The notes beneath the pieces are model-generated. The model did no database searches. It saw only the letters and a list, made by a program, of their open reading frames with translations, and was not told the origin of the DNA. A stretch of 64,000 nt of DNA from Candidatus Latescibacterota bacterium (GTDB lineage: Bacteria > Latescibacterota > UBA2968 > GCA-2709665), in assembly GCA_965226795.1 (NCBI GenBank), contig CBDDDZ010000005.1:192001-256000 (forward strand). The letters are read 5' to 3'. Below, in pieces: positions 1 to 64,000 of the stretch; within the stretch, counting starts at the first letter, position 1, and each line of letters opens with the position of its first letter. A program made the position numbers and the translations under genes.

Positions 1-1
1 T

Positions 2-2156
2 CTCTGGGCGCTGGGCGCCGTGCTTGGCAATGAGGAACTGGTTGACGAGGCCATCGAAGGGCGGTATGGGCTGGCCGTGAATCTGACCAACAACACGTTC
101 CGGGACGGGAAGTGGTGGTACGATGCACCCGGTTATGCCGTGAGTTCGGTTACACGGGTAATTCTGGATCGCCTGTTTGCAATGAAGGGCACTGATCGGA
201 TCGGGGATTCCCGGCTGCGGATTCGGGAGTCGATCGAATTCGGTCGGAATATCGTTTGTGATGGACGGATTCCCGCAATCGGCGATACGGGCGGCGCCGA
301 TTCGAGGATGAAAGTGCTGGATCCGTTCGCAAGCTGTGACATTGAAGAACTGGCATATATCCACACGGGGGACGACGAATATCGAACCCGTCTGCTTGCG
401 CTTTCGGAAGGGAACGTGGATCGGGTCAGAGAGCGTTACGCCGACGCCAACTTTCTGTTTCACGCGGATCCGGTTCGAGGCACAACCCTGCCTTTTGTGC
501 CACGGACGGCCCTCTTTCACGATTCCGGCATCGCGATTTTGAGGACGGGAGGCGATATTGCGTCGCGGAAGCACCTGGTTTTGAACTACGGAAAGGGCAG
601 CGGCGGGCACGGTCACCGGGACAAGCTGGGGATCAACCTTATCACGTTCGGGTATGATCTGGCGTGCGATCTGGGGTATCCAACGACGTTTACACACAAG
701 AAAGTGGACGGTTGGGAGAAGCACACCGCCAGCCATGCGACCGTTTGCATCGACGGGCGGGCTCAGGAACTCGCCACGGGCAGCTTGCGGTTCTACGGAC
801 GTACGCCAGGAATGCAGGCCGTCTGCGCATCCGGAGAAGGGGCGTATCCGGGATGCGCGGAGGTGTACGAACGGACGCTGATGATGGTGGACGCGCCGGG
901 CGCCGACGCGTATGTGGTTGACCTCTTCCGCGTGCGTGGCGGAGCGACGCACGACTATATGTTCCGGAGTTTGAGCGGGGACGACGGCGAGAATTTCAGG
1001 ATTGGAATTCCCTTCGGGGACTGAGACGGTGCGCCAGGCTCGAGGCACGGCCGCGGGTGAGGATGTCGCATTCGGGACATCGCCGGGATTGGGATACATC
1101 AAGGATGTCTCCCGGACGGTCTGTGATGGATTGTGGTCTGCCGCGTGGCGGGTGGGGGACGAGGAGAATACGGGCATTCGGCTGACGATGCTGGGGGGTT
1201 CCGACCGGGAAATTATCAACGGAAAGGGAGAAGGATACGGATTTTTTGGGCAGAGTCCCTGGGACGCATGCGTTGCTGTCAGACAATCGAGCGGTGGTGG
1301 TGAGTCCATTTTTGTGGGCGTACTGGAACCGTTCCAGGGCAGCCCCTTCGTCAGGTCGGTGGAAGCATTGACAGTCTCCGGCGGTATCGGCGCGAAGGTG
1401 TGCCTGGATGGAAGAACCGATTACGTGTTTCTCAGGTTGGAGAAGGGTTCGGTCTGCACAGCGGAAATCGACGGGGTTCCCGTGGCGTTCGACGCGGAGG
1501 TGGCGAGGATTACCGTGTATGTGTCGGGCGGGTGTGACCTGCAGATGGTACAGGGCGTCCGGTTGCGGTTTGGAGACGAGATCCTCGAAGGCGCCGCATT
1601 ACCGGCCGGCCGCGTGGATGCCGTTGACCCGGAAGGCCGGTCGGTCGACGTGACCCTGGATTCCGTTGACGGGATTGAGGACGGGGATGTGATGGTTTTC
1701 AGGAATCCAGCCTATATCTGCAATTCCAGCTACGAGGTCATCAACACTATAGCGATGGATGGAAACCGGTACCGGATCGGGTTGAATATGTCTCTGAATC
1801 TTTCGGAGGGGGTGGTGCGATCCGTGGACCGGGAGAGAGGGTTGTTCGCAACGGACACCTGCATGACCAAGCTGGAAGCCTGCTCCGGACTGTTCGACGG
1901 AAAGGCGATCCGCACGTCCGTCAAAGCCGTAGGGGCGATTGAGACGGCGGGGCCCGACATTCCGGGTCCGGAAGAACGGACGTTTGCGAGCGGGATGGGC
2001 GGCAGCGATCCGGCGACCGGCACGATCAACTATTTTCGGTTCCAGGATCCGCGCTCGGGTTCCGGGTTGAATGTGGGGGACCGGTTTCTGGTATGCGACC
2101 TGAATGCGGGCGATCGATTCGAGGTGATGCGATCGGCCCACCGGACCATCCCGTAA
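2..2156 (+). pseudogene. Heparinase II/III-like (oligo-alginate lyase-like) protein, 5'-partial, split by a +1 frameshift near 1001
   Basis: ORF 20..1024 is open from the window start and has GHGHRDKL, DLGYP, HTASHATV and YVVDLFRV motifs typical of heparinase II/III C-terminal domains. ORF 1002..2156 continues in another frame; removing one base in TTCAGG-A-TTGGAA gives ...GENFRLEFPSGTE... Confidence 0.7.
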
Positions 2157-2182
2157 GAACAGACTCGGAAGAGAAAAAAATG

Positions 2183-2288
2183 GCCATTACCAGAGGCCCC
2201 AAGGTAGTGGTATTTGCGGGCTGAAGATCGATTGAACGATTTTCAGGTGCCGCTAAAGGTTGGCTACCTCTGGTGCCTGGGCAATGGC
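2183..2288. repeat. Long imperfect hairpin between convergent genes
   Basis: GCCATT..AGGTAG pairs with CTACCT..AATGGC; inner stem CTGAAGATCG / CGATTTTCAG. Confidence 0.6.
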
Positions 2289-2372
2289 TTGCGGGACAAG
2301 ATAGACCTGCAATAGCGGGATGTCAATGAGAAAACGCCGATCGTCCGATGCCCCCGATGGTCCGGTTTAATC

Positions 2373-2696
2373 CTATGTCAACTTGCCGTGGACCGCAATC
2401 CAGATGCAGGGGGGATCTGCGCTTGTGTGTTCCACGCGGTGTCTCTTGCGGGCCGGAATGAGGAGATGGTCGCCCGCGCGCAGGTTCAGGGTCGGGCCGT
2501 CTTCGCAGGCGAGGATGGCCTCGCCCTGAAGGAGTACGACCCATTCGTCCCGTTCCTGGTCGTACCACTCGCCCGGGGGGGTGGCCTGTCCGGTGGAGAC
2601 GATACGTTCGATGAGCACACCCCGGTCCGGGATGAGGCGGGTGAACTGCTCTTCATCCTCCAGAGGGGTCGGAAGATCGTAGATATTGGCGGTCAT
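2373..2696 (-). CDS. Cupin domain protein
   Basis: MTANIYDLP...IERIVSTGQATPPGEWYDQERDEWVVLLQGEA...GDHLLIPARKRHRV; start reassigned to the ATG at 2696. Confidence 0.85.
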   Translation of the reverse strand: MTANIYDLPTPLEDEEQFTRLIPDRGVLIERIVSTGQATPPGEWYDQERDEWVVLLQGEAILACEDGPTLNLRAGDHLLIPARKRHRVEHTSADPPCIWIAVHGKLT

Positions 2697-3333
2697 GAGC
2701 GAGCGGTTGAGCGGCCTTGATGAGGGTGTTGAGATTTTGGGTGGCGGCTTCGGGGTCGGCATGGCAGCAGACGGCTGATATGACGGCGATGCCGTGGGCC
2801 CCGGACGTCACCACGCCGGCCGCGTTTCCTGCGCCGATACCGCCGATGGCAATAACGGGCGCCTGGACGGTTCGGGCGAAATCGGCCAGCTTTTCCAGTC
2901 CCTGGGCGTCGCCGGCGTCGTTTTTCGAGCCGGTTGGAAAGATGGGCCCGAATCCCACGTAATCCGCGCCGTCCGCGATGCCGCGCCGGGCTTCGTCGAG
3001 ATTCCCTGCGGACACGCCGATGATCCGATCGGCGCCGAGGAGATTTCGGGCAAGCGCAACCGGGAAGTCGTCCTGGCCGAGGTGTACGCCGTCGGCTTCG
3101 GCGGCGAGGGCGACATCGACTCTGTCGTTTACAATGAGGGGAACGCTCCTCCGGGCACAGATGTCACGCATCGCTCGAGCGGTCTGGATCAAATCGCGCG
3201 TGTGGCCGGTTTTCTGTCGGTATTGCACGGTGTCGGCGCCGCCCGAGACTGCCAGCCTGGCCAGATCGGCGTGAGTGTATCGGGTCTGCAGAACGGTGTC
3301 CGTAAGAACGTGGAGGGCGCCGATTTTTTTCAT
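2653..3333 (-). CDS. thiE: Thiamine-phosphate synthase
   Basis: VQYRQK, LIVNDRVDVA, GVHLGQDD, GPIFPTGSK, IAIGGI motifs; start MKKIG at 3333 overlaps the thiD stop. Confidence 0.95.
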   Translation of the reverse strand: MKKIGALHVLTDTVLQTRYTHADLARLAVSGGADTVQYRQKTGHTRDLIQTARAMRDICARRSVPLIVNDRVDVALAAEADGVHLGQDDFPVALARNLLGADRIIGVSAGNLDEARRGIADGADYVGFGPIFPTGSKNDAGDAQGLEKLADFARTVQAPVIAIGGIGAGNAAGVVTSGAHGIAVISAVCCHADPEAATQNLNTLIKAAQPLAHDRQYLRSSDPSGG

Positions 3334-4127
3334 CCATCGCCCTCCAGGAAGAAGAAATGATGGGTGGGCCCGTGGCCGCGGCCGATGGAGAGACCGTGGC
3401 GAATGGCTTCGGTGACGTACGTTTTCGCGTTTTCGACGGCCGATACGAGAGGCTGGCCTTTGGCGAGGTTTGCCGCGATGGCGGCCGAAAGGGTACAACC
3501 CGTGCCGTGCGTGTTCCGGTGGGGAATTCGTTCGCCGGAAAAAACGGTTTCTTCGGATCCGTCAAAGAGTACGTCCACCACGGCTTCGGGATCGAGCAGA
3601 TGGCCGCCTTTAACCAGCACGGCCCCGGGGCCCGCATCGTAGATGATACGCGCCGCCGCCTTCGCGTGGTCCAGGGTTTCGACGGGCATTCCTGCCAATA
3701 CCTGAGCCTCGCGCAGGTTGGGTGTGACTAGCGTGGCCAGGGGCAGGAGGTGCTGTTTAACGCTCGCGACGGCTTCCGGTTCGAGCAGGTCGAAGCCGCT
3801 AGAGGAGACCATGACCGGGTCCACCACCAGGTTGGAAACCTGGTGTTCGGCGAGTTTCTCGGCGACAAGGTTGACCGTTTGCCCGGATGAGAGCATGCCG
3901 GTCTTCACCGCGGAAACGTCGAAGTCATCGAAAATTGCGTCTATCTGGGCTTCGATAAGGTCCACGGGCAGGTCGAACGACCTCCTGACCTCCCTCGTGT
4001 TCTGGGCGGTAACCGCTGTGATGACCGACAGGCCGTAAACGCCGTTGGCGTGAAAGGATTTGAGGTCGGCCTGGATGCCGGCGCCCCCGCCGGAGTCGGA
4101 CCCGGCAATGGAGAGAACCTGTTTCAT
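3330..4127 (-). CDS. thiD: Hydroxymethylpyrimidine/phosphomethylpyrimidine kinase
   Basis: LSIAGSDSGGGAGIQADLK, VDPVM, TPNLREA, THGTGCTLSAAIAA. Confidence 0.96.
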   Translation of the reverse strand: MKQVLSIAGSDSGGGAGIQADLKSFHANGVYGLSVITAVTAQNTREVRRSFDLPVDLIEAQIDAIFDDFDVSAVKTGMLSSGQTVNLVAEKLAEHQVSNLVVDPVMVSSSGFDLLEPEAVASVKQHLLPLATLVTPNLREAQVLAGMPVETLDHAKAAARIIYDAGPGAVLVKGGHLLDPEAVVDVLFDGSEETVFSGERIPHRNTHGTGCTLSAAIAANLAKGQPLVSAVENAKTYVTEAIRHGLSIGRGHGPTHHFFFLEGDG

Positions 4128-4789
4128 GTGGGCTGCGGATGACGGGCACAGGGGGCTGAAGCCCAGGCCTCCAGGTAGCCGCTCACGGCGCACCGAATAT
4201 CCTCAGCGGCGAGGATACCCGACATGACGGCCACGCCCGCGGCGCCCTCACCCTTGCACGCGGCAACCCGTTCGGGCGTGATGCCACCCAGGGCATAGAC
4301 AGGAAGGGGTGAGCATCCCGTGGTCCGGCGAAGGGCCAGGGGTCCGGAGCCAGGACCGTATCCCGGTTTCGAGACCGGAGTGTGGATCGGGCTGAAGGTG
4401 AGAAAATCTGCGCCGTCAGCCTCCCTGCATTCCTTTCTGTTGTGCGTTGAACGACCGATCAGCAGGTGGTTTCCGTATTGTTGTCGAATTCCGGATGGGG
4501 TGGGGCCGATTGCGGGAAGATGGACGCCCGCCGCGCCGATATCGCACGCAAGCCCCGCATGCGTGTTGACGAGCAGGCGCGCGCCGTAATTCTCGACCCG
4601 GCGCTGGAGCCGGACGGCCAGGTGACGGAGCGCGCGGATTTCGAGGCGTTTTTCCCGCAACTGGACGAGGCGGACACCGGCGTCCAGCGCTTCCGCGAGA
4701 ACGTCCTCCAGCGCACGGGGCGCACACGTCTCGCGGTCTGCGATCAAATAGAGCGGCGGCAACCCTATCGCATGGGCTGTCTCATTCAT
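4124..4789 (-). CDS. ThiE/TenI family protein (probable thiazole tautomerase TenI-like)
   Basis: [33 protein letters not shown]. It lacks the ND/GQDD motifs of true ThiE and lies directly after thiG. Confidence 0.8.
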
Positions 4790-5561
4790 GGCTGACCGCG
4801 CCCTCCATGGGCGTGGATGCCGTGGCGTAGAGTTTTTGAGGGATGCGTCCGGCCTCGTAAGCGAGGCGGCCCGCACGGACGGCGTGGCCCATGGCTTTCG
4901 CCATGAGCACGGGGTGGCGGGCCCCGGCCACCGCCGTATTCAGCATGACGCCGTCGCAGCCGAGTTCCATCGCGACGGCGGCATCGGAGGCGGTGCCCAC
5001 CCCGGCGTCGACGATAACGGGGAGGTCGACCGTGTCCAGGATAATGCGGAGATTGTAGGGGTTGCGAATGCCCATTCCGGAGCCGATGGGCGCGCCCAGC
5101 GGCATCACCGCGGCACAGCCGACGTCTTCCAGTTTCTTGCAGGTAACGGGGTCGTCGTTGCAGTAAGGCAGCACTGTAAAGCCGTCCTGAATCAGTTCGT
5201 CCGCCGCCTCCAGCAGCCCCGCGACGTCCGGGAAGAGGGTGTTCTCGTCGCCGATGACCTCCAGCTTGATCAGGTCGGTTTCCAGGGCTTCGCGTGCGAG
5301 TCTGGCCGTGAGCACGGCGTCCCGGGCGGTGAAACATCCCGCGGTATTCGGCAGCAGCGTATATTTCTCGCGGTTGATCAGATCGATCAGGCTCTCGCCG
5401 GAAGAATCCTCCAGGTTGATCCTCCGGATGCCAACGGTTACGATTTCCGCGCCGCTGGCGCGGATAGCGTCCAGCATGACCTGCATGTTGGGGTACCGCG
5501 CCGTCCCGATAATGAGACGGGAACCGTACGTCGTCCCTGCAATGGACAGACCATCAGACAT
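4782..5561 (-). CDS. thiG: Thiazole synthase
   Basis: [46 protein letters not shown]. Confidence 0.97.
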
Positions 5562-5705
5562 ATTTACCCTCTGTGAAAAACGGTTCGGACGTAGGGGCCG
5601 CCTGAACCGGATGCCCTTTCGACCTGGTCGACAATGGGGTCATGGTGTCCTGCCCCGAAAATATGTCACCATTCTTCCGCCGGTTCATCCCGCCTCGCCG
5701 CGGTT

Positions 5706-5824
5706 GCTGAGCTTGTCGAAATGCCCACGTTTCGACAAGCTTCGACACCCTTCGACAAGCTCAGGGAACTGGATCAGGTTGCACCGTTCGGTGCCCTTCG
5801 CCGACCCTTCGACAAGCTCAGGGA
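5706..5824. repeat. REP-like cluster (CCCTTCGACAAGCTCAGGGA family)
   Basis: Exact 20-mers at 5748-5767 and 5805-5824, an inverted copy at 5706-5720, a partial at 5731-5741; related partial copy at 58494-58507. Confidence 0.85.
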
Positions 5825-5868
5825 GCGGCCAAGGGTCCTCGGTCTGCGGGTCCGGCCAGGACAAAACA

Positions 5869-6075
5869 CTATCCACCCTGTACCGCGGCGATGATGTCCA
5901 CCCTGTCCCCGCTCCCCAGGCGCGTAGACGACCACTCCGCTCTGGATACGATTTCTGCGTTGACGGCTACCGCGATACCCCTGCGGCCGGGGTCGTGCGA
6001 TAGGTCGATCAGCAGATCACGTATGGAAATGCCGTTGTCGACGGTTCGGTTTTCTCCGTTCAAAGTGATCTGCAT
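5869..6075 (-). CDS. thiS: Sulfur carrier protein ThiS
   Basis: 68 aa, MQITLNGE...IAVAVNAEIV...GDRVDIIAAVQGG with C-terminal GG. Confidence 0.96.
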   Translation of the reverse strand: MQITLNGENRTVDNGISIRDLLIDLSHDPGRRGIAVAVNAEIVSRAEWSSTRLGSGDRVDIIAAVQGG

Positions 6076-6086
6076 GGCGTCTTGTT

Positions 6087-7223
6087 TCAGGCGAAGAAGC
6101 GGTCGATGCCGAAGGCTCGAATTTCTTCCGGCGTGTTGCCGGTGAGTACAAGCTCCGCAACGGCATCGGCGGTGATGGGCGCCAGAAGGATGCCCTTGCG
6201 GTAGTGGCCCGTTGCCATAATAAGGCCGTCGACGGGGGTTTTTCCGAGGATTGGTGCGTCGTCCCGGCTGCCCGGTCGAAGACCGGCGGCGGTTTCGATA
6301 ATCGGAAGGTCGTAGATTCCCGGAACGACCTCCCATGCGGCGCGCAGAAGTTCGAAAATGCCGCCCGCCGTCAGGCTTCCATCGTAACCCATTTCTTCGG
6401 AAGTGGCCCCCAGCACCAGACGCCCTCCGTCTTTCGGACACAGGTAGGCGACCGCCGATGAGGCGGTTCGGTTGTACCATACGATTGTTTTCAGCGTGCA
6501 GTCGTCGGTCATTTGCAGGCGGAGGATCTGGCCCCGCACGGGGCGCACCGGGGGTTTGGCGGCGTCGGGCAGGCCTGGAATGAGACGGGACCAGCACCCG
6601 GCGGCGAGGATGATAGTCGCCGCCGGGTGGTTTTTGTCTCCGGCCCTTACGCCGTGCACGCGGTTCCGGGCGATGTCGATGGTCTCGACCGGAGTGGCTT
6701 CCTTAAGGGATCCGCCCGCCTTGAGAAATGCCCGACGCAGGGCTTCGACCAGCAGACGATTGTCCACCTGATGGTCTCCCGGGCACCAGACCGCGGCGCC
6801 GATCTGAGGCGAAAGATGAGGTTCCCGCGCGCGCGCTTCGGCTCCGTTCAGCCATTCGACGGGCAGGCCCAGGTCCTGCTGATAGTTGTAACGGAAACGG
6901 AGGTATTCGATATCGTCGCGGGTGACGCCCACCAGAAGGACGCCGTCGGGGCGATAGGCGACGGACAAGCCGCTTTCGGATTCGAGTTCCGCGACAAATT
7001 TCGGGAAACGACGTAGACTCTTCAGGCCAAGCCGCAGGAGCGATTCTTCCTCGTGACGCACCTCGGCCAGCGGGGTGAGCATACCGGCGGAAGCCCGGCT
7101 CGCGGCCTGGCCCGCCCGGTCTCTTTCGAAGATCAGGACGTCCCGCCCCGCCCTGGCAAGCCGCCATCCGATTCCGAGCCCGATGATGCCCGCGCCGACA
7201 ATAATGATCCGGTCCGATGGCAT
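6087..7223 (-). CDS. thiO: Glycine oxidase
   Basis: IIVGAGIIG FAD motif, ASRASAGML, PVRGQ, GLRP, TGHYRKGILLAP; thi operon context. Confidence 0.93.
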   Translation of the reverse strand: MPSDRIIIVGAGIIGLGIGWRLARAGRDVLIFERDRAGQAASRASAGMLTPLAEVRHEEESLLRLGLKSLRRFPKFVAELESESGLSVAYRPDGVLLVGVTRDDIEYLRFRYNYQQDLGLPVEWLNGAEARAREPHLSPQIGAAVWCPGDHQVDNRLLVEALRRAFLKAGGSLKEATPVETIDIARNRVHGVRAGDKNHPAATIILAAGCWSRLIPGLPDAAKPPVRPVRGQILRLQMTDDCTLKTIVWYNRTASSAVAYLCPKDGGRLVLGATSEEMGYDGSLTAGGIFELLRAAWEVVPGIYDLPIIETAAGLRPGSRDDAPILGKTPVDGLIMATGHYRKGILLAPITADAVAELVLTGNTPEEIRAFGIDRFFA

Positions 7224-7235
7224 CCGATGAAATCC

Positions 7236-7275
7236 CAAAAAAGCCGCCGCCTTCGATGTGGTCGAAAAGCGGCTG
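7236..7275 (-). terminator. Riboswitch expression-platform terminator
   Basis: Minus strand AGCCGCTTTTCGA-CCACA-TCGAAGGCGGCGGC-TTTTTT, between the aptamer and the thiO start. Confidence 0.65.
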
Positions 7276-7289
7276 GGGTGCGGTTTTTC

Positions 7290-7366
7290 GACTCCCTGCG
7301 CCGGCATAATCCGGATCAGGTTCAAAGGGTATGTTCTCAGCTCGGCGGGCGAGCACCCCTGCGTTG
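7290..7366 (-). ncRNA. TPP riboswitch aptamer
   Basis: Minus strand GGGGTGC...GCTGAGA-ACATACCCTTTGAACCTGATCCGGATTATGCCGGCGCAGGGA matches the THI-box consensus; lies upstream of the thi operon. Confidence 0.96.
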
Positions 7367-7626
7367 TCAAGGTTAAGATAGCGGTTCGGCCGCCCTCAGT
7401 CAAGCGATTCCGCTTGACATCGACGGATGATTGATTATTAAGAATGGTAAGGCGCGAGACGTAAGAGGTAAGAGGACCGCCCCCCACGTCGTTGTTTTTT
7501 GCCTTGTCTCACGTCTTGCATCTTGCCGTGGCGTCGTGTGGATGGGCGGGCTGACTGCTGAAATCTCTTTTCGCAGCAGCCGAAAGCGTAAACTCATCAC
7601 GTCTAACGCTTTTCAGGGAGGACCAT

Positions 7627-8823
7627 GTGGCGGATTTCAAACTGAAGGTTCACGCCGGCCCGCACCGGCGCGTCGGATGTCCCGTATCCGCGTTCGTGGG
7701 ACGATCGGGGGAAATGCAGCATTTCTTCGATTCTCCGGATCGACTGAGGCACCGGGAACGGACGGGAACGCTGGTGAGCCAGGATGGCGAGACAACGTGC
7801 CAGGTGCAACGTGAGGAAGACGGGGCGCGGGTCAGCTGGATTGTGGACGATCTGCCGGTGGGCGAGACAGCGCACTACGACCTGGATTTCGGGAGACAGG
7901 CGGCGTCCGGGAGCGGGGTTGAGTTATCGGAAGCCGACAACAGGATCCTGGTGCGGATCGACGGCGCCTGCTTTACGAGCTATTGCTTCGGGAAAGACGT
8001 GGTGAGACCGCACCTCTACCCGGTAATCGGTCCGTACGGCGACGGAATCACGCGCAGGCTGATTAAACCCGGGGAGGGTGACCATCATCACCACCGCTCC
8101 ATCTGGATTTCGCATGGCCACGTGAACGGATGGAATAACTGGGGAGAGGGAGAGGGGCACGCGTGGACCCGGCACCAGCGATTCGAGGGCCTGGAAAGCG
8201 GTCCGGTCTACGGCCGGATCGTATCGATCAGTAACTGGGAAGGTGCTGATGCCTGGCGCGGAGAGCACGGGTCGAACGTGATCTGCGAGGAACGGGCGGA
8301 GTGGACGTTTTACCGTACCGCGACGGACGTTCGGATCTTCGACTTGCACCTTACGCTGACCGCGCCGAAGATCGACGTTCTCTTCGGCGACACGAAGGAA
8401 GGCGGCATGGCGTCGATTCGAGTGGCCGAATCCATGGAAGTGCGAGCCGGCGAAGGGGGAAAGATCGAGAACGCGATCGGGGGCGTCAACGAGGATGAGA
8501 CCTGGGGCAAACGAGCCGCATGGTGCCACTATTCCGGGCCGGTGAACGGCAACCGCGTGGGTGTCGCCATTATGGACCATCCCGACAGTTTTCGGCATCC
8601 CACCTACTGGCACGTGCGCAACTACGGCCTGATGACGGCCAATCCCTTCGGTCACTCACAGTTTCACGGCGACCCGAAACGGCGGGGGAACCACGTGCTT
8701 CCGCCCGGCGAGTCCCTTACGGGCCACTACAGGTTCTACGTGCACAAAGGAGACGCCGCCGAAGGTCAGATCACAGACCGCTATCACGACTTTGCGCATC
8801 CGCCGATCGTGGAGGTGGGGTAG
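7627..8823 (+). CDS. PmoA-like family (DUF6807-type) protein
   Basis: RPHLYPV, DHHHHRSIW, GDTKEGG, TWGKRAAW, DHPDSFRHPTYWHVRNYGLMTANPFG; GTG start with GGAG RBS. Confidence 0.8.
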   Translation: MADFKLKVHAGPHRRVGCPVSAFVGRSGEMQHFFDSPDRLRHRERTGTLVSQDGETTCQVQREEDGARVSWIVDDLPVGETAHYDLDFGRQAASGSGVELSEADNRILVRIDGACFTSYCFGKDVVRPHLYPVIGPYGDGITRRLIKPGEGDHHHHRSIWISHGHVNGWNNWGEGEGHAWTRHQRFEGLESGPVYGRIVSISNWEGADAWRGEHGSNVICEERAEWTFYRTATDVRIFDLHLTLTAPKIDVLFGDTKEGGMASIRVAESMEVRAGEGGKIENAIGGVNEDETWGKRAAWCHYSGPVNGNRVGVAIMDHPDSFRHPTYWHVRNYGLMTANPFGHSQFHGDPKRRGNHVLPPGESLTGHYRFYVHKGDAAEGQITDRYHDFAHPPIVEVG

Positions 8824-8868
8824 ACAACATACGCAGGGCGCCGACTCACGGAAGGCAGGTATTGCCCG

Positions 8869-10308
8869 ATGGCCGATTCCTTCGAGCGACCGCATATTGT
8901 CTTCATCACCACGGACCAGCAGCGGGGCGACTGCACCGGGATCGACGGACACGCAATTCTCGAAACGCCCCATCTGGACCAGCTTGCGAACGAGGGCGTG
9001 TATTTTCCCAGAGCGTATTCGCCCTGTCCTGTGTGTGTGCCGGCGCGGATGGTGATGATGACGGGGCAGTCGCCCTACAAGACCGGATTCTTCACCAATT
9101 CGAGCAACGCGCTGGGCACGACCGATACTCTGCCCGGGATTCTGCGCGGCCTGGGTTATCAGACACAGCTGATCGGCAAGGCGCATTTCAGCCCCCAGCG
9201 GGCGCGGCTGGGGTTCGACAATACGATCATCAACGAGTCGGGCCGGTACCGCGAAGGCGACGATTATCACCGGTGGTTGAACAAAACGCCCTACGCGGGT
9301 CTGGAGCGGGCAACGAGCATCGGGAACAACGACGTGTTCTCCCGAAGGTCGGTCGTGCCCGAGACGCATCATGTGAATACGTGGACGGCAAACGAATGTA
9401 TCGAGTTTCTGGACAGGCGGGATCCCACCTGTCCGTTTTTTTTGTGGATGTCTTTCAGCCGGCCGCATTCGCAATACGATCCGCCCGCGCCGTACGACAC
9501 CTGGTACGATCCCGAAGACGTGCCGCCACCCATACGGACCCCCGACGAGGATTTTCTTCCCCCGGAACTCCGGGAGGCGCCCCCGCGCTACGATTGGGAT
9601 CGCATGTCGCCCGCGAGGATCGCCCGTGCGCGGCAGCATTACTTCGGGCAGATTACCCACATCGACCATCAGATCGGGCGGTTTTTAGCCGCCCTCCGCT
9701 GGAAGGGGTTGTGGGACAATACGCTGGTGATCTTTACCTCGGACCACGGAGATATGATGGGGGATTTCGGATTGTTCTTCAAATCCCATTTTTTCGAAGG
9801 TTCCGGTCGCGTGCCTCTGATTCTACGGCCGCCGAGAGGTTGGGAGGGGGTGATTCCCGCCCGGAGATACGAGAAGCCGGTGTCGCTCGTCGACGTGCTG
9901 CCCACTCTGATCTCGGCGGCGGGCGGCCGCGTCCCCGAGCAGGCGGACGGGGTGTCGCTGCTGCCGGCGCTGGAAGGAGACGATCCGGTTGAAGATCGGA
10001 TATTTCACGGAGAAATTGGTGCCGAGAAGCGGCGCCACCACTGCCTGGCGGACGGGCGATACAAGTATATGTGGTTCCGGCTGGGTGGCTGCGAGTATCT
10101 TTTCGACCTGAAGGAAGATCCGAACGAGGTGAATAACCTGGCGCGAGATGAAGACCGGGTGGTCGAATGGAGAAACCGCTTGATTAAACTCCTCGAAGTG
10201 CGCGGCGATCAAGCGGTACGCAATGGCGCGTTACTTCCCACCACGTATGAGCCGACGCCTGAGGCGGAATTACGGGCTAATGATCCCTTCGGCAGAAGAC
10301 CGTATTAG
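8869..10308 (+). CDS. Formylglycine-dependent sulfatase
   Basis: ITTDQQR, CVPAR (CxPxR), GKAH, FTSDHGD, LFDLKEDPNE. Confidence 0.93.
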   Translation: MADSFERPHIVFITTDQQRGDCTGIDGHAILETPHLDQLANEGVYFPRAYSPCPVCVPARMVMMTGQSPYKTGFFTNSSNALGTTDTLPGILRGLGYQTQLIGKAHFSPQRARLGFDNTIINESGRYREGDDYHRWLNKTPYAGLERATSIGNNDVFSRRSVVPETHHVNTWTANECIEFLDRRDPTCPFFLWMSFSRPHSQYDPPAPYDTWYDPEDVPPPIRTPDEDFLPPELREAPPRYDWDRMSPARIARARQHYFGQITHIDHQIGRFLAALRWKGLWDNTLVIFTSDHGDMMGDFGLFFKSHFFEGSGRVPLILRPPRGWEGVIPARRYEKPVSLVDVLPTLISAAGGRVPEQADGVSLLPALEGDDPVEDRIFHGEIGAEKRRHHCLADGRYKYMWFRLGGCEYLFDLKEDPNEVNNLARDEDRVVEWRNRLIKLLEVRGDQAVRNGALLPTTYEPTPEAELRANDPFGRRPY

Positions 10309-10505
10309 CCCGGGGAACGACAGGATACGAAGGGTGTTGGATTTGCCGCCGTTAAGCGTGCGGAGGCCGATCGGCACGACCGTCCGTCGTTGAGAATGTC
10401 TCATCGGTGTCACGCAAGCATTGTGCATCTCATCGCAACCCGCGTTCCCGTAACGTGCATCCTCGTGCGGGTTTCATGAAGGCATGAAACGGGGGTCCGG
10501 TCTCT

Positions 10506-10988
10506 GTGGCTGAATCTCTCGAAGCGCGATTGGGTCGATTGCTGGTCGAGCGGGGTTGGACCCTTTCGGTGGCGGAGACCACGACGGGCGGGTTGATCTG
10601 CGCCCGGATCGTGAGCGTGTCCGGGAGTTCGGCCTATTTCGAGCGTGGTGTGGTGGCTTACAGTACGAAGGCCAAAATCCAGGCGCTGGGGATATCCGAA
10701 TCTCTGCTGGAGAGCTGTGGGACCGTGAGTGAGGAGGTGGCCGTCGCCATGGCCGAAGCTGTGGGCAGGGCGGGCCATTCAACGCTGGCGCTGGCCGAGA
10801 CGGGCATCGCCGGGCCGATTCGCGGACGGTCGGCCAAGCCGTTGGGGACCGCGTATGTCGCGCTGTGGACGCCGGAGGGTTCTCGATGCGAACGCTTTGC
10901 GTTCGTAGGCGACCGGAGCACGATTCGCGAACGGATTGCCGAGCAGGCGCTGGCAATGGCGGTTGACTGTGCGGAAGATGCCGCTTGA
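10506..10988 (+). CDS. CinA C-terminal / PncC nicotinamide-nucleotide amidohydrolase family
   Basis: SVAETTTGGLI, GSSAYF, VSEEVAVAMA, TGIAGP. Confidence 0.9.
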   Translation: MAESLEARLGRLLVERGWTLSVAETTTGGLICARIVSVSGSSAYFERGVVAYSTKAKIQALGISESLLESCGTVSEEVAVAMAEAVGRAGHSTLALAETGIAGPIRGRSAKPLGTAYVALWTPEGSRCERFAFVGDRSTIRERIAEQALAMAVDCAEDAA

Positions 10989-11013
10989 CACCGGCTGCCC
11001 ATTGTCATACATT
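10985..11013 (+). promoter_or_regulatory. Sigma70-like promoter of infA
   Basis: TTGACA, 17 nt spacer, TACATT. Confidence 0.6.
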
Positions 11014-11060
11014 GAACCTTCGACCTGAAAATGGTCCCCTAATTCGATGTTGGAGGTGGC

Positions 11061-11345
11061 ATGGCAAAAGAGGAAAAGGTCTCACTTGAAGGAACCGTCG
11101 CGGATACGCTTCCCGACGGGCAGTATATGGTGGAAGTGGAGGGTGGGCATCAGATTCTGGGTTACACGTCGGGCAAGATGCGGCGGTTCAACATCCGGGT
11201 TCTGGTGGGCGACCGCGTGACGATCGAGACCTCGCCTTACGATTTGAATCGCGGGCGCATCGTGTGGCTGCACCGATTGCCCCCGCCCGTCGATGGGGTC
11301 AAAAAGCGCAGGACGGGCGGTAACCGACCCAGGCGCCGTCGTTAA
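11061..11345 (+). CDS. infA: Translation initiation factor IF-1 with basic C-terminal tail
   Basis: EGTVADTLP, SGKMR, IRVLVGDRVTIETSPYDLNRGRI; GGAGG RBS. Confidence 0.95.
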   Translation: MAKEEKVSLEGTVADTLPDGQYMVEVEGGHQILGYTSGKMRRFNIRVLVGDRVTIETSPYDLNRGRIVWLHRLPPPVDGVKKRRTGGNRPRRRR

Positions 11346-11463
11346 CCTGGTCGGCGTCTTCGCCCGCACTTCGGCGGAGTTCCGATCCATACGCGCCTCT
11401 GTCCCAATAGCGATGTAACAGCGGCGGCATAAGTTGTATAGTGTTGCAACCCTCAACTAGCTC

Positions 11464-11499
11464 GGGCCGATTCTAAATATCGATCGGCCCATGTTTTTT
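11464..11499 (+). terminator. Rho-independent terminator
   Basis: GGGCCGAT...ATCGGCCC followed by a T run. Confidence 0.6.
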
Positions 11500-11880
11500 G
11501 TTACCTGAGATCCCTTACTTTGCCCCCGTCCTTACGATGCGGCCGTACAACTTCGCGTCTTCACCGCCGGTATCGGCGAAGTCTCCGATATTCGGCCGCT
11601 GAATTTGTGCCGCATCGAGCCCGACACCCCCATTAACCCGGGTCGGCAGGTTTCCGAATGGAAGGGATTTACCCTGTCCCCCAGGTCCTACCAGACCATC
11701 AAACGCCACGTTCCGTTCGAGCAGGGCAAAATCGCGAAAGCCCTGACCCCCGAATTCACGCGGCTACAGCGTCTGGGCGAGGTTATCGACCGGGCTCTGA
11801 GCCTGTGACTGTGTCCAACCGCCGTGAGGTGGCGTCAGTTATGCAAGGCGCCCCCGCCACAATAAGAGAAGGAGCTACAG

Positions 11881-13476
11881 GTGCGGAATTTCCAAATGGT
11901 CGCCTTAACGATTTCCACCATGCTTGCACTCCTCACATTCCAGGTGCGCGGTTCCGTCAGTCTCCATGCCAGGGAGAACCGGGAGGCTGTGAGCGAGCGA
12001 TTCAACACGTCCGCCCCTGCGATGATGACGGGCCGCAACGGATGGCGCGTGACGCCGCTGTTTACGGTGGGGGAAGAGGTCGGCGGGTACCGTCCGCTCG
12101 GCATCTTGGACGGGATCGGCGCCATGGAAATCCGGCCGGGCGTAGTGCGCTTCTTCGTCAACCATGAGCTGGATGCGGAGGACGGGTACGCGTACAGGCT
12201 CGGTAACCGTACGGAAATGACGGGCGCGCGGGTGAGCTATTTCGATCTGGATGCCAACACCAGGAAACTCCTGGATGCGGGTGTGGCCTACGACAGGGCG
12301 GTGGACAAAGCCGGCCGCGAGGTCACGGACCCGTCGCAGATCCACGAGGGAAATATCGCGGGGAGCGATAGGGACGGTTTCGATCGCTTCTGCTCCAGCA
12401 ACCTTTTCACCGCTGGAGCGTATGGTCTTGCCGACGACGTTTACTTCTGCGGCGAAGAGGTCACGGACGGCCTGGCGCACGTGCTGGATATTCGCCGCCG
12501 CACCATTTACGCATTGCCGTGGCTGGGGCGCGGCACGTGGGAGAACGTGACCCTGCTGGACACGGGCGACAGCGACAAAGTGGCCGTTCTGCTGGGAGAC
12601 GACCGGCGGGGCGCGCCGCTGTACCTCTACGTGGGACGGAAAGGCACGGGCGGCTTCCTCGAGCGCAACGGCCTGACAGGCGGCGATATGTTCGTCTGGG
12701 TCGCGAACAACGGCGAAAGGTCACCTGAGGATTGGAACGGGACGGGAACGAGCCGCGCCGGCATGTTCGTCAAGATTGACATCCACGCTCCGGACGGGGC
12801 GGGCCGGTCCGGGTACGACGAACTGGGCTTTGCGACACAGGCGAAGCAGAACGAATGGGTCGATGCCGTGGGCGGGTTCCGCTTCTCGCGCCCGGAGGAC
12901 GTGGCCACGAATCCGAAGCGCGGCACGCAGGCGGTAATGGCCTCAACCGGGCACGGCGCGGCGTATCCCTCGGACGACTGGGGCGCGACCTATATCATCG
13001 ACGCGAACGTCGGCGCGATGACGGCCACGATCCGAATCCTCTACGATGGTGACGATGCCGGCGACGGACAATTTTCGCATCCGGACATGGGACTTCGCAA
13101 CCCGGACAACCTGGACTGGGCCGAAAACGGGATGATCTACGTTCAGGAGGACCGATCCACCCGGAAGGCGACTTTCGGCAAAAAAAGCGGTATCGAGGCG
13201 TCCGTGTGGGAACTGAACCCCGCCACGGGGAAGCTGATACGGATTGCCGTGATAGACCGCTCCGCGCTGCCTCCCGGGCAGACGGATTCAGACCCGACCG
13301 ACCTCGGAGACTGGGAATCGTCCGGGATCCTGGATGTAACCCGGCTCTTCACCACCGCACCCGGCGAGGTGCTCCTCGTCGGCAACGTACAGGCCCACAG
13401 CGTCCGGGATGGACCCATCAAGAAATACAACCTCGTCCAGGGCGGGCAGATCGTGTTCTTCTCAACCAAGCGGTGA
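11881..13476 (+). CDS. PhoX-like (DUF839) secreted alkaline phosphatase family protein
   Basis: Signal peptide, VNHE, RFCS, GRGTWEN, FSRPED, NPDNLD, QED, ESSGILD, VQAHS. Confidence 0.8.
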   Translation: MRNFQMVALTISTMLALLTFQVRGSVSLHARENREAVSERFNTSAPAMMTGRNGWRVTPLFTVGEEVGGYRPLGILDGIGAMEIRPGVVRFFVNHELDAEDGYAYRLGNRTEMTGARVSYFDLDANTRKLLDAGVAYDRAVDKAGREVTDPSQIHEGNIAGSDRDGFDRFCSSNLFTAGAYGLADDVYFCGEEVTDGLAHVLDIRRRTIYALPWLGRGTWENVTLLDTGDSDKVAVLLGDDRRGAPLYLYVGRKGTGGFLERNGLTGGDMFVWVANNGERSPEDWNGTGTSRAGMFVKIDIHAPDGAGRSGYDELGFATQAKQNEWVDAVGGFRFSRPEDVATNPKRGTQAVMASTGHGAAYPSDDWGATYIIDANVGAMTATIRILYDGDDAGDGQFSHPDMGLRNPDNLDWAENGMIYVQEDRSTRKATFGKKSGIEASVWELNPATGKLIRIAVIDRSALPPGQTDSDPTDLGDWESSGILDVTRLFTTAPGEVLLVGNVQAHSVRDGPIKKYNLVQGGQIVFFSTKR

Positions 13477-13600
13477 GTCACAAGGACCGCAAAAAATCTT
13501 GATTTGAGATCATCTCGCCATATCTTAAAATGTGGTGCCGTGTGGGATCAAGCGCGAATCCGGGGTAAAGAAATCTTCATACCACGACGGCATTATTGGT

Positions 13601-13624
13601 TGGTGGGCCCGTAGGGATTCGAAC
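13601..13624 (-). other. tRNA 3'-end fragment (att-like site), not a full tRNA
   Basis: Minus strand GTTCGAATCCCTA-CGGGCCC-A-CCA (T-loop, 3' T-stem, acceptor strand, CCA); the upstream sequence does not complete the T-stem or a cloverleaf. Confidence 0.75.
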
Positions 13625-13658
13625 GCTCATCACACCACGTGCCCGCCAGAGGCGTTTT

Positions 13659-13700
13659 AAGGTCCTGGAGGATGCAGCAGCGTTCTCCAGGACCTTTTTT
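13659..13700 (+). terminator. Strong hairpin terminator
   Basis: AAGGTCCTGGAG...CTCCAGGACCTT followed by a T run. Confidence 0.75.
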
Positions 13701-13866
13701 GTTTTTAAATTGTGCCTCATCCAGGGGAATTTGTCAGTCGTTTTTCCGGAAAAACAGGCGTATATTAATGTGGGAGTTATACATATACGAAATTCGCCCC
13801 TTCCCAATGAAGGATTTTCAGGGGCGTCCGTATGATTGGCGCCGCGGCGCCAATGGTTTTCGACCT

Positions 13867-13890
13867 GGGAACGCGGGCATCCTGCCCGCA
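13867..13890. repeat. REP-like palindrome
   Basis: GGGAAC-GCGGGCA-TCC-TGCCCGC-A. Confidence 0.55.
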
Positions 13891-13944
13891 CAGGCCGGCA
13901 TCAGATTATAGGGGAACAAATATCAGTCTTAGCGAGGGTACGCA

Positions 13945-14106
13945 ATGACAACAAAGAGGAACAAGGCGAAGCGCAGGCCAGGACGCCCGGTTGTCAAACC
14001 GATTGTGGAAGCAGTCGACGAAATGCCGGAAAACGTAAAGCGTGCGCCATTCATCTCCCGGCAAAGAGTACCGGGAGAGTGGAAATACCTCGATCGCAGC
14101 CGATGA
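13945..14106 (+). CDS. Small basic 53 aa protein (not in the ORF track)
   Basis: MTTKRNKAKRRPGRPVVKPIVEAVDEMPENVKRAPFISRQRVPGEWKYLDRSR; GAGGG RBS. Confidence 0.5.
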   Translation: MTTKRNKAKRRPGRPVVKPIVEAVDEMPENVKRAPFISRQRVPGEWKYLDRSR

Positions 14107-14164
14107 GGAGTCGCTGATCCTTGCGTTATTTAAACTCAACCGACTACCGTGAGCAGGTATAGAT

Positions 14165-17100
14165 ATGTCTGGCCGGTTATTTACGGACTATTTCCTCACA
14201 GATGGCATCAAGGACGCCGACGAATGGAGATCCTCAGTTGAGGATGCGGAGGAGTTTGCCACATTCAGGGAAGGCGTTAGCCAGCGTTACGAGGCCCTTT
14301 GCCGTTTCGAGAATCCAAACGAAGCGGTTACGGAGCAGGAACTCATCCGCCCGGTTCTACAGTTACTGGGATGGGTTGACTACCTGCCCCAGCAGGGCTC
14401 CGCAGGCAAAGAGGATATTCCCGACCATCTGCTTTTGGCCGATAGCGAATCCAAGGATCGCGCCACAGCTGAGCGTAATCCAAAACACCGATTCCGGCAC
14501 GCAACCGTGGTTCAGGAAAGCAAGCGCTTCGGTCTTCCACTTGACAAACGCCAGGAAGACGACGATGTCCGCGTAAGAACCCCGCACGGCCAAATCCTCA
14601 GATACCTATTAACAGCCGATATCGAGTCAGAGGCAAACATCCGGTGGGGTGTCCTGACCAATGGCAAGGTTTGGCGTCTCTACGATCATCGTGCACGGCC
14701 CCGAGCGACCGGCTACTTTGAAGCCGATTTGGAAGTCCTGCTTCAGTCTGAAAAAGAAAACGACCTCCGCATCTTTCATCTGTTGTTCCACCGCGAGTCC
14801 TACGTTAAACAAGCCGGCGCCGCGACGACGTTCCTCGAAACGGCCCTTGAAGAGGGGCGTCGTTATGAGGAAAGGGTCGCGCAGGATCTCTCCGGGGTTG
14901 TATTTGAACGCGTGTTTCCCGGTCTGGTTGAGGCGCTGGCGGAGAAATCGGGCGAACGTCTCCCAGATTGTCGGGATGCCGCGCTGGTCTTTCTCTATCG
15001 TGTGCTCTTCGTGCTCTACGCGGAGGACAGAGGCCTGCTACCTGTCCACGATTCGCGTTACGACGACTACGGTATTCGCAAGCGTGTGCGGTACGATATA
15101 GCGAACAGAATGAAGGACGACGACACTTTCTCCGGAATGGCCACCAACTATTACGACCGCCTTGTCAATCTTTTCAAAATTATCGACAGCGGCGATCCGT
15201 CCATCGGGCTCCCTGCCTACAACGGAGGGCTATTCGCATCAGAAGCCGCACCAATGTTGGAACGCGTGCGCCTTTCAGACGCGGAAATCGCACAAATCAT
15301 TTACGATTTGAGCCATGCGAAGGATCCACAGAATCAGCGCCGCTTTGTAAACTACCGTGACATGTCGGTGCAACAACTGGGCTCGATCTACGAGAGGCTG
15401 CTGGAGCGCGAGCCAGTCCGGGACGAAGCCGGCAAGATAATCGTTCGACCGAATCCTTATGCGCGAAAAGACAGCGGGAGTTTTTATACGCCGCAGGAAC
15501 TGGTGGATCTTATTGTGGACCGGACCCTGAAACCGCTGGTTGAAGAGCGTCTCAAAGCGTTCGAGGAGAAAGCCGACGCGCTAAAAAGCGACCGCAGGCC
15601 AAAGTCGGAACGACGGGCCGAGCTTGAGCGGGTCGATCCGGCGGTATCGGTGCTTGATCTTAAGGTGCTGGATCCGGCCATGGGAAGCGGTCATTTCCTG
15701 GTCACTGCGGTCGATTTCTTATCGGACTACGTCGCTGAGTTGATCGAATACGTCCCTGCGGTTCCATCTTGGCTGGATGGCGGCTACGTGTCGCCGCTGG
15801 AGGGACGCGTGGAGGCGATCCGCGGGGAAATCATCCGACGGTCCAGGGAATCGAACTGGGTACTCGATGAAGCCCAGCTTACCGACCAGGCAATTATCCG
15901 ACGCATGGTGCTCAAACGCTGCATTTATGGTGTAGACAAGAACCCATTGACCGTTGAGTTGGCCAAGGTGTCGCTGTGGCTGCACAGCTTCACGGTAGGG
16001 GCGCCGCTCTCCTTCCTAGACCATCACCTGCGCTGCGGCGACTCGCTGGTCGGCCTGCGCGTACGAGCGTCTATCAAAGACCTGGAAGAGATCGCTCACC
16101 TGTTCGTCGGCAGTGCCATACAGGGCGCGGAAACCGCCACCAACGGGATGCAGCTCATCGAGGAAATGTCGGACTCGGACGTGTCCGAGGTACGGGAGTC
16201 CGCCGTGCTGTTTCAGGGAGTGGAGGAGACGACAGCGGATCTCCGCGGTTTGCTCGACTTCCTTTGCGGTTGGCGCTGGTTGACGGCGGGAATGAAGAAG
16301 AAAGAGTACAAAACTTTCGAGACGCCGCTGGTTATGACGCTCAGCCAGCGGGCGGCGACCGCATTCAAACTTCTGGCTCACGGACCGCGGCAGGTGGATG
16401 ACGACCATCGCGATCCCGATGACGCCACGTTCGCGCGTTTTTCGGAGTTATGGCACGACGTGCGAGCCATCGCCGACCGGGAGCGTTTCCTGCACTGGGA
16501 GGTGGCCTTTCCAGGTGTGTGGCGCAATTGGCAAAATACCCGACCGCAAGGTGGTTTCGACGCGGTGATCGGCAATCCGCCGTGGGACCGCATCAAGCTG
16601 CAGGAGGTGGAGTGGTTTTCGACGCGCGACCCCGAACTCGCTCACGCGCCGACGGCGGCCGCACGGCGGACGGGCATCCAGCGATTGCGCGACCGCGGAT
16701 CGCCACTTACGGCCGAGTTCGACGCGGCCAGGACGCGGTCGGAAAGCCTTGCCCGGATGGTTCGATCCTATGGCGATTACCCGTTACTGGGCGGCGGCGA
16801 CGTCAATCTGTATTCGGCTTTCGTCGAACGGGCTATGAGCCTCATCAAGCCTGACGGCATAGTCGGCCTTCTGACGCCGTCGGGAATCTATAGCGACAAG
16901 ACCGCGGCCCGCTTTTTCAAGTCGGTGTCCACGAGCGGACGGGTAGGTGGCCTGTTTGATTTTGAGAACAAGAAAATTTTCTTCAAGGACGTTCACGGTT
17001 CGTTCAAATTTTGCGCCCTCATATTGGGCGGAGAGGAGCGACAGTTCAATCAGACCGAATGCGCCTTCTTCCTTCACGACACGGAAACGATCCAGGATGA

Positions 17101-18202
17101 GGACCGCTGCTTTCCATTGACGCCCGTGGACTTCGCCCGAGTGAACCCGAATACGGGCACTGCTCCGGTGTTCCGCCAGCGCAGTGACGCCGAAATTACC
17201 CTTCGAATTTACGAACGGCATCCAGTGTTAGTGGATCGATCGGGAGGTGAGGAAAAGAGTGCTTGGCCGTTGAAGTACACCACAATGTTTCATATGGCGA
17301 ACGACTCGCACCTCTTCCGCACCGCCGAGCAGCTCGATTCGGAAGGATTCTATCGCGCTGCGAACAACCAGTGGAAACGGGGCGAGCAGCTGTTCGCTCC
17401 GCTGTACGAGGGCAAAATGGTCCAGGCGTTCGACCACCGCGCCGCCGATATCACGGTAAATCAGCAGAATCTATTTCGACCCGGTCAGCAAGAGACAATC
17501 GCAGAGGCAGCGAAGAAGGAAGCGGATCGATTGCCAATACCCCGGTACTATGTACAACTCGATGAAACCCGATGGGTTTCAAGTAAAGATTGGACAATTT
17601 CATTCAAAAATATCACAGCTTCTACCAATGTGCGAACGATGATTGCCGCAGTCATACCGAGAGTGGGTGCTGGGCATTCTCTCAATCTGCTTCCGATATC
17701 CAGTTTTGTAGACAACTCGGCACAAATTGCGTGTTCTGTAGTCGCAAACCTGAATTCCATAGTCTTTGACTTCGTTTCTCGACAAAAGGTACCCGGAAAC
17801 AACTTCACGTTGTATTTACTTGAACAAATCCCCGTAATCGCATCTGACGACTACGACCGCAAATTCGGCGATACGTCCGCCCGGGACCTCGTGAGGGACC
17901 ACGTGCTTCGCCTCACCTACACAGCCCATGACATGGCACCTTTCGCCCGTGACCTCGACTATGTAGGTCCGCCTTTTGTCTGGAATGACGAGGAACGCCG
18001 GCACCTGCGCGCACGCCTCGATGCGCTCTACTTCCATCTCTACGGTCTTACGCGTGACGACGCTGGGTACATCCTTGACACGTTTCCGATTGTCCATCGA
18101 GAAGACGAAAAAGCCTTCGGTCGTTACCGCACCCGCGAGATGGTTTTGGCCTACATGAACGCGCTCGCAGCAGGGGATACGGAGACGGTGGTTGATGTGT
18201 AG
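14165..18202 (+). CDS. Type IIG (Eco57I-like) fused restriction endonuclease / N6-adenine methyltransferase
   Basis: N-terminal PD...ESK nuclease with QILRYL and LTNGKVWRLY; LGSIYERLL, GSFYTP, DPAMGSGHFL (motif I), GNPPW (motif IV); C-terminal target recognition domain. Confidence 0.92.
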   Translation: MSGRLFTDYFLTDGIKDADEWRSSVEDAEEFATFREGVSQRYEALCRFENPNEAVTEQELIRPVLQLLGWVDYLPQQGSAGKEDIPDHLLLADSESKDRATAERNPKHRFRHATVVQESKRFGLPLDKRQEDDDVRVRTPHGQILRYLLTADIESEANIRWGVLTNGKVWRLYDHRARPRATGYFEADLEVLLQSEKENDLRIFHLLFHRESYVKQAGAATTFLETALEEGRRYEERVAQDLSGVVFERVFPGLVEALAEKSGERLPDCRDAALVFLYRVLFVLYAEDRGLLPVHDSRYDDYGIRKRVRYDIANRMKDDDTFSGMATNYYDRLVNLFKIIDSGDPSIGLPAYNGGLFASEAAPMLERVRLSDAEIAQIIYDLSHAKDPQNQRRFVNYRDMSVQQLGSIYERLLEREPVRDEAGKIIVRPNPYARKDSGSFYTPQELVDLIVDRTLKPLVEERLKAFEEKADALKSDRRPKSERRAELERVDPAVSVLDLKVLDPAMGSGHFLVTAVDFLSDYVAELIEYVPAVPSWLDGGYVSPLEGRVEAIRGEIIRRSRESNWVLDEAQLTDQAIIRRMVLKRCIYGVDKNPLTVELAKVSLWLHSFTVGAPLSFLDHHLRCGDSLVGLRVRASIKDLEEIAHLFVGSAIQGAETATNGMQLIEEMSDSDVSEVRESAVLFQGVEETTADLRGLLDFLCGWRWLTAGMKKKEYKTFETPLVMTLSQRAATAFKLLAHGPRQVDDDHRDPDDATFARFSELWHDVRAIADRERFLHWEVAFPGVWRNWQNTRPQGGFDAVIGNPPWDRIKLQEVEWFSTRDPELAHAPTAAARRTGIQRLRDRGSPLTAEFDAARTRSESLARMVRSYGDYPLLGGGDVNLYSAFVERAMSLIKPDGIVGLLTPSGIYSDKTAARFFKSVSTSGRVGGLFDFENKKIFFKDVHGSFKFCALILGGEERQFNQTECAFFLHDTETIQDEDRCFPLTPVDFARVNPNTGTAPVFRQRSDAEITLRIYERHPVLVDRSGGEEKSAWPLKYTTMFHMANDSHLFRTAEQLDSEGFYRAANNQWKRGEQLFAPLYEGKMVQAFDHRAADITVNQQNLFRPGQQETIAEAAKKEADRLPIPRYYVQLDETRWVSSKDWTISFKNITASTNVRTMIAAVIPRVGAGHSLNLLPISSFVDNSAQIACSVVANLNSIVFDFVSRQKVPGNNFTLYLLEQIPVIASDDYDRKFGDTSARDLVRDHVLRLTYTAHDMAPFARDLDYVGPPFVWNDEERRHLRARLDALYFHLYGLTRDDAGYILDTFPIVHREDEKAFGRYRTREMVLAYMNALAAGDTETVVDV

Positions 18203-18239
18203 GCACTACACGCCGCCTGTGCCTACAGACAAGGATAAC

Positions 18240-18268
18240 TTGCAATTTACAAGGAATTTAGATATAAT
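18240..18268 (+). promoter_or_regulatory. Sigma70-like promoter
   Basis: TTGCAA, 17 nt spacer, TATAAT. Confidence 0.6.
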
Positions 18269-18323
18269 TTGAGCAACTCAGGAGTGGGTATTTTCTTACG
18301 TCTGGATGAAGGAAAAATCCGCA

Positions 18324-18524
18324 ATGGATGACTACTTGAGATTGCTATAAACGGCCAAGGACGAGTATCAGCAATACGTTGAAATCAGCGAACTGTATGA
18401 GTTACTGGTTAAAAACGATGAGGTTCAGGTGAAATGCCAGCCTCCCAGTCCAGAACGTCCTTTGACAACGAATGAGATTTCAATCAGCCAGATAGATCGC
18501 TTGTCACATGACTGTCAATTTTGA
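18324..18524 (+). pseudogene. Small acidic protein with in-frame TAA at codon 9
   Basis: MDDYLRLL*TAKDEYQQYVEISELYELLVKNDEVQVKCQPPSPERPLTTNEISI...; promoter upstream. Confidence 0.4.
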
Positions 18525-18950
18525 ATTGGTACCTCCCTTGAAGCCCACCACAAACGATAGAAGAACAATTCGGATTACGCATAAACAGCGAATCCCTATT
18601 CCAACATCCCCGCCCCTGAGTCAATAACTGCCTCCCGCGATTTGTATCGCATCTGAGTTAAATCCTCTTCCACATTCAGTGTTGTAAATCTCGTTTCAGA
18701 CAATTACTCCGCCTCGAAATATTCGAAATTTCCAGGTCTTCCGCTTTCGCAGTCACGACCTCGTGCGTTTCTACGAGACCACCATGGCATCAGGGAATCG
18801 TGGATAAAGTAATTGCCCGGATAATTTGATTTCTCATTCTTGACATATTGCAGGTATTAAGATACGTTTGACAGGGCAGTTTCTCTGGATGAGGCAGCAC
18901 TGACAGAATAGGACGGATTCTCGGGCAGTTTTTCCAGGTGTTTTTTCGGT

Positions 18951-21900
18951 ATGAGCAAGGGCAAGCCAACGCGCAATTATTCAGAAAAGACAATTAAAGT
19001 CATTTTCGGTTTGAGCGGAAACCAATGCGCGCATCCTGATTGCGAGAGCGCTGTCATTGAGCCGCCGACGCCGCAGTCTGACGCTCATGTCGTGGCTCAA
19101 ATCTGCCACATATATGCCATTAGTGAAGACGGTCCGCGAGGAAAGGCCGGGCTAACGGTCCAAGAACTCAATTCTCCAAATAACCTGATCTTACTTTGTC
19201 CGAATCACCATACTGTGGTAGACGGCCAACATGAAACATATCCAGCCGAAATGCTCAAACAGTGGAAGAAGGAACATGAAGCTAAATTGATCAAGAATCG
19301 GTTGCATGCAGGCTCGGATGGCGTTGTGTGGGATGTGTCGTCTCAACCCGATTTTCCAACGCATCTGATCGATCAAGAAATCAAGAAGAAGACCGATCTG
19401 CTTCGCAAATCCCGATTTTTCGCGGAATTCGACAGGAATGGATTTTCATTGACATTTGCGAAAAAACTCGCAGGAGGCGAACTCTCGGGCGGTACCAGTG
19501 AGGTACGGAGCGAGGCGTTAGGATGGTGCGTCCGATTATTGTCAGATGAACATCTAGAAAAAGCAGAATCGTACCTCGAACAGGCGAGAGAAATAGGAAC
19601 CTGCCCGGAAGTTTACATAGCAGCCTCGTTTATTTCTTCGCGAAAGGGCGACAAGGCGGCTGCTCTGCAGAGTTTGGCCGCCATTGACTCGCCCATGTCC
19701 CGTTCCGCAGCACTGATGATTTCCGAATATCACGACGGCCCTCAAGGCGCAGTTGACTGGTTGGAAGCGGCCGACATTGACGCTACGAAGTTGGATGCTG
19801 ACGGTAAACGATTCTTATTGGCGTGTTATTTTGAACTCGCCGATTGGGAAGCAGCACGGAGATTAATTGATGTGCTAACTGATGACGATTTATGCAATTC
19901 TCCGACCCTTTTTCATATGACGGCGGTAACCCATCTTATAACGGCGGTACCAAACGAACTCCGCTCCAGCATCCTTTACCAACCACCTTTCGAAGTCAAA
20001 AGCTTTCCACTTGCTTCAGACTCTTCGTCGATAAAAGCCCTTCGAGTTGCCCGAGAATGCTTTGTAAGAGCCGTAGAGTTTGCGCATCAACTAAACTGTC
20101 CATTTGCAGCAAAACTGGACGATGAATACGCACTTTGGCTTGAACTCGTGGATCCCGATGAGTTCGCCCGTGGGAGAAAGCGACTAAAAACGGAACTTCG
20201 CAATGCAGAAAATTCCCTAAGTCTCGTTCGCTTCGGTTTTTAATTTGGAGTTAATCTCGACTTCGCAGCAATAGAACGGGAGATCGATCGTCAAACCGCC
20301 CTTTACGGAGGTCTAACTTACGACACTGCGATCGCTCGCCTTGCCCTTGTCTTCAGCCAGCAGACGCCGAAAGATGCCTCGACCTATATCGAGCGGCACC
20401 AGAATTCGCTTTCTGATTACGCAAACAAGGAATATCTGCATTTTGTGCGAATCGAACTGTTGGCGCGTGCCGGTCGCCTTGATGAAGCACGTGTTCGCCT
20501 AGAAACTCTCGAGAATGAGGAACTCTCAGAACCGAACAAGAGCCACCTTCGGAGAATCATCGCCGAAGCGGGCGGAGCCGATCCAATTGAACGTCGAAAG
20601 GTTCGGTTTAGAGAGACGAATTCAGTCCGAGATTTGTCGATACTTGTTGACCAACTCGAAGCTCAACACGAATGGGAGCAACTTTGCGAACATGGAGAAA
20701 TCTTGTTCAAGCGAACCAACCGGTTGTCTGATGCCGAACGGTTGGCAATCGCGTTACACAATACAAGGAAAAATGACCGCCTGGTCGAATTCCTCCAATC
20801 CAATGAGACGATCATACCACAATCCAAGCAACTCCAGCAACTCCGTTGTTGGTCCTTGTACCACGAGGGCGCGCTGCTACAAGCCCGTACCGAAATGGCG
20901 AAACTTGGTGATAACTCGGATGACGGGAACTATCGCAGCCTCAAGATCAATCTTGCAATCTCTATGGGTGACTGGAACTCGGTTTTGGCGTTTGTAACCA
21001 ACGAATGCCAAAAAAAAGAGCGGAGAAACGCACCGGAACTGTTAGGGACAGCACAACTGGCCCTTCGCTTGGATTCTGGTAACCAGGCAAAAGAGTTGTT
21101 ATTTGCAGCGGTAGAAAAGGGAAACGACGATCCCAAGGTTTTAGCGACAGCATACCATATTGCAACTACAGCCGGTTGGGAGGGCCAAGAGGTCTCTCGT
21201 TGGATTCAAAAAGCCGCTGCTCTCTCAGGGGACGATGGGCCAATTCAGAAAATCACGGTGAGAGAATTTCTGGATCGGAAACCGGAATGGGAACGAAGAG
21301 AATCTGAAATCTCCCGGGGGCTGATGTGTGGAGACCTTCCGTTGTTTCTTGCTGCTCAACTGCGAAACATATCTCTTGGCAATATGGTGCTTTATTCGGC
21401 TCTTGCGAATCTGGATGAAAGCGATCCGAGACGGAGAAACGTGATTCCTGCATATAGTGGACAACGGCCACCGACGACGCTTGAAACGGGTGGACGTATC
21501 GGAATAGATGCAACCGCATTGCTAACCTTAAGCTTGTTGAAGGTGCTCGAAGAAGCATTAGATGCTTTTGAATCGGTCCATATACCACATTCAACTCTTG
21601 GTTGGCTTTTTGAGGAAAAACAAAGACTTACATTTCATCAGCCAAGCAGGATCAGGGATGCGCATCAGGTCAGTGATCTTGTGTTTGCTCGTACGATGGA
21701 GGTCCTATCACCAAACGCCGTCCCGGATAGCGAACTATCGGAGCTAGTTGGACATGATCTGGCGCAGTTTATAGCGGAAGCGAAAACGATGAGAGACGCA
21801 GATGTTTCTCAACGTGTTGTTGTTAGGCCGGCTCCGGTTTATCGAATCGCTTCTTTGTTGGAAGAAGAAGCCGACCTGACGCCGCATGAAGGCGTATTGA

Positions 21901-23069
21901 GTAGCTGCCAATCAATTATAGATAAGTCGCAGAAGCAGGGCCAGATTACTAAGAATGAAGCCGAAAGGGCCTGTGCTTTTCTCGGGCTTCAGGAGAAACC
22001 CTGGCCCAATCAGCCACGGATCACTGACGGAGCGATTCTTTACTTGGATGATTTGGCCGTGAGATATTTCCTCCATCTTGGCATATTGAGAAAATTAAAT
22101 GCTGCTGGTTTCAGATTGATTATTTCCCAAAGCGTGGTATCCGAAGCGAAACAGTACATCTGCTACGAAAGGATCGCTGGCGAAGCCAAGAATGACATCG
22201 AACGTATACGTTCTGCACTTAATGCGCGGATAGAGTCAGGTAAGGTCAAGGTAAGTAGACGGACGAACTCCGCGAGAGATTCAGAAGACCAGGCAGCATT
22301 CGAACATCCTACCGCAGGAGCCTTGAACCTGGCAAACGAATGTGCTGCGATTATCGTGGACGACAGATACCTCCACCAACATGCCAATGTCGTTGATCAC
22401 GATGTAAAGACGCCGATAGTCTCAACACTGGATCTTGTTGATGCGTTGGTTGCCGGAGGTGTCATATCGACTAAAGATCGACTCGCATACAAAACTCAAC
22501 TTCGCCAGGCCGGATATTTCTTTGTGCAGGTAATCGAAGATGAACTGGCACATCATCTTGAGGCGTCCACGGTGGAGAACGGAGAAATCATTGAGACGGC
22601 CGAACTTAAGGCTATCCGGGAAAACATACTTCAGGTTCGGATGAGTAACTGGCTTCAGCTTCCGAAAGAAGAATACTGGCTTCAGACGATGTTAGGAGTG
22701 TCCCACCGAGTGCTGGCAGGAATGTGGAGAGCCAATGCTGACTTCGAACAGGTGCGAGCCCGCTCGGAATGGATCCTATGTGTGACAGACGTGCGTGGCT
22801 GGGCACACACAGTTGGCATAGAACGTGGTGAAAACATAGTCAAGTCGAAATTCGGCGAAAGTGTCCTGTCGTTGATTTCACTCGGGATCGAACTGCCCCC
22901 AAAGGTCAGAGATGAATTCCAAAAGTGGGTTGAAGAGAGGGTCTTGGCTCCGCTTAAAGAGAATAATCCCGACGTGTTTCGTTACCTGCTTGAATCGTAC
23001 AAAGGACATATTTCGCACGTGGTGGAAAAATGCATGAAGGAGATGAAGAACGATGACCATGGATCTTGA
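18951..23069 (+). pseudogene. HNH endonuclease - helical (TPR-like) repeat - PIN-like defence protein, ~1372 codons, single in-frame TAA at 20241-20243
   Basis: ORFs 18951..20243 and 20445..23069 share a frame and 20244-20444 is open (FGVNLDFAAIEREIDRQ...). HNH motifs CAHPDC, CHIYA...GPR, NLILLCPNHHTVVD; PIN-like IDATAL, LDDLAV and IVDDRY. Confidence 0.8.
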
Positions 23070-24981
23070 TGCCAAGACAGTATTTGCAGCGCAATGTTTG
23101 AATTTCGTGCCGCCACTAATACGTGAGACTCTCCTTGAAGATGGGGACTTTCGGGAGGAGTATAATGTACCGACGGACAACCGGATAGCGTTTGGTAAAT
23201 CCGGTGTAGATTTCCAGCGTTACGATTTGTTCAATACGATTCGAGATGTTCTGGCAAACGCATCAATACAGCAAGTAGCGGATGTCAATGGCAAGTTGTG
23301 GACCCTTAAGGACATAAGTGGAGAAGGGGAACTCCCGAATCTTGAAATGAGTCGCAGCGAACAGTGTGTTCCCCTTCCGGCATTCGCTTCATTGTCCCCA
23401 GACAAAAGTGTACGCTTGCGTCTCCTCAAGGAGGCGACTTCTGAAACCAATTTACCGCGACACGTCTCGTCCTTTTGGCGTGACATTCTTGAGAATCGCG
23501 CTCTCGAAGACGACGAAGTCGATGCGTTCTATAGTGATTTGAGGGATACGCCGACCGCCAAGGCGCGAGACATACGCACGGATATACTGGCCGGACAGAG
23601 TACCGCATCTTCTCTTGTCCCGAGTTCACGCCAATATTACGAAAGGCTTGTGGGCGTATATGATGGTAGCGCTTCCATCCGCGATTATTCCGCGGGCAAT
23701 GGTAGCGCGTTCTTAATTCAACTGGCCGAATGGCGCCCCTATGACGGCTTCTTGTTTAGTCTCTTTCTGTCATCACATTCCTTGCTAACTGACGAAATCA
23801 ATGTCGACCGTATAAGCCGTGAAGACCTTGTGAGAGCCTACGGTTTCTTAGCGAAACACGGGGATCGGTTCTCGCAGTTGGGGGCCATCGAGGTCGGATT
23901 GCGGATTCTTCCATCAAATCCTGAGATCGAACCTGCGCTCAGTTGTCTCATTGAGCAGATTCGAGACGACGACATTGAAGGGCCGGCTAGCTGTTTCAAG
24001 CTCTTATCGGCGATGTTTCGTCTTGTCGATGGAGAGTTGTCCAGGATTCGGCTGTTTTACTCGGAACCTCCTTTCTATCGAAGATTGGCGGCCTTGTCAC
24101 ACGCCGCATTGATTCAACGCCAACTTGCGGATTTAGACATAAATGTTGATAAATTCGCGGAGTGGGCGTATAGCGATCGAGGAGAGCCGCATTATCTACA
24201 GTCCCTTGTAGATATGCGTGTGGAACCGCATTGGGATCCCGAACTTACGGGGGTCCATCAGGCGAAGGCCTATTTCTGCGGTCGTATCATGATCTCAGGT
24301 AGAAAATATGCGCAGAATATAAAGGGCAGCCCCATCTATGAGCTTGTATTTGGTGACGATGCGAGCAGTCTGCCGTCTATTGGTGATTTCCCCAATTCAT
24401 GGTTGCGAGGGCCGTTGGAAGGAACCCATGAACCGGATCGCATCTTGCCTTCGGAGGTGGCGGACGCGATTGAGAAACAGCTCAGCACGAGAGAAGTAAG
24501 GCCATCGTCGTTCTTCGCGCTTGTGAATTTCGTCTCGACTCATCGCATCAGTGCAAATCATGCGCAGTTGGCGTCAGATGCGTTAAAACGTGCCGGCTAT
24601 CGTCTTCAGGACGTCGAATGCAGATCCCAGCTTGTTACTATATTGAATAGGTTAGCAACAGTTGCTGCCGTCACGCGAAGCCTAGGGCTCGCGGACGCCG
24701 TGCGAATTCTTGCACGTAGATATAGGCGTGACCCCGAGTACAGGTTATCCATTCCAGAGGTCGTGAAGCTTTGTCTCACAGCTGCCGCAAGCCGTTCCGA
24801 TTTAGCCGAGTGGATAGAATTCGTCGGCGAATGGCTAACAGAACTTGCATTTGAAGATTTGAAAAGTGAGGAAGGTCAGGTGTTTTACTCATCCTTGGAT
24901 TGGCTTTGCCATGCCGTTCCTGAGCTATGGGTTTCCTGCGGTAGAGCCCACGCAGCCTTGATGGCGTTTAATGCAAAATGA
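23053..24981 (+). CDS. Uncharacterised 642 aa helical protein, partner of the HNH-TPR-PIN gene
   Basis: Long ORF overlapping the upstream stop by 17 nt; same AT-richer composition. Confidence 0.8.
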   Translation: MTMDLDAKTVFAAQCLNFVPPLIRETLLEDGDFREEYNVPTDNRIAFGKSGVDFQRYDLFNTIRDVLANASIQQVADVNGKLWTLKDISGEGELPNLEMSRSEQCVPLPAFASLSPDKSVRLRLLKEATSETNLPRHVSSFWRDILENRALEDDEVDAFYSDLRDTPTAKARDIRTDILAGQSTASSLVPSSRQYYERLVGVYDGSASIRDYSAGNGSAFLIQLAEWRPYDGFLFSLFLSSHSLLTDEINVDRISREDLVRAYGFLAKHGDRFSQLGAIEVGLRILPSNPEIEPALSCLIEQIRDDDIEGPASCFKLLSAMFRLVDGELSRIRLFYSEPPFYRRLAALSHAALIQRQLADLDINVDKFAEWAYSDRGEPHYLQSLVDMRVEPHWDPELTGVHQAKAYFCGRIMISGRKYAQNIKGSPIYELVFGDDASSLPSIGDFPNSWLRGPLEGTHEPDRILPSEVADAIEKQLSTREVRPSSFFALVNFVSTHRISANHAQLASDALKRAGYRLQDVECRSQLVTILNRLATVAAVTRSLGLADAVRILARRYRRDPEYRLSIPEVVKLCLTAAASRSDLAEWIEFVGEWLTELAFEDLKSEEGQVFYSSLDWLCHAVPELWVSCGRAHAALMAFNAK

Positions 24982-25135
24982 GGGTTTTCCAGATCGGTAA
25001 AGTTCAATACCAGATGCAGGATCCTTTGTAAGGTTTTCCCTTGCCATTGCCCTGCTAATCAATTGTCGAGGTCACTAAAAGACACTGTATTTCGCCGTGA
25101 TGTCGTTATTCTTGGAGTCCAGAAAATAGTCGTGG

Positions 25136-25817
25136 ATGACCAGAGAGAACCTTAAATTAGGGACACGACAGGAGGCGTTGCGAGTGATCGGAGAATGGAG
25201 AGTTCGCCATTATCCGCGATGTACCCATCATGTTTTTCTATCGCATTGTGCTGAAAATAGACGTACTCGTGGTGCACCCTGTGTACACTGGCTTGCAGAA
25301 AGACCAATATGTACCGTGGCTTGACCGCCACCACTACCCGAGAGGCCAGGGTGCCTTTGCGGCGCTTAGAGAGGCAATTATACGGTGGCGGCACGTCGTG
25401 TATTTCGTTACTGAGGAGTTTCTATCGCAGGGGCGAGGATGGAATAGTGTGGAAACCGCCTATTCGGAGCTTCTTCAGGCAAATCTAATACATCCGTCCC
25501 TCGTATTGTGCAATGTCCAATTACCCCTATTCTTTCTACCTCGAAGTTATGAGACCCTCGAGAGATCGGCGTGGGGATCTTTCGTTCAATCCGGGCGGTT
25601 CTATCCCCCGGGAAAAGTGGACGGTGGCGCGGTGAATTGGGCTCACCAAGAAATCACGGCCTTCATTAAACAGGAAGAAAATCGAGGGCATTCCCTGGCG
25701 ATTCAAATCGAGAAGGATCCATCCTTCCAGCGGATTCTCGAGGAAGAAAAGAACCTGCTATCAAGGGTGATGTGTGCATACCCTGTCGCCGATAAGATTG
25801 CGAAAGTGACGAACTAA
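25136..25817 (+). pseudogene. TIR-domain protein split by a frameshift near 25260-25268
   Basis: First frame HHVFLSHCAENR; second frame LVVHPVYTGLQKDQYVPWLDRHHYPRG...ALREAI...HVVYFVT...GRGWNSVE (TIR betaA, WxD, betaC and catalytic-position Glu). Confidence 0.72.
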
Positions 25818-25829
25818 AGGAGGTTTTCG

Positions 25830-26153
25830 ATGCCCATAGACGACCAATACGTTAAGAACTTACCGGAAGTCTACCGCGATGTACTTTCAACTTTTCCGAG
25901 TTTCAATTCGACTCGCATTGCCGGCGACGGCCTGGCCTACCAATCGTTGTATTCGGCTTTGGCGGATGAAAAGAAGGGATACACCCTCGGTCAAATAAAG
26001 AAGGCATGCGAAAACATGGCTGAGGTGGGTCTTATGGTGATTAAACATAGGATATTTGCTTGCCCGACACCAAAAGGGGAAGAGTTGATTTCCGCAATAA
26101 CGGGCCGCACGACCCCTGTCTCGGACGTTCCCCCCATCGAAGCCCCGCCATAG
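25830..26153 (+). CDS. Small putative winged-helix protein
   Basis: AAGGAGG RBS; YTLGQIKKACENMAEVGLMVIK...PTPKGEELI resembles a wHTH recognition helix plus wing. Confidence 0.65.
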   Translation: MPIDDQYVKNLPEVYRDVLSTFPSFNSTRIAGDGLAYQSLYSALADEKKGYTLGQIKKACENMAEVGLMVIKHRIFACPTPKGEELISAITGRTTPVSDVPPIEAPP

Positions 26154-26222
26154 GTTTCAGATAGCCTTAGGCAAAGCAGTAACTTCAGTAGGCTTGATTC
26201 CTATCCTTTCTTTACCAATACG

Positions 26223-26254
26223 AAAAGCCGTCCATCACCTGAGTGGACGGCTCT
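26223..26254. terminator. Hairpin terminator at the right edge of the island
   Basis: AAAAGCCGTCCA...TGGACGGCTCTT. Confidence 0.65.
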
Positions 26255-26349
26255 TGATTTTGCCATGTGGCGCCGTGTTTGAACTTATCTCTTCCTCAAT
26301 TCCTCCGTGATTTCCCCCTCCTCTATCCCCTTGGACGATTTCCCTCGTT

Positions 26350-27291
26350 TCACGGCACCTGCGCCCCGGTTGTCTCGATGTAGACCGAGAACAGCGACTG
26401 GGAGCAGGTCATGAACAGCCTGTTCTTTTTTGCGCCGCCGAAGCAGAGGTTCGCGCAGGGCGCGGGGAGGTGGATCTTGCCGATGAGGGTGCCGTCGGGC
26501 GCGAAACAGTGCACGCCGTCGTAGCCTTCCCCGGCCCAGCATGCCCCCGCCCACAGGTTGCCGTCCGCGTCGGTGCGGATCCCGTCGGCCGAGGCGGGTT
26601 CCATGTTGACGAAGACGCGGCCATTTGAGACGCGGTCGCCATCCACGTCGAACACGCGGATGTGGGTGGGATATTCGGGGCCGTCGGAGCGCCCGGTGTC
26701 AACGATATAGAGCAGCGACTCGTCCGGGCTGAAGCAGAGGCCGTTGGGCCGCTGGAAGTCTGCCGCGACCACCGTTGCTTCTCCGGTGTCCGGATCCAGA
26801 CGGTACACATTGGCAACGTTTTCGAATTCGGCCCGGTGCCCCTCGTAGTTCATCAGAATGCCGTAACCTGGGTCTGTGAACCAGATCGATCCATCCGACT
26901 TCACCACGACGTCGTTCGGCGCATTCAGCGGCCTGCCCTCGAACCGGTCCATCAGTACCGTGATCGAACCGTCGTATTCCGTCCGGGTGACGCGTCGCGT
27001 GTCGTGTTCGCACGACACCAGCCGTCCCTGGCGGTCGCGCGTGTTGCCGTTGGTATTGTTCGATGGCTTGCGGAAAACCGAGACGTCTCCCGTTTCTTCT
27101 TCCCACTTGAGGATGCGGTTGTTGGGAATGTCGCTGAAGAGCAGATAGCGGCCGTCCCCAAACCATACCGGGCCTTCGAGCCACCGCCCGCCGGTCCAGA
27201 GCATTTCGATGGCGGCGTTCGCCAGTTTGTACTTTGCGAAGCGGTCGTCGAGCACCTCAATCCGGCTGTCGGGATATCTCACAAGTTCCAT
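26350..27291 (-). CDS. SMP-30/gluconolactonase family protein
   Basis: EGPVW, FSDIPNNRI, NGNTRD, NAPND, FTDPGYG, PNGLCFSPDE, ADGIRTD. Confidence 0.93.
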   Translation of the reverse strand: MELVRYPDSRIEVLDDRFAKYKLANAAIEMLWTGGRWLEGPVWFGDGRYLLFSDIPNNRILKWEEETGDVSVFRKPSNNTNGNTRDRQGRLVSCEHDTRRVTRTEYDGSITVLMDRFEGRPLNAPNDVVVKSDGSIWFTDPGYGILMNYEGHRAEFENVANVYRLDPDTGEATVVAADFQRPNGLCFSPDESLLYIVDTGRSDGPEYPTHIRVFDVDGDRVSNGRVFVNMEPASADGIRTDADGNLWAGACWAGEGYDGVHCFAPDGTLIGKIHLPAPCANLCFGGAKKNRLFMTCSQSLFSVYIETTGAQVP

Positions 27292-27334
27292 ATTTTCGTC
27301 CCTGTCACGACAATCTCTCCTCTAAGAAACTCGG

Positions 27335-28175
27335 TTTACCGCACACGCTCGATGTCCCCCGGAACGCAGGAAGCGTCTGTGACGTTGCCCGGACACGAAA
27401 TGCGATTCCTCACCGCGTTCAATTTCGTCGTGTCGCCGATGTAGCCCCTGGTATTCTTCATACGGGAAATATCCGTTGGTCAATGTGAACGGACCGGCCC
27501 CGGAACCGATGTACCTGCCGGAGTCGTCGATGCACGATCTGTCGCCGGGAACCAGACAGGGGTTGATGGATAGATCGGCCGGACTGTTGGGCCGGGCGGC
27601 ACGCCGCTGACGGTGAAGCGGCCCTCTCCAGCCAGGTGTCCGACACACCGTCACGTCGATGCAGGATCGCGATGGCGACGTCTCAGGTTGGATTCCCTTC
27701 CACCAGGCGGCCATAGTCTCCGCTTTCAGGCAGGCTTCCGGAGAGGCGAACCCCGCCGCCTCGTAGTTCGATGCGCAGAAAGTCGTCGCCCTGGGTGATC
27801 GGCGCCAACGACCTGATTGCCGTTGAACAGCGTGATTGGTGGAAACGAAGGCGTCGTCGAGTAATGGGGAATATAGGCGTCGGCCCACATGAATTCGAGG
27901 TGATATTTCGCGTTGTCTCCCAGAGGCCCGTTGAGTTCGCCGAATGTTCGTATATGTCGCTGTTTCTCAATCAGAATATCCCAGGGCTGGTAGCGGAACC
28001 GGCACGTCCAGGTCTCGGAATGACCGCCGAGATCCTCGCAATTGGGGTCCACAAAGCGTGGCGCGTCCACGAGCGCCTGGACGAAGTCATCCCTGGTTTC
28101 CTCGCCTGTAAGCGCCGGCACGAGAAACGCGCCCGGGTTGCCGGTGCCCGACAATACGTCGGCCGTCGTCTCCAC
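27335..28175 (-). pseudogene. Probable multiply frameshifted unknown Cys-containing gene
   Basis: Consecutive protein-like segments in different minus frames (ORFs 27726..28175 and 27322..27888, then YIGDTTKLNAVRNRISCPGNVTDASCVPGDIERVR*). Confidence 0.3.
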
Positions 28176-28331
28176 CGGGCTTTTCGGAAAACGACAATCG
28201 CCACGAGCATTCGATTACGATAAATAGCAGCGTCAGCGGCGGTTTGTCAATCGGTTTTGCCCGGTGACGTCCCCCGGATACCCATCCCGCGTGCCCGGCG
28301 CAGGGACGGTGTCCGGAAACCCCGCCGTGCC

Positions 28332-28360
28332 TTGACAAGCCCCGTGACGCCCCTTATATT
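28332..28360 (+). promoter_or_regulatory. Sigma70-like promoter
   Basis: TTGACA, 17 nt spacer, TATATT. Confidence 0.65.
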
Positions 28361-28562
28361 CCAAAAAGGAAGACCTGGATGGGCGAGAATGGAGGAACGG
28401 CCGATGGAATGGATCGTTGCATTGATTGTCGGGCTTGTTGTGGGTGGCGGCGTTTGAGCGAACTGGAGGCAGACCATCGGGAGACCGTCGCCGGTCTGGA
28501 GGGACTCATCGCCGATGCCGGTGCGAGTCTCTTTACACATTGTCACGTAAAATATCAGTGAT

Positions 28563-29594
28563 ATGACAAACAGCCTGTACATTCGGGGATTGAGCTTGGC
28601 AACTGCCCTCGTCTGTCTATTTTCGCCGAATCAACCGAAGTGCCGGGAGGCAGACGCCGCAGGTCCGGCGTATCACGAGGTCACCCGGCAGGAAATACTG
28701 GAGGCGATGCGCCAGGTTGGCGATTATAACCTGACGGCGACGACGAACGGCGCCCGTTTCCAATGGGAAGCGTTGCTCTATCTTGCCCGGCGTGCAGAAC
28801 AGCGCGATCCCAAGGGGCCGCCACTGTTTATCATCGGCGCGGACTGGTTTCGGGCGTTTATGGAGGTGACGGGACGCCCGGAAAGTGAAATGCCCCTGTA
28901 CGCGCGGCTGTCACGCGAATACGAACAGCATATGGACGTGGAATACCGAATGGATCGGGTGATCCGGAAGGTAATCGACGGGCCGGCGCCTCAATTCGCA
29001 TTGAATGTGCGGATCTGGTGGGAGGACCGGCCGGGAAAGCCGGATCGGTACTCGTACCTGGATACGCTCTCAACACCCAATCTCAAGGTTACCAACGGGC
29101 GGGTGATGGCCTATCGGTTGCTCGATCTTGGAGATTGGTTCGCTTGCGACAAGATTACGGGGCTTACGGGGCGCCCGACGTCGGGCTTGCTGGGCCTTAT
29201 CTTTCAAATAATCGGCGATGGACGACTTATACACTCTCGAATGGCTATTTCAAACGACGGTCTCCAGATTGTTCGTGGGACGTCGAAGAAGGGGTTCATG
29301 AGAAAGACGACCACCGCAACGATTTATCCGGATGGTGAAATGATCAAGGATCTGCCGGAAGGCCGACCCGACCTATTGGAACTGAAGCAACGGATCAACC
29401 AGCCACTGGAAGTCGATTACGAAAAACTTCCTGACGACAGGATTCGGGTCCCAAAGAGCCCTGCTTTGGAGGAAACCGATGGACGAGCAGACAAGCGACG
29501 CGAGATACACGATGGGACGCAGCAAGGGGGAAGAGGAACGGCTGATTCATCAGTCGCAGCTGTACGACGCCATTACCCGCCGGTTTCTCAATGA
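28563..29594 (+). CDS. Hypothetical exported protein
   Basis: 343 aa ORF with a signal-like N-terminus; its 3' end overlaps the next gene by 116 nt. Confidence 0.7.
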   Translation: MTNSLYIRGLSLATALVCLFSPNQPKCREADAAGPAYHEVTRQEILEAMRQVGDYNLTATTNGARFQWEALLYLARRAEQRDPKGPPLFIIGADWFRAFMEVTGRPESEMPLYARLSREYEQHMDVEYRMDRVIRKVIDGPAPQFALNVRIWWEDRPGKPDRYSYLDTLSTPNLKVTNGRVMAYRLLDLGDWFACDKITGLTGRPTSGLLGLIFQIIGDGRLIHSRMAISNDGLQIVRGTSKKGFMRKTTTATIYPDGEMIKDLPEGRPDLLELKQRINQPLEVDYEKLPDDRIRVPKSPALEETDGRADKRREIHDGTQQGGRGTADSSVAAVRRHYPPVSQ

Positions 29595-30309
29595 AGCGGG
29601 CATTGGCAGCGGGATGAGGGTGCTGGATATCGGTTGCGGCCCTGGTGATGTTTCCCTGACGGCGGCCGAGTTGGTCGGGTCCGACGGTAGGGTCGTAGGT
29701 GTGGACGTCAAACCGGCGATAGTCGAAACAGCCCGAACGCGTGCTCGCGATGTGGGGTTCTCCAACGTCGAATTCATGGCGGGAGACGCCCGGACACTGG
29801 ATCTGGGGAGCGACCTCGACGCTCTGGTGGGCAGGCTGGTACTTATGTATATGGCTGAACCGGCGCCTGCCCTGAAGCAGCTCGCGACGCGCGTGCGCCC
29901 CGGTGGTATCGTGGCGTTTCAGGAGGTCGATTTCAGCTACTACCGGAAACGACCGGATACGCCCGTGGCGAACGATCTGATCGAATGAGTCATCGCGGTG
30001 TTCGAACGCTCCGGAGCCCATCTCGACATGGGTTTCAGCCTGTACGGCGCCTTTGTCGACGCGGGATTGCCCGAGCCGACGATAAATTTCTCGGCGCCGG
30101 TCGGTGGCGCGGAGGCCTGGCCCGGGTTTCCGTACATCGCGGAAGGTCTTCGCAGCCTGATCCCGCTGCTCGAAGAGTTCGGGATCGCAACTGCCGAAGA
30201 GGTCGATCCGGATACGCTGGCCGAACGGCTTCGGCGCGAAGTCATATCGTCGAAACGCGCACTCATGCTCCCGCCCCACGTGACCGCATGGGCGGTGCTA
30301 CCGGGTTGA
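29479..30309 (+). pseudogene. Class I SAM-dependent methyltransferase with in-frame TGA at 29986-29988
   Basis: VLDIGCGPGDV motif I and RPGGIVAFQE; reading continues in frame NDLIE*VIAVFERSGAHLDMG to 30309. Confidence 0.82.
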
Positions 30310-30355
30310 ATCACGGCACGAAGACCGGCCATACGATTGATGACGTTATGTTCTC

Positions 30356-30383
30356 GTAGGGACAACGCATGCGTTGCCCCTAC
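30356..30383. repeat. GTAG-type REP palindrome
   Basis: GTAGGGACAACGCATGCGTTGCCCCTAC. Confidence 0.75.
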
Positions 30384-30447
30384 ATTGGTGTCGTTAACAC
30401 GGAGATTCGATCCACACACTCTGAATTCTTCCTTACAGGCGTCCCAT

Positions 30448-31725
30448 TTAAACCTGCCGTCCGGCCGCGAGGACACCTTTTTCTTCGTCAACCCGTCGTA
30501 GAATCAGACTACCCACGACGAACAGCACCGCCACGATCGAGATGCCGACCCTTTGGGACTGAAAGGCGCGGGTGAGTTCGCCCAGGGCAAGCGGACCTAT
30601 AAAGGCCGTGGCTTTGCCTGAAAAGGCGAATAGCCCGAAAAATTCGTTCTCCTTTTCCGGCGGGACAAATCGACCCAGGAGCGACCGGCTGGCCGACTGG
30701 TTCGGCCCGGCAAAAAACCCTGCCATGATGCCGGAAATCCAGAAGACGGTATTGCTGTGGGTGAAGACGGCCATCAACGTCGCCACGAGGAGAAAGAGGA
30801 GGCTGATCTGAATGGTGCGTTTACCGCCCAAGCGGTCGTCGAGGAAGCCCAGCGCAAACGCTCCGGTTCCCGCGGAGACGTTCAGGACGATGCCGAAGAC
30901 CATGATTTCGTTGAACGTGAAACCGAACGTACCTGCCGCGTAAATGCCGCCGAAGGCGAATATGGTGATGAGTCCGTCATTGTAGACGAGACGGGCGATA
31001 AGCAACTTGATAATTTCCCGATATTGACCGGCCTCCCGAAACGTCCTGGCGAGTTGGCGATAGGACGACGACAGGATCCCGCGCGTTCGGGTCGCGCGGG
31101 ATTTTTTTTCTTGAACCCAGAGGAAGATGGGGACGCTGAAAACCGCGAACCAGACGGCGACGAGCAGATTGGTTGCCCGGATATTCGCGCCGGCGTCTCT
31201 TGTAATACCGAACCACGGCGTTTCCGGGCTGACAAATCCAATCATGGCGATGCCCATCGCCAGCAGACCGCCTATGTAGCCCAGACCCCACCCGTACCCG
31301 GAAATACGGCCAATGTATTTCCGCGGCGCGATGTCCGGCAGAAAGGCGTTGTAGAAGACGTTTCCCATTTCAAAGGCGAAGTTCGCCACGACAAACCAGA
31401 GCAGGGCCTTGACGACCTGGCCTGGTAAGGCCGTGTACAGGCCGGTGGTGGCAATGACCGCGATGATCGTAGAGAAAAGGAGGAAACCCTTCCGGAGCCC
31501 GCCGCGGTCCGCAATGGCGCCGGTAAGGGGTGAGAACAGCGCCACGGCGATGGCGGAAAACGTGATGCCTCTGGACCACAGGGTGGTGCCGATGATTTCG
31601 TCCGGCGCGAGGTATTTTACAAAGTACGTGGAATAGACAAAGGTGACCACGAGGGTGGTGAAGGCGGAGTTGGCAAAGTCGTACATTGCCCATGACGCGA
31701 CGGCTTTTTTGTCAATTTTATTCAA
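30448..31725 (-). CDS. MFS transporter (UMF1/Atg22-like)
   Basis: SWAMYDFANSAF, FYNAFLP, GWGLGYIGG, QSASRS, EFFGLFAFSGK; multiple TM segments. Confidence 0.9.
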   Translation of the reverse strand: MNKIDKKAVASWAMYDFANSAFTTLVVTFVYSTYFVKYLAPDEIIGTTLWSRGITFSAIAVALFSPLTGAIADRGGLRKGFLLFSTIIAVIATTGLYTALPGQVVKALLWFVVANFAFEMGNVFYNAFLPDIAPRKYIGRISGYGWGLGYIGGLLAMGIAMIGFVSPETPWFGITRDAGANIRATNLLVAVWFAVFSVPIFLWVQEKKSRATRTRGILSSSYRQLARTFREAGQYREIIKLLIARLVYNDGLITIFAFGGIYAAGTFGFTFNEIMVFGIVLNVSAGTGAFALGFLDDRLGGKRTIQISLLFLLVATLMAVFTHSNTVFWISGIMAGFFAGPNQSASRSLLGRFVPPEKENEFFGLFAFSGKATAFIGPLALGELTRAFQSQRVGISIVAVLFVVGSLILRRVDEEKGVLAAGRQV

Positions 31726-31866
31726 GTGCGGGTGAATCCTTCGGATTGGTCGTTTGGAAAGAAAACCTTCAGAGGCGCAAAGAAATGACGGGTAGAAGCG
31801 AATGATGGGTCGCGCTCCGCGCCCGTAAAGTTATCCCTATAACTTCATTATTATTAAATTTTTACG

Positions 31867-32371
31867 TCCTTTTTCTTTCTCGCCAAAGAAAAAGGATCAA
31901 AAAGAACCGGGCCTGCCTGCGCCGAGCACGGCTCGGCGCAGGCAGGCCGCGCGGCGCGGAGCCGGTTTTTCCGCGAATTGCCTGACTGGTGAATACAGGC
32001 GCCTGTGCCCTACGGGCTAAAAAGGATACACGCACGGTGGTGCTGTACGGAATTAACACGGAAAAACCCCCCGCTCTACCGCCCTGCGGTCGTGAGGTGG
32101 ACCGAAGAGGACCGCCGCTTGGATTGTCGGTTGTACCGCTGGCTGCGCTCACACTCTGAATTGGAAGACCAATTGGTCAACGAAAGCGAAACCTGACTGG
32201 AGGACTCCCAGAGCAGAGCGCGTGGTTCCGTTCGTCTGGGAGTATGGGCTTCCTCCCGGACTGGTAGGGCAGCAGGCGAAGTGCATCCTGTGAGGTAATT
32301 CGCGCTGGGCATATGAACGGCCCCGCGCCAAGCGGCGACTTTTGGTTCCTTTTGGTCGCGTCAAAAGGAAC
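31867..32371 (+). mobile_element. Non-coding element: probable group II intron domain I fragment (~32081-32320) between mirrored terminal hairpins
   Basis: Hairpins at 31867-31896, 31910-31948 and 32345-32371; internal GTGAGGTGGACCGAAGAGG, CGAAAGCGAAACCTGAC, GGACTGGTAGGG and AAGTGCATCCTGTGAGGTA resemble a group II intron 5' region as I recall it; no ORF or domain V seen. Confidence 0.5.
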
Positions 32372-32467
32372 CCGCCGGAGGCAGGGAATTTGGGGAGATG
32401 TGGATTTTGAGTTTGGTTTTCGCCTCTTGCTTCAAGCTGTCGGCTAACCACTGTCTTTGCTTCAGTA

Positions 32468-35350
32468 CTAGAAATCCGCCGTCAGGCCGACGGATAAGAG
32501 CCGACCGATTTCGGGGGCCCCGACGAATTCACGGTGTTTCTGGTTGAACATGTTGGTTGCGTTCACGACGAGCGCAACCGTTCCATCTGTAACCATGGAC
32601 GGCAGTTCGTACCTGAGGTCCGCGTCGAAGACCAGGGAGGACTTGACGTCGCCGATGTAGACGCCCGAGTTCATCGGGAATCCGCTGCGGCCGCGGAGGC
32701 GAAACCCGATCCGGACCCCGGATTCCTGCATTTTGGCGGTTGCGCCGAGGGTGAATTTGTTGCGCGGGGCGTTGAGCGCGATGTCCGCGATACCGCCCAG
32801 ATTCTTGAACAGGTCCTTGTTGACGTGGGAATAGCTGCCCGAAAAGGTCCACGTGTCATCCGCGTAGTAAGCGATGCTGACGTCCACGCCGTAAAAGTCG
32901 ACGTCACCGAAGTTGCGGTAGGTCAACATAATCGCATTGGGATCGGTAGATTGCAAGGGCGACACGGTGCCGAAGGGGATGAATGCGGCGCCGTTATTAT
33001 TTGTGCCTGCCACGAAGAGACGGGTGAGTTCGTCTATGGGGGTGTTGTTTCCGTTGCCGCCCTCTCCAGGAGAATCCAGGAATGCGAGCGCGCCGGCCAG
33101 TGCGGCCGCGGACGGGTGTTGAAGGGCCTGCGTGATAGCGGCGGACAGTGAAGTAGATAGAGCGGTTGGATCCAGGAATACGTTCGGCGTTTCCACCCGC
33201 AGTGGACCGACAAAGTCCTGGGTGCGGGTACGGTAGACGTCGGCGGCAAGGACGAAACGGTTAGCGAAGATGCCCTTGTAACCCACTTCATAGGTTTCCG
33301 TAATGGTGGGCCTGATTTTGTCAACGTCCCGTACGGTCGATGCTCCCAGGTCGGGCACCGGATCGAAGGCTGCGGTCGAGGGGTTCAGAACCCGGAGGGT
33401 GTTCCTCAGGCCTGGAAGGGTCTGCGGAATGATATTCTGAAAAGCGACCGCGAGCCCCTCCACCCGCTGGGCCGCCATGGCCGGAATCTGTTCCGGGGGG
33501 ACCCCGGCGGCCGTGAGTAGTGCGGTCATCAGTTCCGTTGCCTTCGCCTTTAGTGACGGCAGGGCCGCAGCCATCACGGCGCTTCGCCCGATACCCCACA
33601 TCACATTGCTGAAACGTGCGTCGTTCATCCCGATCTGGTGTGAAGGCGACAGGCCGATAACCTGAGCGAAGGGCGAACGGAAATAAGGAACGCCGCTGGC
33701 ATCCCTGCTGAAGGTGAATCCATCCTCGGTTCCCTGTGCGCGGATATCGAAGCTCGGGCTGAATCCCAGGACCGGTTGAAAGGCGCGACCCGTACCGAAG
33801 GCGTCCCTGGCCTGGGCGACGTCCAGGAAGAGATTGTTTGTGGATGGCGTACCGAATGCCCTGTTGTACGTCAGCCTGAAGGTTTGCAAGGGGTCCGGTT
33901 TCAGAACAACGGCGGCCCGGGGAGAGAAGACCCGCTCGTCAACGTGGTTGTGGTCGTCGTACCGGGCGGCCGCTACCAGCGTCAGATACTCGTTAAAGGT
34001 GCTCTCGCCCTGCACGTAGACCCCGAGTTCGTTGATATCGTCGCGGGTTTCATTGGAACCGGTGATGGTACCACCTGTATTCGGGCGCGTGAACAGGGCG
34101 TCCATCCCGTAGGTAATCAGGTTACGGTCTGCCAGGCTAAAGCTATGCTGGGCCTGCAGGACCGTAAAGGAGGACTTGTCCACGATGAGCGCGTTTGTCC
34201 GCAGGAGTTTGGTATCCCCGGCGTCGCTGCCGTTGTGAAAGGCCTGAATGAATATGTCCTTGAAAAGCAGGCGACCCTGGAGGGAGTAATTGGCCCATCC
34301 GTCGGCCTGACCTCCGCCGATACCCGTCATTTCGATACTGTTGATCCGCGCAAAGCCGGCGGAAAGGATCCCCGTGAGATCCTCGCGGGGACGAACGTCG
34401 AGTCGCAGTTCCCCGCTGATGCGGCTCACATCGTAGTCTCTGGGATTCCTGCCGCGGAGGCGCACCTCCTCGGGGTCCGTGTATTCCCAGTCCGTTCCGG
34501 AAAAGTACTGGCCGGACAGTTTGACGCCGACCTTTTCGGTTGAGGCGGCGTGCCGGAAGGAGAGTTTGCGCAGGTCGCGTTCGCCGCCCATGACGCTGAC
34601 AGACGTGCCTTCGGAGCCGAAGGGCGACCGGGTGATGATGTGCATCACGCCATTTGCGCTGTTTGGCCCGTAAAGGGCCGACCCGGGTCCCAGGACGACT
34701 TCGACGCGTTCGATGTCGTGGTTTGTAACGGGAATGAAGTGATGGGCGTTGAACCGGAGAGAAGGCACACGCGTAATCCGGTTGTCCACCAGTGTAAGCA
34801 GGGTGCCGGAGAACACGTTGTTGAAGCCGCGCGTGACGGTGTTGGCCTGGAAGAGGCCGGTCTGGGCGTTGTCCACGCCCGCAAGCCCCACGATGTAATC
34901 CGCGGCGCTCAAACCGCGCTGAGCCTGTACGGCGTCGGATTCAACGACCGCGACGGAGGCCGGCGCATCCAGGACTTTTTCCCGCCGGCGGGACGCGGAA
35001 ACGATGATCTGGTCTCCATAAAGAACCTCGACGTCGAGACTGAAGTCGAGGTCGATCCCGTCGCCGTCGGATAGCCGGACGTTGCTCCGGGTCGCGGTCT
35101 CGTATCCGACGAAAGAAACGGAGACTTCATAGGTGCCGTCCGGTAGACCTGTGGCCTCGTACAAGCCGTTCATGTTGGAGACGACCTTGATGGTAGCCTG
35201 TAGAGCCGCGCTTTGGACAATGACGTTGGCGCCGTACAGAGCATCGCCCTCCGCACCGGTGATTTTTCCCTTTATGGAGCCCGTGCCCTGCGCGAAGGCG
35301 GGTGCGACGAAGCAGAGCAGCAGGGTCAGGACCTTTCTTGCGGATGTCAT
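32468..35350 (-). CDS. TonB-dependent receptor with N-terminal carboxypeptidase-regulatory-like domain
   Basis: Signal peptide, VSASRR..DAPASV, DIERVEVVLGPGSALYG plug motif, C-terminal Phe. Confidence 0.93.
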   Translation of the reverse strand: MTSARKVLTLLLCFVAPAFAQGTGSIKGKITGAEGDALYGANVIVQSAALQATIKVVSNMNGLYEATGLPDGTYEVSVSFVGYETATRSNVRLSDGDGIDLDFSLDVEVLYGDQIIVSASRRREKVLDAPASVAVVESDAVQAQRGLSAADYIVGLAGVDNAQTGLFQANTVTRGFNNVFSGTLLTLVDNRITRVPSLRFNAHHFIPVTNHDIERVEVVLGPGSALYGPNSANGVMHIITRSPFGSEGTSVSVMGGERDLRKLSFRHAASTEKVGVKLSGQYFSGTDWEYTDPEEVRLRGRNPRDYDVSRISGELRLDVRPREDLTGILSAGFARINSIEMTGIGGGQADGWANYSLQGRLLFKDIFIQAFHNGSDAGDTKLLRTNALIVDKSSFTVLQAQHSFSLADRNLITYGMDALFTRPNTGGTITGSNETRDDINELGVYVQGESTFNEYLTLVAAARYDDHNHVDERVFSPRAAVVLKPDPLQTFRLTYNRAFGTPSTNNLFLDVAQARDAFGTGRAFQPVLGFSPSFDIRAQGTEDGFTFSRDASGVPYFRSPFAQVIGLSPSHQIGMNDARFSNVMWGIGRSAVMAAALPSLKAKATELMTALLTAAGVPPEQIPAMAAQRVEGLAVAFQNIIPQTLPGLRNTLRVLNPSTAAFDPVPDLGASTVRDVDKIRPTITETYEVGYKGIFANRFVLAADVYRTRTQDFVGPLRVETPNVFLDPTALSTSLSAAITQALQHPSAAALAGALAFLDSPGEGGNGNNTPIDELTRLFVAGTNNNGAAFIPFGTVSPLQSTDPNAIMLTYRNFGDVDFYGVDVSIAYYADDTWTFSGSYSHVNKDLFKNLGGIADIALNAPRNKFTLGATAKMQESGVRIGFRLRGRSGFPMNSGVYIGDVKSSLVFDADLRYELPSMVTDGTVALVVNATNMFNQKHREFVGAPEIGRLLSVGLTADF

Positions 35351-35518
35351 AAGCTCACTCCTTTTAGTAGAAAGTAGAGAATTTGGTATCGGGTTTGCCT
35401 ATAAGAGGACGGAAGTTAACGGGGATGCCTTGCGTTTCAAAAATCGGCCCGGCATTCGGAGGGAGAATCCGTGGCGAATCGCCGTCTCGAGAGTTCCTGC
35501 CGTCACGACGGAGGGCGT

Positions 35519-36133
35519 TCAGCCGCCACGCCCGCTGTCCGGCCCTGGAAGGCGGGCAAGTGCTGCTCTGATAGCACCAGCCAGCGGTTCCGCCGAAGCC
35601 AGGTATTTGCGCGTGCTCGAGAAGACGCCGCCGCCGATCTGCTCGCCGGGCAGTCTCGGTATCAACTGAAAGTGCAGGTGGGTCAGCTTTCCGGAACACA
35701 TGGTGACCTGGTAGACTTTATCGCAGCCTGTAACCGTCCTCAGTGCCCGTGTCAGCCGAAGCATTACTGTCATCAACTCGCAGCCGAACCCTTCCGACAG
35801 CCCGGCGATATCCGGGATGTGTGGTTTGGCGATCACGATCGTGTGGCCCAGGCCGCGCGGGTATTGCTCGAGGACTGCGAAACATCGTTCGCTATCGAAC
35901 AGCAGGGCGCCGTCCGGGTTCGACGTGGCTTCACCCCGGGCAATATACTGGCAGGTATGGCAGACCCCCTCCGAGATAAGGGTGTTCCATTCGCAGTTGC
36001 GTTCGGCGCGCTCGTGTAACTCGCGCTCCGTGGCTGGTCTGACACAGCCACGGAGACGAGCGAAATCCGCCACCACCGGTTTACGATCTCCCATCGATTC
36101 GCCAGTGTCGCAAATTGCGACGGTTAGTTTCAT
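35519..36133 (-). CDS. HIT-superfamily protein (HxHxQ variant); start uncertain
   Basis: CHTC, GHTIVI, THLHFQLIPR. Confidence 0.75.
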   Translation of the reverse strand: MKLTVAICDTGESMGDRKPVVADFARLRGCVRPATERELHERAERNCEWNTLISEGVCHTCQYIARGEATSNPDGALLFDSERCFAVLEQYPRGLGHTIVIAKPHIPDIAGLSEGFGCELMTVMLRLTRALRTVTGCDKVYQVTMCSGKLTHLHFQLIPRLPGEQIGGGVFSSTRKYLASAEPLAGAIRAALARLPGPDSGRGG

Positions 36134-36353
36134 TAATATATGGCATTTTATTGTTGGTGTGTGCAGAAATCAACCCCCGACGACCCGATTTTCGGAGTGT
36201 CAGGAAAGATCCGGCAAAGGCAGGGACCGCCAGCCCGTCCACGCGCGATTGGGACGGACGGTAGTCGGAGAAGGTGGGTATCCAGGGTAGGGGCATGCTG
36301 CTGTACGCGGTGTGGGCGAGCGGTTTCCGGAGGCTCCTCGCGGACGATGCGGA

Positions 36354-39300
36354 CTACGGAAGTACGATTTTCCCCAGGTATTCCCTGAGCTTGGGCGGAA
36401 CGTGCTTTCGTATCAGGCTTTTCTTAAACGCCCAGGCCGTTTCCCCGTCGAGCTTCATCTCAAAGTGAACTGATTTTCCTTCGTAACGAGCGACGGGTTC
36501 CCCGTCGCGAAAGAGGATCCGGTTACCGGGAATCGCCGGGATACGCCTGCCCGGCGTAACGACTCCGACCAGGTTGACCGGATCGCAGGCACTGACCGAT
36601 ACGAGTTCGCCCCGTTTCTTTTCCCGCTTAAGGGACCGGATGACGGTAATTGCCTCGGAGAGCGCGTATTGCTCTCCCCATCTCTCCACGAATCGTCCTC
36701 CCCGGACCTCGCCTCGGTCCTCCATCCGCCTCAATACCCGTACCAGATCGCGCCAGGGCGGTATGCCGTTCTCTCTGGCCAGTACCCGTCTGAAGACAAC
36801 CCCGTAGCGTTTCAGCAGAATCCGCGCGCACTGTTCGATATCGGCCTCATCTTCGAATTCGGGTTCGATCACGGACCACCGGCCGGCTTGCTCCATGCCG
36901 AAGACCGGCCCCCGATTCCGACGGGACCGCACCTTGAATTTCTCAGGTATCAGGAGCGCCCGAAGACCCGCGAAGCTGTCGCACGTCAGCAATCCGGCCG
37001 CCACCAATTCGGCGATGGCGCTCTCGATTTCGCTCCTGAGCATTTTCGACCTGGCAAGGATGTCGTGGTAAAAAAGCGCGCCGCCGGCTTTCAGGCATTC
37101 GAGTACCCGTTGCGCGGAAGGCGTCAGGACCGGCGCGCAAGACTCCAAAGGGCGGAACGGCCAGGCCGCGAAGGTGGTTCGATTGACCAGGGTGATCGGC
37201 GTGGTTCGTATGGGGGTGTTTCCCGCCCTGACGCTTTGCGTCCTGAGATAACGGCCCCACATGGTTTTCCCCGATAAACAACAGGTATCCAGCCATAAAT
37301 GGTCGTAGTCCTTGATGCGCGAAGGCAGGACGTCGCTCTCCCACGCGATGGCTGGACAGGAAAATCCGTCGAGCTGATCCAGAACTTCCTTAAGCGCTTC
37401 GGGGCCCTCTTTCCGGGTGCCCTCGGTCAGACTGTGCCAGCGGAGAAGAAACCGAACGTAATCCGAAGAGGAAATGGGTCTTATTGCCCGCCGGAGCTTT
37501 TCGAGCGTGTATCTGTGGATACGCGCCAGCAGGCGGCGCTCGCACCATTCCGTTTCGGCGTCGGAAGGCAGGTCCGGTGAGAAGTGGCCCCTGATCGCGA
37601 ATCCCTCGGATTCCAGAGCGAGAAGAGCCTGGTCGATCCGCTGTCTGGAAAGGCCCATATCGCCTGCGATTCCGGACGCGGTTGTGGGCCCCAGCAGTTC
37701 TATCCGGCCCCTGACCACGTCCGTGAGTACCTGTTCCGGATCCTCCGACGAAAATGTCCGGATGGAGTCGTGAACCGCCGTTGCGCCGCGTCCGACGGTT
37801 TCGCCGTACAGGACCTCGAATTGCGGAATCCTCTCGACGGCAATCCAGAGTTTCGGTCCGTCCCTCGGGTCGACGGGTACCGCCTGACCCGATTCCACCA
37901 GCGACGCCAGGAGCGGCCGCCACGTTCCATCGCCGCTCTCCGTGATTTCCGCGTCGGTCAGGAACCCGTGCATCACCAGGACATCATACAATTCATCCGC
38001 GTCCGTAACCGCTGGCCAGGCCTCCTCCTTCACCGCATCGATCGCACCTTGCTCCAGCTTGCCCAGCTTCCTGGCGTCCGCGGGTTCGAGCCGCCTGCGT
38101 GTTCTGACGGCCTGTACCCGCCTTTCCTCAAGTGGCGCGTCATCCAGGAACGCATACGGCCGCGCATTGAGAATGCTCTCGGACATGGGGGAAGGTTCAC
38201 GGAGATCACGAGCCGACACTTCGATTTCCCCTGTGTGAATCCGCTGGAGAAGACGCTCCAGAGCGTCCACGTCCATCGCCTCGTGGAGGCAGTCGTGAAT
38301 CGTCTGGTACACCAGGGGATGGTCCGGTACCTCGCGGTCACCGGGGATGTTTTCCAGGCAGGCGAGCTGATCAGGAAAAATCAGGGCCAGCAGGTCCTCG
38401 GCGTCGGAACGCTGGATCTGGGGCGGAACGCGTTCTCCGCCCCTGCGCCTGAGCACAGCCAGCGCCGTGCAGGCGTTCCAGCGCCATCGCGCCTGGAACA
38501 TCGGCGCATCCAGCAGGGCCTGTACGAGAACCTCGCGAACCGTCCGGTCGTTCAGATAGCCGACCACTTCCTCAAGAGGGAAACTGTGCGTGGGCCCGAG
38601 GGAGAGCACCAGGCTCTCTTCGTTCGCCGCCGCCTGGAGTTCGAAGTTGAACTTTCGGCAGAATCGTTTTCGAAGGGCGAGCCCCCACGCCCGGTTCAAC
38701 CGGTTTCCGAAGACCGAATGGATGACGAGGTGCTGGTCGCCCACCTCGTCGAAGAAACGCTCCATAACGATGTGCTTCTGCGACGGTACCAGGTCCAGAG
38801 ATGCCTTTGTGGCAGCCAGGTACGTGACCACCTGGTCGGCCGCCTCCGCGCTTGCGCCGACCTCGTCCGTCAGCCAGGCGGCGGCATCCGTTTTCCATTC
38901 TCCGGATCCGTTGTCGTCCAGTTCATCGAGGTTTATTCTCGCAGCCACTTCTTCGCGGACACGGGAGACCGACGTTGAGAGTTCCGCGGATCTGCCGGGG
39001 GCTTCGCCGATCCAGAACGGCATGGTGGGGGGAAGGCCGTCGGCGTCTTCGACGCGCACCTTTCCGGTTTCCACCTTGAGGATTCGCCACGAAGCGGTGC
39101 CCAGCTGAAAAATGTCGCCAGGAAGGCTCTCGACGGCGAAATCTTCGTGCACGGAGCCGATCTGAACGCCGGATGGTTCCAGGCGCACGTCATAGTCGAA
39201 CTGGTCGGGGATGGTTCCTCCCGAGACGATCGCGTTGAGACGAGCGCCTTTTTTGGCCCTCAGTGTCCGCGTGACCGGATTGAAGTGGAGGTAGGACCGC

Positions 39301-40685
39301 CGCGTACCCCGCCTGAATGTGAATCCCTCCACCAGCATCTGGACGACGCCGTTGAATTCTTCAATGCTCAGATTTCGATAGATGGACGATTTCCGGACGA
39401 GGTCGTAGAGCGCTTCTGACGTGCTGTCCTCACTCGCGACCTCAGCCACGATCTGCTGGGCGAGCACATCCAGCGGTTTCTCGGGAAAGGGAAGGTTCTC
39501 CAGTTCGCCCCGGCGGACACTGTCCAGCAGCGCCACGGCTTCGACCAGTTCATCTTTGGTGAGCGGATACAGCTTCCCGCTCGGGGTTCCCTCGAGGGTG
39601 TGGCCGGAACGGCCAACGCGCTGAAGCAGCGTGGCGATGGCCTTGGGGGATCCGATTTGAACAACCAGATCGATGGATCCCACGTCGATGCCCAGTTCGA
39701 GAGATCCGGTGGCCACCAGGGCACTCAGGGCGCCGGCCTTGAGCCTCGTCTCCGCGTCCAGGCGTTTTTCGCGGGACATGCTCCCGTGGTGGGCGGAGAC
39801 GACCTCGGGCCCCAGCCGGTCGGACAGATGATGCGAAAGGCGTTCGGCCATGGAGCGCGTGGGCACGAATATCAGGGTGGTCTGATGTTCGGTGATGGTA
39901 CGTTCCAGGGATTGATGGATCTCTTCCCAGACTTCATTGGCCATCACTGCCGTGAGCGGCGATTCCGGCAACTCGATGTCCAGTTCCAACTCGCGCCGAT
40001 GACCGATGTTGAGGATCTTGCAGGGTTCTGCGTTTCCGGTGAGAAAATGCGCCATCCGATCAATGGGCTTCTGGGTGGCGGAGATACCGATCCGGTGGAC
40101 CGGGTTCCGGCTGAGGCGCGCCAGTCGCTCCATTGAAATGGACAGGTGGGCGCCGCGTTTGTTACCGGCAACGGCGTGGATCTCATCCACGATTAACGTG
40201 CCCGCGCTGCTCAGCATTTCCCGTCCGCCGTTGCTTGTCAGGAGAAGGTAGAGAGATTCCGGCGTGGTCACCAGGATGTGGGGGGGCGTCCGGATCATCT
40301 TTGCCCGTTCGGAGCCCGGTGTGTCTCCGGTCCGGACCATCGCCCGCACGTCCGCGTTGGGGTAACCGTTCTGTTCCAGGAGCGCCTTTATGCCCTTGAG
40401 CGGGACCTGCAGATTGCGATGGATATCGTTGCTGAGCGCCTTCAGGGGCGATACATAGACGACCTGGGTCCGGTCCTCCAGCGTGCCGTCGAGACGGCGC
40501 TCGAACAGGTCGTTCAGGACTGCCATAAATGCCGCGAGCGTTTTCCCGGATCCTGTCGGCGCGGACAGCAGGACATTTCTTCTATTCAGGATTTCAGGCC
40601 ATGCCAGAGACTGAATTTCGGACGGGTCGTTGAAATTCTTATTAAACCACTGCCGGACAACGGGATGGAAGCTTTCCAAGGGCAT
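36354..40685 (-). CDS. lhr: Lhr-like ATP-dependent DEAD/DEAH helicase
   Basis: APTGSGKT, SPLKAL, TTPESL, DEIH, SAT, HHGS, SLELGID, QRVGRSGH; long C-terminal wHTH region. Confidence 0.92.
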   Translation of the reverse strand: MPLESFHPVVRQWFNKNFNDPSEIQSLAWPEILNRRNVLLSAPTGSGKTLAAFMAVLNDLFERRLDGTLEDRTQVVYVSPLKALSNDIHRNLQVPLKGIKALLEQNGYPNADVRAMVRTGDTPGSERAKMIRTPPHILVTTPESLYLLLTSNGGREMLSSAGTLIVDEIHAVAGNKRGAHLSISMERLARLSRNPVHRIGISATQKPIDRMAHFLTGNAEPCKILNIGHRRELELDIELPESPLTAVMANEVWEEIHQSLERTITEHQTTLIFVPTRSMAERLSHHLSDRLGPEVVSAHHGSMSREKRLDAETRLKAGALSALVATGSLELGIDVGSIDLVVQIGSPKAIATLLQRVGRSGHTLEGTPSGKLYPLTKDELVEAVALLDSVRRGELENLPFPEKPLDVLAQQIVAEVASEDSTSEALYDLVRKSSIYRNLSIEEFNGVVQMLVEGFTFRRGTRRSYLHFNPVTRTLRAKKGARLNAIVSGGTIPDQFDYDVRLEPSGVQIGSVHEDFAVESLPGDIFQLGTASWRILKVETGKVRVEDADGLPPTMPFWIGEAPGRSAELSTSVSRVREEVAARINLDELDDNGSGEWKTDAAAWLTDEVGASAEAADQVVTYLAATKASLDLVPSQKHIVMERFFDEVGDQHLVIHSVFGNRLNRAWGLALRKRFCRKFNFELQAAANEESLVLSLGPTHSFPLEEVVGYLNDRTVREVLVQALLDAPMFQARWRWNACTALAVLRRRGGERVPPQIQRSDAEDLLALIFPDQLACLENIPGDREVPDHPLVYQTIHDCLHEAMDVDALERLLQRIHTGEIEVSARDLREPSPMSESILNARPYAFLDDAPLEERRVQAVRTRRRLEPADARKLGKLEQGAIDAVKEEAWPAVTDADELYDVLVMHGFLTDAEITESGDGTWRPLLASLVESGQAVPVDPRDGPKLWIAVERIPQFEVLYGETVGRGATAVHDSIRTFSSEDPEQVLTDVVRGRIELLGPTTASGIAGDMGLSRQRIDQALLALESEGFAIRGHFSPDLPSDAETEWCERRLLARIHRYTLEKLRRAIRPISSSDYVRFLLRWHSLTEGTRKEGPEALKEVLDQLDGFSCPAIAWESDVLPSRIKDYDHLWLDTCCLSGKTMWGRYLRTQSVRAGNTPIRTTPITLVNRTTFAAWPFRPLESCAPVLTPSAQRVLECLKAGGALFYHDILARSKMLRSEIESAIAELVAAGLLTCDSFAGLRALLIPEKFKVRSRRNRGPVFGMEQAGRWSVIEPEFEDEADIEQCARILLKRYGVVFRRVLARENGIPPWRDLVRVLRRMEDRGEVRGGRFVERWGEQYALSEAITVIRSLKREKKRGELVSVSACDPVNLVGVVTPGRRIPAIPGNRILFRDGEPVARYEGKSVHFEMKLDGETAWAFKKSLIRKHVPPKLREYLGKIVLP

Positions 40686-40833
40686 GTGCGTTCCTCATCC
40701 GGAGTCTGTCGACGCCGGAATAAGACGTTTCGGCCGCGGTGTACGGGGGAACATCCGTTCACCAATATAGTGTACAGCCCTGTCAAAGGCAAGGCGCCGG
40801 AATCCGATTTCCGGTCCGGTTCCGGGACGCCAC

Positions 40834-41577
40834 CTAACGCCGTGCATGATCCTGGTGTATTGGCCGGAACTCGCCCCAGTGGGTGATCGAGTCCGTCCAC
40901 GTTTGCCGGTCCGTCGTCGGCCGGTCGCGCGAACGATCGAAATATACGGCGGCTATGCCCAGCGATCTCGGGGCCAGGACATCGTTTTGAAGATTATCCC
41001 CGATGAATAGGACGTCACCGGCGCGTTCAGCGGAAAGCCCGGCGCGACTGAGACTCTCACGATAGATTTCGGGGCCCGGTTTTCTGAACCCCAATCTGGC
41101 GCTGTCCACGACAAATTCGAAGTTTTCCAACAATCCGTAGTCGGCGAGCAGCTGTTCCGGCCACCCTGAAAGGTAGAAATTCGACACGACACCCATACGA
41201 ACGCTACCGCGCCACGACGCCAGCATCGCCTCGACCCCTGGCGTAGGCCGGACCTGCTTCGGATAAGACCTTTCGAATTCTTCCACCATTTCTTGTACGA
41301 GCCGATGGGCGGGCTTTCGATCGATCTTTCCGGAAGCCATCAGCACTTCCATCAGGCGATCCGGGAGCAACACCTCCCTCGAGTCGTTGCCGGACAATCG
41401 GTGCCTCCGCCAGCGCGAATACGCATTCACGAAGTCGCGCGGCGTGGCGAAGTAACCCTCCCGGACCGGCAGGTCGACAATCGAGCTCAATCCGGACTCA
41501 TCTCCGGTTTCATCGAAGTCGTCCAAAAGCGTATTGAAGCAATCGAAGAAGATCCAACTGGGTGTACGGTTGGTCAT
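40834..41577 (-). CDS. HAD-superfamily hydrolase
   Basis: FFDCFNTL, VVSN, RKPGPEIY, IGDNLQND. Confidence 0.9.
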   Translation of the reverse strand: MTNRTPSWIFFDCFNTLLDDFDETGDESGLSSIVDLPVREGYFATPRDFVNAYSRWRRHRLSGNDSREVLLPDRLMEVLMASGKIDRKPAHRLVQEMVEEFERSYPKQVRPTPGVEAMLASWRGSVRMGVVSNFYLSGWPEQLLADYGLLENFEFVVDSARLGFRKPGPEIYRESLSRAGLSAERAGDVLFIGDNLQNDVLAPRSLGIAAVYFDRSRDRPTTDRQTWTDSITHWGEFRPIHQDHARR

Positions 41578-42365
41578 GGAGTCGACGAAGACGATTGGGA
41601 GAGATTAATGTTCGTGGCCACAATTCTCGAGGTCCAATTCAGAACGGTATCCAGACCGGCGAGATGCGCGTTCGTTCGCTGCGCCATCGGCCAGGCCGTG
41701 GGCGTCTCGAAGATGAGCACGTGGTCCGCGTGGTGATGATATACGTAGGGGACGGTCCCGCCGGTGCCCCACGACGGCGAGACCTTGTAGACGCCCCTTG
41801 AGATGGGGAGGTCGTTCTCTTCCTCTTCCCCGTCGGGATCGATAGCGCCCACCTTCTCGACTTCGCGGACGATATCCGGACCGGCCCACCGTTCATCGCG
41901 GCGGCCTTCGTACATGTAGAATCCGGTGGCCTCCCAGTCTTCGTGAAAATCCACGTACAGGTCGAACCGCTTTCCTTTCAATATCTGCTTGACAATATCG
42001 CTCTCGGGAACCCCGGGCTCCGAGAAAGACCGGTTGATGTCTGTGCCCTCCCGGTTTTCCCTTCTGTTGTGGACGTATCCGTAGGGATTGACGCACGGCA
42101 GAATGAGAAACGTAAAGTAATGAAGCAGATCCACCGGGTTCCGTTCGAGAAAGGCGAGAACCGCCTCCGGCCCTGCCGGTTCGTCCCCGTGGACGCCGCC
42201 GGAGAGAAGCACGGGTTTCCGACCGCGCGGGTCACCGCCCAACCGGATGCAATAGATGGGAAATCCGTCCACGAATCCGGCCGTCTCTATCTCCATATCC
42301 GCGAGATCCAGTGCCTCCAGCCGCCGGGTCAAGCGGCCCAAATCATGGCCTTCCATTTTTAGCAT
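41574..42365 (-). CDS. M14 family zinc carboxypeptidase / deacylase
   Basis: GVHGDEPAG, NPYGY, DINRSF, DFHED, FETP. Confidence 0.88.
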   Translation of the reverse strand: MLKMEGHDLGRLTRRLEALDLADMEIETAGFVDGFPIYCIRLGGDPRGRKPVLLSGGVHGDEPAGPEAVLAFLERNPVDLLHYFTFLILPCVNPYGYVHNRRENREGTDINRSFSEPGVPESDIVKQILKGKRFDLYVDFHEDWEATGFYMYEGRRDERWAGPDIVREVEKVGAIDPDGEEEENDLPISRGVYKVSPSWGTGGTVPYVYHHHADHVLIFETPTAWPMAQRTNAHLAGLDTVLNWTSRIVATNINLSQSSSSTP

Positions 42366-42509
42366 CTTTCGGTTTCATGGATCTGCCCGTTTTCTGAGAT
42401 GGTAAGCCTGATTAATACATGCAATTGTCATGTTTAGCTGCTTTATTCGCCAATCAATCAATGCCACCCCCGTATAAAGGCTTGTCGAGCCGTTGAGGAT
42501 GCGGGTGTG

Positions 42510-42740
42510 AAGGTGGGGCAGACATTCCTGTCTGCCCTTCTCAATGTCCTTACTGCCGGAATGCAGGCAGTTCGACTCCCCCTCTCCTCGCAGGAGAGGG
42601 GGTGGCGCGCCACAGAAGAATGGCTTGCGCCGTCCTTTTTCCAGTGGAGGAGATGGCGGCGAGTCGTAGCGTGCCCGGACACAGGATTCTGAGGTTTCGG
42701 TTTGCTGTATGTGAGCCGACAGGAATGTCTGCTCCACCTT
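42510..42740. repeat. Inverted REP pair (REPIN-like) with internal hairpin
   Basis: AAGGTGGGGCAGACATTCCTGTCTGC at 42510-42535 and an inverted copy at 42715-42740 (24/26 identical); internal CCCCCTCTCCT-CGC-AGGAGAGGGGG. Confidence 0.85.
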
Positions 42741-43058
42741 CTTAAGTTTTGGTTCGAGGTATCGCTTGAGTGCGTGAACCATCCGAGATAAATCGCCTGT
42801 ACTTGCTTCCACTTTCCGTAGCAGCAACGTGTCACTGTCCCCTGTCTGCGTGAGGTGACACACAGCCAGGATGGTCAGGACGCCCTCGTCGAAGGCGCCT
42901 TTCACATTCTTGCCGCATTGACTTGCAAGATAGACCCTGTCACAATTATCTAGAACATCCACCGTAGTTTGATCCCAATTCATTGTTATAACATTACTTG
43001 CGTCACCATAATACAATGACTTGGGTAGGGGAACTACCTTCTCAATGACTTATTCAGG

Positions 43059-45374
43059 TTAAGTAAGCGTTCTATAGCGATCCAATGCCTCTGCCCTCAT
43101 GTCGCGGGAAACACATGCTGTGACCATCTTGAACGCACTATCCAGACCCCACGCATATCCCAAGTCCACAATTGCTTCCCCGGATGCTTCAATCGTCCTC
43201 CGAGTGGGAACTTTATTACTATTGGAAAGCTCGACCAGTTCATGAATACGGTTACGGTCCGAAATCAGGATTGGCGCACAGCATTCAATTGTTCTGCCCA
43301 ACATGAGCGTTGCGAGGCGCGCCGAATCCGTAGGAAGGTCGTCCCACACATTCCAAATGATCGGTTTGCTGTTTGCCTTTTTCGCTCGATCTATAACGCG
43401 AAAACACTCAGCTGCATCGAGCATCCGTTCATTTTGCACAACACCCACGTACACTGATCCGCGATCGGTCTCCACATCACACCCGGGCACCTCCACGGTG
43501 CACCAACCCGTCCGACTTAAAAATGCCGGTTGTTCGTCGACTATTCCAACACGGATAGGCTGTTTTGCATTCGGGTTAGGGGGTTTCTTTGGTCTTGATG
43601 TCGAGAGGTTATCTGCTCGTGGAACCCGATTCCAATCTAATCCTCCTTCAGGCAGCCGCATGTCGAGTTCCACGACGTAGATCGAATCTGACTCTTTGCA
43701 CTCAGAAAGCGGCCGCGACTTCTTGATACCCGCTTGCCTTGCTGAGAGCTCTCTTCCATCGGGAGAAAACGCAAACGGATGAGTTGGGGCACGCCTTTGA
43801 CTACTGTCGTGCAGCGTACATAAAGAGAAGAAACGATTTTCTACCGCTCTTAGGCGAAGGATTGATGACCATTTGATGTCAACGACGTTGTCGTAACTTG
43901 GATTGATCCATATCCGGGCGCCGCGCCTTGCGAGAAATCGGGGCAGCAGGCCCAGATATTGGTCGTGGCAAATGGTCGCGCCAGCCCTCACGCCACTCAA
44001 GTCGAAGGTTGGTAGCGCATTGCTTGCTTGCCAATCCTGAAATTCAAAGGCGACGGTCTTTTCTGTGGAGTGTTTCGTGTACAAACGTGACACTGTTTCA
44101 TCAGGATCTATACGTAAAAGGATCTGGCGGGTGCGTCCGATCGAATCGTCACTATGGTCGGTCGCGCCGACAAGCAATGGCGCATCCAGATCCGCAGCGA
44201 GTTTCTTCAGTAAGTTGATACGTTTGGAATCGGTCGCGTTAATGTATTCTTCCGGAAAGAGAACAAAGTCTACGCTTTCGCCTGCAAAGGATGCGTGGGT
44301 GGGTATGACGGGCTTCTGGGCATTATCTCCAAGAGGTACGATTCCGAGTAGCGCACTATGGTTTACCCGAGGAAACACGAGTGCCGCTCGCAGTACAGAA
44401 GTCGTTCGAGCAGCGGAGTTATGCCTTTTAGCCATCGTTTGGCTTGTTCTTAAGGGCTTCTGAGTTGAACTGTGAATGCCGATAAAAGCGGAGAATCGCT
44501 GCCGGTCGTTGTTGCTGTCGGGGTCGAGCGAACACCAGACCATATCGCGGGCGTACAGTCTAACTGTCGGCTGAAGTCCCTCTATCGACGGCACGAGATC
44601 CCGCAATGCGTCATACCATGCCCGTTGTTCGTCACGAAATGGGGGATCGTTGTCCTTTGCATCGTGGCGCTCACAGTGTGAGATCCATTGCTTTCCGGAA
44701 AAACCCAAGGCCAGGTCGTCCGGGTACGCGTGAAGGGTCAGTTTTCGCGGCGTCGTGAAGTGTTGTCGCTCATCGAACTCCAGGATAAATCCGGGGTCGG
44801 GTAACCAAAAGTCGCACGCGGCCAGCGTTTCGGTTCTCACGAAATCCTTAAGGGCAAAGCCACGGTATTTCTCTAGAATTGCTGCGAGTTCCCGCAGTGT
44901 CGAGTAGATCTGCGTTCCGGCGTATGAGGAAAGATGAGTTGGCCAGTCAAACCTGTGGTTCGCCAGGCATTTTCCGTAGATTCGTACGAGAAGCTCGCGG
45001 ACCCGCGCCTTACAGTCAGGACAATGCTCAGAGTGACGTTCTTGCTGTATCACGAACTTCCTCTTTCTGGTTCGATTAGCACGCCGAGTGAGAGTCTTGG
45101 CGCGATAACCACCTCCGCAATTGCAATCAGCTATTTCGAAGCCACGTTTACTCAGAAAGCCGTTGGACTCACCGCCGCCAGAGAATTCGTACGAAGGGAG
45201 AAACCGACCCGTTGCTATCTGATGAGCCAATGCAACGGTGTACTTCGGCGGGTAATGACAGCCATCATTAACCAGGCAGTAATACCGCCCCTTCCTACGC
45301 GGTGGAACACCCTCACGCCTGATACGACAAATCGCTTCGACCAAGTGCTCGCTTGTAATGCATGACGGTATCAT
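43059..45374 (-). CDS. Fusion protein: McrA/McrB-type N-terminal head + Vsr/DUF559-like nuclease + carbon-nitrogen hydrolase
   Basis: IPSCITSEHL...HYPPKY...FSGGGESNGFL..RGF; CDFWLP..FILEFDERQHF...QRAWYD; VLFPE, YTKH, ICHD (E-K-C), RAVEN. Confidence 0.8.
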   Translation of the reverse strand: MIPSCITSEHLVEAICRIRREGVPPRRKGRYYCLVNDGCHYPPKYTVALAHQIATGRFLPSYEFSGGGESNGFLSKRGFEIADCNCGGGYRAKTLTRRANRTRKRKFVIQQERHSEHCPDCKARVRELLVRIYGKCLANHRFDWPTHLSSYAGTQIYSTLRELAAILEKYRGFALKDFVRTETLAACDFWLPDPGFILEFDERQHFTTPRKLTLHAYPDDLALGFSGKQWISHCERHDAKDNDPPFRDEQRAWYDALRDLVPSIEGLQPTVRLYARDMVWCSLDPDSNNDRQRFSAFIGIHSSTQKPLRTSQTMAKRHNSAARTTSVLRAALVFPRVNHSALLGIVPLGDNAQKPVIPTHASFAGESVDFVLFPEEYINATDSKRINLLKKLAADLDAPLLVGATDHSDDSIGRTRQILLRIDPDETVSRLYTKHSTEKTVAFEFQDWQASNALPTFDLSGVRAGATICHDQYLGLLPRFLARRGARIWINPSYDNVVDIKWSSILRLRAVENRFFSLCTLHDSSQRRAPTHPFAFSPDGRELSARQAGIKKSRPLSECKESDSIYVVELDMRLPEGGLDWNRVPRADNLSTSRPKKPPNPNAKQPIRVGIVDEQPAFLSRTGWCTVEVPGCDVETDRGSVYVGVVQNERMLDAAECFRVIDRAKKANSKPIIWNVWDDLPTDSARLATLMLGRTIECCAPILISDRNRIHELVELSNSNKVPTRRTIEASGEAIVDLGYAWGLDSAFKMVTACVSRDMRAEALDRYRTLT

Positions 45375-45538
45375 GGTTTTTCTTTGTGCGTTAATTTCCG
45401 AAGTGGGCTTTGAGTCTGCTTTGTGCTGAAAGTTGAGTCGAAGGTTTCCAACTTACATCCCTGCTGATTGGTCAGCCGTCTGCGGCCTCGGTGAACGGAG
45501 ACTTGTCATACGCTTCGTCGTGGACCTCCACTTACGAG

Positions 45539-46357
45539 CTATGATTCTTGAGTACTGTACCGAATCTCGTGGTAGTCGTAATCGCTCGTAATCGGCACGG
45601 GCTTCCCCTCCAGAAACGCCCATCTCCCCACGTCGCATGCCGATGCCCGGACGAATCCGTTAATGTACGATCGCCGGGGCAGGTCCGTCGCATTCGGCGA
45701 TGAGCCGTGAACCGTATACGACGTAAACATCAACACGTCTCCCGGCATGGCCTCGCAGGGCACGGCCGAGGAGACAGCCACCTGCGCTTCGACACTCCCT
45801 TTCGCGTACCGTTTCGCCTTCAAATCGCCCAGTTTATGGCTCTCTGGCACGACGTGCAGGCATCCGCTCGCGACGGTCGCCTCGTCCACCACGATAATGG
45901 TCTGCACATAATTGTTCACCTGATCGCGAAACGCGGGCGTGGGACGGACGTCCTGGTGCCACGGAAATTCGATTTTCCCGCCCGGCATCTTGAAGTTGAT
46001 CTGATTGATAAACTGCTTCAGTGTCGTTCCGATCAACGGGTCCAAAAGGGCGGGAAATTTGGTACTATTGCGGATCTCCTCGAACGCCGGATGAATCAGT
46101 GCCGGCCACTGGACCTTTCGAAGATAGCGTACGGCTTTTGGTCCCGCCATCGGTCCGGGGGTCTGCAGGTGAACGTGCACGTCGTTCCGCCTGCCCTTGA
46201 GAATTTCATCCGGAAGATCCGTCCGCGATGCCAGTTCCAGGATGTAGTCGTAGCCTTCGCGCAGGCGCGCAATCTCATCGCCGCCGAATACGCCGCGCGC
46301 CACGTGGTATCCCTGTTCCCGGAAGGCTTCGACGTCTTTCTTGCTGAGAGTTTTCAT
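45539..46357 (-). CDS. PhyH-family Fe(II)/2-oxoglutarate dioxygenase
   Basis: FREQGY, PWHQD, GCLHVVPESH, PGDVLMF...HGSSPN..R. Confidence 0.9.
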   Translation of the reverse strand: MKTLSKKDVEAFREQGYHVARGVFGGDEIARLREGYDYILELASRTDLPDEILKGRRNDVHVHLQTPGPMAGPKAVRYLRKVQWPALIHPAFEEIRNSTKFPALLDPLIGTTLKQFINQINFKMPGGKIEFPWHQDVRPTPAFRDQVNNYVQTIIVVDEATVASGCLHVVPESHKLGDLKAKRYAKGSVEAQVAVSSAVPCEAMPGDVLMFTSYTVHGSSPNATDLPRRSYINGFVRASACDVGRWAFLEGKPVPITSDYDYHEIRYSTQES

Positions 46358-46557
46358 AGGGCATCTTTCCAGAGTTTACCGGCAATCCCGTATCCTTAAA
46401 GAGCCTCGTGTTCCGCCGTTTTTCGATGGCGTGAGAGTTCGTGCGACCTCCTGGCCGCGATCGAGCCGTGTACTCCGGTATGCTATCCGCAACCACCGTG
46501 CGCCCTGTGCATTCGCGTTTGAGGGTCCGGTACGTCGTGATTCAATTCACCAGCGTT

Positions 46558-47367
46558 CTATTCCAGGTCCGGAAGATCCCTCTGGTCCAGGTTAAGCCTG
46601 ATGGAGCGCGGTTGACGTGGAACCCTGGAGACAAATCCCAGCTGTTCCAATCTCTTGAGCATGCTATTTACGGTTGGAGGAGTTACGGCGAAATAACGCT
46701 GGATATCGGCCTGGGCCGGCGGAATGCCGTTCACCTTGGTGTAGTAATGGATAAAGGCCAGATATTGACCTTGCCTGTAAGTAAAGGATACGGTCTCCAC
46801 GTAATCGCCGATTTCGTCACTATCGAACTGGGCCAGGGTCTGATTGACAAGATCAATAGGGAAGGTTTCGGGATCGAAATTGCCCCCAAGCCAGTCGATT
46901 GTCGAGGAATGCTCCGGGTGATCGCTGTCCCCCAGGGCCTCCAGGAACTCCTTATATCCCGAGATACCGCCTGCATTCTCTGGCGGGCACGAACGCTCAC
47001 CCGCCAGACACGTAGCGTGGAATACCTCCGATTCCGGCTCTTTGATTGCTTCCACTTTCACCAGGTGTTTCCAACTGTCTCCAAAATCGTATTCGTAGAG
47101 AAATTCGACGCCGGTGAATGGTGCAACACGCTCCAGCTGGTATCCCTCTTCATCCAGCGTCTCCTCGCCCCAATCGTCGAGATCCGGATTGCATATGCCG
47201 AAGCGGGAGTCTGCTATGCGAAACTCGTGGAGATGGGAGTTCGTCCATCCCATCACGATTTGAATTATCAAATGGAGGTCGGCCAGGGAGCACTCGCCGT
47301 CAACATCGATGCGTCTCCATATCGGTGGCTCGATGTTCAGCAGGGTGATCTTGAGTTGGTAGATCAT
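46558..47367 (-). CDS. pRiA4b ORF-3 family protein fused to a C-terminal LexA/MarR-like HTH
   Basis: IYQLKITL..PPIWRRI, HLHEF, YEYDFGDSW, CPPENAGG; then FTYRQGQYLAFIHYY...PPTVNSMLKRLEQLG. Confidence 0.85.
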   Translation of the reverse strand: MIYQLKITLLNIEPPIWRRIDVDGECSLADLHLIIQIVMGWTNSHLHEFRIADSRFGICNPDLDDWGEETLDEEGYQLERVAPFTGVEFLYEYDFGDSWKHLVKVEAIKEPESEVFHATCLAGERSCPPENAGGISGYKEFLEALGDSDHPEHSSTIDWLGGNFDPETFPIDLVNQTLAQFDSDEIGDYVETVSFTYRQGQYLAFIHYYTKVNGIPPAQADIQRYFAVTPPTVNSMLKRLEQLGFVSRVPRQPRSIRLNLDQRDLPDLE

Positions 47368-47468
47368 GGCTTTCCTTCCGCTTTTTTCAGCCACTGGATG
47401 CGCCCGCCCTTTGTTGTCGGATAAGGAAGACAGCGTCACCGAATGTGGGCGTATCCGAACGCAGGTTT

Positions 47469-48065
47469 CTATTTCCGGCCTTCCAGGTTCTGCCGGATTC
47501 TGGCTGTCATCGCGTGTATCTGTTCGGACGTGAGATGCGTGGGCGTAACCGTGTCGAAGCGGACGCCCTCTGCTCGCGCGATGTGCGGAGGGAATTTGCC
47601 CTGCGCTGTCGTCGTTTTCCACTGCGGCACCACGTGCAGGTGGAAATGCGGGACTTCCTGGAGGCTGGCGACGCCGTTATTCTGGTAGATCAGCAAACCC
47701 TCCGCATTCACCGCGGTTGACAGCGCCCTGCCCACCCGGCGGGCGACATCTAGCACCTGGATCATTTCAGATTCGGTGAGATCGAACACGGTTGGTGCGT
47801 GCCGCTTTGGCGCAATCAGGCATTGTCCCTTCAGGAACTGCCTGCTGTTCACCCGTGCAATGGTGCCATCCGTTTCTTCCACAAAATCATCGGGTTTACC
47901 GTTGCGCACGACTTCGCAGAAGAAACACGGATCCTGTTCCGGAAGTTCGAAACCGTCAAAGCTCACGGGATGGATTACCCTTTCGTCGGCGTACAGCGGG
48001 GCGGCTGCCGGCCGAATCGGGCTACGTGGTGCTGGCGTGATCGTCGCAAATCGCAACAGCGCCAC
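47469..48065 (-). CDS. HIT family hydrolase (start uncertain)
   Basis: CFFC, PKRH, NNGVASLQEVPHFHLHVVP. Confidence 0.85.
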   Translation of the reverse strand: MALLRFATITPAPRSPIRPAAAPLYADERVIHPVSFDGFELPEQDPCFFCEVVRNGKPDDFVEETDGTIARVNSRQFLKGQCLIAPKRHAPTVFDLTESEMIQVLDVARRVGRALSTAVNAEGLLIYQNNGVASLQEVPHFHLHVVPQWKTTTAQGKFPPHIARAEGVRFDTVTPTHLTSEQIHAMTARIRQNLEGRK

Positions 48066-48263
48066 ACGGCAAACGCATGTGAGATCATCACCGCTTCCTG
48101 GCGACGAACAGACCGGGTCGCTTCACAATACGAACCGCTCCCTTTCGGCGATCTCCCTATCCGCGATTTTTCGCAGTTCGCACAACTCCTGAGCGCTGAG
48201 GCGTTTAAATGACGCGAAATAAGCCACCAATGGCGCGGATTCCGAGACGTGCAGAGCGGTCGT

Positions 48264-50498
48264 TTATGGTCCCGGCGGCGCGTAATCCACAAAAATGGGA
48301 CTGGACCAGGCCATTTCCATGTCGGTTTGCGCCACCCGCACCCAGTAGGGGTTCACGCCCGGCACGGGCGAGGGGTCGGTGAAGGTGAATTCGGCGGTAT
48401 CCGTCGCGGATTGTTCGGGCGCGAGGGAGACAGTGACCTTTCGCCCGAGAAGGCCGATGCCTATCTCCATGGGCTGTTCGCGAAGCTCCCGGAGGCTAAC
48501 GCTCAGGCTTACTCTTTCGGCGGGGGCGTAGGATATCCGCCTGGGTCCTGTTTCGCCGTGGCCGCCGTAGGTGGGGCCTGCAATGAGCGAGGTGTGGATC
48601 GCAAGCCGGAGTTCGGCGTCCGGGCCCGCATTCAGGTCCAGGATCACGCCGCTCCGGTACCCACAGGTTACCGAGTGCCAGCGCAGGCTGCTTTCGCCGC
48701 GTTCCAGAATGTCGGAGCGCGGGCTGTCGAAGCGGAGCTTTTCAACCGCCGTGATCTTGGCGCCGTCCAGATTCAGGGTCCCATCCCAGATAACGCCCGA
48801 GTAGCTGCTTTTTCGACTCGCGCCTTCCCATAAGATGCGGACCCGGTTACGGGCGGGCGCCACAGTGAGGGGGTGCGTGTGGAGGGTTTCCAGCCCGCGG
48901 AAGAGCTCCACGGATTCCAGGGGCGCGGTACCGATGACGGACACCGAGATCCGGGGCGGGGAGTCGGTTATGGGTTCACTACCCATCGGGTGGCCGTCCA
49001 TTTCCGTGTGCAGAACGATCCGTGCGCCAGTGGTGGCATAGCATCGGCGGGCCTTCAGGGCTTCCAGAAGGGCTTCCAGGCTCACCTCGGTGGCGTAAAC
49101 GGCCGCAAGCCCCGCCTTTGCGTAGCGCCGGTGCTGGTGGCCGGGACGGTCGTCGCCTGGCCTTCCCGTGTGGCTGTCGCTGCCGCCGAAGAAGCCGAGT
49201 TTGTAACCGTGTTCCAGGGTTTCCCGTAGGAACCACTCGAAGCTGCCGTGGGTCGAGGTGACTTCCACGGCCGGTTCCAGCCCGGGATCGTGGTGGTTGA
49301 GGTCTGAGTGTTCACCGCCAACGTGGGGGGTGATGACGGTGTCCGTGCCGCGGTAGGTCCGATACAGGTTCGTGATGTGATGAATGTCCGTGCCGATATC
49401 CGAACGGTCCTGCAGGGCCAGGTGACTCGACCGGCGAATGGGTTGATTGTGCCGCCGAAAGTAGACATTGTGGTGGCCGCCCTCTTCAGTCCTGGGAGAC
49501 CATTCGAATCCCGGGATGGCAATAAACCGTCCGGGCTGGTAAAATTCCCGTTCAGCCCGCTGCTGGATTTCCCAGTCGGATTTTGAGACGGCGTGGTCGT
49601 TGCGCTGGTAGCTGGCGAACTGGATGGCGGCCACGTCCCGGGCGTAGCGAAAGAAGCCGGAAATCTTCTCGGCAAGGGCCACCTGGCCCCCGTGGTAGTC
49701 ACCCCAATAAAGGCCGTAGGGTTCGGGTTGATCCCTGCAGACGACAGGATTGCTCTGTGCCTCCAATCCGGACCCGGTGTCCGTTGCGGTGATTCTGTAA
49801 ACGCCGGGCCGTGAAGGGGTGCATTCCTCGATCCAGCGAACGCCGTTGTCTTCGCGCTGGAAGATGAGGGATTGTTCGGCGAGTTTCACGCCGTCCCCGA
49901 TGAGTTCCACGCTTCCCGCGTATTCGGCGGACGGGTTTCCCCAGGCGTCTTCGGCTTTGACCATCAGGCGAAACGGGTCTCCGACAGTCGCGGTTGACGG
50001 CGCGACAACGACCAGCCGGACCGCGGGTCCGCCCACGATGGAAACACAGGGCGAGTCCGTCAGTTCGGTGCAGGCGCCGCTGGCGTTCGTGTCCACAGCG
50101 ACCCGGAAATAGCGCTTCGCCTCCATGAAGGTCTGTGCGCGGGAGCCCGGCCCGCCGCCGCTGCGGTCCCCATAGACGAGGATGACCTTCTCACCGGGCA
50201 TGAGTCCGCGTCCATGCACGAGCAGGACCATGGATGTGACACTCTGATTCAGGATGCCCACGTGTACTCCTGGCGGCGCTTCAACCGTCATATAGTCTGC
50301 GCCGGCGGGCTCCTGAAACTGGGGAATTTCCCAGTCGGTGTCCGAGTCGGTGTAGACCCTGATGCGTCCGCCGGGCGCCACCCCTTCCAAGCCCGCCGTG
50401 TAGGCGAGTTTCCAGGTCCCGTAGCTACCGGCAACGATCTCGCCGTCCGGGTCGAGGGTGGCAAGGCCGAATCTTTCGGGATCTGCTGCAATCGTCAT
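48264..50498 (-). CDS. DUF3604-like PHP-fold metallohydrolase
   Basis: YWGDYH, GFEWS, GHHNVYF, PHVGG, EVTSTHGSFEW, GGSDSH, RRCYATTG, AWSSPI. Confidence 0.82.
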   Translation of the reverse strand: MTIAADPERFGLATLDPDGEIVAGSYGTWKLAYTAGLEGVAPGGRIRVYTDSDTDWEIPQFQEPAGADYMTVEAPPGVHVGILNQSVTSMVLLVHGRGLMPGEKVILVYGDRSGGGPGSRAQTFMEAKRYFRVAVDTNASGACTELTDSPCVSIVGGPAVRLVVVAPSTATVGDPFRLMVKAEDAWGNPSAEYAGSVELIGDGVKLAEQSLIFQREDNGVRWIEECTPSRPGVYRITATDTGSGLEAQSNPVVCRDQPEPYGLYWGDYHGGQVALAEKISGFFRYARDVAAIQFASYQRNDHAVSKSDWEIQQRAEREFYQPGRFIAIPGFEWSPRTEEGGHHNVYFRRHNQPIRRSSHLALQDRSDIGTDIHHITNLYRTYRGTDTVITPHVGGEHSDLNHHDPGLEPAVEVTSTHGSFEWFLRETLEHGYKLGFFGGSDSHTGRPGDDRPGHQHRRYAKAGLAAVYATEVSLEALLEALKARRCYATTGARIVLHTEMDGHPMGSEPITDSPPRISVSVIGTAPLESVELFRGLETLHTHPLTVAPARNRVRILWEGASRKSSYSGVIWDGTLNLDGAKITAVEKLRFDSPRSDILERGESSLRWHSVTCGYRSGVILDLNAGPDAELRLAIHTSLIAGPTYGGHGETGPRRISYAPAERVSLSVSLRELREQPMEIGIGLLGRKVTVSLAPEQSATDTAEFTFTDPSPVPGVNPYWVRVAQTDMEMAWSSPIFVDYAPPGP

Positions 50499-50572
50499 AG
50501 GGCATTCTCTTTGTGCCTGCGATGATATCCTATTCGAAGTAAGGTCGGCGAAACCGACTTTCCTTCTGCTGT

Positions 50573-52324
50573 CTATTCCTTTGCGCCATATCTCCTCAGC
50601 AAAGCGCCCATGTCGACTTCCTCCGTGTCGAGTCGAGCGTATTCCTTATGACCCTGCGGATTGTCGGTCCAGGCCAGAGGTGTCGCCCATGCCGCGCCCG
50701 CCAGATTCGGATCGGCGCCCGCTTCCAGCATGAACCTGGCGAGTTCGGGCCACTCGTAGCGTACTGCCATTGCCAGCGGCGTCGATTGTCTTTCTCCGCC
50801 CGGCACGTTTATCTCGGCGCCGTGGTTCAGCAGCTTTTGCGCGAACACGATTCGATCCTGCTCGCTGACGTGCCAGGTGATTTCCGCGGTCCAATGAAGG
50901 GGGGTCAAGCCGCCTTCCTTCGCGCGGGCGTTTGGGTCGAATCCGTGATCCAAAAGGAGTTCGAAGCAGGCGTAGAAGTGTTCCACGCGCGCATTGCCCG
51001 GTTTTCTCGGACACCGGAGCCGCCACACCCGCATTGCCAGGCACAGCACGTCATGCATTTCGCTTTCCGTAAAACCCGGATTCTGTGAGAGGCAGAGGTC
51101 CACGAGATCCGGATGCCCGCCGTGGACGGCCCCTTTCAGAACGTCCTTGACACACGAGGGATCGGATTTAACGAGCGCTGCATCGACAGTGATATTGTCA
51201 CTGTGCTGTGCATAGAATCCTGGAGTGATCGCGTTGTCATACCCGGGAAATGCGCCGTGTCGCAAAAGCAGTTTTTCAATCTCATGATTCCCGTTGGAGA
51301 TCGCCAGATTGAATGCATTGCCGGACGCATCCATCACGGTATGTGCCGATGCCTCGTGCGCCAGGAGCAGCGTCGCCATTTCCAAATCGTCGTTGGCTGC
51401 CGCGGCATGCAGAGGGGCGCCTCGCTCCGCCACGGGGTATCCCTCGTCCTTGTCATATGGCGTGTCCGGATCCGCTCCCCGCTCCAACAGGAGGCGCACA
51501 ACTTCGCGGTGCCCCTTCTCGGCGGCAATCGTGATCGGATACGCGTCCATGCCGGGATAGTTTCGGGCCCAATCGTTCACGGCCTCGGGATCGGCATCGA
51601 GAATGCTCCGCGCCCGGTCGACGTCGCCGATTGCGCACGCAACCCACAGATCGTATTCCGTTCCACGTCCCAACAGAATTCCGCCAATCACCGGCCACAG
51701 CGGGCTCGGCGGCGGGTCCCACCCGCGTTTGGGTCGGGGCCCAAGGGCAAGGTGGATGGGCTTCTTCCCTCGTGCGTTCGCTCGATCTGTATCGGCGCCC
51801 CGATCCAGGAGTTCCTCGATCACCGTGATATGATGATTCTCCACGGCCACGTGAAGTGCCGTATCGCCGCTCTTGTTCACCGAGTGTATCCCGGAAGGGT
51901 CCGTGTCAAGCAGTTCCCCTACGCCTTCAATATCACCCCTGCCGGCGGCTTGGCAAAGGAGGATTCCTGTTTCTGTCTCTCCCGTCTGCCGGAACCGCCA
52001 TTCTTCCATTGCTTCGGCCACTTCGGCATGCCCATGGTGCCGGGCCATATCGATCCCCGACACGCGCTCCCTGTAGGTTATCCGGGTCGGGCTGGCGCCC
52101 GCCTCAAGTAGTAGCCTGACCACGTGCAGGTGACCCTCCCGCGCCGCGTAGTGAATGGCCTGATAGCCCTGTATTCCGTCTCTGCGTGCGAGATCGGGTC
52201 TCTGCTTCAGGATCGCCCGGACCCGATCCAGGTCACCCTCACACGCGGCCTTGCAGATTCCGACGATACTCACAGAGGCGTCGTCACCTGACTGCACAAT
52301 CTTCCGAAACTCTCTCTTTGACAT
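50573..52324 (-). CDS. Ankyrin repeat protein
   Basis: Repeated AIHYAAREGH, GDTALHVAV, LLLERGADP, TPLHW, TPLAMA. Confidence 0.92.
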   Translation of the reverse strand: MSKREFRKIVQSGDDASVSIVGICKAACEGDLDRVRAILKQRPDLARRDGIQGYQAIHYAAREGHLHVVRLLLEAGASPTRITYRERVSGIDMARHHGHAEVAEAMEEWRFRQTGETETGILLCQAAGRGDIEGVGELLDTDPSGIHSVNKSGDTALHVAVENHHITVIEELLDRGADTDRANARGKKPIHLALGPRPKRGWDPPPSPLWPVIGGILLGRGTEYDLWVACAIGDVDRARSILDADPEAVNDWARNYPGMDAYPITIAAEKGHREVVRLLLERGADPDTPYDKDEGYPVAERGAPLHAAAANDDLEMATLLLAHEASAHTVMDASGNAFNLAISNGNHEIEKLLLRHGAFPGYDNAITPGFYAQHSDNITVDAALVKSDPSCVKDVLKGAVHGGHPDLVDLCLSQNPGFTESEMHDVLCLAMRVWRLRCPRKPGNARVEHFYACFELLLDHGFDPNARAKEGGLTPLHWTAEITWHVSEQDRIVFAQKLLNHGAEINVPGGERQSTPLAMAVRYEWPELARFMLEAGADPNLAGAAWATPLAWTDNPQGHKEYARLDTEEVDMGALLRRYGAKE

Positions 52325-52404
52325 CGTCAGCAACCCCTTCTTCAGCCGCTTCCACGCGGACCGCAGACGGTTGTTCACCGTTTGTACGGATCCCCCGTCC
52401 CCGT

Positions 52405-54735
52405 TCAGGATCCGTACAGATCGGACGTTTCCACCAGTTTCCACGTATTTCCGAGATCCGCGGACATCATCAGCGAGCGATGGCTGCCGGCGTGGTCATT
52501 CCTGTAGAACCAGTAGGTCGAAAAGTATTCGTACGAGAGGAAGAGCCGCCCGATGCGGTCTATGGTAAGGCGGTGGTAGAACACGCTGTATTCCGAGAAC
52601 GGCGGCACGACAAGGACCCGGGGTTCCTGCCAGGCGTCGCCCGCGGGGCGTCGCTGATGCGCGAGGGTCGCGTAGTTGCCGGCCGGGAAGTAGCCGGTAC
52701 CGTTCCACCAGAGCCTGAAGGCCGAGTGAAGTGTGTCCTCCGGATCACAGACGAAGCCGATGTAGGTCTGGCGGGCATCCGGCCAGGCGTCTCCGGGCTC
52801 GGACCACCCGGCGTGTGCGGTGTTGGGAGCCGGCGAACGGGCATACGGGAAGGGGCAACCGTGGGTACCCGAGAGGGCGTGCAGATAACCCTGGCTGTCC
52901 ATGGTGATACTGGGTGAATTGTGGATGTCGTTTGCGGGCGGTCCGTAGCCGACCAGCACGGGTGCGCCCATTTCCCGGGTCTCCCTGTCGATGGTGGCGA
53001 CGTAGGTCGGCACGCCGGGGACGTCTTCCTCCGGATCGGTAGCTTCCGCCCAGATGACGTGCACCTTCCCGTCCTTCGAGACCACCGAGGCGGGAATACC
53101 CGAGTGCTGTGAGAGGCCGATACAATTGTCTGATACGAGAATCGGACGACCTATCGACAGCCCCCCGGACGTTTTCTCCGGCAGAAAGAGTTCGAGGTCG
53201 TTGACTTTCCGCCAGAAATGAAGTACATCTTCTCCAGTACGGGCGTAACGAAGGAGGGGCGGCGGACCGTCGCACGTGTTATGACCCGTAAACCATTCGA
53301 TATCAAAAGTGAGCGGAAATCCTTCCTTTCCGGGAATTGCGCACGCCGAGAAAGTAAGGCCGCGATCGGTGGAATACAGCAGGTTGGGTTGACCATTGAC
53401 ATTGACAACAAGATATAGTAAATTTTTGGCATCGAAGGCAATCTTGGTGGACGCGGTTCCAAAGGCGGCGTTCTCAAAGCCCCGGACGGAATCTCTGAAG
53501 TCGGTCGCCGTCCAGCGACCGTCCCGCAACGCGGTGATACCAGTTTCGGTCCGTACGAAGGGCCGGTTGTCGAGGTCGAAGTAGGTCTGATTCTCCACGG
53601 GACAGTCGGGCACATAGCCGAACTGTGCGTTCTCGTGTTCATAGGGTTTCAACACCAGGGGCAGTCGGATGGGACGCCGGACGGGCGAAGTTCCGGCATT
53701 GAGCGTCAACGTTGAATACGTGGAAACGTCCGGATATGTCTCGGAGGTCGCTCGCAATCGGCAGGTGAAGATTTCACTCTCGCCCGCGGTATCGGGCATA
53801 CAGTAGCTGGCGGTGACGCCGGCACTTTCCATTGGGCCGAGATCGAAGGTGTCCTCGGAGAGCCGGACGGGAAAGGCCGCGGCCTCGTCGTATTCGGGCG
53901 CCAGGCGCACGGTCTGCGGTTTGTTCGAATGGTTCCGGACCCGGAAGTCGACCGCTCCTGACTCGCCCGGGCGGACGTAAAGGTTCCTGTTGTAGGGCGT
54001 CAGAAGCCAGCGGCAGGGGTGGAGGGGGAAGAAAGAATCCAGGTGTGGGGTCCAGTAGGACATGTCCGTGTGCGGATCGTCATCGGACCAGCGCGTGACC
54101 CCGTCGATGTGGATGACGGCTCGCTGGGAGGGCAGGTGGAGACGCCAGGGTGCGGACCGGTGAGTGTGCCCCGGGAACGTATGGGTGGCGCGTCCGCCCT
54201 GAACAGTCAGGGTATCAACGAGGCTCCCGGCAGCGTCGAACACCGGCAGCATTTCCACGGTCTCGGGCAGGTCTCCGATTTCAACGGAGAACGCGCCTTC
54301 GGGAGGAAGAAAGCAGACGTCGCCGGGATACTCCGGCGCGAGCAGGACGATGGGTTCCTGGTGCGTGGCGTCTTTGTGGCCGCGGGAAGTCTCGACGAGG
54401 TAACGCTTGCAGTTGGTTCGAAACGCCCAGACGATCTCCTCGCCGTATCTGTCCTGGGAGATGGTGACGTTGAGTTTATAGATGCCCTTGTGGTTGACGC
54501 GCGTGGACAGCCGGGCCCGTTGAAGCGGGCCGTCGCCGGGGCCGGTGTCCGGCAGGGTAACCTCCTGTACAACCTTCCGGTCGGGCGTTATCAGAAGCGC
54601 ACGCAGATCCGTGCGGCGGTTGTGGACGTTGCGGTCGCGTTTCTGGAGGTCGATTACGAGTTCACCCGGCGTAGCCAGAAAATAAGCGCCTCCGGCGCCG
54701 CCGATGCCCCATCGAATCGTCGAGTTCATGGGCAA
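52405..54735 (-). CDS. BNR-4 repeat / sialidase-like domain protein
   Basis: YSTDRGLTF and SADLGNTW Asp-boxes; DIHNSPSITMDSQGYLH. Confidence 0.8.
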   Translation of the reverse strand: MPMNSTIRWGIGGAGGAYFLATPGELVIDLQKRDRNVHNRRTDLRALLITPDRKVVQEVTLPDTGPGDGPLQRARLSTRVNHKGIYKLNVTISQDRYGEEIVWAFRTNCKRYLVETSRGHKDATHQEPIVLLAPEYPGDVCFLPPEGAFSVEIGDLPETVEMLPVFDAAGSLVDTLTVQGGRATHTFPGHTHRSAPWRLHLPSQRAVIHIDGVTRWSDDDPHTDMSYWTPHLDSFFPLHPCRWLLTPYNRNLYVRPGESGAVDFRVRNHSNKPQTVRLAPEYDEAAAFPVRLSEDTFDLGPMESAGVTASYCMPDTAGESEIFTCRLRATSETYPDVSTYSTLTLNAGTSPVRRPIRLPLVLKPYEHENAQFGYVPDCPVENQTYFDLDNRPFVRTETGITALRDGRWTATDFRDSVRGFENAAFGTASTKIAFDAKNLLYLVVNVNGQPNLLYSTDRGLTFSACAIPGKEGFPLTFDIEWFTGHNTCDGPPPLLRYARTGEDVLHFWRKVNDLELFLPEKTSGGLSIGRPILVSDNCIGLSQHSGIPASVVSKDGKVHVIWAEATDPEEDVPGVPTYVATIDRETREMGAPVLVGYGPPANDIHNSPSITMDSQGYLHALSGTHGCPFPYARSPAPNTAHAGWSEPGDAWPDARQTYIGFVCDPEDTLHSAFRLWWNGTGYFPAGNYATLAHQRRPAGDAWQEPRVLVVPPFSEYSVFYHRLTIDRIGRLFLSYEYFSTYWFYRNDHAGSHRSLMMSADLGNTWKLVETSDLYGS

Positions 54736-55104
54736 TACCTCCCGTTTTTTTTATTCATGTTATGTGCAAATATAAGTATACTACATGTACGGATATTAAG
54801 TATACGATATGGGGGTCGTCATTTAAAACGAAAAAAAACCGGGGCCGGATCTCAGGGCCCACCCGCCGCCGGCGGCGCCCCGTCCTCTTAGCCCTGGTAC
54901 AGTGAGGGACGGAGATCGGAATCTGGAACGAAGTCGTATATTGCGTTGTCGAACCTCTATAGAGCATGCCCGGCGCAATGTCGGGTCGTCTCCGGAGGTT
55001 ACAGGTTTTCAACCTTCGCGCAACGGATCCGTAACATTTCGGAACTACATTCATAAGGGACGGGTTTCACGGCCGTTTCGTGGAATTACCGTGAGGGGGA
55101 TCTG

Positions 55105-55878
55105 ATGAAGTTCGTGCTGCAACGGTTTGACGGTTCAATACTGTCGAATCTGGCCGCTCAGCGAGATCGACGCAAGCGATTTCAGCTGCTTCTTGCGGAT
55201 CGCCAGACGGATATCCAGGTGGAAAAACGGGACAAGAACCCCGAGGTGGACCTGAAGCGGCGATATAGGAAGGTTCTGGGCCTATCGTTCGTGATGTCCG
55301 CGGCGGTTCATGCTGGAATCGCCGTTCTGTTTCCAACCCTGGACATTCAGGCCACGCCTTCCAAACCCGAACAGATTGTGATTCAGATAGAGGATCTTCC
55401 GGAGACACGGCAGATCACTCGTCCGCCGCCACCGCCCCGTCCGGCTGTGCCTGTCGAGACCGAAAGCGACGACGTGCCGGACGATGTGACGATCGAGACC
55501 ACCGATCTCGAACTGGAAGACGTGCCAGTGGATCTGCCGCCGCCCCCGCCGGCAGGAAGCGAAGAGGCTCCCTTCGAAGAAGAGGAGATTCTGGAAGTCT
55601 GGAAGGTGGAGCAGAAGCCCAGGCTGCTGAGGAGGACGTTGCCGGTGTATCCTCAGTTCGCGCTGCGTGCCGGCCTGCAAGGATCGGTCATGTTGAAAGT
55701 GCTTCTTGGCAAAGACGGAAAAGCGGAGAGTATCCGGATGTTGAAGGGCGAGGAAATCTTCCGGAAATCGGCCGAAGACGCGGTGCGCAAGTTCCTGTTC
55801 GAGCCGGCGCGCCAAAGCGATCGGCCCGTTAAGGTCTGGCTCGTGATTCCGATTCACTTCAAGCTGGAGGACGACTGA
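55105..55878 (+). CDS. tonB: Energy transducer TonB
   Basis: TM with SxxxH, Pro-rich spacer, YP..A..AGLQGSV...FEPARQ..PVKV C-terminal domain. Confidence 0.88.
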   Translation: MKFVLQRFDGSILSNLAAQRDRRKRFQLLLADRQTDIQVEKRDKNPEVDLKRRYRKVLGLSFVMSAAVHAGIAVLFPTLDIQATPSKPEQIVIQIEDLPETRQITRPPPPPRPAVPVETESDDVPDDVTIETTDLELEDVPVDLPPPPPAGSEEAPFEEEEILEVWKVEQKPRLLRRTLPVYPQFALRAGLQGSVMLKVLLGKDGKAESIRMLKGEEIFRKSAEDAVRKFLFEPARQSDRPVKVWLVIPIHFKLEDD

Positions 55879-55909
55879 GGGCGCGCGTCGGTTGATTCGT
55901 AAGCACAAA

Positions 55910-55932
55910 GGGCTCCGGAAAAACCGGAGCCC
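55910..55932 (+). terminator. Hairpin after tonB
   Basis: GGGCTCCGG-AAAAA-CCGGAGCCC. Confidence 0.6.
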
Positions 55933-56189
55933 GTCGTGTGTTCGAGGGTAGAGGTAAGACGTTAGACGGTAGACGACGTCCTTGCCCGATTGGTTTTTCC
56001 TTTATGCCTCCGGCACAAAATGAAACCGGACTCGGCAGGGGATCTCTCACGTCTTGCGTCTCACGTCTAACCGCTTCTCCAGGAACGCGTACTCGATTTC
56101 GCGGTGCGCGTCGTCGAAGCCATGACCTTACTTCGTGCAGGACCTGGCGGAAGTTGCCTTCGACGCCATATAGCGAAAAGACGCGGGAG

Positions 56190-56547
56190 ACCGTTTCGGC
56201 GCCTCCCGAACCCCCACATGGATCAGTTTGCCCAGACAACACGAAAGTCCGTCTCAGATCTCACGTAACGAATGCGCTTGCGCCAACTGGCAGAACAGCA
56301 TTGCCACAAACTGTTCCCAGCACGTGAACCCTTTCATGTATCGCTCTGCCCGGTGCGCTTTCACCGAACGCTGAAACTGGTTGCGAGGGAATAAATCCAA
56401 CAGTTGACTGAACAGACTGGCTGTGCGTACCATACACCAATCCTCCGAGATGCGGTTCAGGGATTCTTGTTGGCTCTTCTACTTCCATGATCGCATCCTC
56501 GGAGGGATTATTCTAATACTTTCAAATTCCGTTTTTGGACAGATGTG
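56190..56547 (-). mobile_element. IS4-family remnant: left end plus truncated DUF4372-type transposase N-terminus with premature stop
   Basis: From 56433 (minus): MVRTASLFSQLLDLFPRNQF...KGFTCWEQFVAMLFCQLAQAHSLREI*DGLSCCLGKL.HVG..APKRS; GGAGG RBS; candidate end CACATCTGTCCAAAA at 56547-56533. Confidence 0.82.
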
Positions 56548-56853
56548 ATATCCATATTAAACTCAATTGTCAAGTATTTTATGCTCTGTTTATTGACGTT
56601 CTTACCCCGCTACCACACAGCAGGGGCAGATAAACTAAATCATGCTCCCCGTAATAAGGGCGAAATAGGGCACGAAGGCGTGATTTTTTGTCATTGCAAT
56701 ATGGCGGAAAATCCGTTACATTCGGTGATTGAGTGTGGCGTCCCGAGAATGACTTCACCTTGCCATCCCTCTCTATTATAACTCTTCTTTCCAGCAGAGA
56801 CAACCGACAGCTTAATCAGAGATTCCTCAAGTTCACAATTACAAACGTAACCC

Positions 56854-57990
56854 ATGGGGTCAGCCTTGTTTACCAAGATTCGCAGTCTGTTCGTTTTCTC
56901 GCTCGTCGCAGCCGTGAGCTGGGGCTGCGTTGCAGATGGTCTGCCCGAAAAGATCGAGATCGGCGTCGCACTCCCGCTGACCGGCCCGCAGATTTTATAC
57001 GGCGCGCCGGCGTGGGAAGGCTTCCAGTTCGCACTTGAAGAAATCAACGGTTCATCGATACTCGGAGGCTCAAACATCGAGTTCATCAGGGAGGATTCCC
57101 GAGGCACGGTTGATGCCGCCACGAAAGCGTTCAATAAACTTATCAAAGAGGACGGTGTGTCCGTCATCCTGGGTCCCGGTATTTCCACCGTGGCGAAGGA
57201 GGTGTTTCCGATCGCTCAACAGAGCGAGGTTCTGACTTTAAGTTCGACATCGACCGCCGTCGGCCTGAGCGCGATCGGCGACTATATCTTCCGCACAGGC
57301 CTCAACGTTGGCACGCTCGCTCCAGGCGCCGTCAAGGGTACGAAGGAGAAACTGAGGTATCGAAGAGTGGCGATTATGGTCGATTCGACCGACGTGTATT
57401 CCCGCAGCTTGGACGAGGAATTGCGCAACGCCCTGGCCGAGAACGAGGTCCAGATTCTGACAAGGGAGACTTTTGCAACGGGCGACACCTCGTTTGCCGA
57501 CCAGCTGAGCAGAATAATGGCTTTGAAGCCACATGCCGTGTTTGTCTCGTGTCTGGCGGCGGAGATGATTCAAGTTCTGGTCAACGCCCGTGAGGTTGGC
57601 ATCACTTCAATGATTCCTATGATCATACCTGAACTGTCCCTGACCGAAGTTAAGAAAGCGGGCGACGCCGCCGAAGGCGCGATTTCCGTATTGAGTTGGG
57701 CAAGCAACGCTTCCACACCTGGGAACCAGGCCTTCGTTGAAAATTACATCGCCAGGTACGGCTATGAACCGCATCCATGGGGCGCGATTTCTTACGTCTC
57801 GCTGTTTGTTCTCGCCAAAGCAATAGCGGAAACTGGATCGATGGACGCGAGTGCGATCAAACGCGCGATGATCAATACCCGGGAGGTCGATACGATTCTG
57901 GGGCGTTTCTCGTTCAATCCCGATGGCGACGCGGTTTACAATCCCATTGTGCTGAAGGTGCGGAACGGTGCCTTTGAAGTCTTCAAGTAA
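56854..57990 (+). CDS. Branched-chain amino acid (LivK-like) ABC substrate-binding lipoprotein
   Basis: Lipobox-like SWGC, IGVALPLTG, EEIN, ILGP, YIFR, DTSFADQL. Confidence 0.88.
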   Translation: MGSALFTKIRSLFVFSLVAAVSWGCVADGLPEKIEIGVALPLTGPQILYGAPAWEGFQFALEEINGSSILGGSNIEFIREDSRGTVDAATKAFNKLIKEDGVSVILGPGISTVAKEVFPIAQQSEVLTLSSTSTAVGLSAIGDYIFRTGLNVGTLAPGAVKGTKEKLRYRRVAIMVDSTDVYSRSLDEELRNALAENEVQILTRETFATGDTSFADQLSRIMALKPHAVFVSCLAAEMIQVLVNAREVGITSMIPMIIPELSLTEVKKAGDAAEGAISVLSWASNASTPGNQAFVENYIARYGYEPHPWGAISYVSLFVLAKAIAETGSMDASAIKRAMINTREVDTILGRFSFNPDGDAVYNPIVLKVRNGAFEVFK

Positions 57991-58049
57991 GCCAATCTAT
58001 GGGCCCCTACTGAGATAGTGTAACGGGCGCGACCCCGCTGTCGCCCGGC

Positions 58050-58239
58050 GGTCTGCCGGCAAAGATCGCCATCGGCGTCGCCTCTGCTCAGCGCGGCGGG
58101 CCTTCCGGGTCTCATCGGCGAACTCACCTGTGACGGGTTCGGAGACTGCGGCACCGGGCGTGTGAACATCTACCACCACACGGATACGAGCATCGTAGAC
58201 CCGGCGCAGTTGCCCGTGGTCTATCGTTTTGAGCCGTAA
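58050..58239 (+). pseudogene. Internally deleted second substrate-binding protein gene
   Basis: GLPAKIAIGVA mirrors GLPEKIEIGVA of the upstream gene, then jumps to a C-terminus GLIGELTCDGFGDCGTGRVNIYHHTD...VYRFEP*. Confidence 0.55.
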
Positions 58240-58883
58240 TGACCTGACGGACGTCAGGGATTCCGATACGGTTGCGCCCGGCGCTCTTTCTGCGCCATTT
58301 ATAACGCGTTTGACGAATCAACTGTACCGATATCCGGCGACGGTCTTTTCCAGATTTCCGGTTAGCCCGCGACTCGCCGGTCAGGATGTTCCGCCCCGTC
58401 TGGTTGGGACCGAATAAATGACAGGCAGTGAAGGCTGCCTGTCATTTTGCGATTTAAAGGAAGACGACTTTCGGACCGTTTCGTATCCCTTCGACCCTTC
58501 GACAAGCCTGGCCCAGGCAGTGCAAGCGACGCCGCGAGACGGGATGAATCGGCGGTAGAGTGGTGTCGTATTTTTGGGAAAGGATTAAAGGAGGTCTGGT
58601 TTGTTTATTACAGGGAGCGTTAAATAGTTGACACAATTAGAGCGCGGCGTAGCGTACGGAAGGGGCATGAAAGGTGCGTTTTACGCTGGCCCTTTTTCGT
58701 TGTCTGCCGCGCAGGTAAGCGCGGACGTTGTCCATCATCTGTTGAAGGTACGGGGTCGCGTCGTATGAAAAACGACGGACGGAGGCGGGCGCTGAGGGGA
58801 CCGAAGGCTTCCTGCGGACAGGGACGTGGGCCATAAGAACGGCTGTCGGTCGAACAAAACGGCGAAAGGAAGGGGGTGAGGTT

Positions 58884-60440
58884 GTGCTGCAGGTACAGGA
58901 TCTACGCGTTGCCTACGGGGCTGTTTCCGTGCTCGACGGCATTTCATTCAGCTTGCAGCGAGGTGAGGCGGCTGCGGTCGTTGGCGCCAACGGATGTGGA
59001 AAAACCACGCTGTTGAAGTGTCTCATTGGCGAGATCACGGATTACGACGGAGACGTGGCGCTGGACAGGTCCGTCAGGCCTGTCTGCGTGCCCCAGGAGA
59101 GCCCTGTGGAATTCGAGGGCTCGGGACTGGAGCGAGCGCTGTCTTTTGACGCCGGGTTGGTGAGGCTTTACAGGGGCATTCAGGCGGGACGGCACGAGTT
59201 TTATCAGGACTACTACGAGTCCGGCGGGTTCGAGCGCGAGGACCGGGTTCGAGCCTATGCCGGGAATTTCGGCGTGGAGTTGGAGGTGCCGTACAGGACC
59301 ATGTCCCGCGGGCAGCAGCGGAAGGTGGATCTCGCCGGGGTGTTGGCCCTGGACGCGGATCTGATGATGTTCGACGAACCGTTGAACTACCTGGATATCA
59401 GGGGCATTACGGCGTTCGAGGAGGGCATCCGTGTTGTCAAACGACGGGGTAGGGCCGTGTTGATCGTGAGCCACGATCGGGAGTTGATCGACAATGTGGC
59501 GGATCGGACGGTTTACCTGGAGCGGGGACGGATGTTCTCGGTTCAGGGCGGTTATTCAATGGCGCTGGAGCATAAGGAGCGGGACTTTCAGGGTAGGATG
59601 GACAGAGCCGGGACGCTGAGTAAGAAGATTTCCGGACTTCAGGAGGCCATGCGGCGGCGGATGGCGTGGGGGGTGAGCCGGGAGAACGAGACAAGGGATT
59701 CGTCAAGCCGTCGTCTGGCCGCAAAGGTGATGAAGGGCGCGAAGGTGATGGAGCGGCGCCTCGAACGGCTCACGGCTGCCCGGGAGGAGGAGAAACCCTG
59801 GATCGAGAAAAGAATCCGATTGAATTTTCCGCCGTACGAGGTGAACCGGCGGTTGGTGGGGAGGATGGAGTCGGTGGACAAGCAGTTCGGCGGCAACCCG
59901 ATCCTTGAGACCCTCGACCTGGTTGTTGAGACCGGAGACCGGATCGCAATAATGGGCCCGAACGGGACCGGGAAGACAACACTCCTGAATGTGATGACGG
60001 GGAAACTGCCGCCGGATTCAGGCGCAGTCTACTTCAACGCGAAAGTAAAGGTGGGATATGTAACACAGGGCCTGGACGGGTTTTACAACCAGGAGATCTT
60101 CCTGGATAATTTCCGGGATGTCGATTACGTGGAAAGTGAGGTGCGGCAGTTCCTGGGCGCGGCCAGGCTGCACGCCGATAAGGTGGTCCGGCCGGTTCAC
60201 ACACTGAGCTATGGTGAGCGGATGCGCGGAGCCATTGTAAAGATGATACTGAAACAGATGGAGTTCCTGGTGCTGGACGAGCCCACGACGCATCTGGACA
60301 TCGAGTCCGTGGAGGTGCTGGAAAGGCTGCTCGAGACATTTCCCGGCGGCTTCGTCGTCGTCAGCCACGACCGGCGTTTGATTTCTCACGTGGCGGATGA
60401 GATCTTTATGTTGGACAACGGACGGCTGGAGAGGTTATAG
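58884..60440 (+). CDS. ABC-F family ATPase (possible ribosome-protection type)
   Basis: Two NBDs (GANGCGKT/DEP..YLD/SHDR; GPNGTGKT/LSYGE/DEPTTHLD/SHDR), no TM segments, long helical linker. Confidence 0.9.
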   Translation: MLQVQDLRVAYGAVSVLDGISFSLQRGEAAAVVGANGCGKTTLLKCLIGEITDYDGDVALDRSVRPVCVPQESPVEFEGSGLERALSFDAGLVRLYRGIQAGRHEFYQDYYESGGFEREDRVRAYAGNFGVELEVPYRTMSRGQQRKVDLAGVLALDADLMMFDEPLNYLDIRGITAFEEGIRVVKRRGRAVLIVSHDRELIDNVADRTVYLERGRMFSVQGGYSMALEHKERDFQGRMDRAGTLSKKISGLQEAMRRRMAWGVSRENETRDSSSRRLAAKVMKGAKVMERRLERLTAAREEEKPWIEKRIRLNFPPYEVNRRLVGRMESVDKQFGGNPILETLDLVVETGDRIAIMGPNGTGKTTLLNVMTGKLPPDSGAVYFNAKVKVGYVTQGLDGFYNQEIFLDNFRDVDYVESEVRQFLGAARLHADKVVRPVHTLSYGERMRGAIVKMILKQMEFLVLDEPTTHLDIESVEVLERLLETFPGGFVVVSHDRRLISHVADEIFMLDNGRLERL

Positions 60441-60571
60441 ACGCGGAAGCCGTGGAGTATGCCGCACACGGGTATCCGGGAGGACGGGCGCCGTTCCGGG
60501 CACATCCACGGATTCCGGAAAGGATTCGACGTCGGGCAGGCAGACACGCCCTCAACACGATTGGGGATGAA

Positions 60572-61588
60572 ATGAAGGTCATCTATTCCGCGAACCACAG
60601 GCGGCATTCGCCGCCGTTTCAGTTTGTCGCAGGCGGGCTGAAGCCATATCCGGAGGTCCCGGCGCGGGCGGAGGCGATTCTGCGCGCCATCGAAGGGACG
60701 CACGAGGTGATGCCGCCGCGAGGGTTTTCGATGGATGCCGTCCGCGCCGTGCACGAAGCGGGATATCTGCGCTTCCTGGAACGGGCCCACGCGGCGTGGG
60801 TCGAGCGCGGCGGAGGGAACGAAACCGGATTGATACCGGATACCTTCGCCGCGCGCGCGTCGTCCCGAAAGCCGCGCGATCCTGTGCACCAGGCGGGGTA
60901 CTACGGCTTCGAGACACAGACGCCGATTCTGGCGCACACCTTCGCGGCGGCGCGCGAGGCCACGTTCTGCGCGCTGACCGGCGCAGCGATGCTGCTGGAG
61001 GGAGAGTCCCCGGTCTACGCGCTCAGCCGTCCTCCTGGCCATCACGCGGCGGGCGACCTGTACGGCGGCTATTGCTATCTCAATCACGCCGCGGTTGCGG
61101 CGAGATATCTCAGCGCGGGTGGACGGGTGGCCGTGCTGGACGTGGACTATCACCACGGGAATGGCACGCAGTCGATCTTCTACGCGTCGGATGCGGTTCT
61201 GTTCGTTTCGATCCACGCGGACCCGAACTGCGAGTATCCCTATTTCAGCGGGTATGCGGATGAGGCGGGTTCGGGCACCGGGCAAGGGTTGAACGTGAAT
61301 CTGCCGCTTTCCATCGGCACGGGCGACACGTCGTACCTTGAGACGCTGGACCGGGCGCTGAACGAAGTGGATCGGTTCGCGCCCGCCTTTCTGGTGGTTT
61401 CGCTGGGTGTGGATATCTCCCGGGATGACCCGCTGGGTAAGTTCGACCTGCCGGTTTCTACGTTCCAGGCAATCGGGCTGCGACTGGCCCGGGCGGATCT
61501 TCCGACACTGCTGGTGCAGGAAGGCGGATACGCCCTGGACGCCGTTGGCGCGTGTGTGCAGAATGTGCTTGATGGATTTGGGCGTTAG
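60572..61588 (+). CDS. Histone deacetylase family / acetylpolyamine amidohydrolase
   Basis: PEVPAR, RPPGHHA, GGYCYLN, LDVDYHHGNGTQ, QEGGY; start MKVIYS. Confidence 0.92.
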   Translation: MKVIYSANHRRHSPPFQFVAGGLKPYPEVPARAEAILRAIEGTHEVMPPRGFSMDAVRAVHEAGYLRFLERAHAAWVERGGGNETGLIPDTFAARASSRKPRDPVHQAGYYGFETQTPILAHTFAAAREATFCALTGAAMLLEGESPVYALSRPPGHHAAGDLYGGYCYLNHAAVAARYLSAGGRVAVLDVDYHHGNGTQSIFYASDAVLFVSIHADPNCEYPYFSGYADEAGSGTGQGLNVNLPLSIGTGDTSYLETLDRALNEVDRFAPAFLVVSLGVDISRDDPLGKFDLPVSTFQAIGLRLARADLPTLLVQEGGYALDAVGACVQNVLDGFGR

Positions 61589-61681
61589 GCGTTAATTGTC
61601 CGTTCGGACAACCCGAACGAAAATACGCAGTTTCGGCGCCATTGCGTCGTTGGCGTCCGCGTTGGCTGGCGAAAGGCGGAA

Positions 61682-62431
61682 GTGATGATTCTTGCTGAAA
61701 TGACGTCCCCCGAAATCGACGCCCTGCCGCGGGATATTGTGGTTCTGATGCCTGTGGCATCCTGTGAACAGCACAGCCTGCATCTGCCCGTGTTTACCGA
61801 CAGCCTGATCGGTGGCGAGGTGGCCAGGCGGGTGCACGAGCGCTGCCCGGACGACGTGCTGGTGCTGCCGGTGCAGTGGCTGGGGTACTCCCGGCATCAC
61901 ATCCGATATCCCGGCACGGTGAGTGCCGTGTCCCAGACGCATCTGCTTCTGATGATGGACATCGCGGCATCGATGGTGGGGCACGGATTTCGGAAGATTC
62001 TGATTCAGAACAGCCATGGCGGGAACGGCGCGAATATCTCGGTGCTGCTACAGCGGCTGATGGAACGGTACCCCGACGGCAACGTGGAGTTTTACTCACG
62101 CTGGGCGTGGGCCTCCGGCGATACGCTCAACAGGATACGCCAACTCGGTTCCGGCGGTTCCGGCCATGCCGGTGAGACGGAGACGTCGATGATCCTGGCG
62201 ATCCGTCCTGAACTCGTGCGCACGGACCGGCTGGATGCGGATGGCGAGCGGGACGGCATGCGGGTGCCTGGCGTGGCGTCCTATTATCGATTCGATCAGC
62301 GCACGAGGCACGGCGGCGTTGGCGACCCCACGGTTGCAAGCGCCGAGAACGGGGAGCGCATGCTGGATGCTTCCGCGGATGAGGTCGCTGAACACGTGCG
62401 GCAGATTCGGGCCCTGAAGCCGTTCAGTTAG
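61682..62431 (+). CDS. Creatininase family amidohydrolase
   Basis: SCEQHSLHLPVFTD, GYSRHH, NSHGGN, HAGETETS. Confidence 0.92.
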   Translation: MMILAEMTSPEIDALPRDIVVLMPVASCEQHSLHLPVFTDSLIGGEVARRVHERCPDDVLVLPVQWLGYSRHHIRYPGTVSAVSQTHLLLMMDIAASMVGHGFRKILIQNSHGGNGANISVLLQRLMERYPDGNVEFYSRWAWASGDTLNRIRQLGSGGSGHAGETETSMILAIRPELVRTDRLDADGERDGMRVPGVASYYRFDQRTRHGGVGDPTVASAENGERMLDASADEVAEHVRQIRALKPFS

Positions 62432-62571
62432 GAACTGTCTTGGAATTCCTGGACCTTTCGGACATTTAGGGCAACCCGCCGGCCTATGCCGCGGTCTGCC
62501 TCCAGATCCTATGGCAGATGGCCAGGATCACTTGAATTCAGCAGGTTGAAAAAACACCCGGAGGAAACGGC

Positions 62572-63363
62572 ATGCGCAGGAATAGATTGAGTGAGTTGCT
62601 GAAGGCGGATCGGCCCAGTCTGGGGACCCACGTTCACAGCCCATGGCCGACCGTGATGGAACTGGTCGGAATATCCGGAATGTTCGACTACGTGGAATAC
62701 GTGTCGGAGTACGCACCGTACGACCTGCATACGTTCGAGAATCTTGCCAGGGCGATCGAGTTGTACGATATGTCATCGATGATCAAGGTGGAGCAGGAAC
62801 CGAGAGCGCACCTTGCTTCGCGGGCAATCGGCGCCGGCATTCAGAATGTGCTGTTCGCCGACGTGCGTTCCGTCTCGGACGCGCGCGAATGCGTTAAGGC
62901 GGTGCGTGCAGAAACGCCGGCTGCCGGAGGGCAGCACGGAGCCAGCATGCGCCGGACAATGCAGTTCGGGATGGCCGGTGGCCTGCCCGAGTTCGTGGAT
63001 GCCATGGAGGATGTCGTGATTGCCGTGATGATCGAAAAGGCGCCGGCGGTGGAGAATCTGGAGGCGTTGCTGTCCGTTGGCGGCGTGGATATGGTGCAGT
63101 TCGGACCGAGCGATTATTCCATGAGTATCGGGCATCCCGGCGAATATGGACACGAGAGAGTCAGAGAGGCGGAGGGGTTCGTCATCGAGACTTCGCTGAA
63201 GATGGGCGTGGCGCCGCGCGCGGAAATCAGCAGTCCGGACCAGGCCAGACGATATCTGGATATGGGGGTGAAACACTTCTGTATCGGTACGGATGTCAGC
63301 ATCCTGATGGACTGGTTCCGTACGCGGGGAGATGAGATGCGGCGGGTGCTGGAAGGCGCATGA
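62572..63363 (+). CDS. HpcH/HpaI aldolase family protein
   Basis: FDYVE, VMIE, FGPSDYSMSIG, GTDV. Confidence 0.88.
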   Translation: MRRNRLSELLKADRPSLGTHVHSPWPTVMELVGISGMFDYVEYVSEYAPYDLHTFENLARAIELYDMSSMIKVEQEPRAHLASRAIGAGIQNVLFADVRSVSDARECVKAVRAETPAAGGQHGASMRRTMQFGMAGGLPEFVDAMEDVVIAVMIEKAPAVENLEALLSVGGVDMVQFGPSDYSMSIGHPGEYGHERVREAEGFVIETSLKMGVAPRAEISSPDQARRYLDMGVKHFCIGTDVSILMDWFRTRGDEMRRVLEGA

Positions 63364-63553
63364 TGTTTCCAGCCGGACCCCTAACGAATTTCATTGCGGC
63401 GGTCACTGCGATTTCAGGGTTGCCCGGACCGACAGGAATCGAACATGAAGTACATATCCATCTGCTTTTCGCGGCGTCGGGATAACGACAGGTGCCGCGG
63501 ATTCAAGAGGCATGTTCGCTAAGCGCGACAGGCCGGAGGGAGGCGATTTTGTG

Positions 63554-64000
63554 ATGGCAGCGGATTCAACTGAAGTCGATCGGTCGGATCCTCACAGTCT
63601 CTGGAACGTGGATAGTCCTCGTATGCACGTGGGCACGCAGCGGTTCGACACAACGGACGAGCATCTGGCGTTTCTCTCTCGCCTTGGCGTGAACAGTATG
63701 GCCGCGAACGATATCACGTTCGATCGCGAGCGGGGTTGGGATGCCGAGGAACTTGCGGAGAAACGCGAGAAATGCCGGCGTTTCGGCGTCGACCTGGAAA
63801 TGGTGGCGTTGCCTCTCCACCAGTTCAACGACGACGGCGGGTCGACGCCCAACTATATGCTGGGGAATTGGAAAAAGGGAGAGAAGGAGATCGACCGCGT
63901 CTGCAGAATGGTGCAGGCGACGGCCGATGCCGGCATTCCGGCAATCAAGTATTTCCTGTGTGAGATGGAAAACCAGCGCACGGAAAGCGTGCCGCTCGGG
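63554..64000 (+). CDS. Mannonate dehydratase-like protein, 3'-partial (not in the ORF track)
   Basis: MAADSTE...MHVGTQR...LAFLSRLGV...GWDAEEL...YMLG...EIDRVCRMVQATADAGIPAIKYFL, open to the window end. Confidence 0.7.
   Translation, partial: MAADSTEVDRSDPHSLWNVDSPRMHVGTQRFDTTDEHLAFLSRLGVNSMAANDITFDRERGWDAEELAEKREKCRRFGVDLEMVALPLHQFNDDGGSTPNYMLGNWKKGEKEIDRVCRMVQATADAGIPAIKYFLCEMENQRTESVPLG

Follow-up and report, generated by a model that had tools for sequence, protein, structure and literature searches.

The window analysed here, a stretch of 64,000 nucleotides from a Candidatus Latescibacterota bacterium, carries on its minus strand a gene for a 771-residue protein, P0001, which lies between host genes for a PhyH dioxygenase and an M14/AstE-type hydrolase (Table 1). 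The gene is a single ORF with no interruption. Its GC content is 0.525 and its GC3 0.54, compared with a GC3 of 0.61 to 0.76 in eight measured neighbour genes, so that a reading made from the sequence alone (hereafter, the sequence-only reading) was right to call it intact and AT-richer than its neighbours. A comparison with 949 long genomic ORFs, whose median GC3 is 0.70, places it in the bottom 2.5%. The motifs quoted in that reading (YPPKY, FSGGGESNGFL, CPDC, D188..EFDERQH, QRAWYD, FPE, YTKH, and ICHD) are all found in the ORF. As for the downstream spacer, it has 77 further blastn matches in the genome, with up to 38 copies per stretch, and shows spikes in read depth. The 213-residue ORF running across it, a repeat mosaic whose GC3 is also 0.54, has no match in Pfam, PADLOC, or NCBIfam. 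Parts of the P0001 gene are covered by contigs from RNA libraries, a kind of contig that cannot show transcription, and a promoter scan returned matches at chance level and no site on the minus strand. A nearby Lhr helicase scores as DpdJ, yet it is a conserved flank.

Table 1. Features of the P0001 locus (positions in the window)
Feature	Position	Strand	Remarks
M14/AstE-type hydrolase	41574..42365	-	Downstream flank, host gene
Downstream spacer, dispersed repeats	42366..43058	.	213-aa ORF across spacer probably not a gene
Whole gene	43059..45374	-	Encodes P0001 (771 aa, four domains listed below)
C-terminal domain, aa ~591-771	43062..43604	-	Shortened, degenerate second nitrilase-like fold
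Nitrilase-superfamily amidase domain, aa 327-590	43605..44396	-	Pfam, VIA
Triad codons	E375 44250-44252, K434 44073-44075, C469 43968-43970	-	Fourth Glu is E444
Vsr-fold nuclease-like domain, aa 113-300	44475..45038	-	VIA Vsr match; AbaSI 4par profile match
Predicted nuclease active site	44757..44813	-	D188, E199, D201, E202, Q204, H205, F206
Head, ScoMcrA N-terminal domain (PF26345), aa 1-88	45111..45374	-	
PhyH dioxygenase	45539..46357	-	Upstream flank, host gene, outside unit

P0001 has 483 homologues among 8000 scored candidates, drawn from several phyla and many unrelated sites, with full-length coverage in most of the 120 homologues listed, and contigs from other public runs span the gene almost completely. 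This rules out an assembly chimera or a chance ORF and shows that the fusion is not peculiar to this assembly. The AlphaFold2 model has a mean pLDDT of 84, with two low-confidence linkers (residues 91-112 and 301-324). While the three parts described from the sequence alone are present, a fourth domain (residues ~600-771) had been overlooked.

The head is assigned to ScoMcrA_N (PF26345) in precomputed annotation and resembles the ScoMcrA structure 5ZMM with a VIA Z score of 8.0, in keeping with the ScoMcrA-like character proposed for it. The accompanying idea that it reads DNA modifications finds no support, since the head is missing or exchanged in relatives of P0001 and its function is given as unknown in the ScoMcrA paper (PMC6224610). 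It is elsewhere seen on restriction-type proteins and would here be an accessory domain.

As for the second domain, the whole-protein model strengthens its prediction as a Vsr-type nuclease. It superposes on Vsr (1cw0) with a modest VIA Z score of 6.7 (rmsd 3.8, 117 aligned residues), followed by a likewise modest match to the homing endonuclease I-Bth0305I (3r3p, Z 5.7) and by 3hrl (Z 5.1). The prediction can be sharpened, the motif being nearer to that of AbaSI/PvuRts1I than to that of Vsr: D188, E199, D201, E202, Q204, H205, and F206 align in register with D61, E72, D74, E75, H77, H78, and F79 of AbaSI. The one histidine lost in P0001 (H77, replaced by Q204) is the one found dispensable in AbaSI active-site mutants (PMC4081097). 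By E-value the similarity is statistically weak (0.024 for the AbaSI 4par profile match, 0.24 and 0.13 in other comparisons); Pfam gives no PvuRts1I match to P0001, and AbaSI/PvuRts1I structures are absent among the 50 VIA matches listed for the whole-protein model, which is not an exclusion. E199, D201, E202, and F206 are nevertheless present in 110/110 nuclease-bearing representatives, and D188 and H205 in 109/110, a near-invariance that spans bacteria and archaea. K122, on the first helix, is also near-invariant and lies outside the stretch aligned with AbaSI, in which Lys23/Glu26 were considered as counterparts. A conserved H114/C118/C121 cluster forms a putative Zn site. Matches of the CxxC region to copper-ATPase/HMA proteins were dismissed as a motif artefact because the domain model resembles Vsr-fold proteins.

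The third domain has the alpha-beta-beta-alpha fold of the nitrilase superfamily. It matches Pfam CN_hydrolase above the cut-off (E 1.3e-11) and superposes on Nit2 (2w1v) with a VIA Z score of 24.0 (rmsd 3.7, 232 aligned residues; Foldseek E 3e-13). The complete Glu-Lys-Cys triad recognized by the sequence-only reading (E375, K434, and C469) is invariant at the sequence level in 181/181 homologues, and the fourth Glu, E444, is found in 140 of 150 full-length proteins. The C-H-D that begins at the nucleophile is more like the motif of the amidase branches than the C-W-E of nitrilases. The nearest solved amidases are metabolic Nit-type enzymes, there is also a match to the acyltransferase Lnt, and the domain is neutral in net charge (33 Lys and Arg vs 33 Asp and Glu). 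When the C-terminal domain is folded alone, its 22 highest VIA matches all belong to the nitrilase superfamily (best Z 8.7, rmsd 2.9, 116 aligned residues; Foldseek E 9e-5); a profile comparison with the amidase finds no significant similarity. The C-terminal domain is predicted to be an internal partner of the amidase.

The family is patchy, occurring in 13 of the 151 genomes of the phylum, and 5 of the 15 genomes of the genus have clean empty sites, at which the PhyH gene directly adjoins the M14 gene. Two close relatives (L013 and L014) sit at different insertion sites. No neighbour gene is conserved across the homologue loci, recurring neighbours merely reflecting common insertion sites rather than an operon, and no metabolic operon recurs, even though the P0001 copy is itself surrounded by metabolic genes. 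Searches of viral contigs and phage records turned up no relative, and plasmids gave two short partial matches only.

At least 200 residues follow the nuclease in 72 of 150 representatives, in the position that AbaSI gives to its modified-base reader, and swaps in this slot have involved at least five types of domain: 12 triad amidases, 15 "FP[G/A]G-K-C," 21 "TCGG-K-C," 6 "LLPAC," 15 "HE," and 3 others. In two of these classes, the alignment shows that Lys and Cys are kept and the triad Glu is absent. Their profile similarity to nitrilases is weak (E 0.007 for FPGG and 0.16 for TCGG), with alike motif spacing, and a PDB sequence search with them returned no nitrilase match. For the HE domain, the ESM Atlas gave leads of 0.80 at most, and one relative (L071) ends in a UDG-like tail (E 0.046). 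Some relatives appear by eye to carry DUF4268-like tails, for which Pfam gave no confirmation.

The nuclease is absent from 20 of 181 proteins, having been lost repeatedly with the triad retained, and one clade (79-89% identity) lacks it altogether. All four domains show dN/dS values of 0.14-0.42, and the value between two nuclease-less alleles is 0.20-0.21. Since the nuclease is repeatedly lost while the amidase remains under purifying selection, the amidase probably also functions alone, which fits as well the metabolite depletion offered as an alternative in the sequence-only reading. Of the loci of the triad clade, 13/47 are broken, some perhaps through assembly errors, and the breaks affect either domain, so neither domain requires the other as an antidote. 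In several (e.g., L032, L040, L043, and L045), the nuclease is intact and the amidase is broken. Unless these are assembly errors, such a combination should be lethal if P0001 were a single-chain restriction-modification enzyme, whose nitrilase-fold domain would write a protective acyl or carbamoyl mark while the nuclease cuts unmarked DNA. We give this scheme a very slim chance, despite the acyltransferase within the nitrilase superfamily (the Lnt match) and the parallel with orphan methyltransferases, in which the other enzyme is likewise retained after the nuclease is lost.

The persistence of triad and selection in nuclease-less alleles fits the main rival explanation, a two-armed abortive infection in which the amidase would be a toxic effector destroying an essential amide- or amine-bearing metabolite, and the nuclease an optional second arm or a sensor. 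There are precedents, since defence by UG5/DRT11 needs nitrilase catalysis and is abolished by C876A (PMC13436386), the nitrilase has been proposed as the effector of DRT1 (PMC13275509), and C-N hydrolase toxins have been proposed for ParA ternary systems. Four distant homologues faintly match the Drt1a/RTasNitrilase models (E 0.005-0.04); P0001 itself does not. However, antitoxin, sensor, and conserved partner are all absent, P0001 has no PADLOC DRT match at E 1, and a toxin role leaves unexplained why the partner in most nuclease-bearing relatives is either without the triad Glu or of an unrelated kind. We regard this explanation as unlikely, though the strongest of the rivals. Repeated deletion of the nuclease after insertion could also mean that a metabolic amidase, for nitrogen scavenging or detoxification, travels with a selfish, homing-like nuclease, which would decay after fixation of the gene. 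The fold match to I-Bth0305I, the metabolic nature of the closest solved amidases, and the metabolic flanks of P0001 are in line with this. It is made highly doubtful by the lack of a common target site across the insertions, the near-invariance of the nuclease residues in bacteria and archaea, the existence of non-amidase partners, and the absence of any recurring metabolic operon.

The defence-island enrichment that the sequence-only reading suggested testing for is seen in direction, if weakly. Loci of the family have defence neighbours about twice as often as controls do, without significance in most tests: 14/32 sites vs 4/20 by Pfam (P = 0.07, or 0.03 without one borderline control), 11/32 vs 3/20 by PADLOC (P = 0.11), and 15/32 vs 6/20 in the raw count (P = 0.18). 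None of the 10 Glu-less-type loci has a Pfam defence neighbour. The many loci lacking a defence neighbour would suit a role in host DNA repair or nucleotide clean-up, with a Vsr-like nickase and an amidase that clears amide-linked adducts or deaminates bases or nucleotides that are damaged. So would the UDG-like tail, one archaeal locus (L053) near mutS/mutL, and the fact that, among solved folds, the nuclease matches the repair enzyme Vsr best. Housekeeping repair would not be expected to show such patchiness, empty sites, differing insertion sites, and frequent breaks, and both the AbaSI-like motif and a head otherwise found on restriction-type proteins point elsewhere; we consider repair distinctly improbable. 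As the sequence-only reading surmised, no named system matches: P0001 has no match to PADLOC 2.0 models at E 1, and 44 family members gave short partial matches only, the strongest of which is with the ScoMcrA head (E 3e-5). Likewise, we found no description of this architecture in the literature, PMC10853773 included, a mention in a supplementary table remaining possible. P0001 is likely an undescribed stand-alone defence enzyme.

The explanation that we tentatively prefer, with a probability of about 0.4, is that P0001 is a mobile single gene encoding a modification-dependent restriction-type enzyme, whose amidase would sense or hydrolyse amide or carbamoyl modifications of bases. In this mechanism, the amidase would pair with the degenerate copy at the C terminus in an internal pseudo-dimer, whose amidase pocket may accept a flipped modified base. 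Two modifications described in phages are candidates, O-carbamoylated 5hmC and amide-linked carboxymethyl-C (PMC8670742; PMC12783734). The Mg-dependent Vsr-fold domain would then nick or cut at a distance, just as cleavage by AbaSI occurs away from its SRA reader. Since the triad is kept in its clade, the amidase would also remove the modified group; such removal could lay the DNA open to other enzymes of the host and would account for the persistence of nuclease-less alleles. Judged from sequence, the AbaSI register, the exchangeable slot, the lack of a conserved neighbour, the patchiness and empty sites, the dN/dS values, and the existence of phage substrates argue for this explanation. The weak AbaSI E-values, the modest defence enrichment, its absence from Glu-less loci, the metabolic surroundings, and the neutral charge of the amidase argue against it, and a pure reader would not survive repeated loss of the nuclease with its triad kept.

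On chemical grounds, hydrolysis of the 7-cyano- or 7-amido-deazaguanine or carbamoylmethyl-adenine named in the sequence-only reading would leave a carboxylated base. The stripping to allow cleavage that it envisaged is therefore better suited to O-carbamoyl or amide-linked cytosine modifications. A version built on this, which we think unlikely, is the unmasking of phage DNA: the nitrilase fold would remove an amide or carbamoyl cap (e.g., 5-carbamoyloxymethyl-C to 5hmC) so that the AbaSI-type nuclease cuts, with sister clades as non-catalytic sensors and nuclease-less forms as stand-alone erasers serving other host defences.

How hosts counter the amide and carbamoyl groups with which phages cap their bases is little explored. 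If our preferred explanation is correct, the joining of a nitrilase-fold sensor or eraser to a restriction-type nuclease would bring a new sensor class to modification-dependent restriction, and the enzyme might serve in mapping in the way that AbaSI serves for 5hmC. We know of no nitrilase that acts on DNA, so that this one would be the first. Should the amidase prove to be a toxin, a single gene with natural amidase-only alleles would offer a simple handle on the target of defence nitrilases such as that of DRT1 (PMC13275509).

Among known systems, small-molecule amidases of the Nit2 type (PDB 2W1V, 1F89, and 6YPA) share with P0001 the fold (Z 22-24) and the triad, at less than ~21% identity; their matches do not reveal the substrate, and the P0001 domain is fused to nuclease modules. 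DRT1 (UG1) and DRT11 (UG5) (PMC13275509; PMC13436386), the sole tested defence precedent that we found for a nitrilase fold, also place what by sequence is a catalytically complete nitrilase in a multidomain protein. They contain a reverse transcriptase, whereas P0001 has none, nor does any RT family occur among the scanned neighbours, and it has instead a nuclease as well as a degenerate copy within its own chain. ScoMcrA (PDB 5ZMM; PMC6224610) has the small N-terminal head in common with P0001, which lacks its SBD, SRA, and HNH domains, the remaining residues adopting other folds. As in type IV or modification-dependent restriction, there is no cognate methyltransferase (no neighbour being conserved) and a modular nuclease is joined to a partner, here a putative sensor. 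END nucleases (PMC12191111) follow a comparable design, in which exchangeable modules pair a nuclease with an enzyme fold repurposed to sense hypermodified DNA of phages, if the partner in the P0001 family is indeed a sensor. They combine a PLD or NucS-like nuclease with an inactive EndoIII/Ogg1 fold, whereas P0001 combines a Vsr-fold nuclease with a nitrilase fold that keeps its triad; the Glu-less partner classes of its family resemble the dead-enzyme sensors of END nucleases. Finally, AbaSI/PvuRts1I (PDB 4PAR; PMC4081097), which depend on 5hmC/g5hmC, share with P0001 the Vsr-like cleavage fold and the equivalents of D61, E72, D74, E75, and H78, a similarity that is borderline by E-value. 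P0001 differs by its ScoMcrA head, CxxC cluster, and insertions, and where AbaSI/PvuRts1I carry a C-terminal SRA-like 5hmC reader, it carries a nitrilase-fold amidase and its degenerate copy.

The 771-aa ORF encoding P0001 on the minus strand (43059-45374) is free of stops, and its GC content (0.525) and GC3 (0.54) are both below those of neighbouring genes, the latter ranking in the bottom 2.5% among 949 long ORFs from the same genome. This agrees with the uninterrupted frame, AT-richer than its neighbours, described in the sequence-only reading. That reading had made the fusion depend on read support and on homologues elsewhere. The gene is present in one copy in the genome, and contigs from other public runs span almost all of it. 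A protein search (8000 scored candidates) returned 483 relatives, and most of the 120 listed are full-length, 56-95% identical and annotated with PF26345 and PF00795; an Atlas cluster with this architecture has 69 members. The head-nuclease-amidase fusion is real and is not unique to this assembly. In Pfam, P0001 matches CN_hydrolase (E 1.3e-11) and, below threshold, DUF7255; all its NCBIfam amidase matches are sub-threshold, and PADLOC gives no match at E 1.

An AlphaFold2 model of P0001 (95 sequences, pLDDT 84) displays four domains, which are listed below with other features discussed here.

Domains of P0001 and features of the window and of other loci (L-numbers)
Feature	Position	Match or content
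Head	residues 1-88	ScoMcrA head, VIA Z 8.0, rmsd 2.1
Nuclease	residues 113-300	VIA Vsr Z 6.7, I-Bth0305I 5.7, NGO0050 5.1 (modest scores, from whole-protein model)
Amidase	residues 327-590	nitrilase fold, Z 24
C-terminal domain	residues about 600-771	folded alone; VIA best Z 8.7
L112, Thermococcus plasmid pTBMP1	736-8231	P0001-type head on a different protein, beside type I restriction gene
L071; L079	9947-12274; 3927-5525	P0001-type nuclease plus unassigned domain (faint type II REase match)
L052	10875-11792	separate ORF right after stand-alone head-nuclease gene; without Pfam match
L109 (genome G017)	about 2890-4436	1548-bp insertion with transposase-like ORF, in nuclease
Window, repeat mosaic	42366-43058	dispersed repeats, up to 38 genome copies per stretch; strong depth spikes in public runs; 213-aa ORF spurious
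Window, low-GC block	14165-24981	1345-aa restriction-methylase-like gene, then block of GC about 0.49 with ORFs of 430 (HNH-like motif at start), 874 and 642 aa (by eye)
Window, Lhr helicase	36354-40685	scores very high as PADLOC DpdJ; conserved flank in relatives

The head has the fold expected from its likeness to type IV restriction proteins. However, its proposed role as a reader is not established, since the ScoMcrA paper describes that head as small, flexibly attached and of no known function (PMC6224610). In some relatives it is missing or replaced by a different N-terminal domain. The L112 cluster, which has the head on another protein, also encodes RNase J, a class II glutamine amidotransferase, a gamma-glutamylcyclotransferase and an ADP-ribosylglycohydrolase.

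The Vsr-type nuclease recognised from sequence holds at the level of the fold, with modest scores. The N-terminal module profile aligned with AbaSI, a modification-dependent nuclease, with E 0.024 (0.24 and 0.13 with other profiles). Residues D188, E199, D201, E202, Q204, H205 and F206 align on AbaSI D61, E72, D74, E75, H77, H78 and F79. According to PMC4081097, AbaSI activity is abolished by D61A, E75A and H78A and kept in H77A; the sole mapped position that differs, Q204, thus lies opposite the dispensable H77. Among 150 representatives at 50% identity, the best of 1585 matches, 110 have the nuclease: E199, D201 and E202 are present in all 110, D188 and H205 in 109.

The complete Glu-Lys-Cys triad (E375, K434, C469) noted from sequence is found in 181/181 homologues having both amidase and C-terminal domain. 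The top 22 VIA rows for the C-terminal domain are exclusively nitrilase-superfamily chains, and Foldseek also returns this superfamily. Its invariant G-R-x-I-E resembles, by eye, the nitrilase dimer helix, and this resemblance suggests that amidase and C-terminal domain may form an internal pseudo-dimer; profile comparison of the C-terminal domain gave no confirmation of this.

Of 246 pattern matches in GTDB genomes, 229 encode a relative, and 80 loci were retrieved. The titles of the records with full-length forms name Latescibacterota, Nitrospira, Acidobacteriota, Alpha- and Gammaproteobacteria, Dadabacteria and one Aenigmatarchaeon, many of these being names of sponge-associated organisms. 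In a quick tree, 32 proteins group for the most part by phylum (8 changes; minimum 6, shuffled 17), and the branches between phyla are short. This shows that the family has resided long in its lineages and has probably also undergone a few transfers. Close relatives occur at unrelated sites (L013 and L014), and the loci compared share no conserved neighbour gene.

What follows the nuclease varies. At least 200 aa lie behind it in 72 representatives: a triad amidase in 12, FP[G/A]G-K-C in 15, TCGG-K-C in 21, LLPAC in 6, an HE-type partner in 15 and others in 3. In the FPGG and TCGG classes, the alignment puts Gly or Ala where the triad amidases have their Glu, and Lys and Cys are kept; neither profile comparison nor PDB sequence search confirmed a nitrilase fold for them. 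HE-type partners (including P0176, P0191, P0227, P0230 and P0237) share conserved HE and (A/S)PCA(F/I)(D/N)xGP-like motifs. L071 has a UDG-like tail where P0001 has its amidase, and the L052 ORF and its preceding gene are possibly a split form.

The PhyH dioxygenase and M14 hydrolase flanks are found in every one of the 15 genomes of the genus. The site is empty in five, with flanks about 20-40 bp apart, and the gene is intact in five; in G012 it is split across two contigs, and the interrupted G017 allele is otherwise 87-98% identical. The remaining three carry open frames without the nuclease (G013, 551 aa; G018, 566 aa; G007, 459 aa and also without the head). Across the phylum sample, 13/151 genomes match. 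For each domain, pairwise comparison of eight alleles gives dN/dS values of 0.14-0.42, with dS close to saturation in some cases; between the nuclease-less G013 and G007 the values are 0.20-0.21. Since synonymous distances differ strongly by domain within the same genome pair, recombination between alleles at this site is suggested. The nuclease is absent in 20/181 proteins at several tree positions, among them a clade of five members with 79-89% identity. Fragments may account for some of the amidase-only records; the loci checked on DNA are those of G013, G018 and G007. All 20 keep the triad, and the fourth Glu, E444, is kept in just 6/11 head-plus-amidase forms. Broken loci make up 13/47 in the triad clade, several breaking after an intact nuclease.

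A nuclease-free amidase under selection disfavours a pure reader role and would fit one of two roles, that of an eraser serving further enzymes of the host or that of a toxic effector. The latter, for which DRT1 and UG5 (PMC13275509, PMC13436386) and a proposal on C-N hydrolase toxins (10.64898/2026.10.19.760177) offer analogies, is to us the main rival, at a fairly low probability. We favour, at a probability of roughly 0.4, a modification-dependent nuclease, because P0001 resembles AbaSI in placing the cleavage domain first and an exchangeable partner behind, and because END nucleases use a repurposed enzyme fold as a hypermodified-DNA sensor (PMC12191111). The nitrilase-fold pocket would engage a base carrying an amide or carbamoyl group, which the triad-clade amidase would then hydrolyse. 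On chemical grounds, hydrolysis of preQ0, ADG or carbamoylmethyl-A would yield no more than a carboxylate, 5-carbamoyloxymethyl-C (PMC8670742) would give 5hmC, an AbaSI-family substrate, and glycyl-carboxymethyl-C (PMC12783734) would lose its cap. The protein could instead act in DNA repair, which we consider improbable, or be metabolic cargo carried by a selfish nuclease, slightly less probable again; a self-marking system is very hard to credit.

Defence-island enrichment, raised in the sequence-only reading, was found in direction and fell short of significance in most tests. Duplicates of one site (L001, L003, L004, L010, L028, L031, L033, L034, L038, L040, L047) and loci that had at most three neighbours (L021, L025, L042, L046, L056) were excluded, and neighbour genes came from a simple in-house score that missed some. 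A defence-type Pfam (restriction, methylase, CRISPR, TIR, SIR2, Abi or similar, a list compiled after matches were seen) lies within three genes at 14/32 sites versus 4/20 random sites of a single control genome, the one that carries P0001 (p 0.07; 0.03 without one borderline control). PADLOC matches within two genes number 15/32 versus 6/20 raw (p 0.18) and 11/32 versus 3/20 without generic helicase and ATPase matches (p 0.11). The enrichment is a weak trend. Loci of the Glu-less type have no defence-type Pfam neighbour (0/10), and one of the ten has a Druantia-like helicase by PADLOC. Elsewhere in the window, the three low-GC ORFs may together represent a single defence gene that has been split, or else form a small system.

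The sequence-only reading knew of no described system with this architecture. This holds in PADLOC, none of whose models fits P0001 or the family members tested, and in a literature search restricted to main texts outside subscription journals; two further papers mention nitrilase just in passing. We regard the family as a real, undescribed and testable candidate with predicted activity, and one that, by the defining features of those systems, stands apart from PvuRts1I, ScoMcrA, END and DRT.
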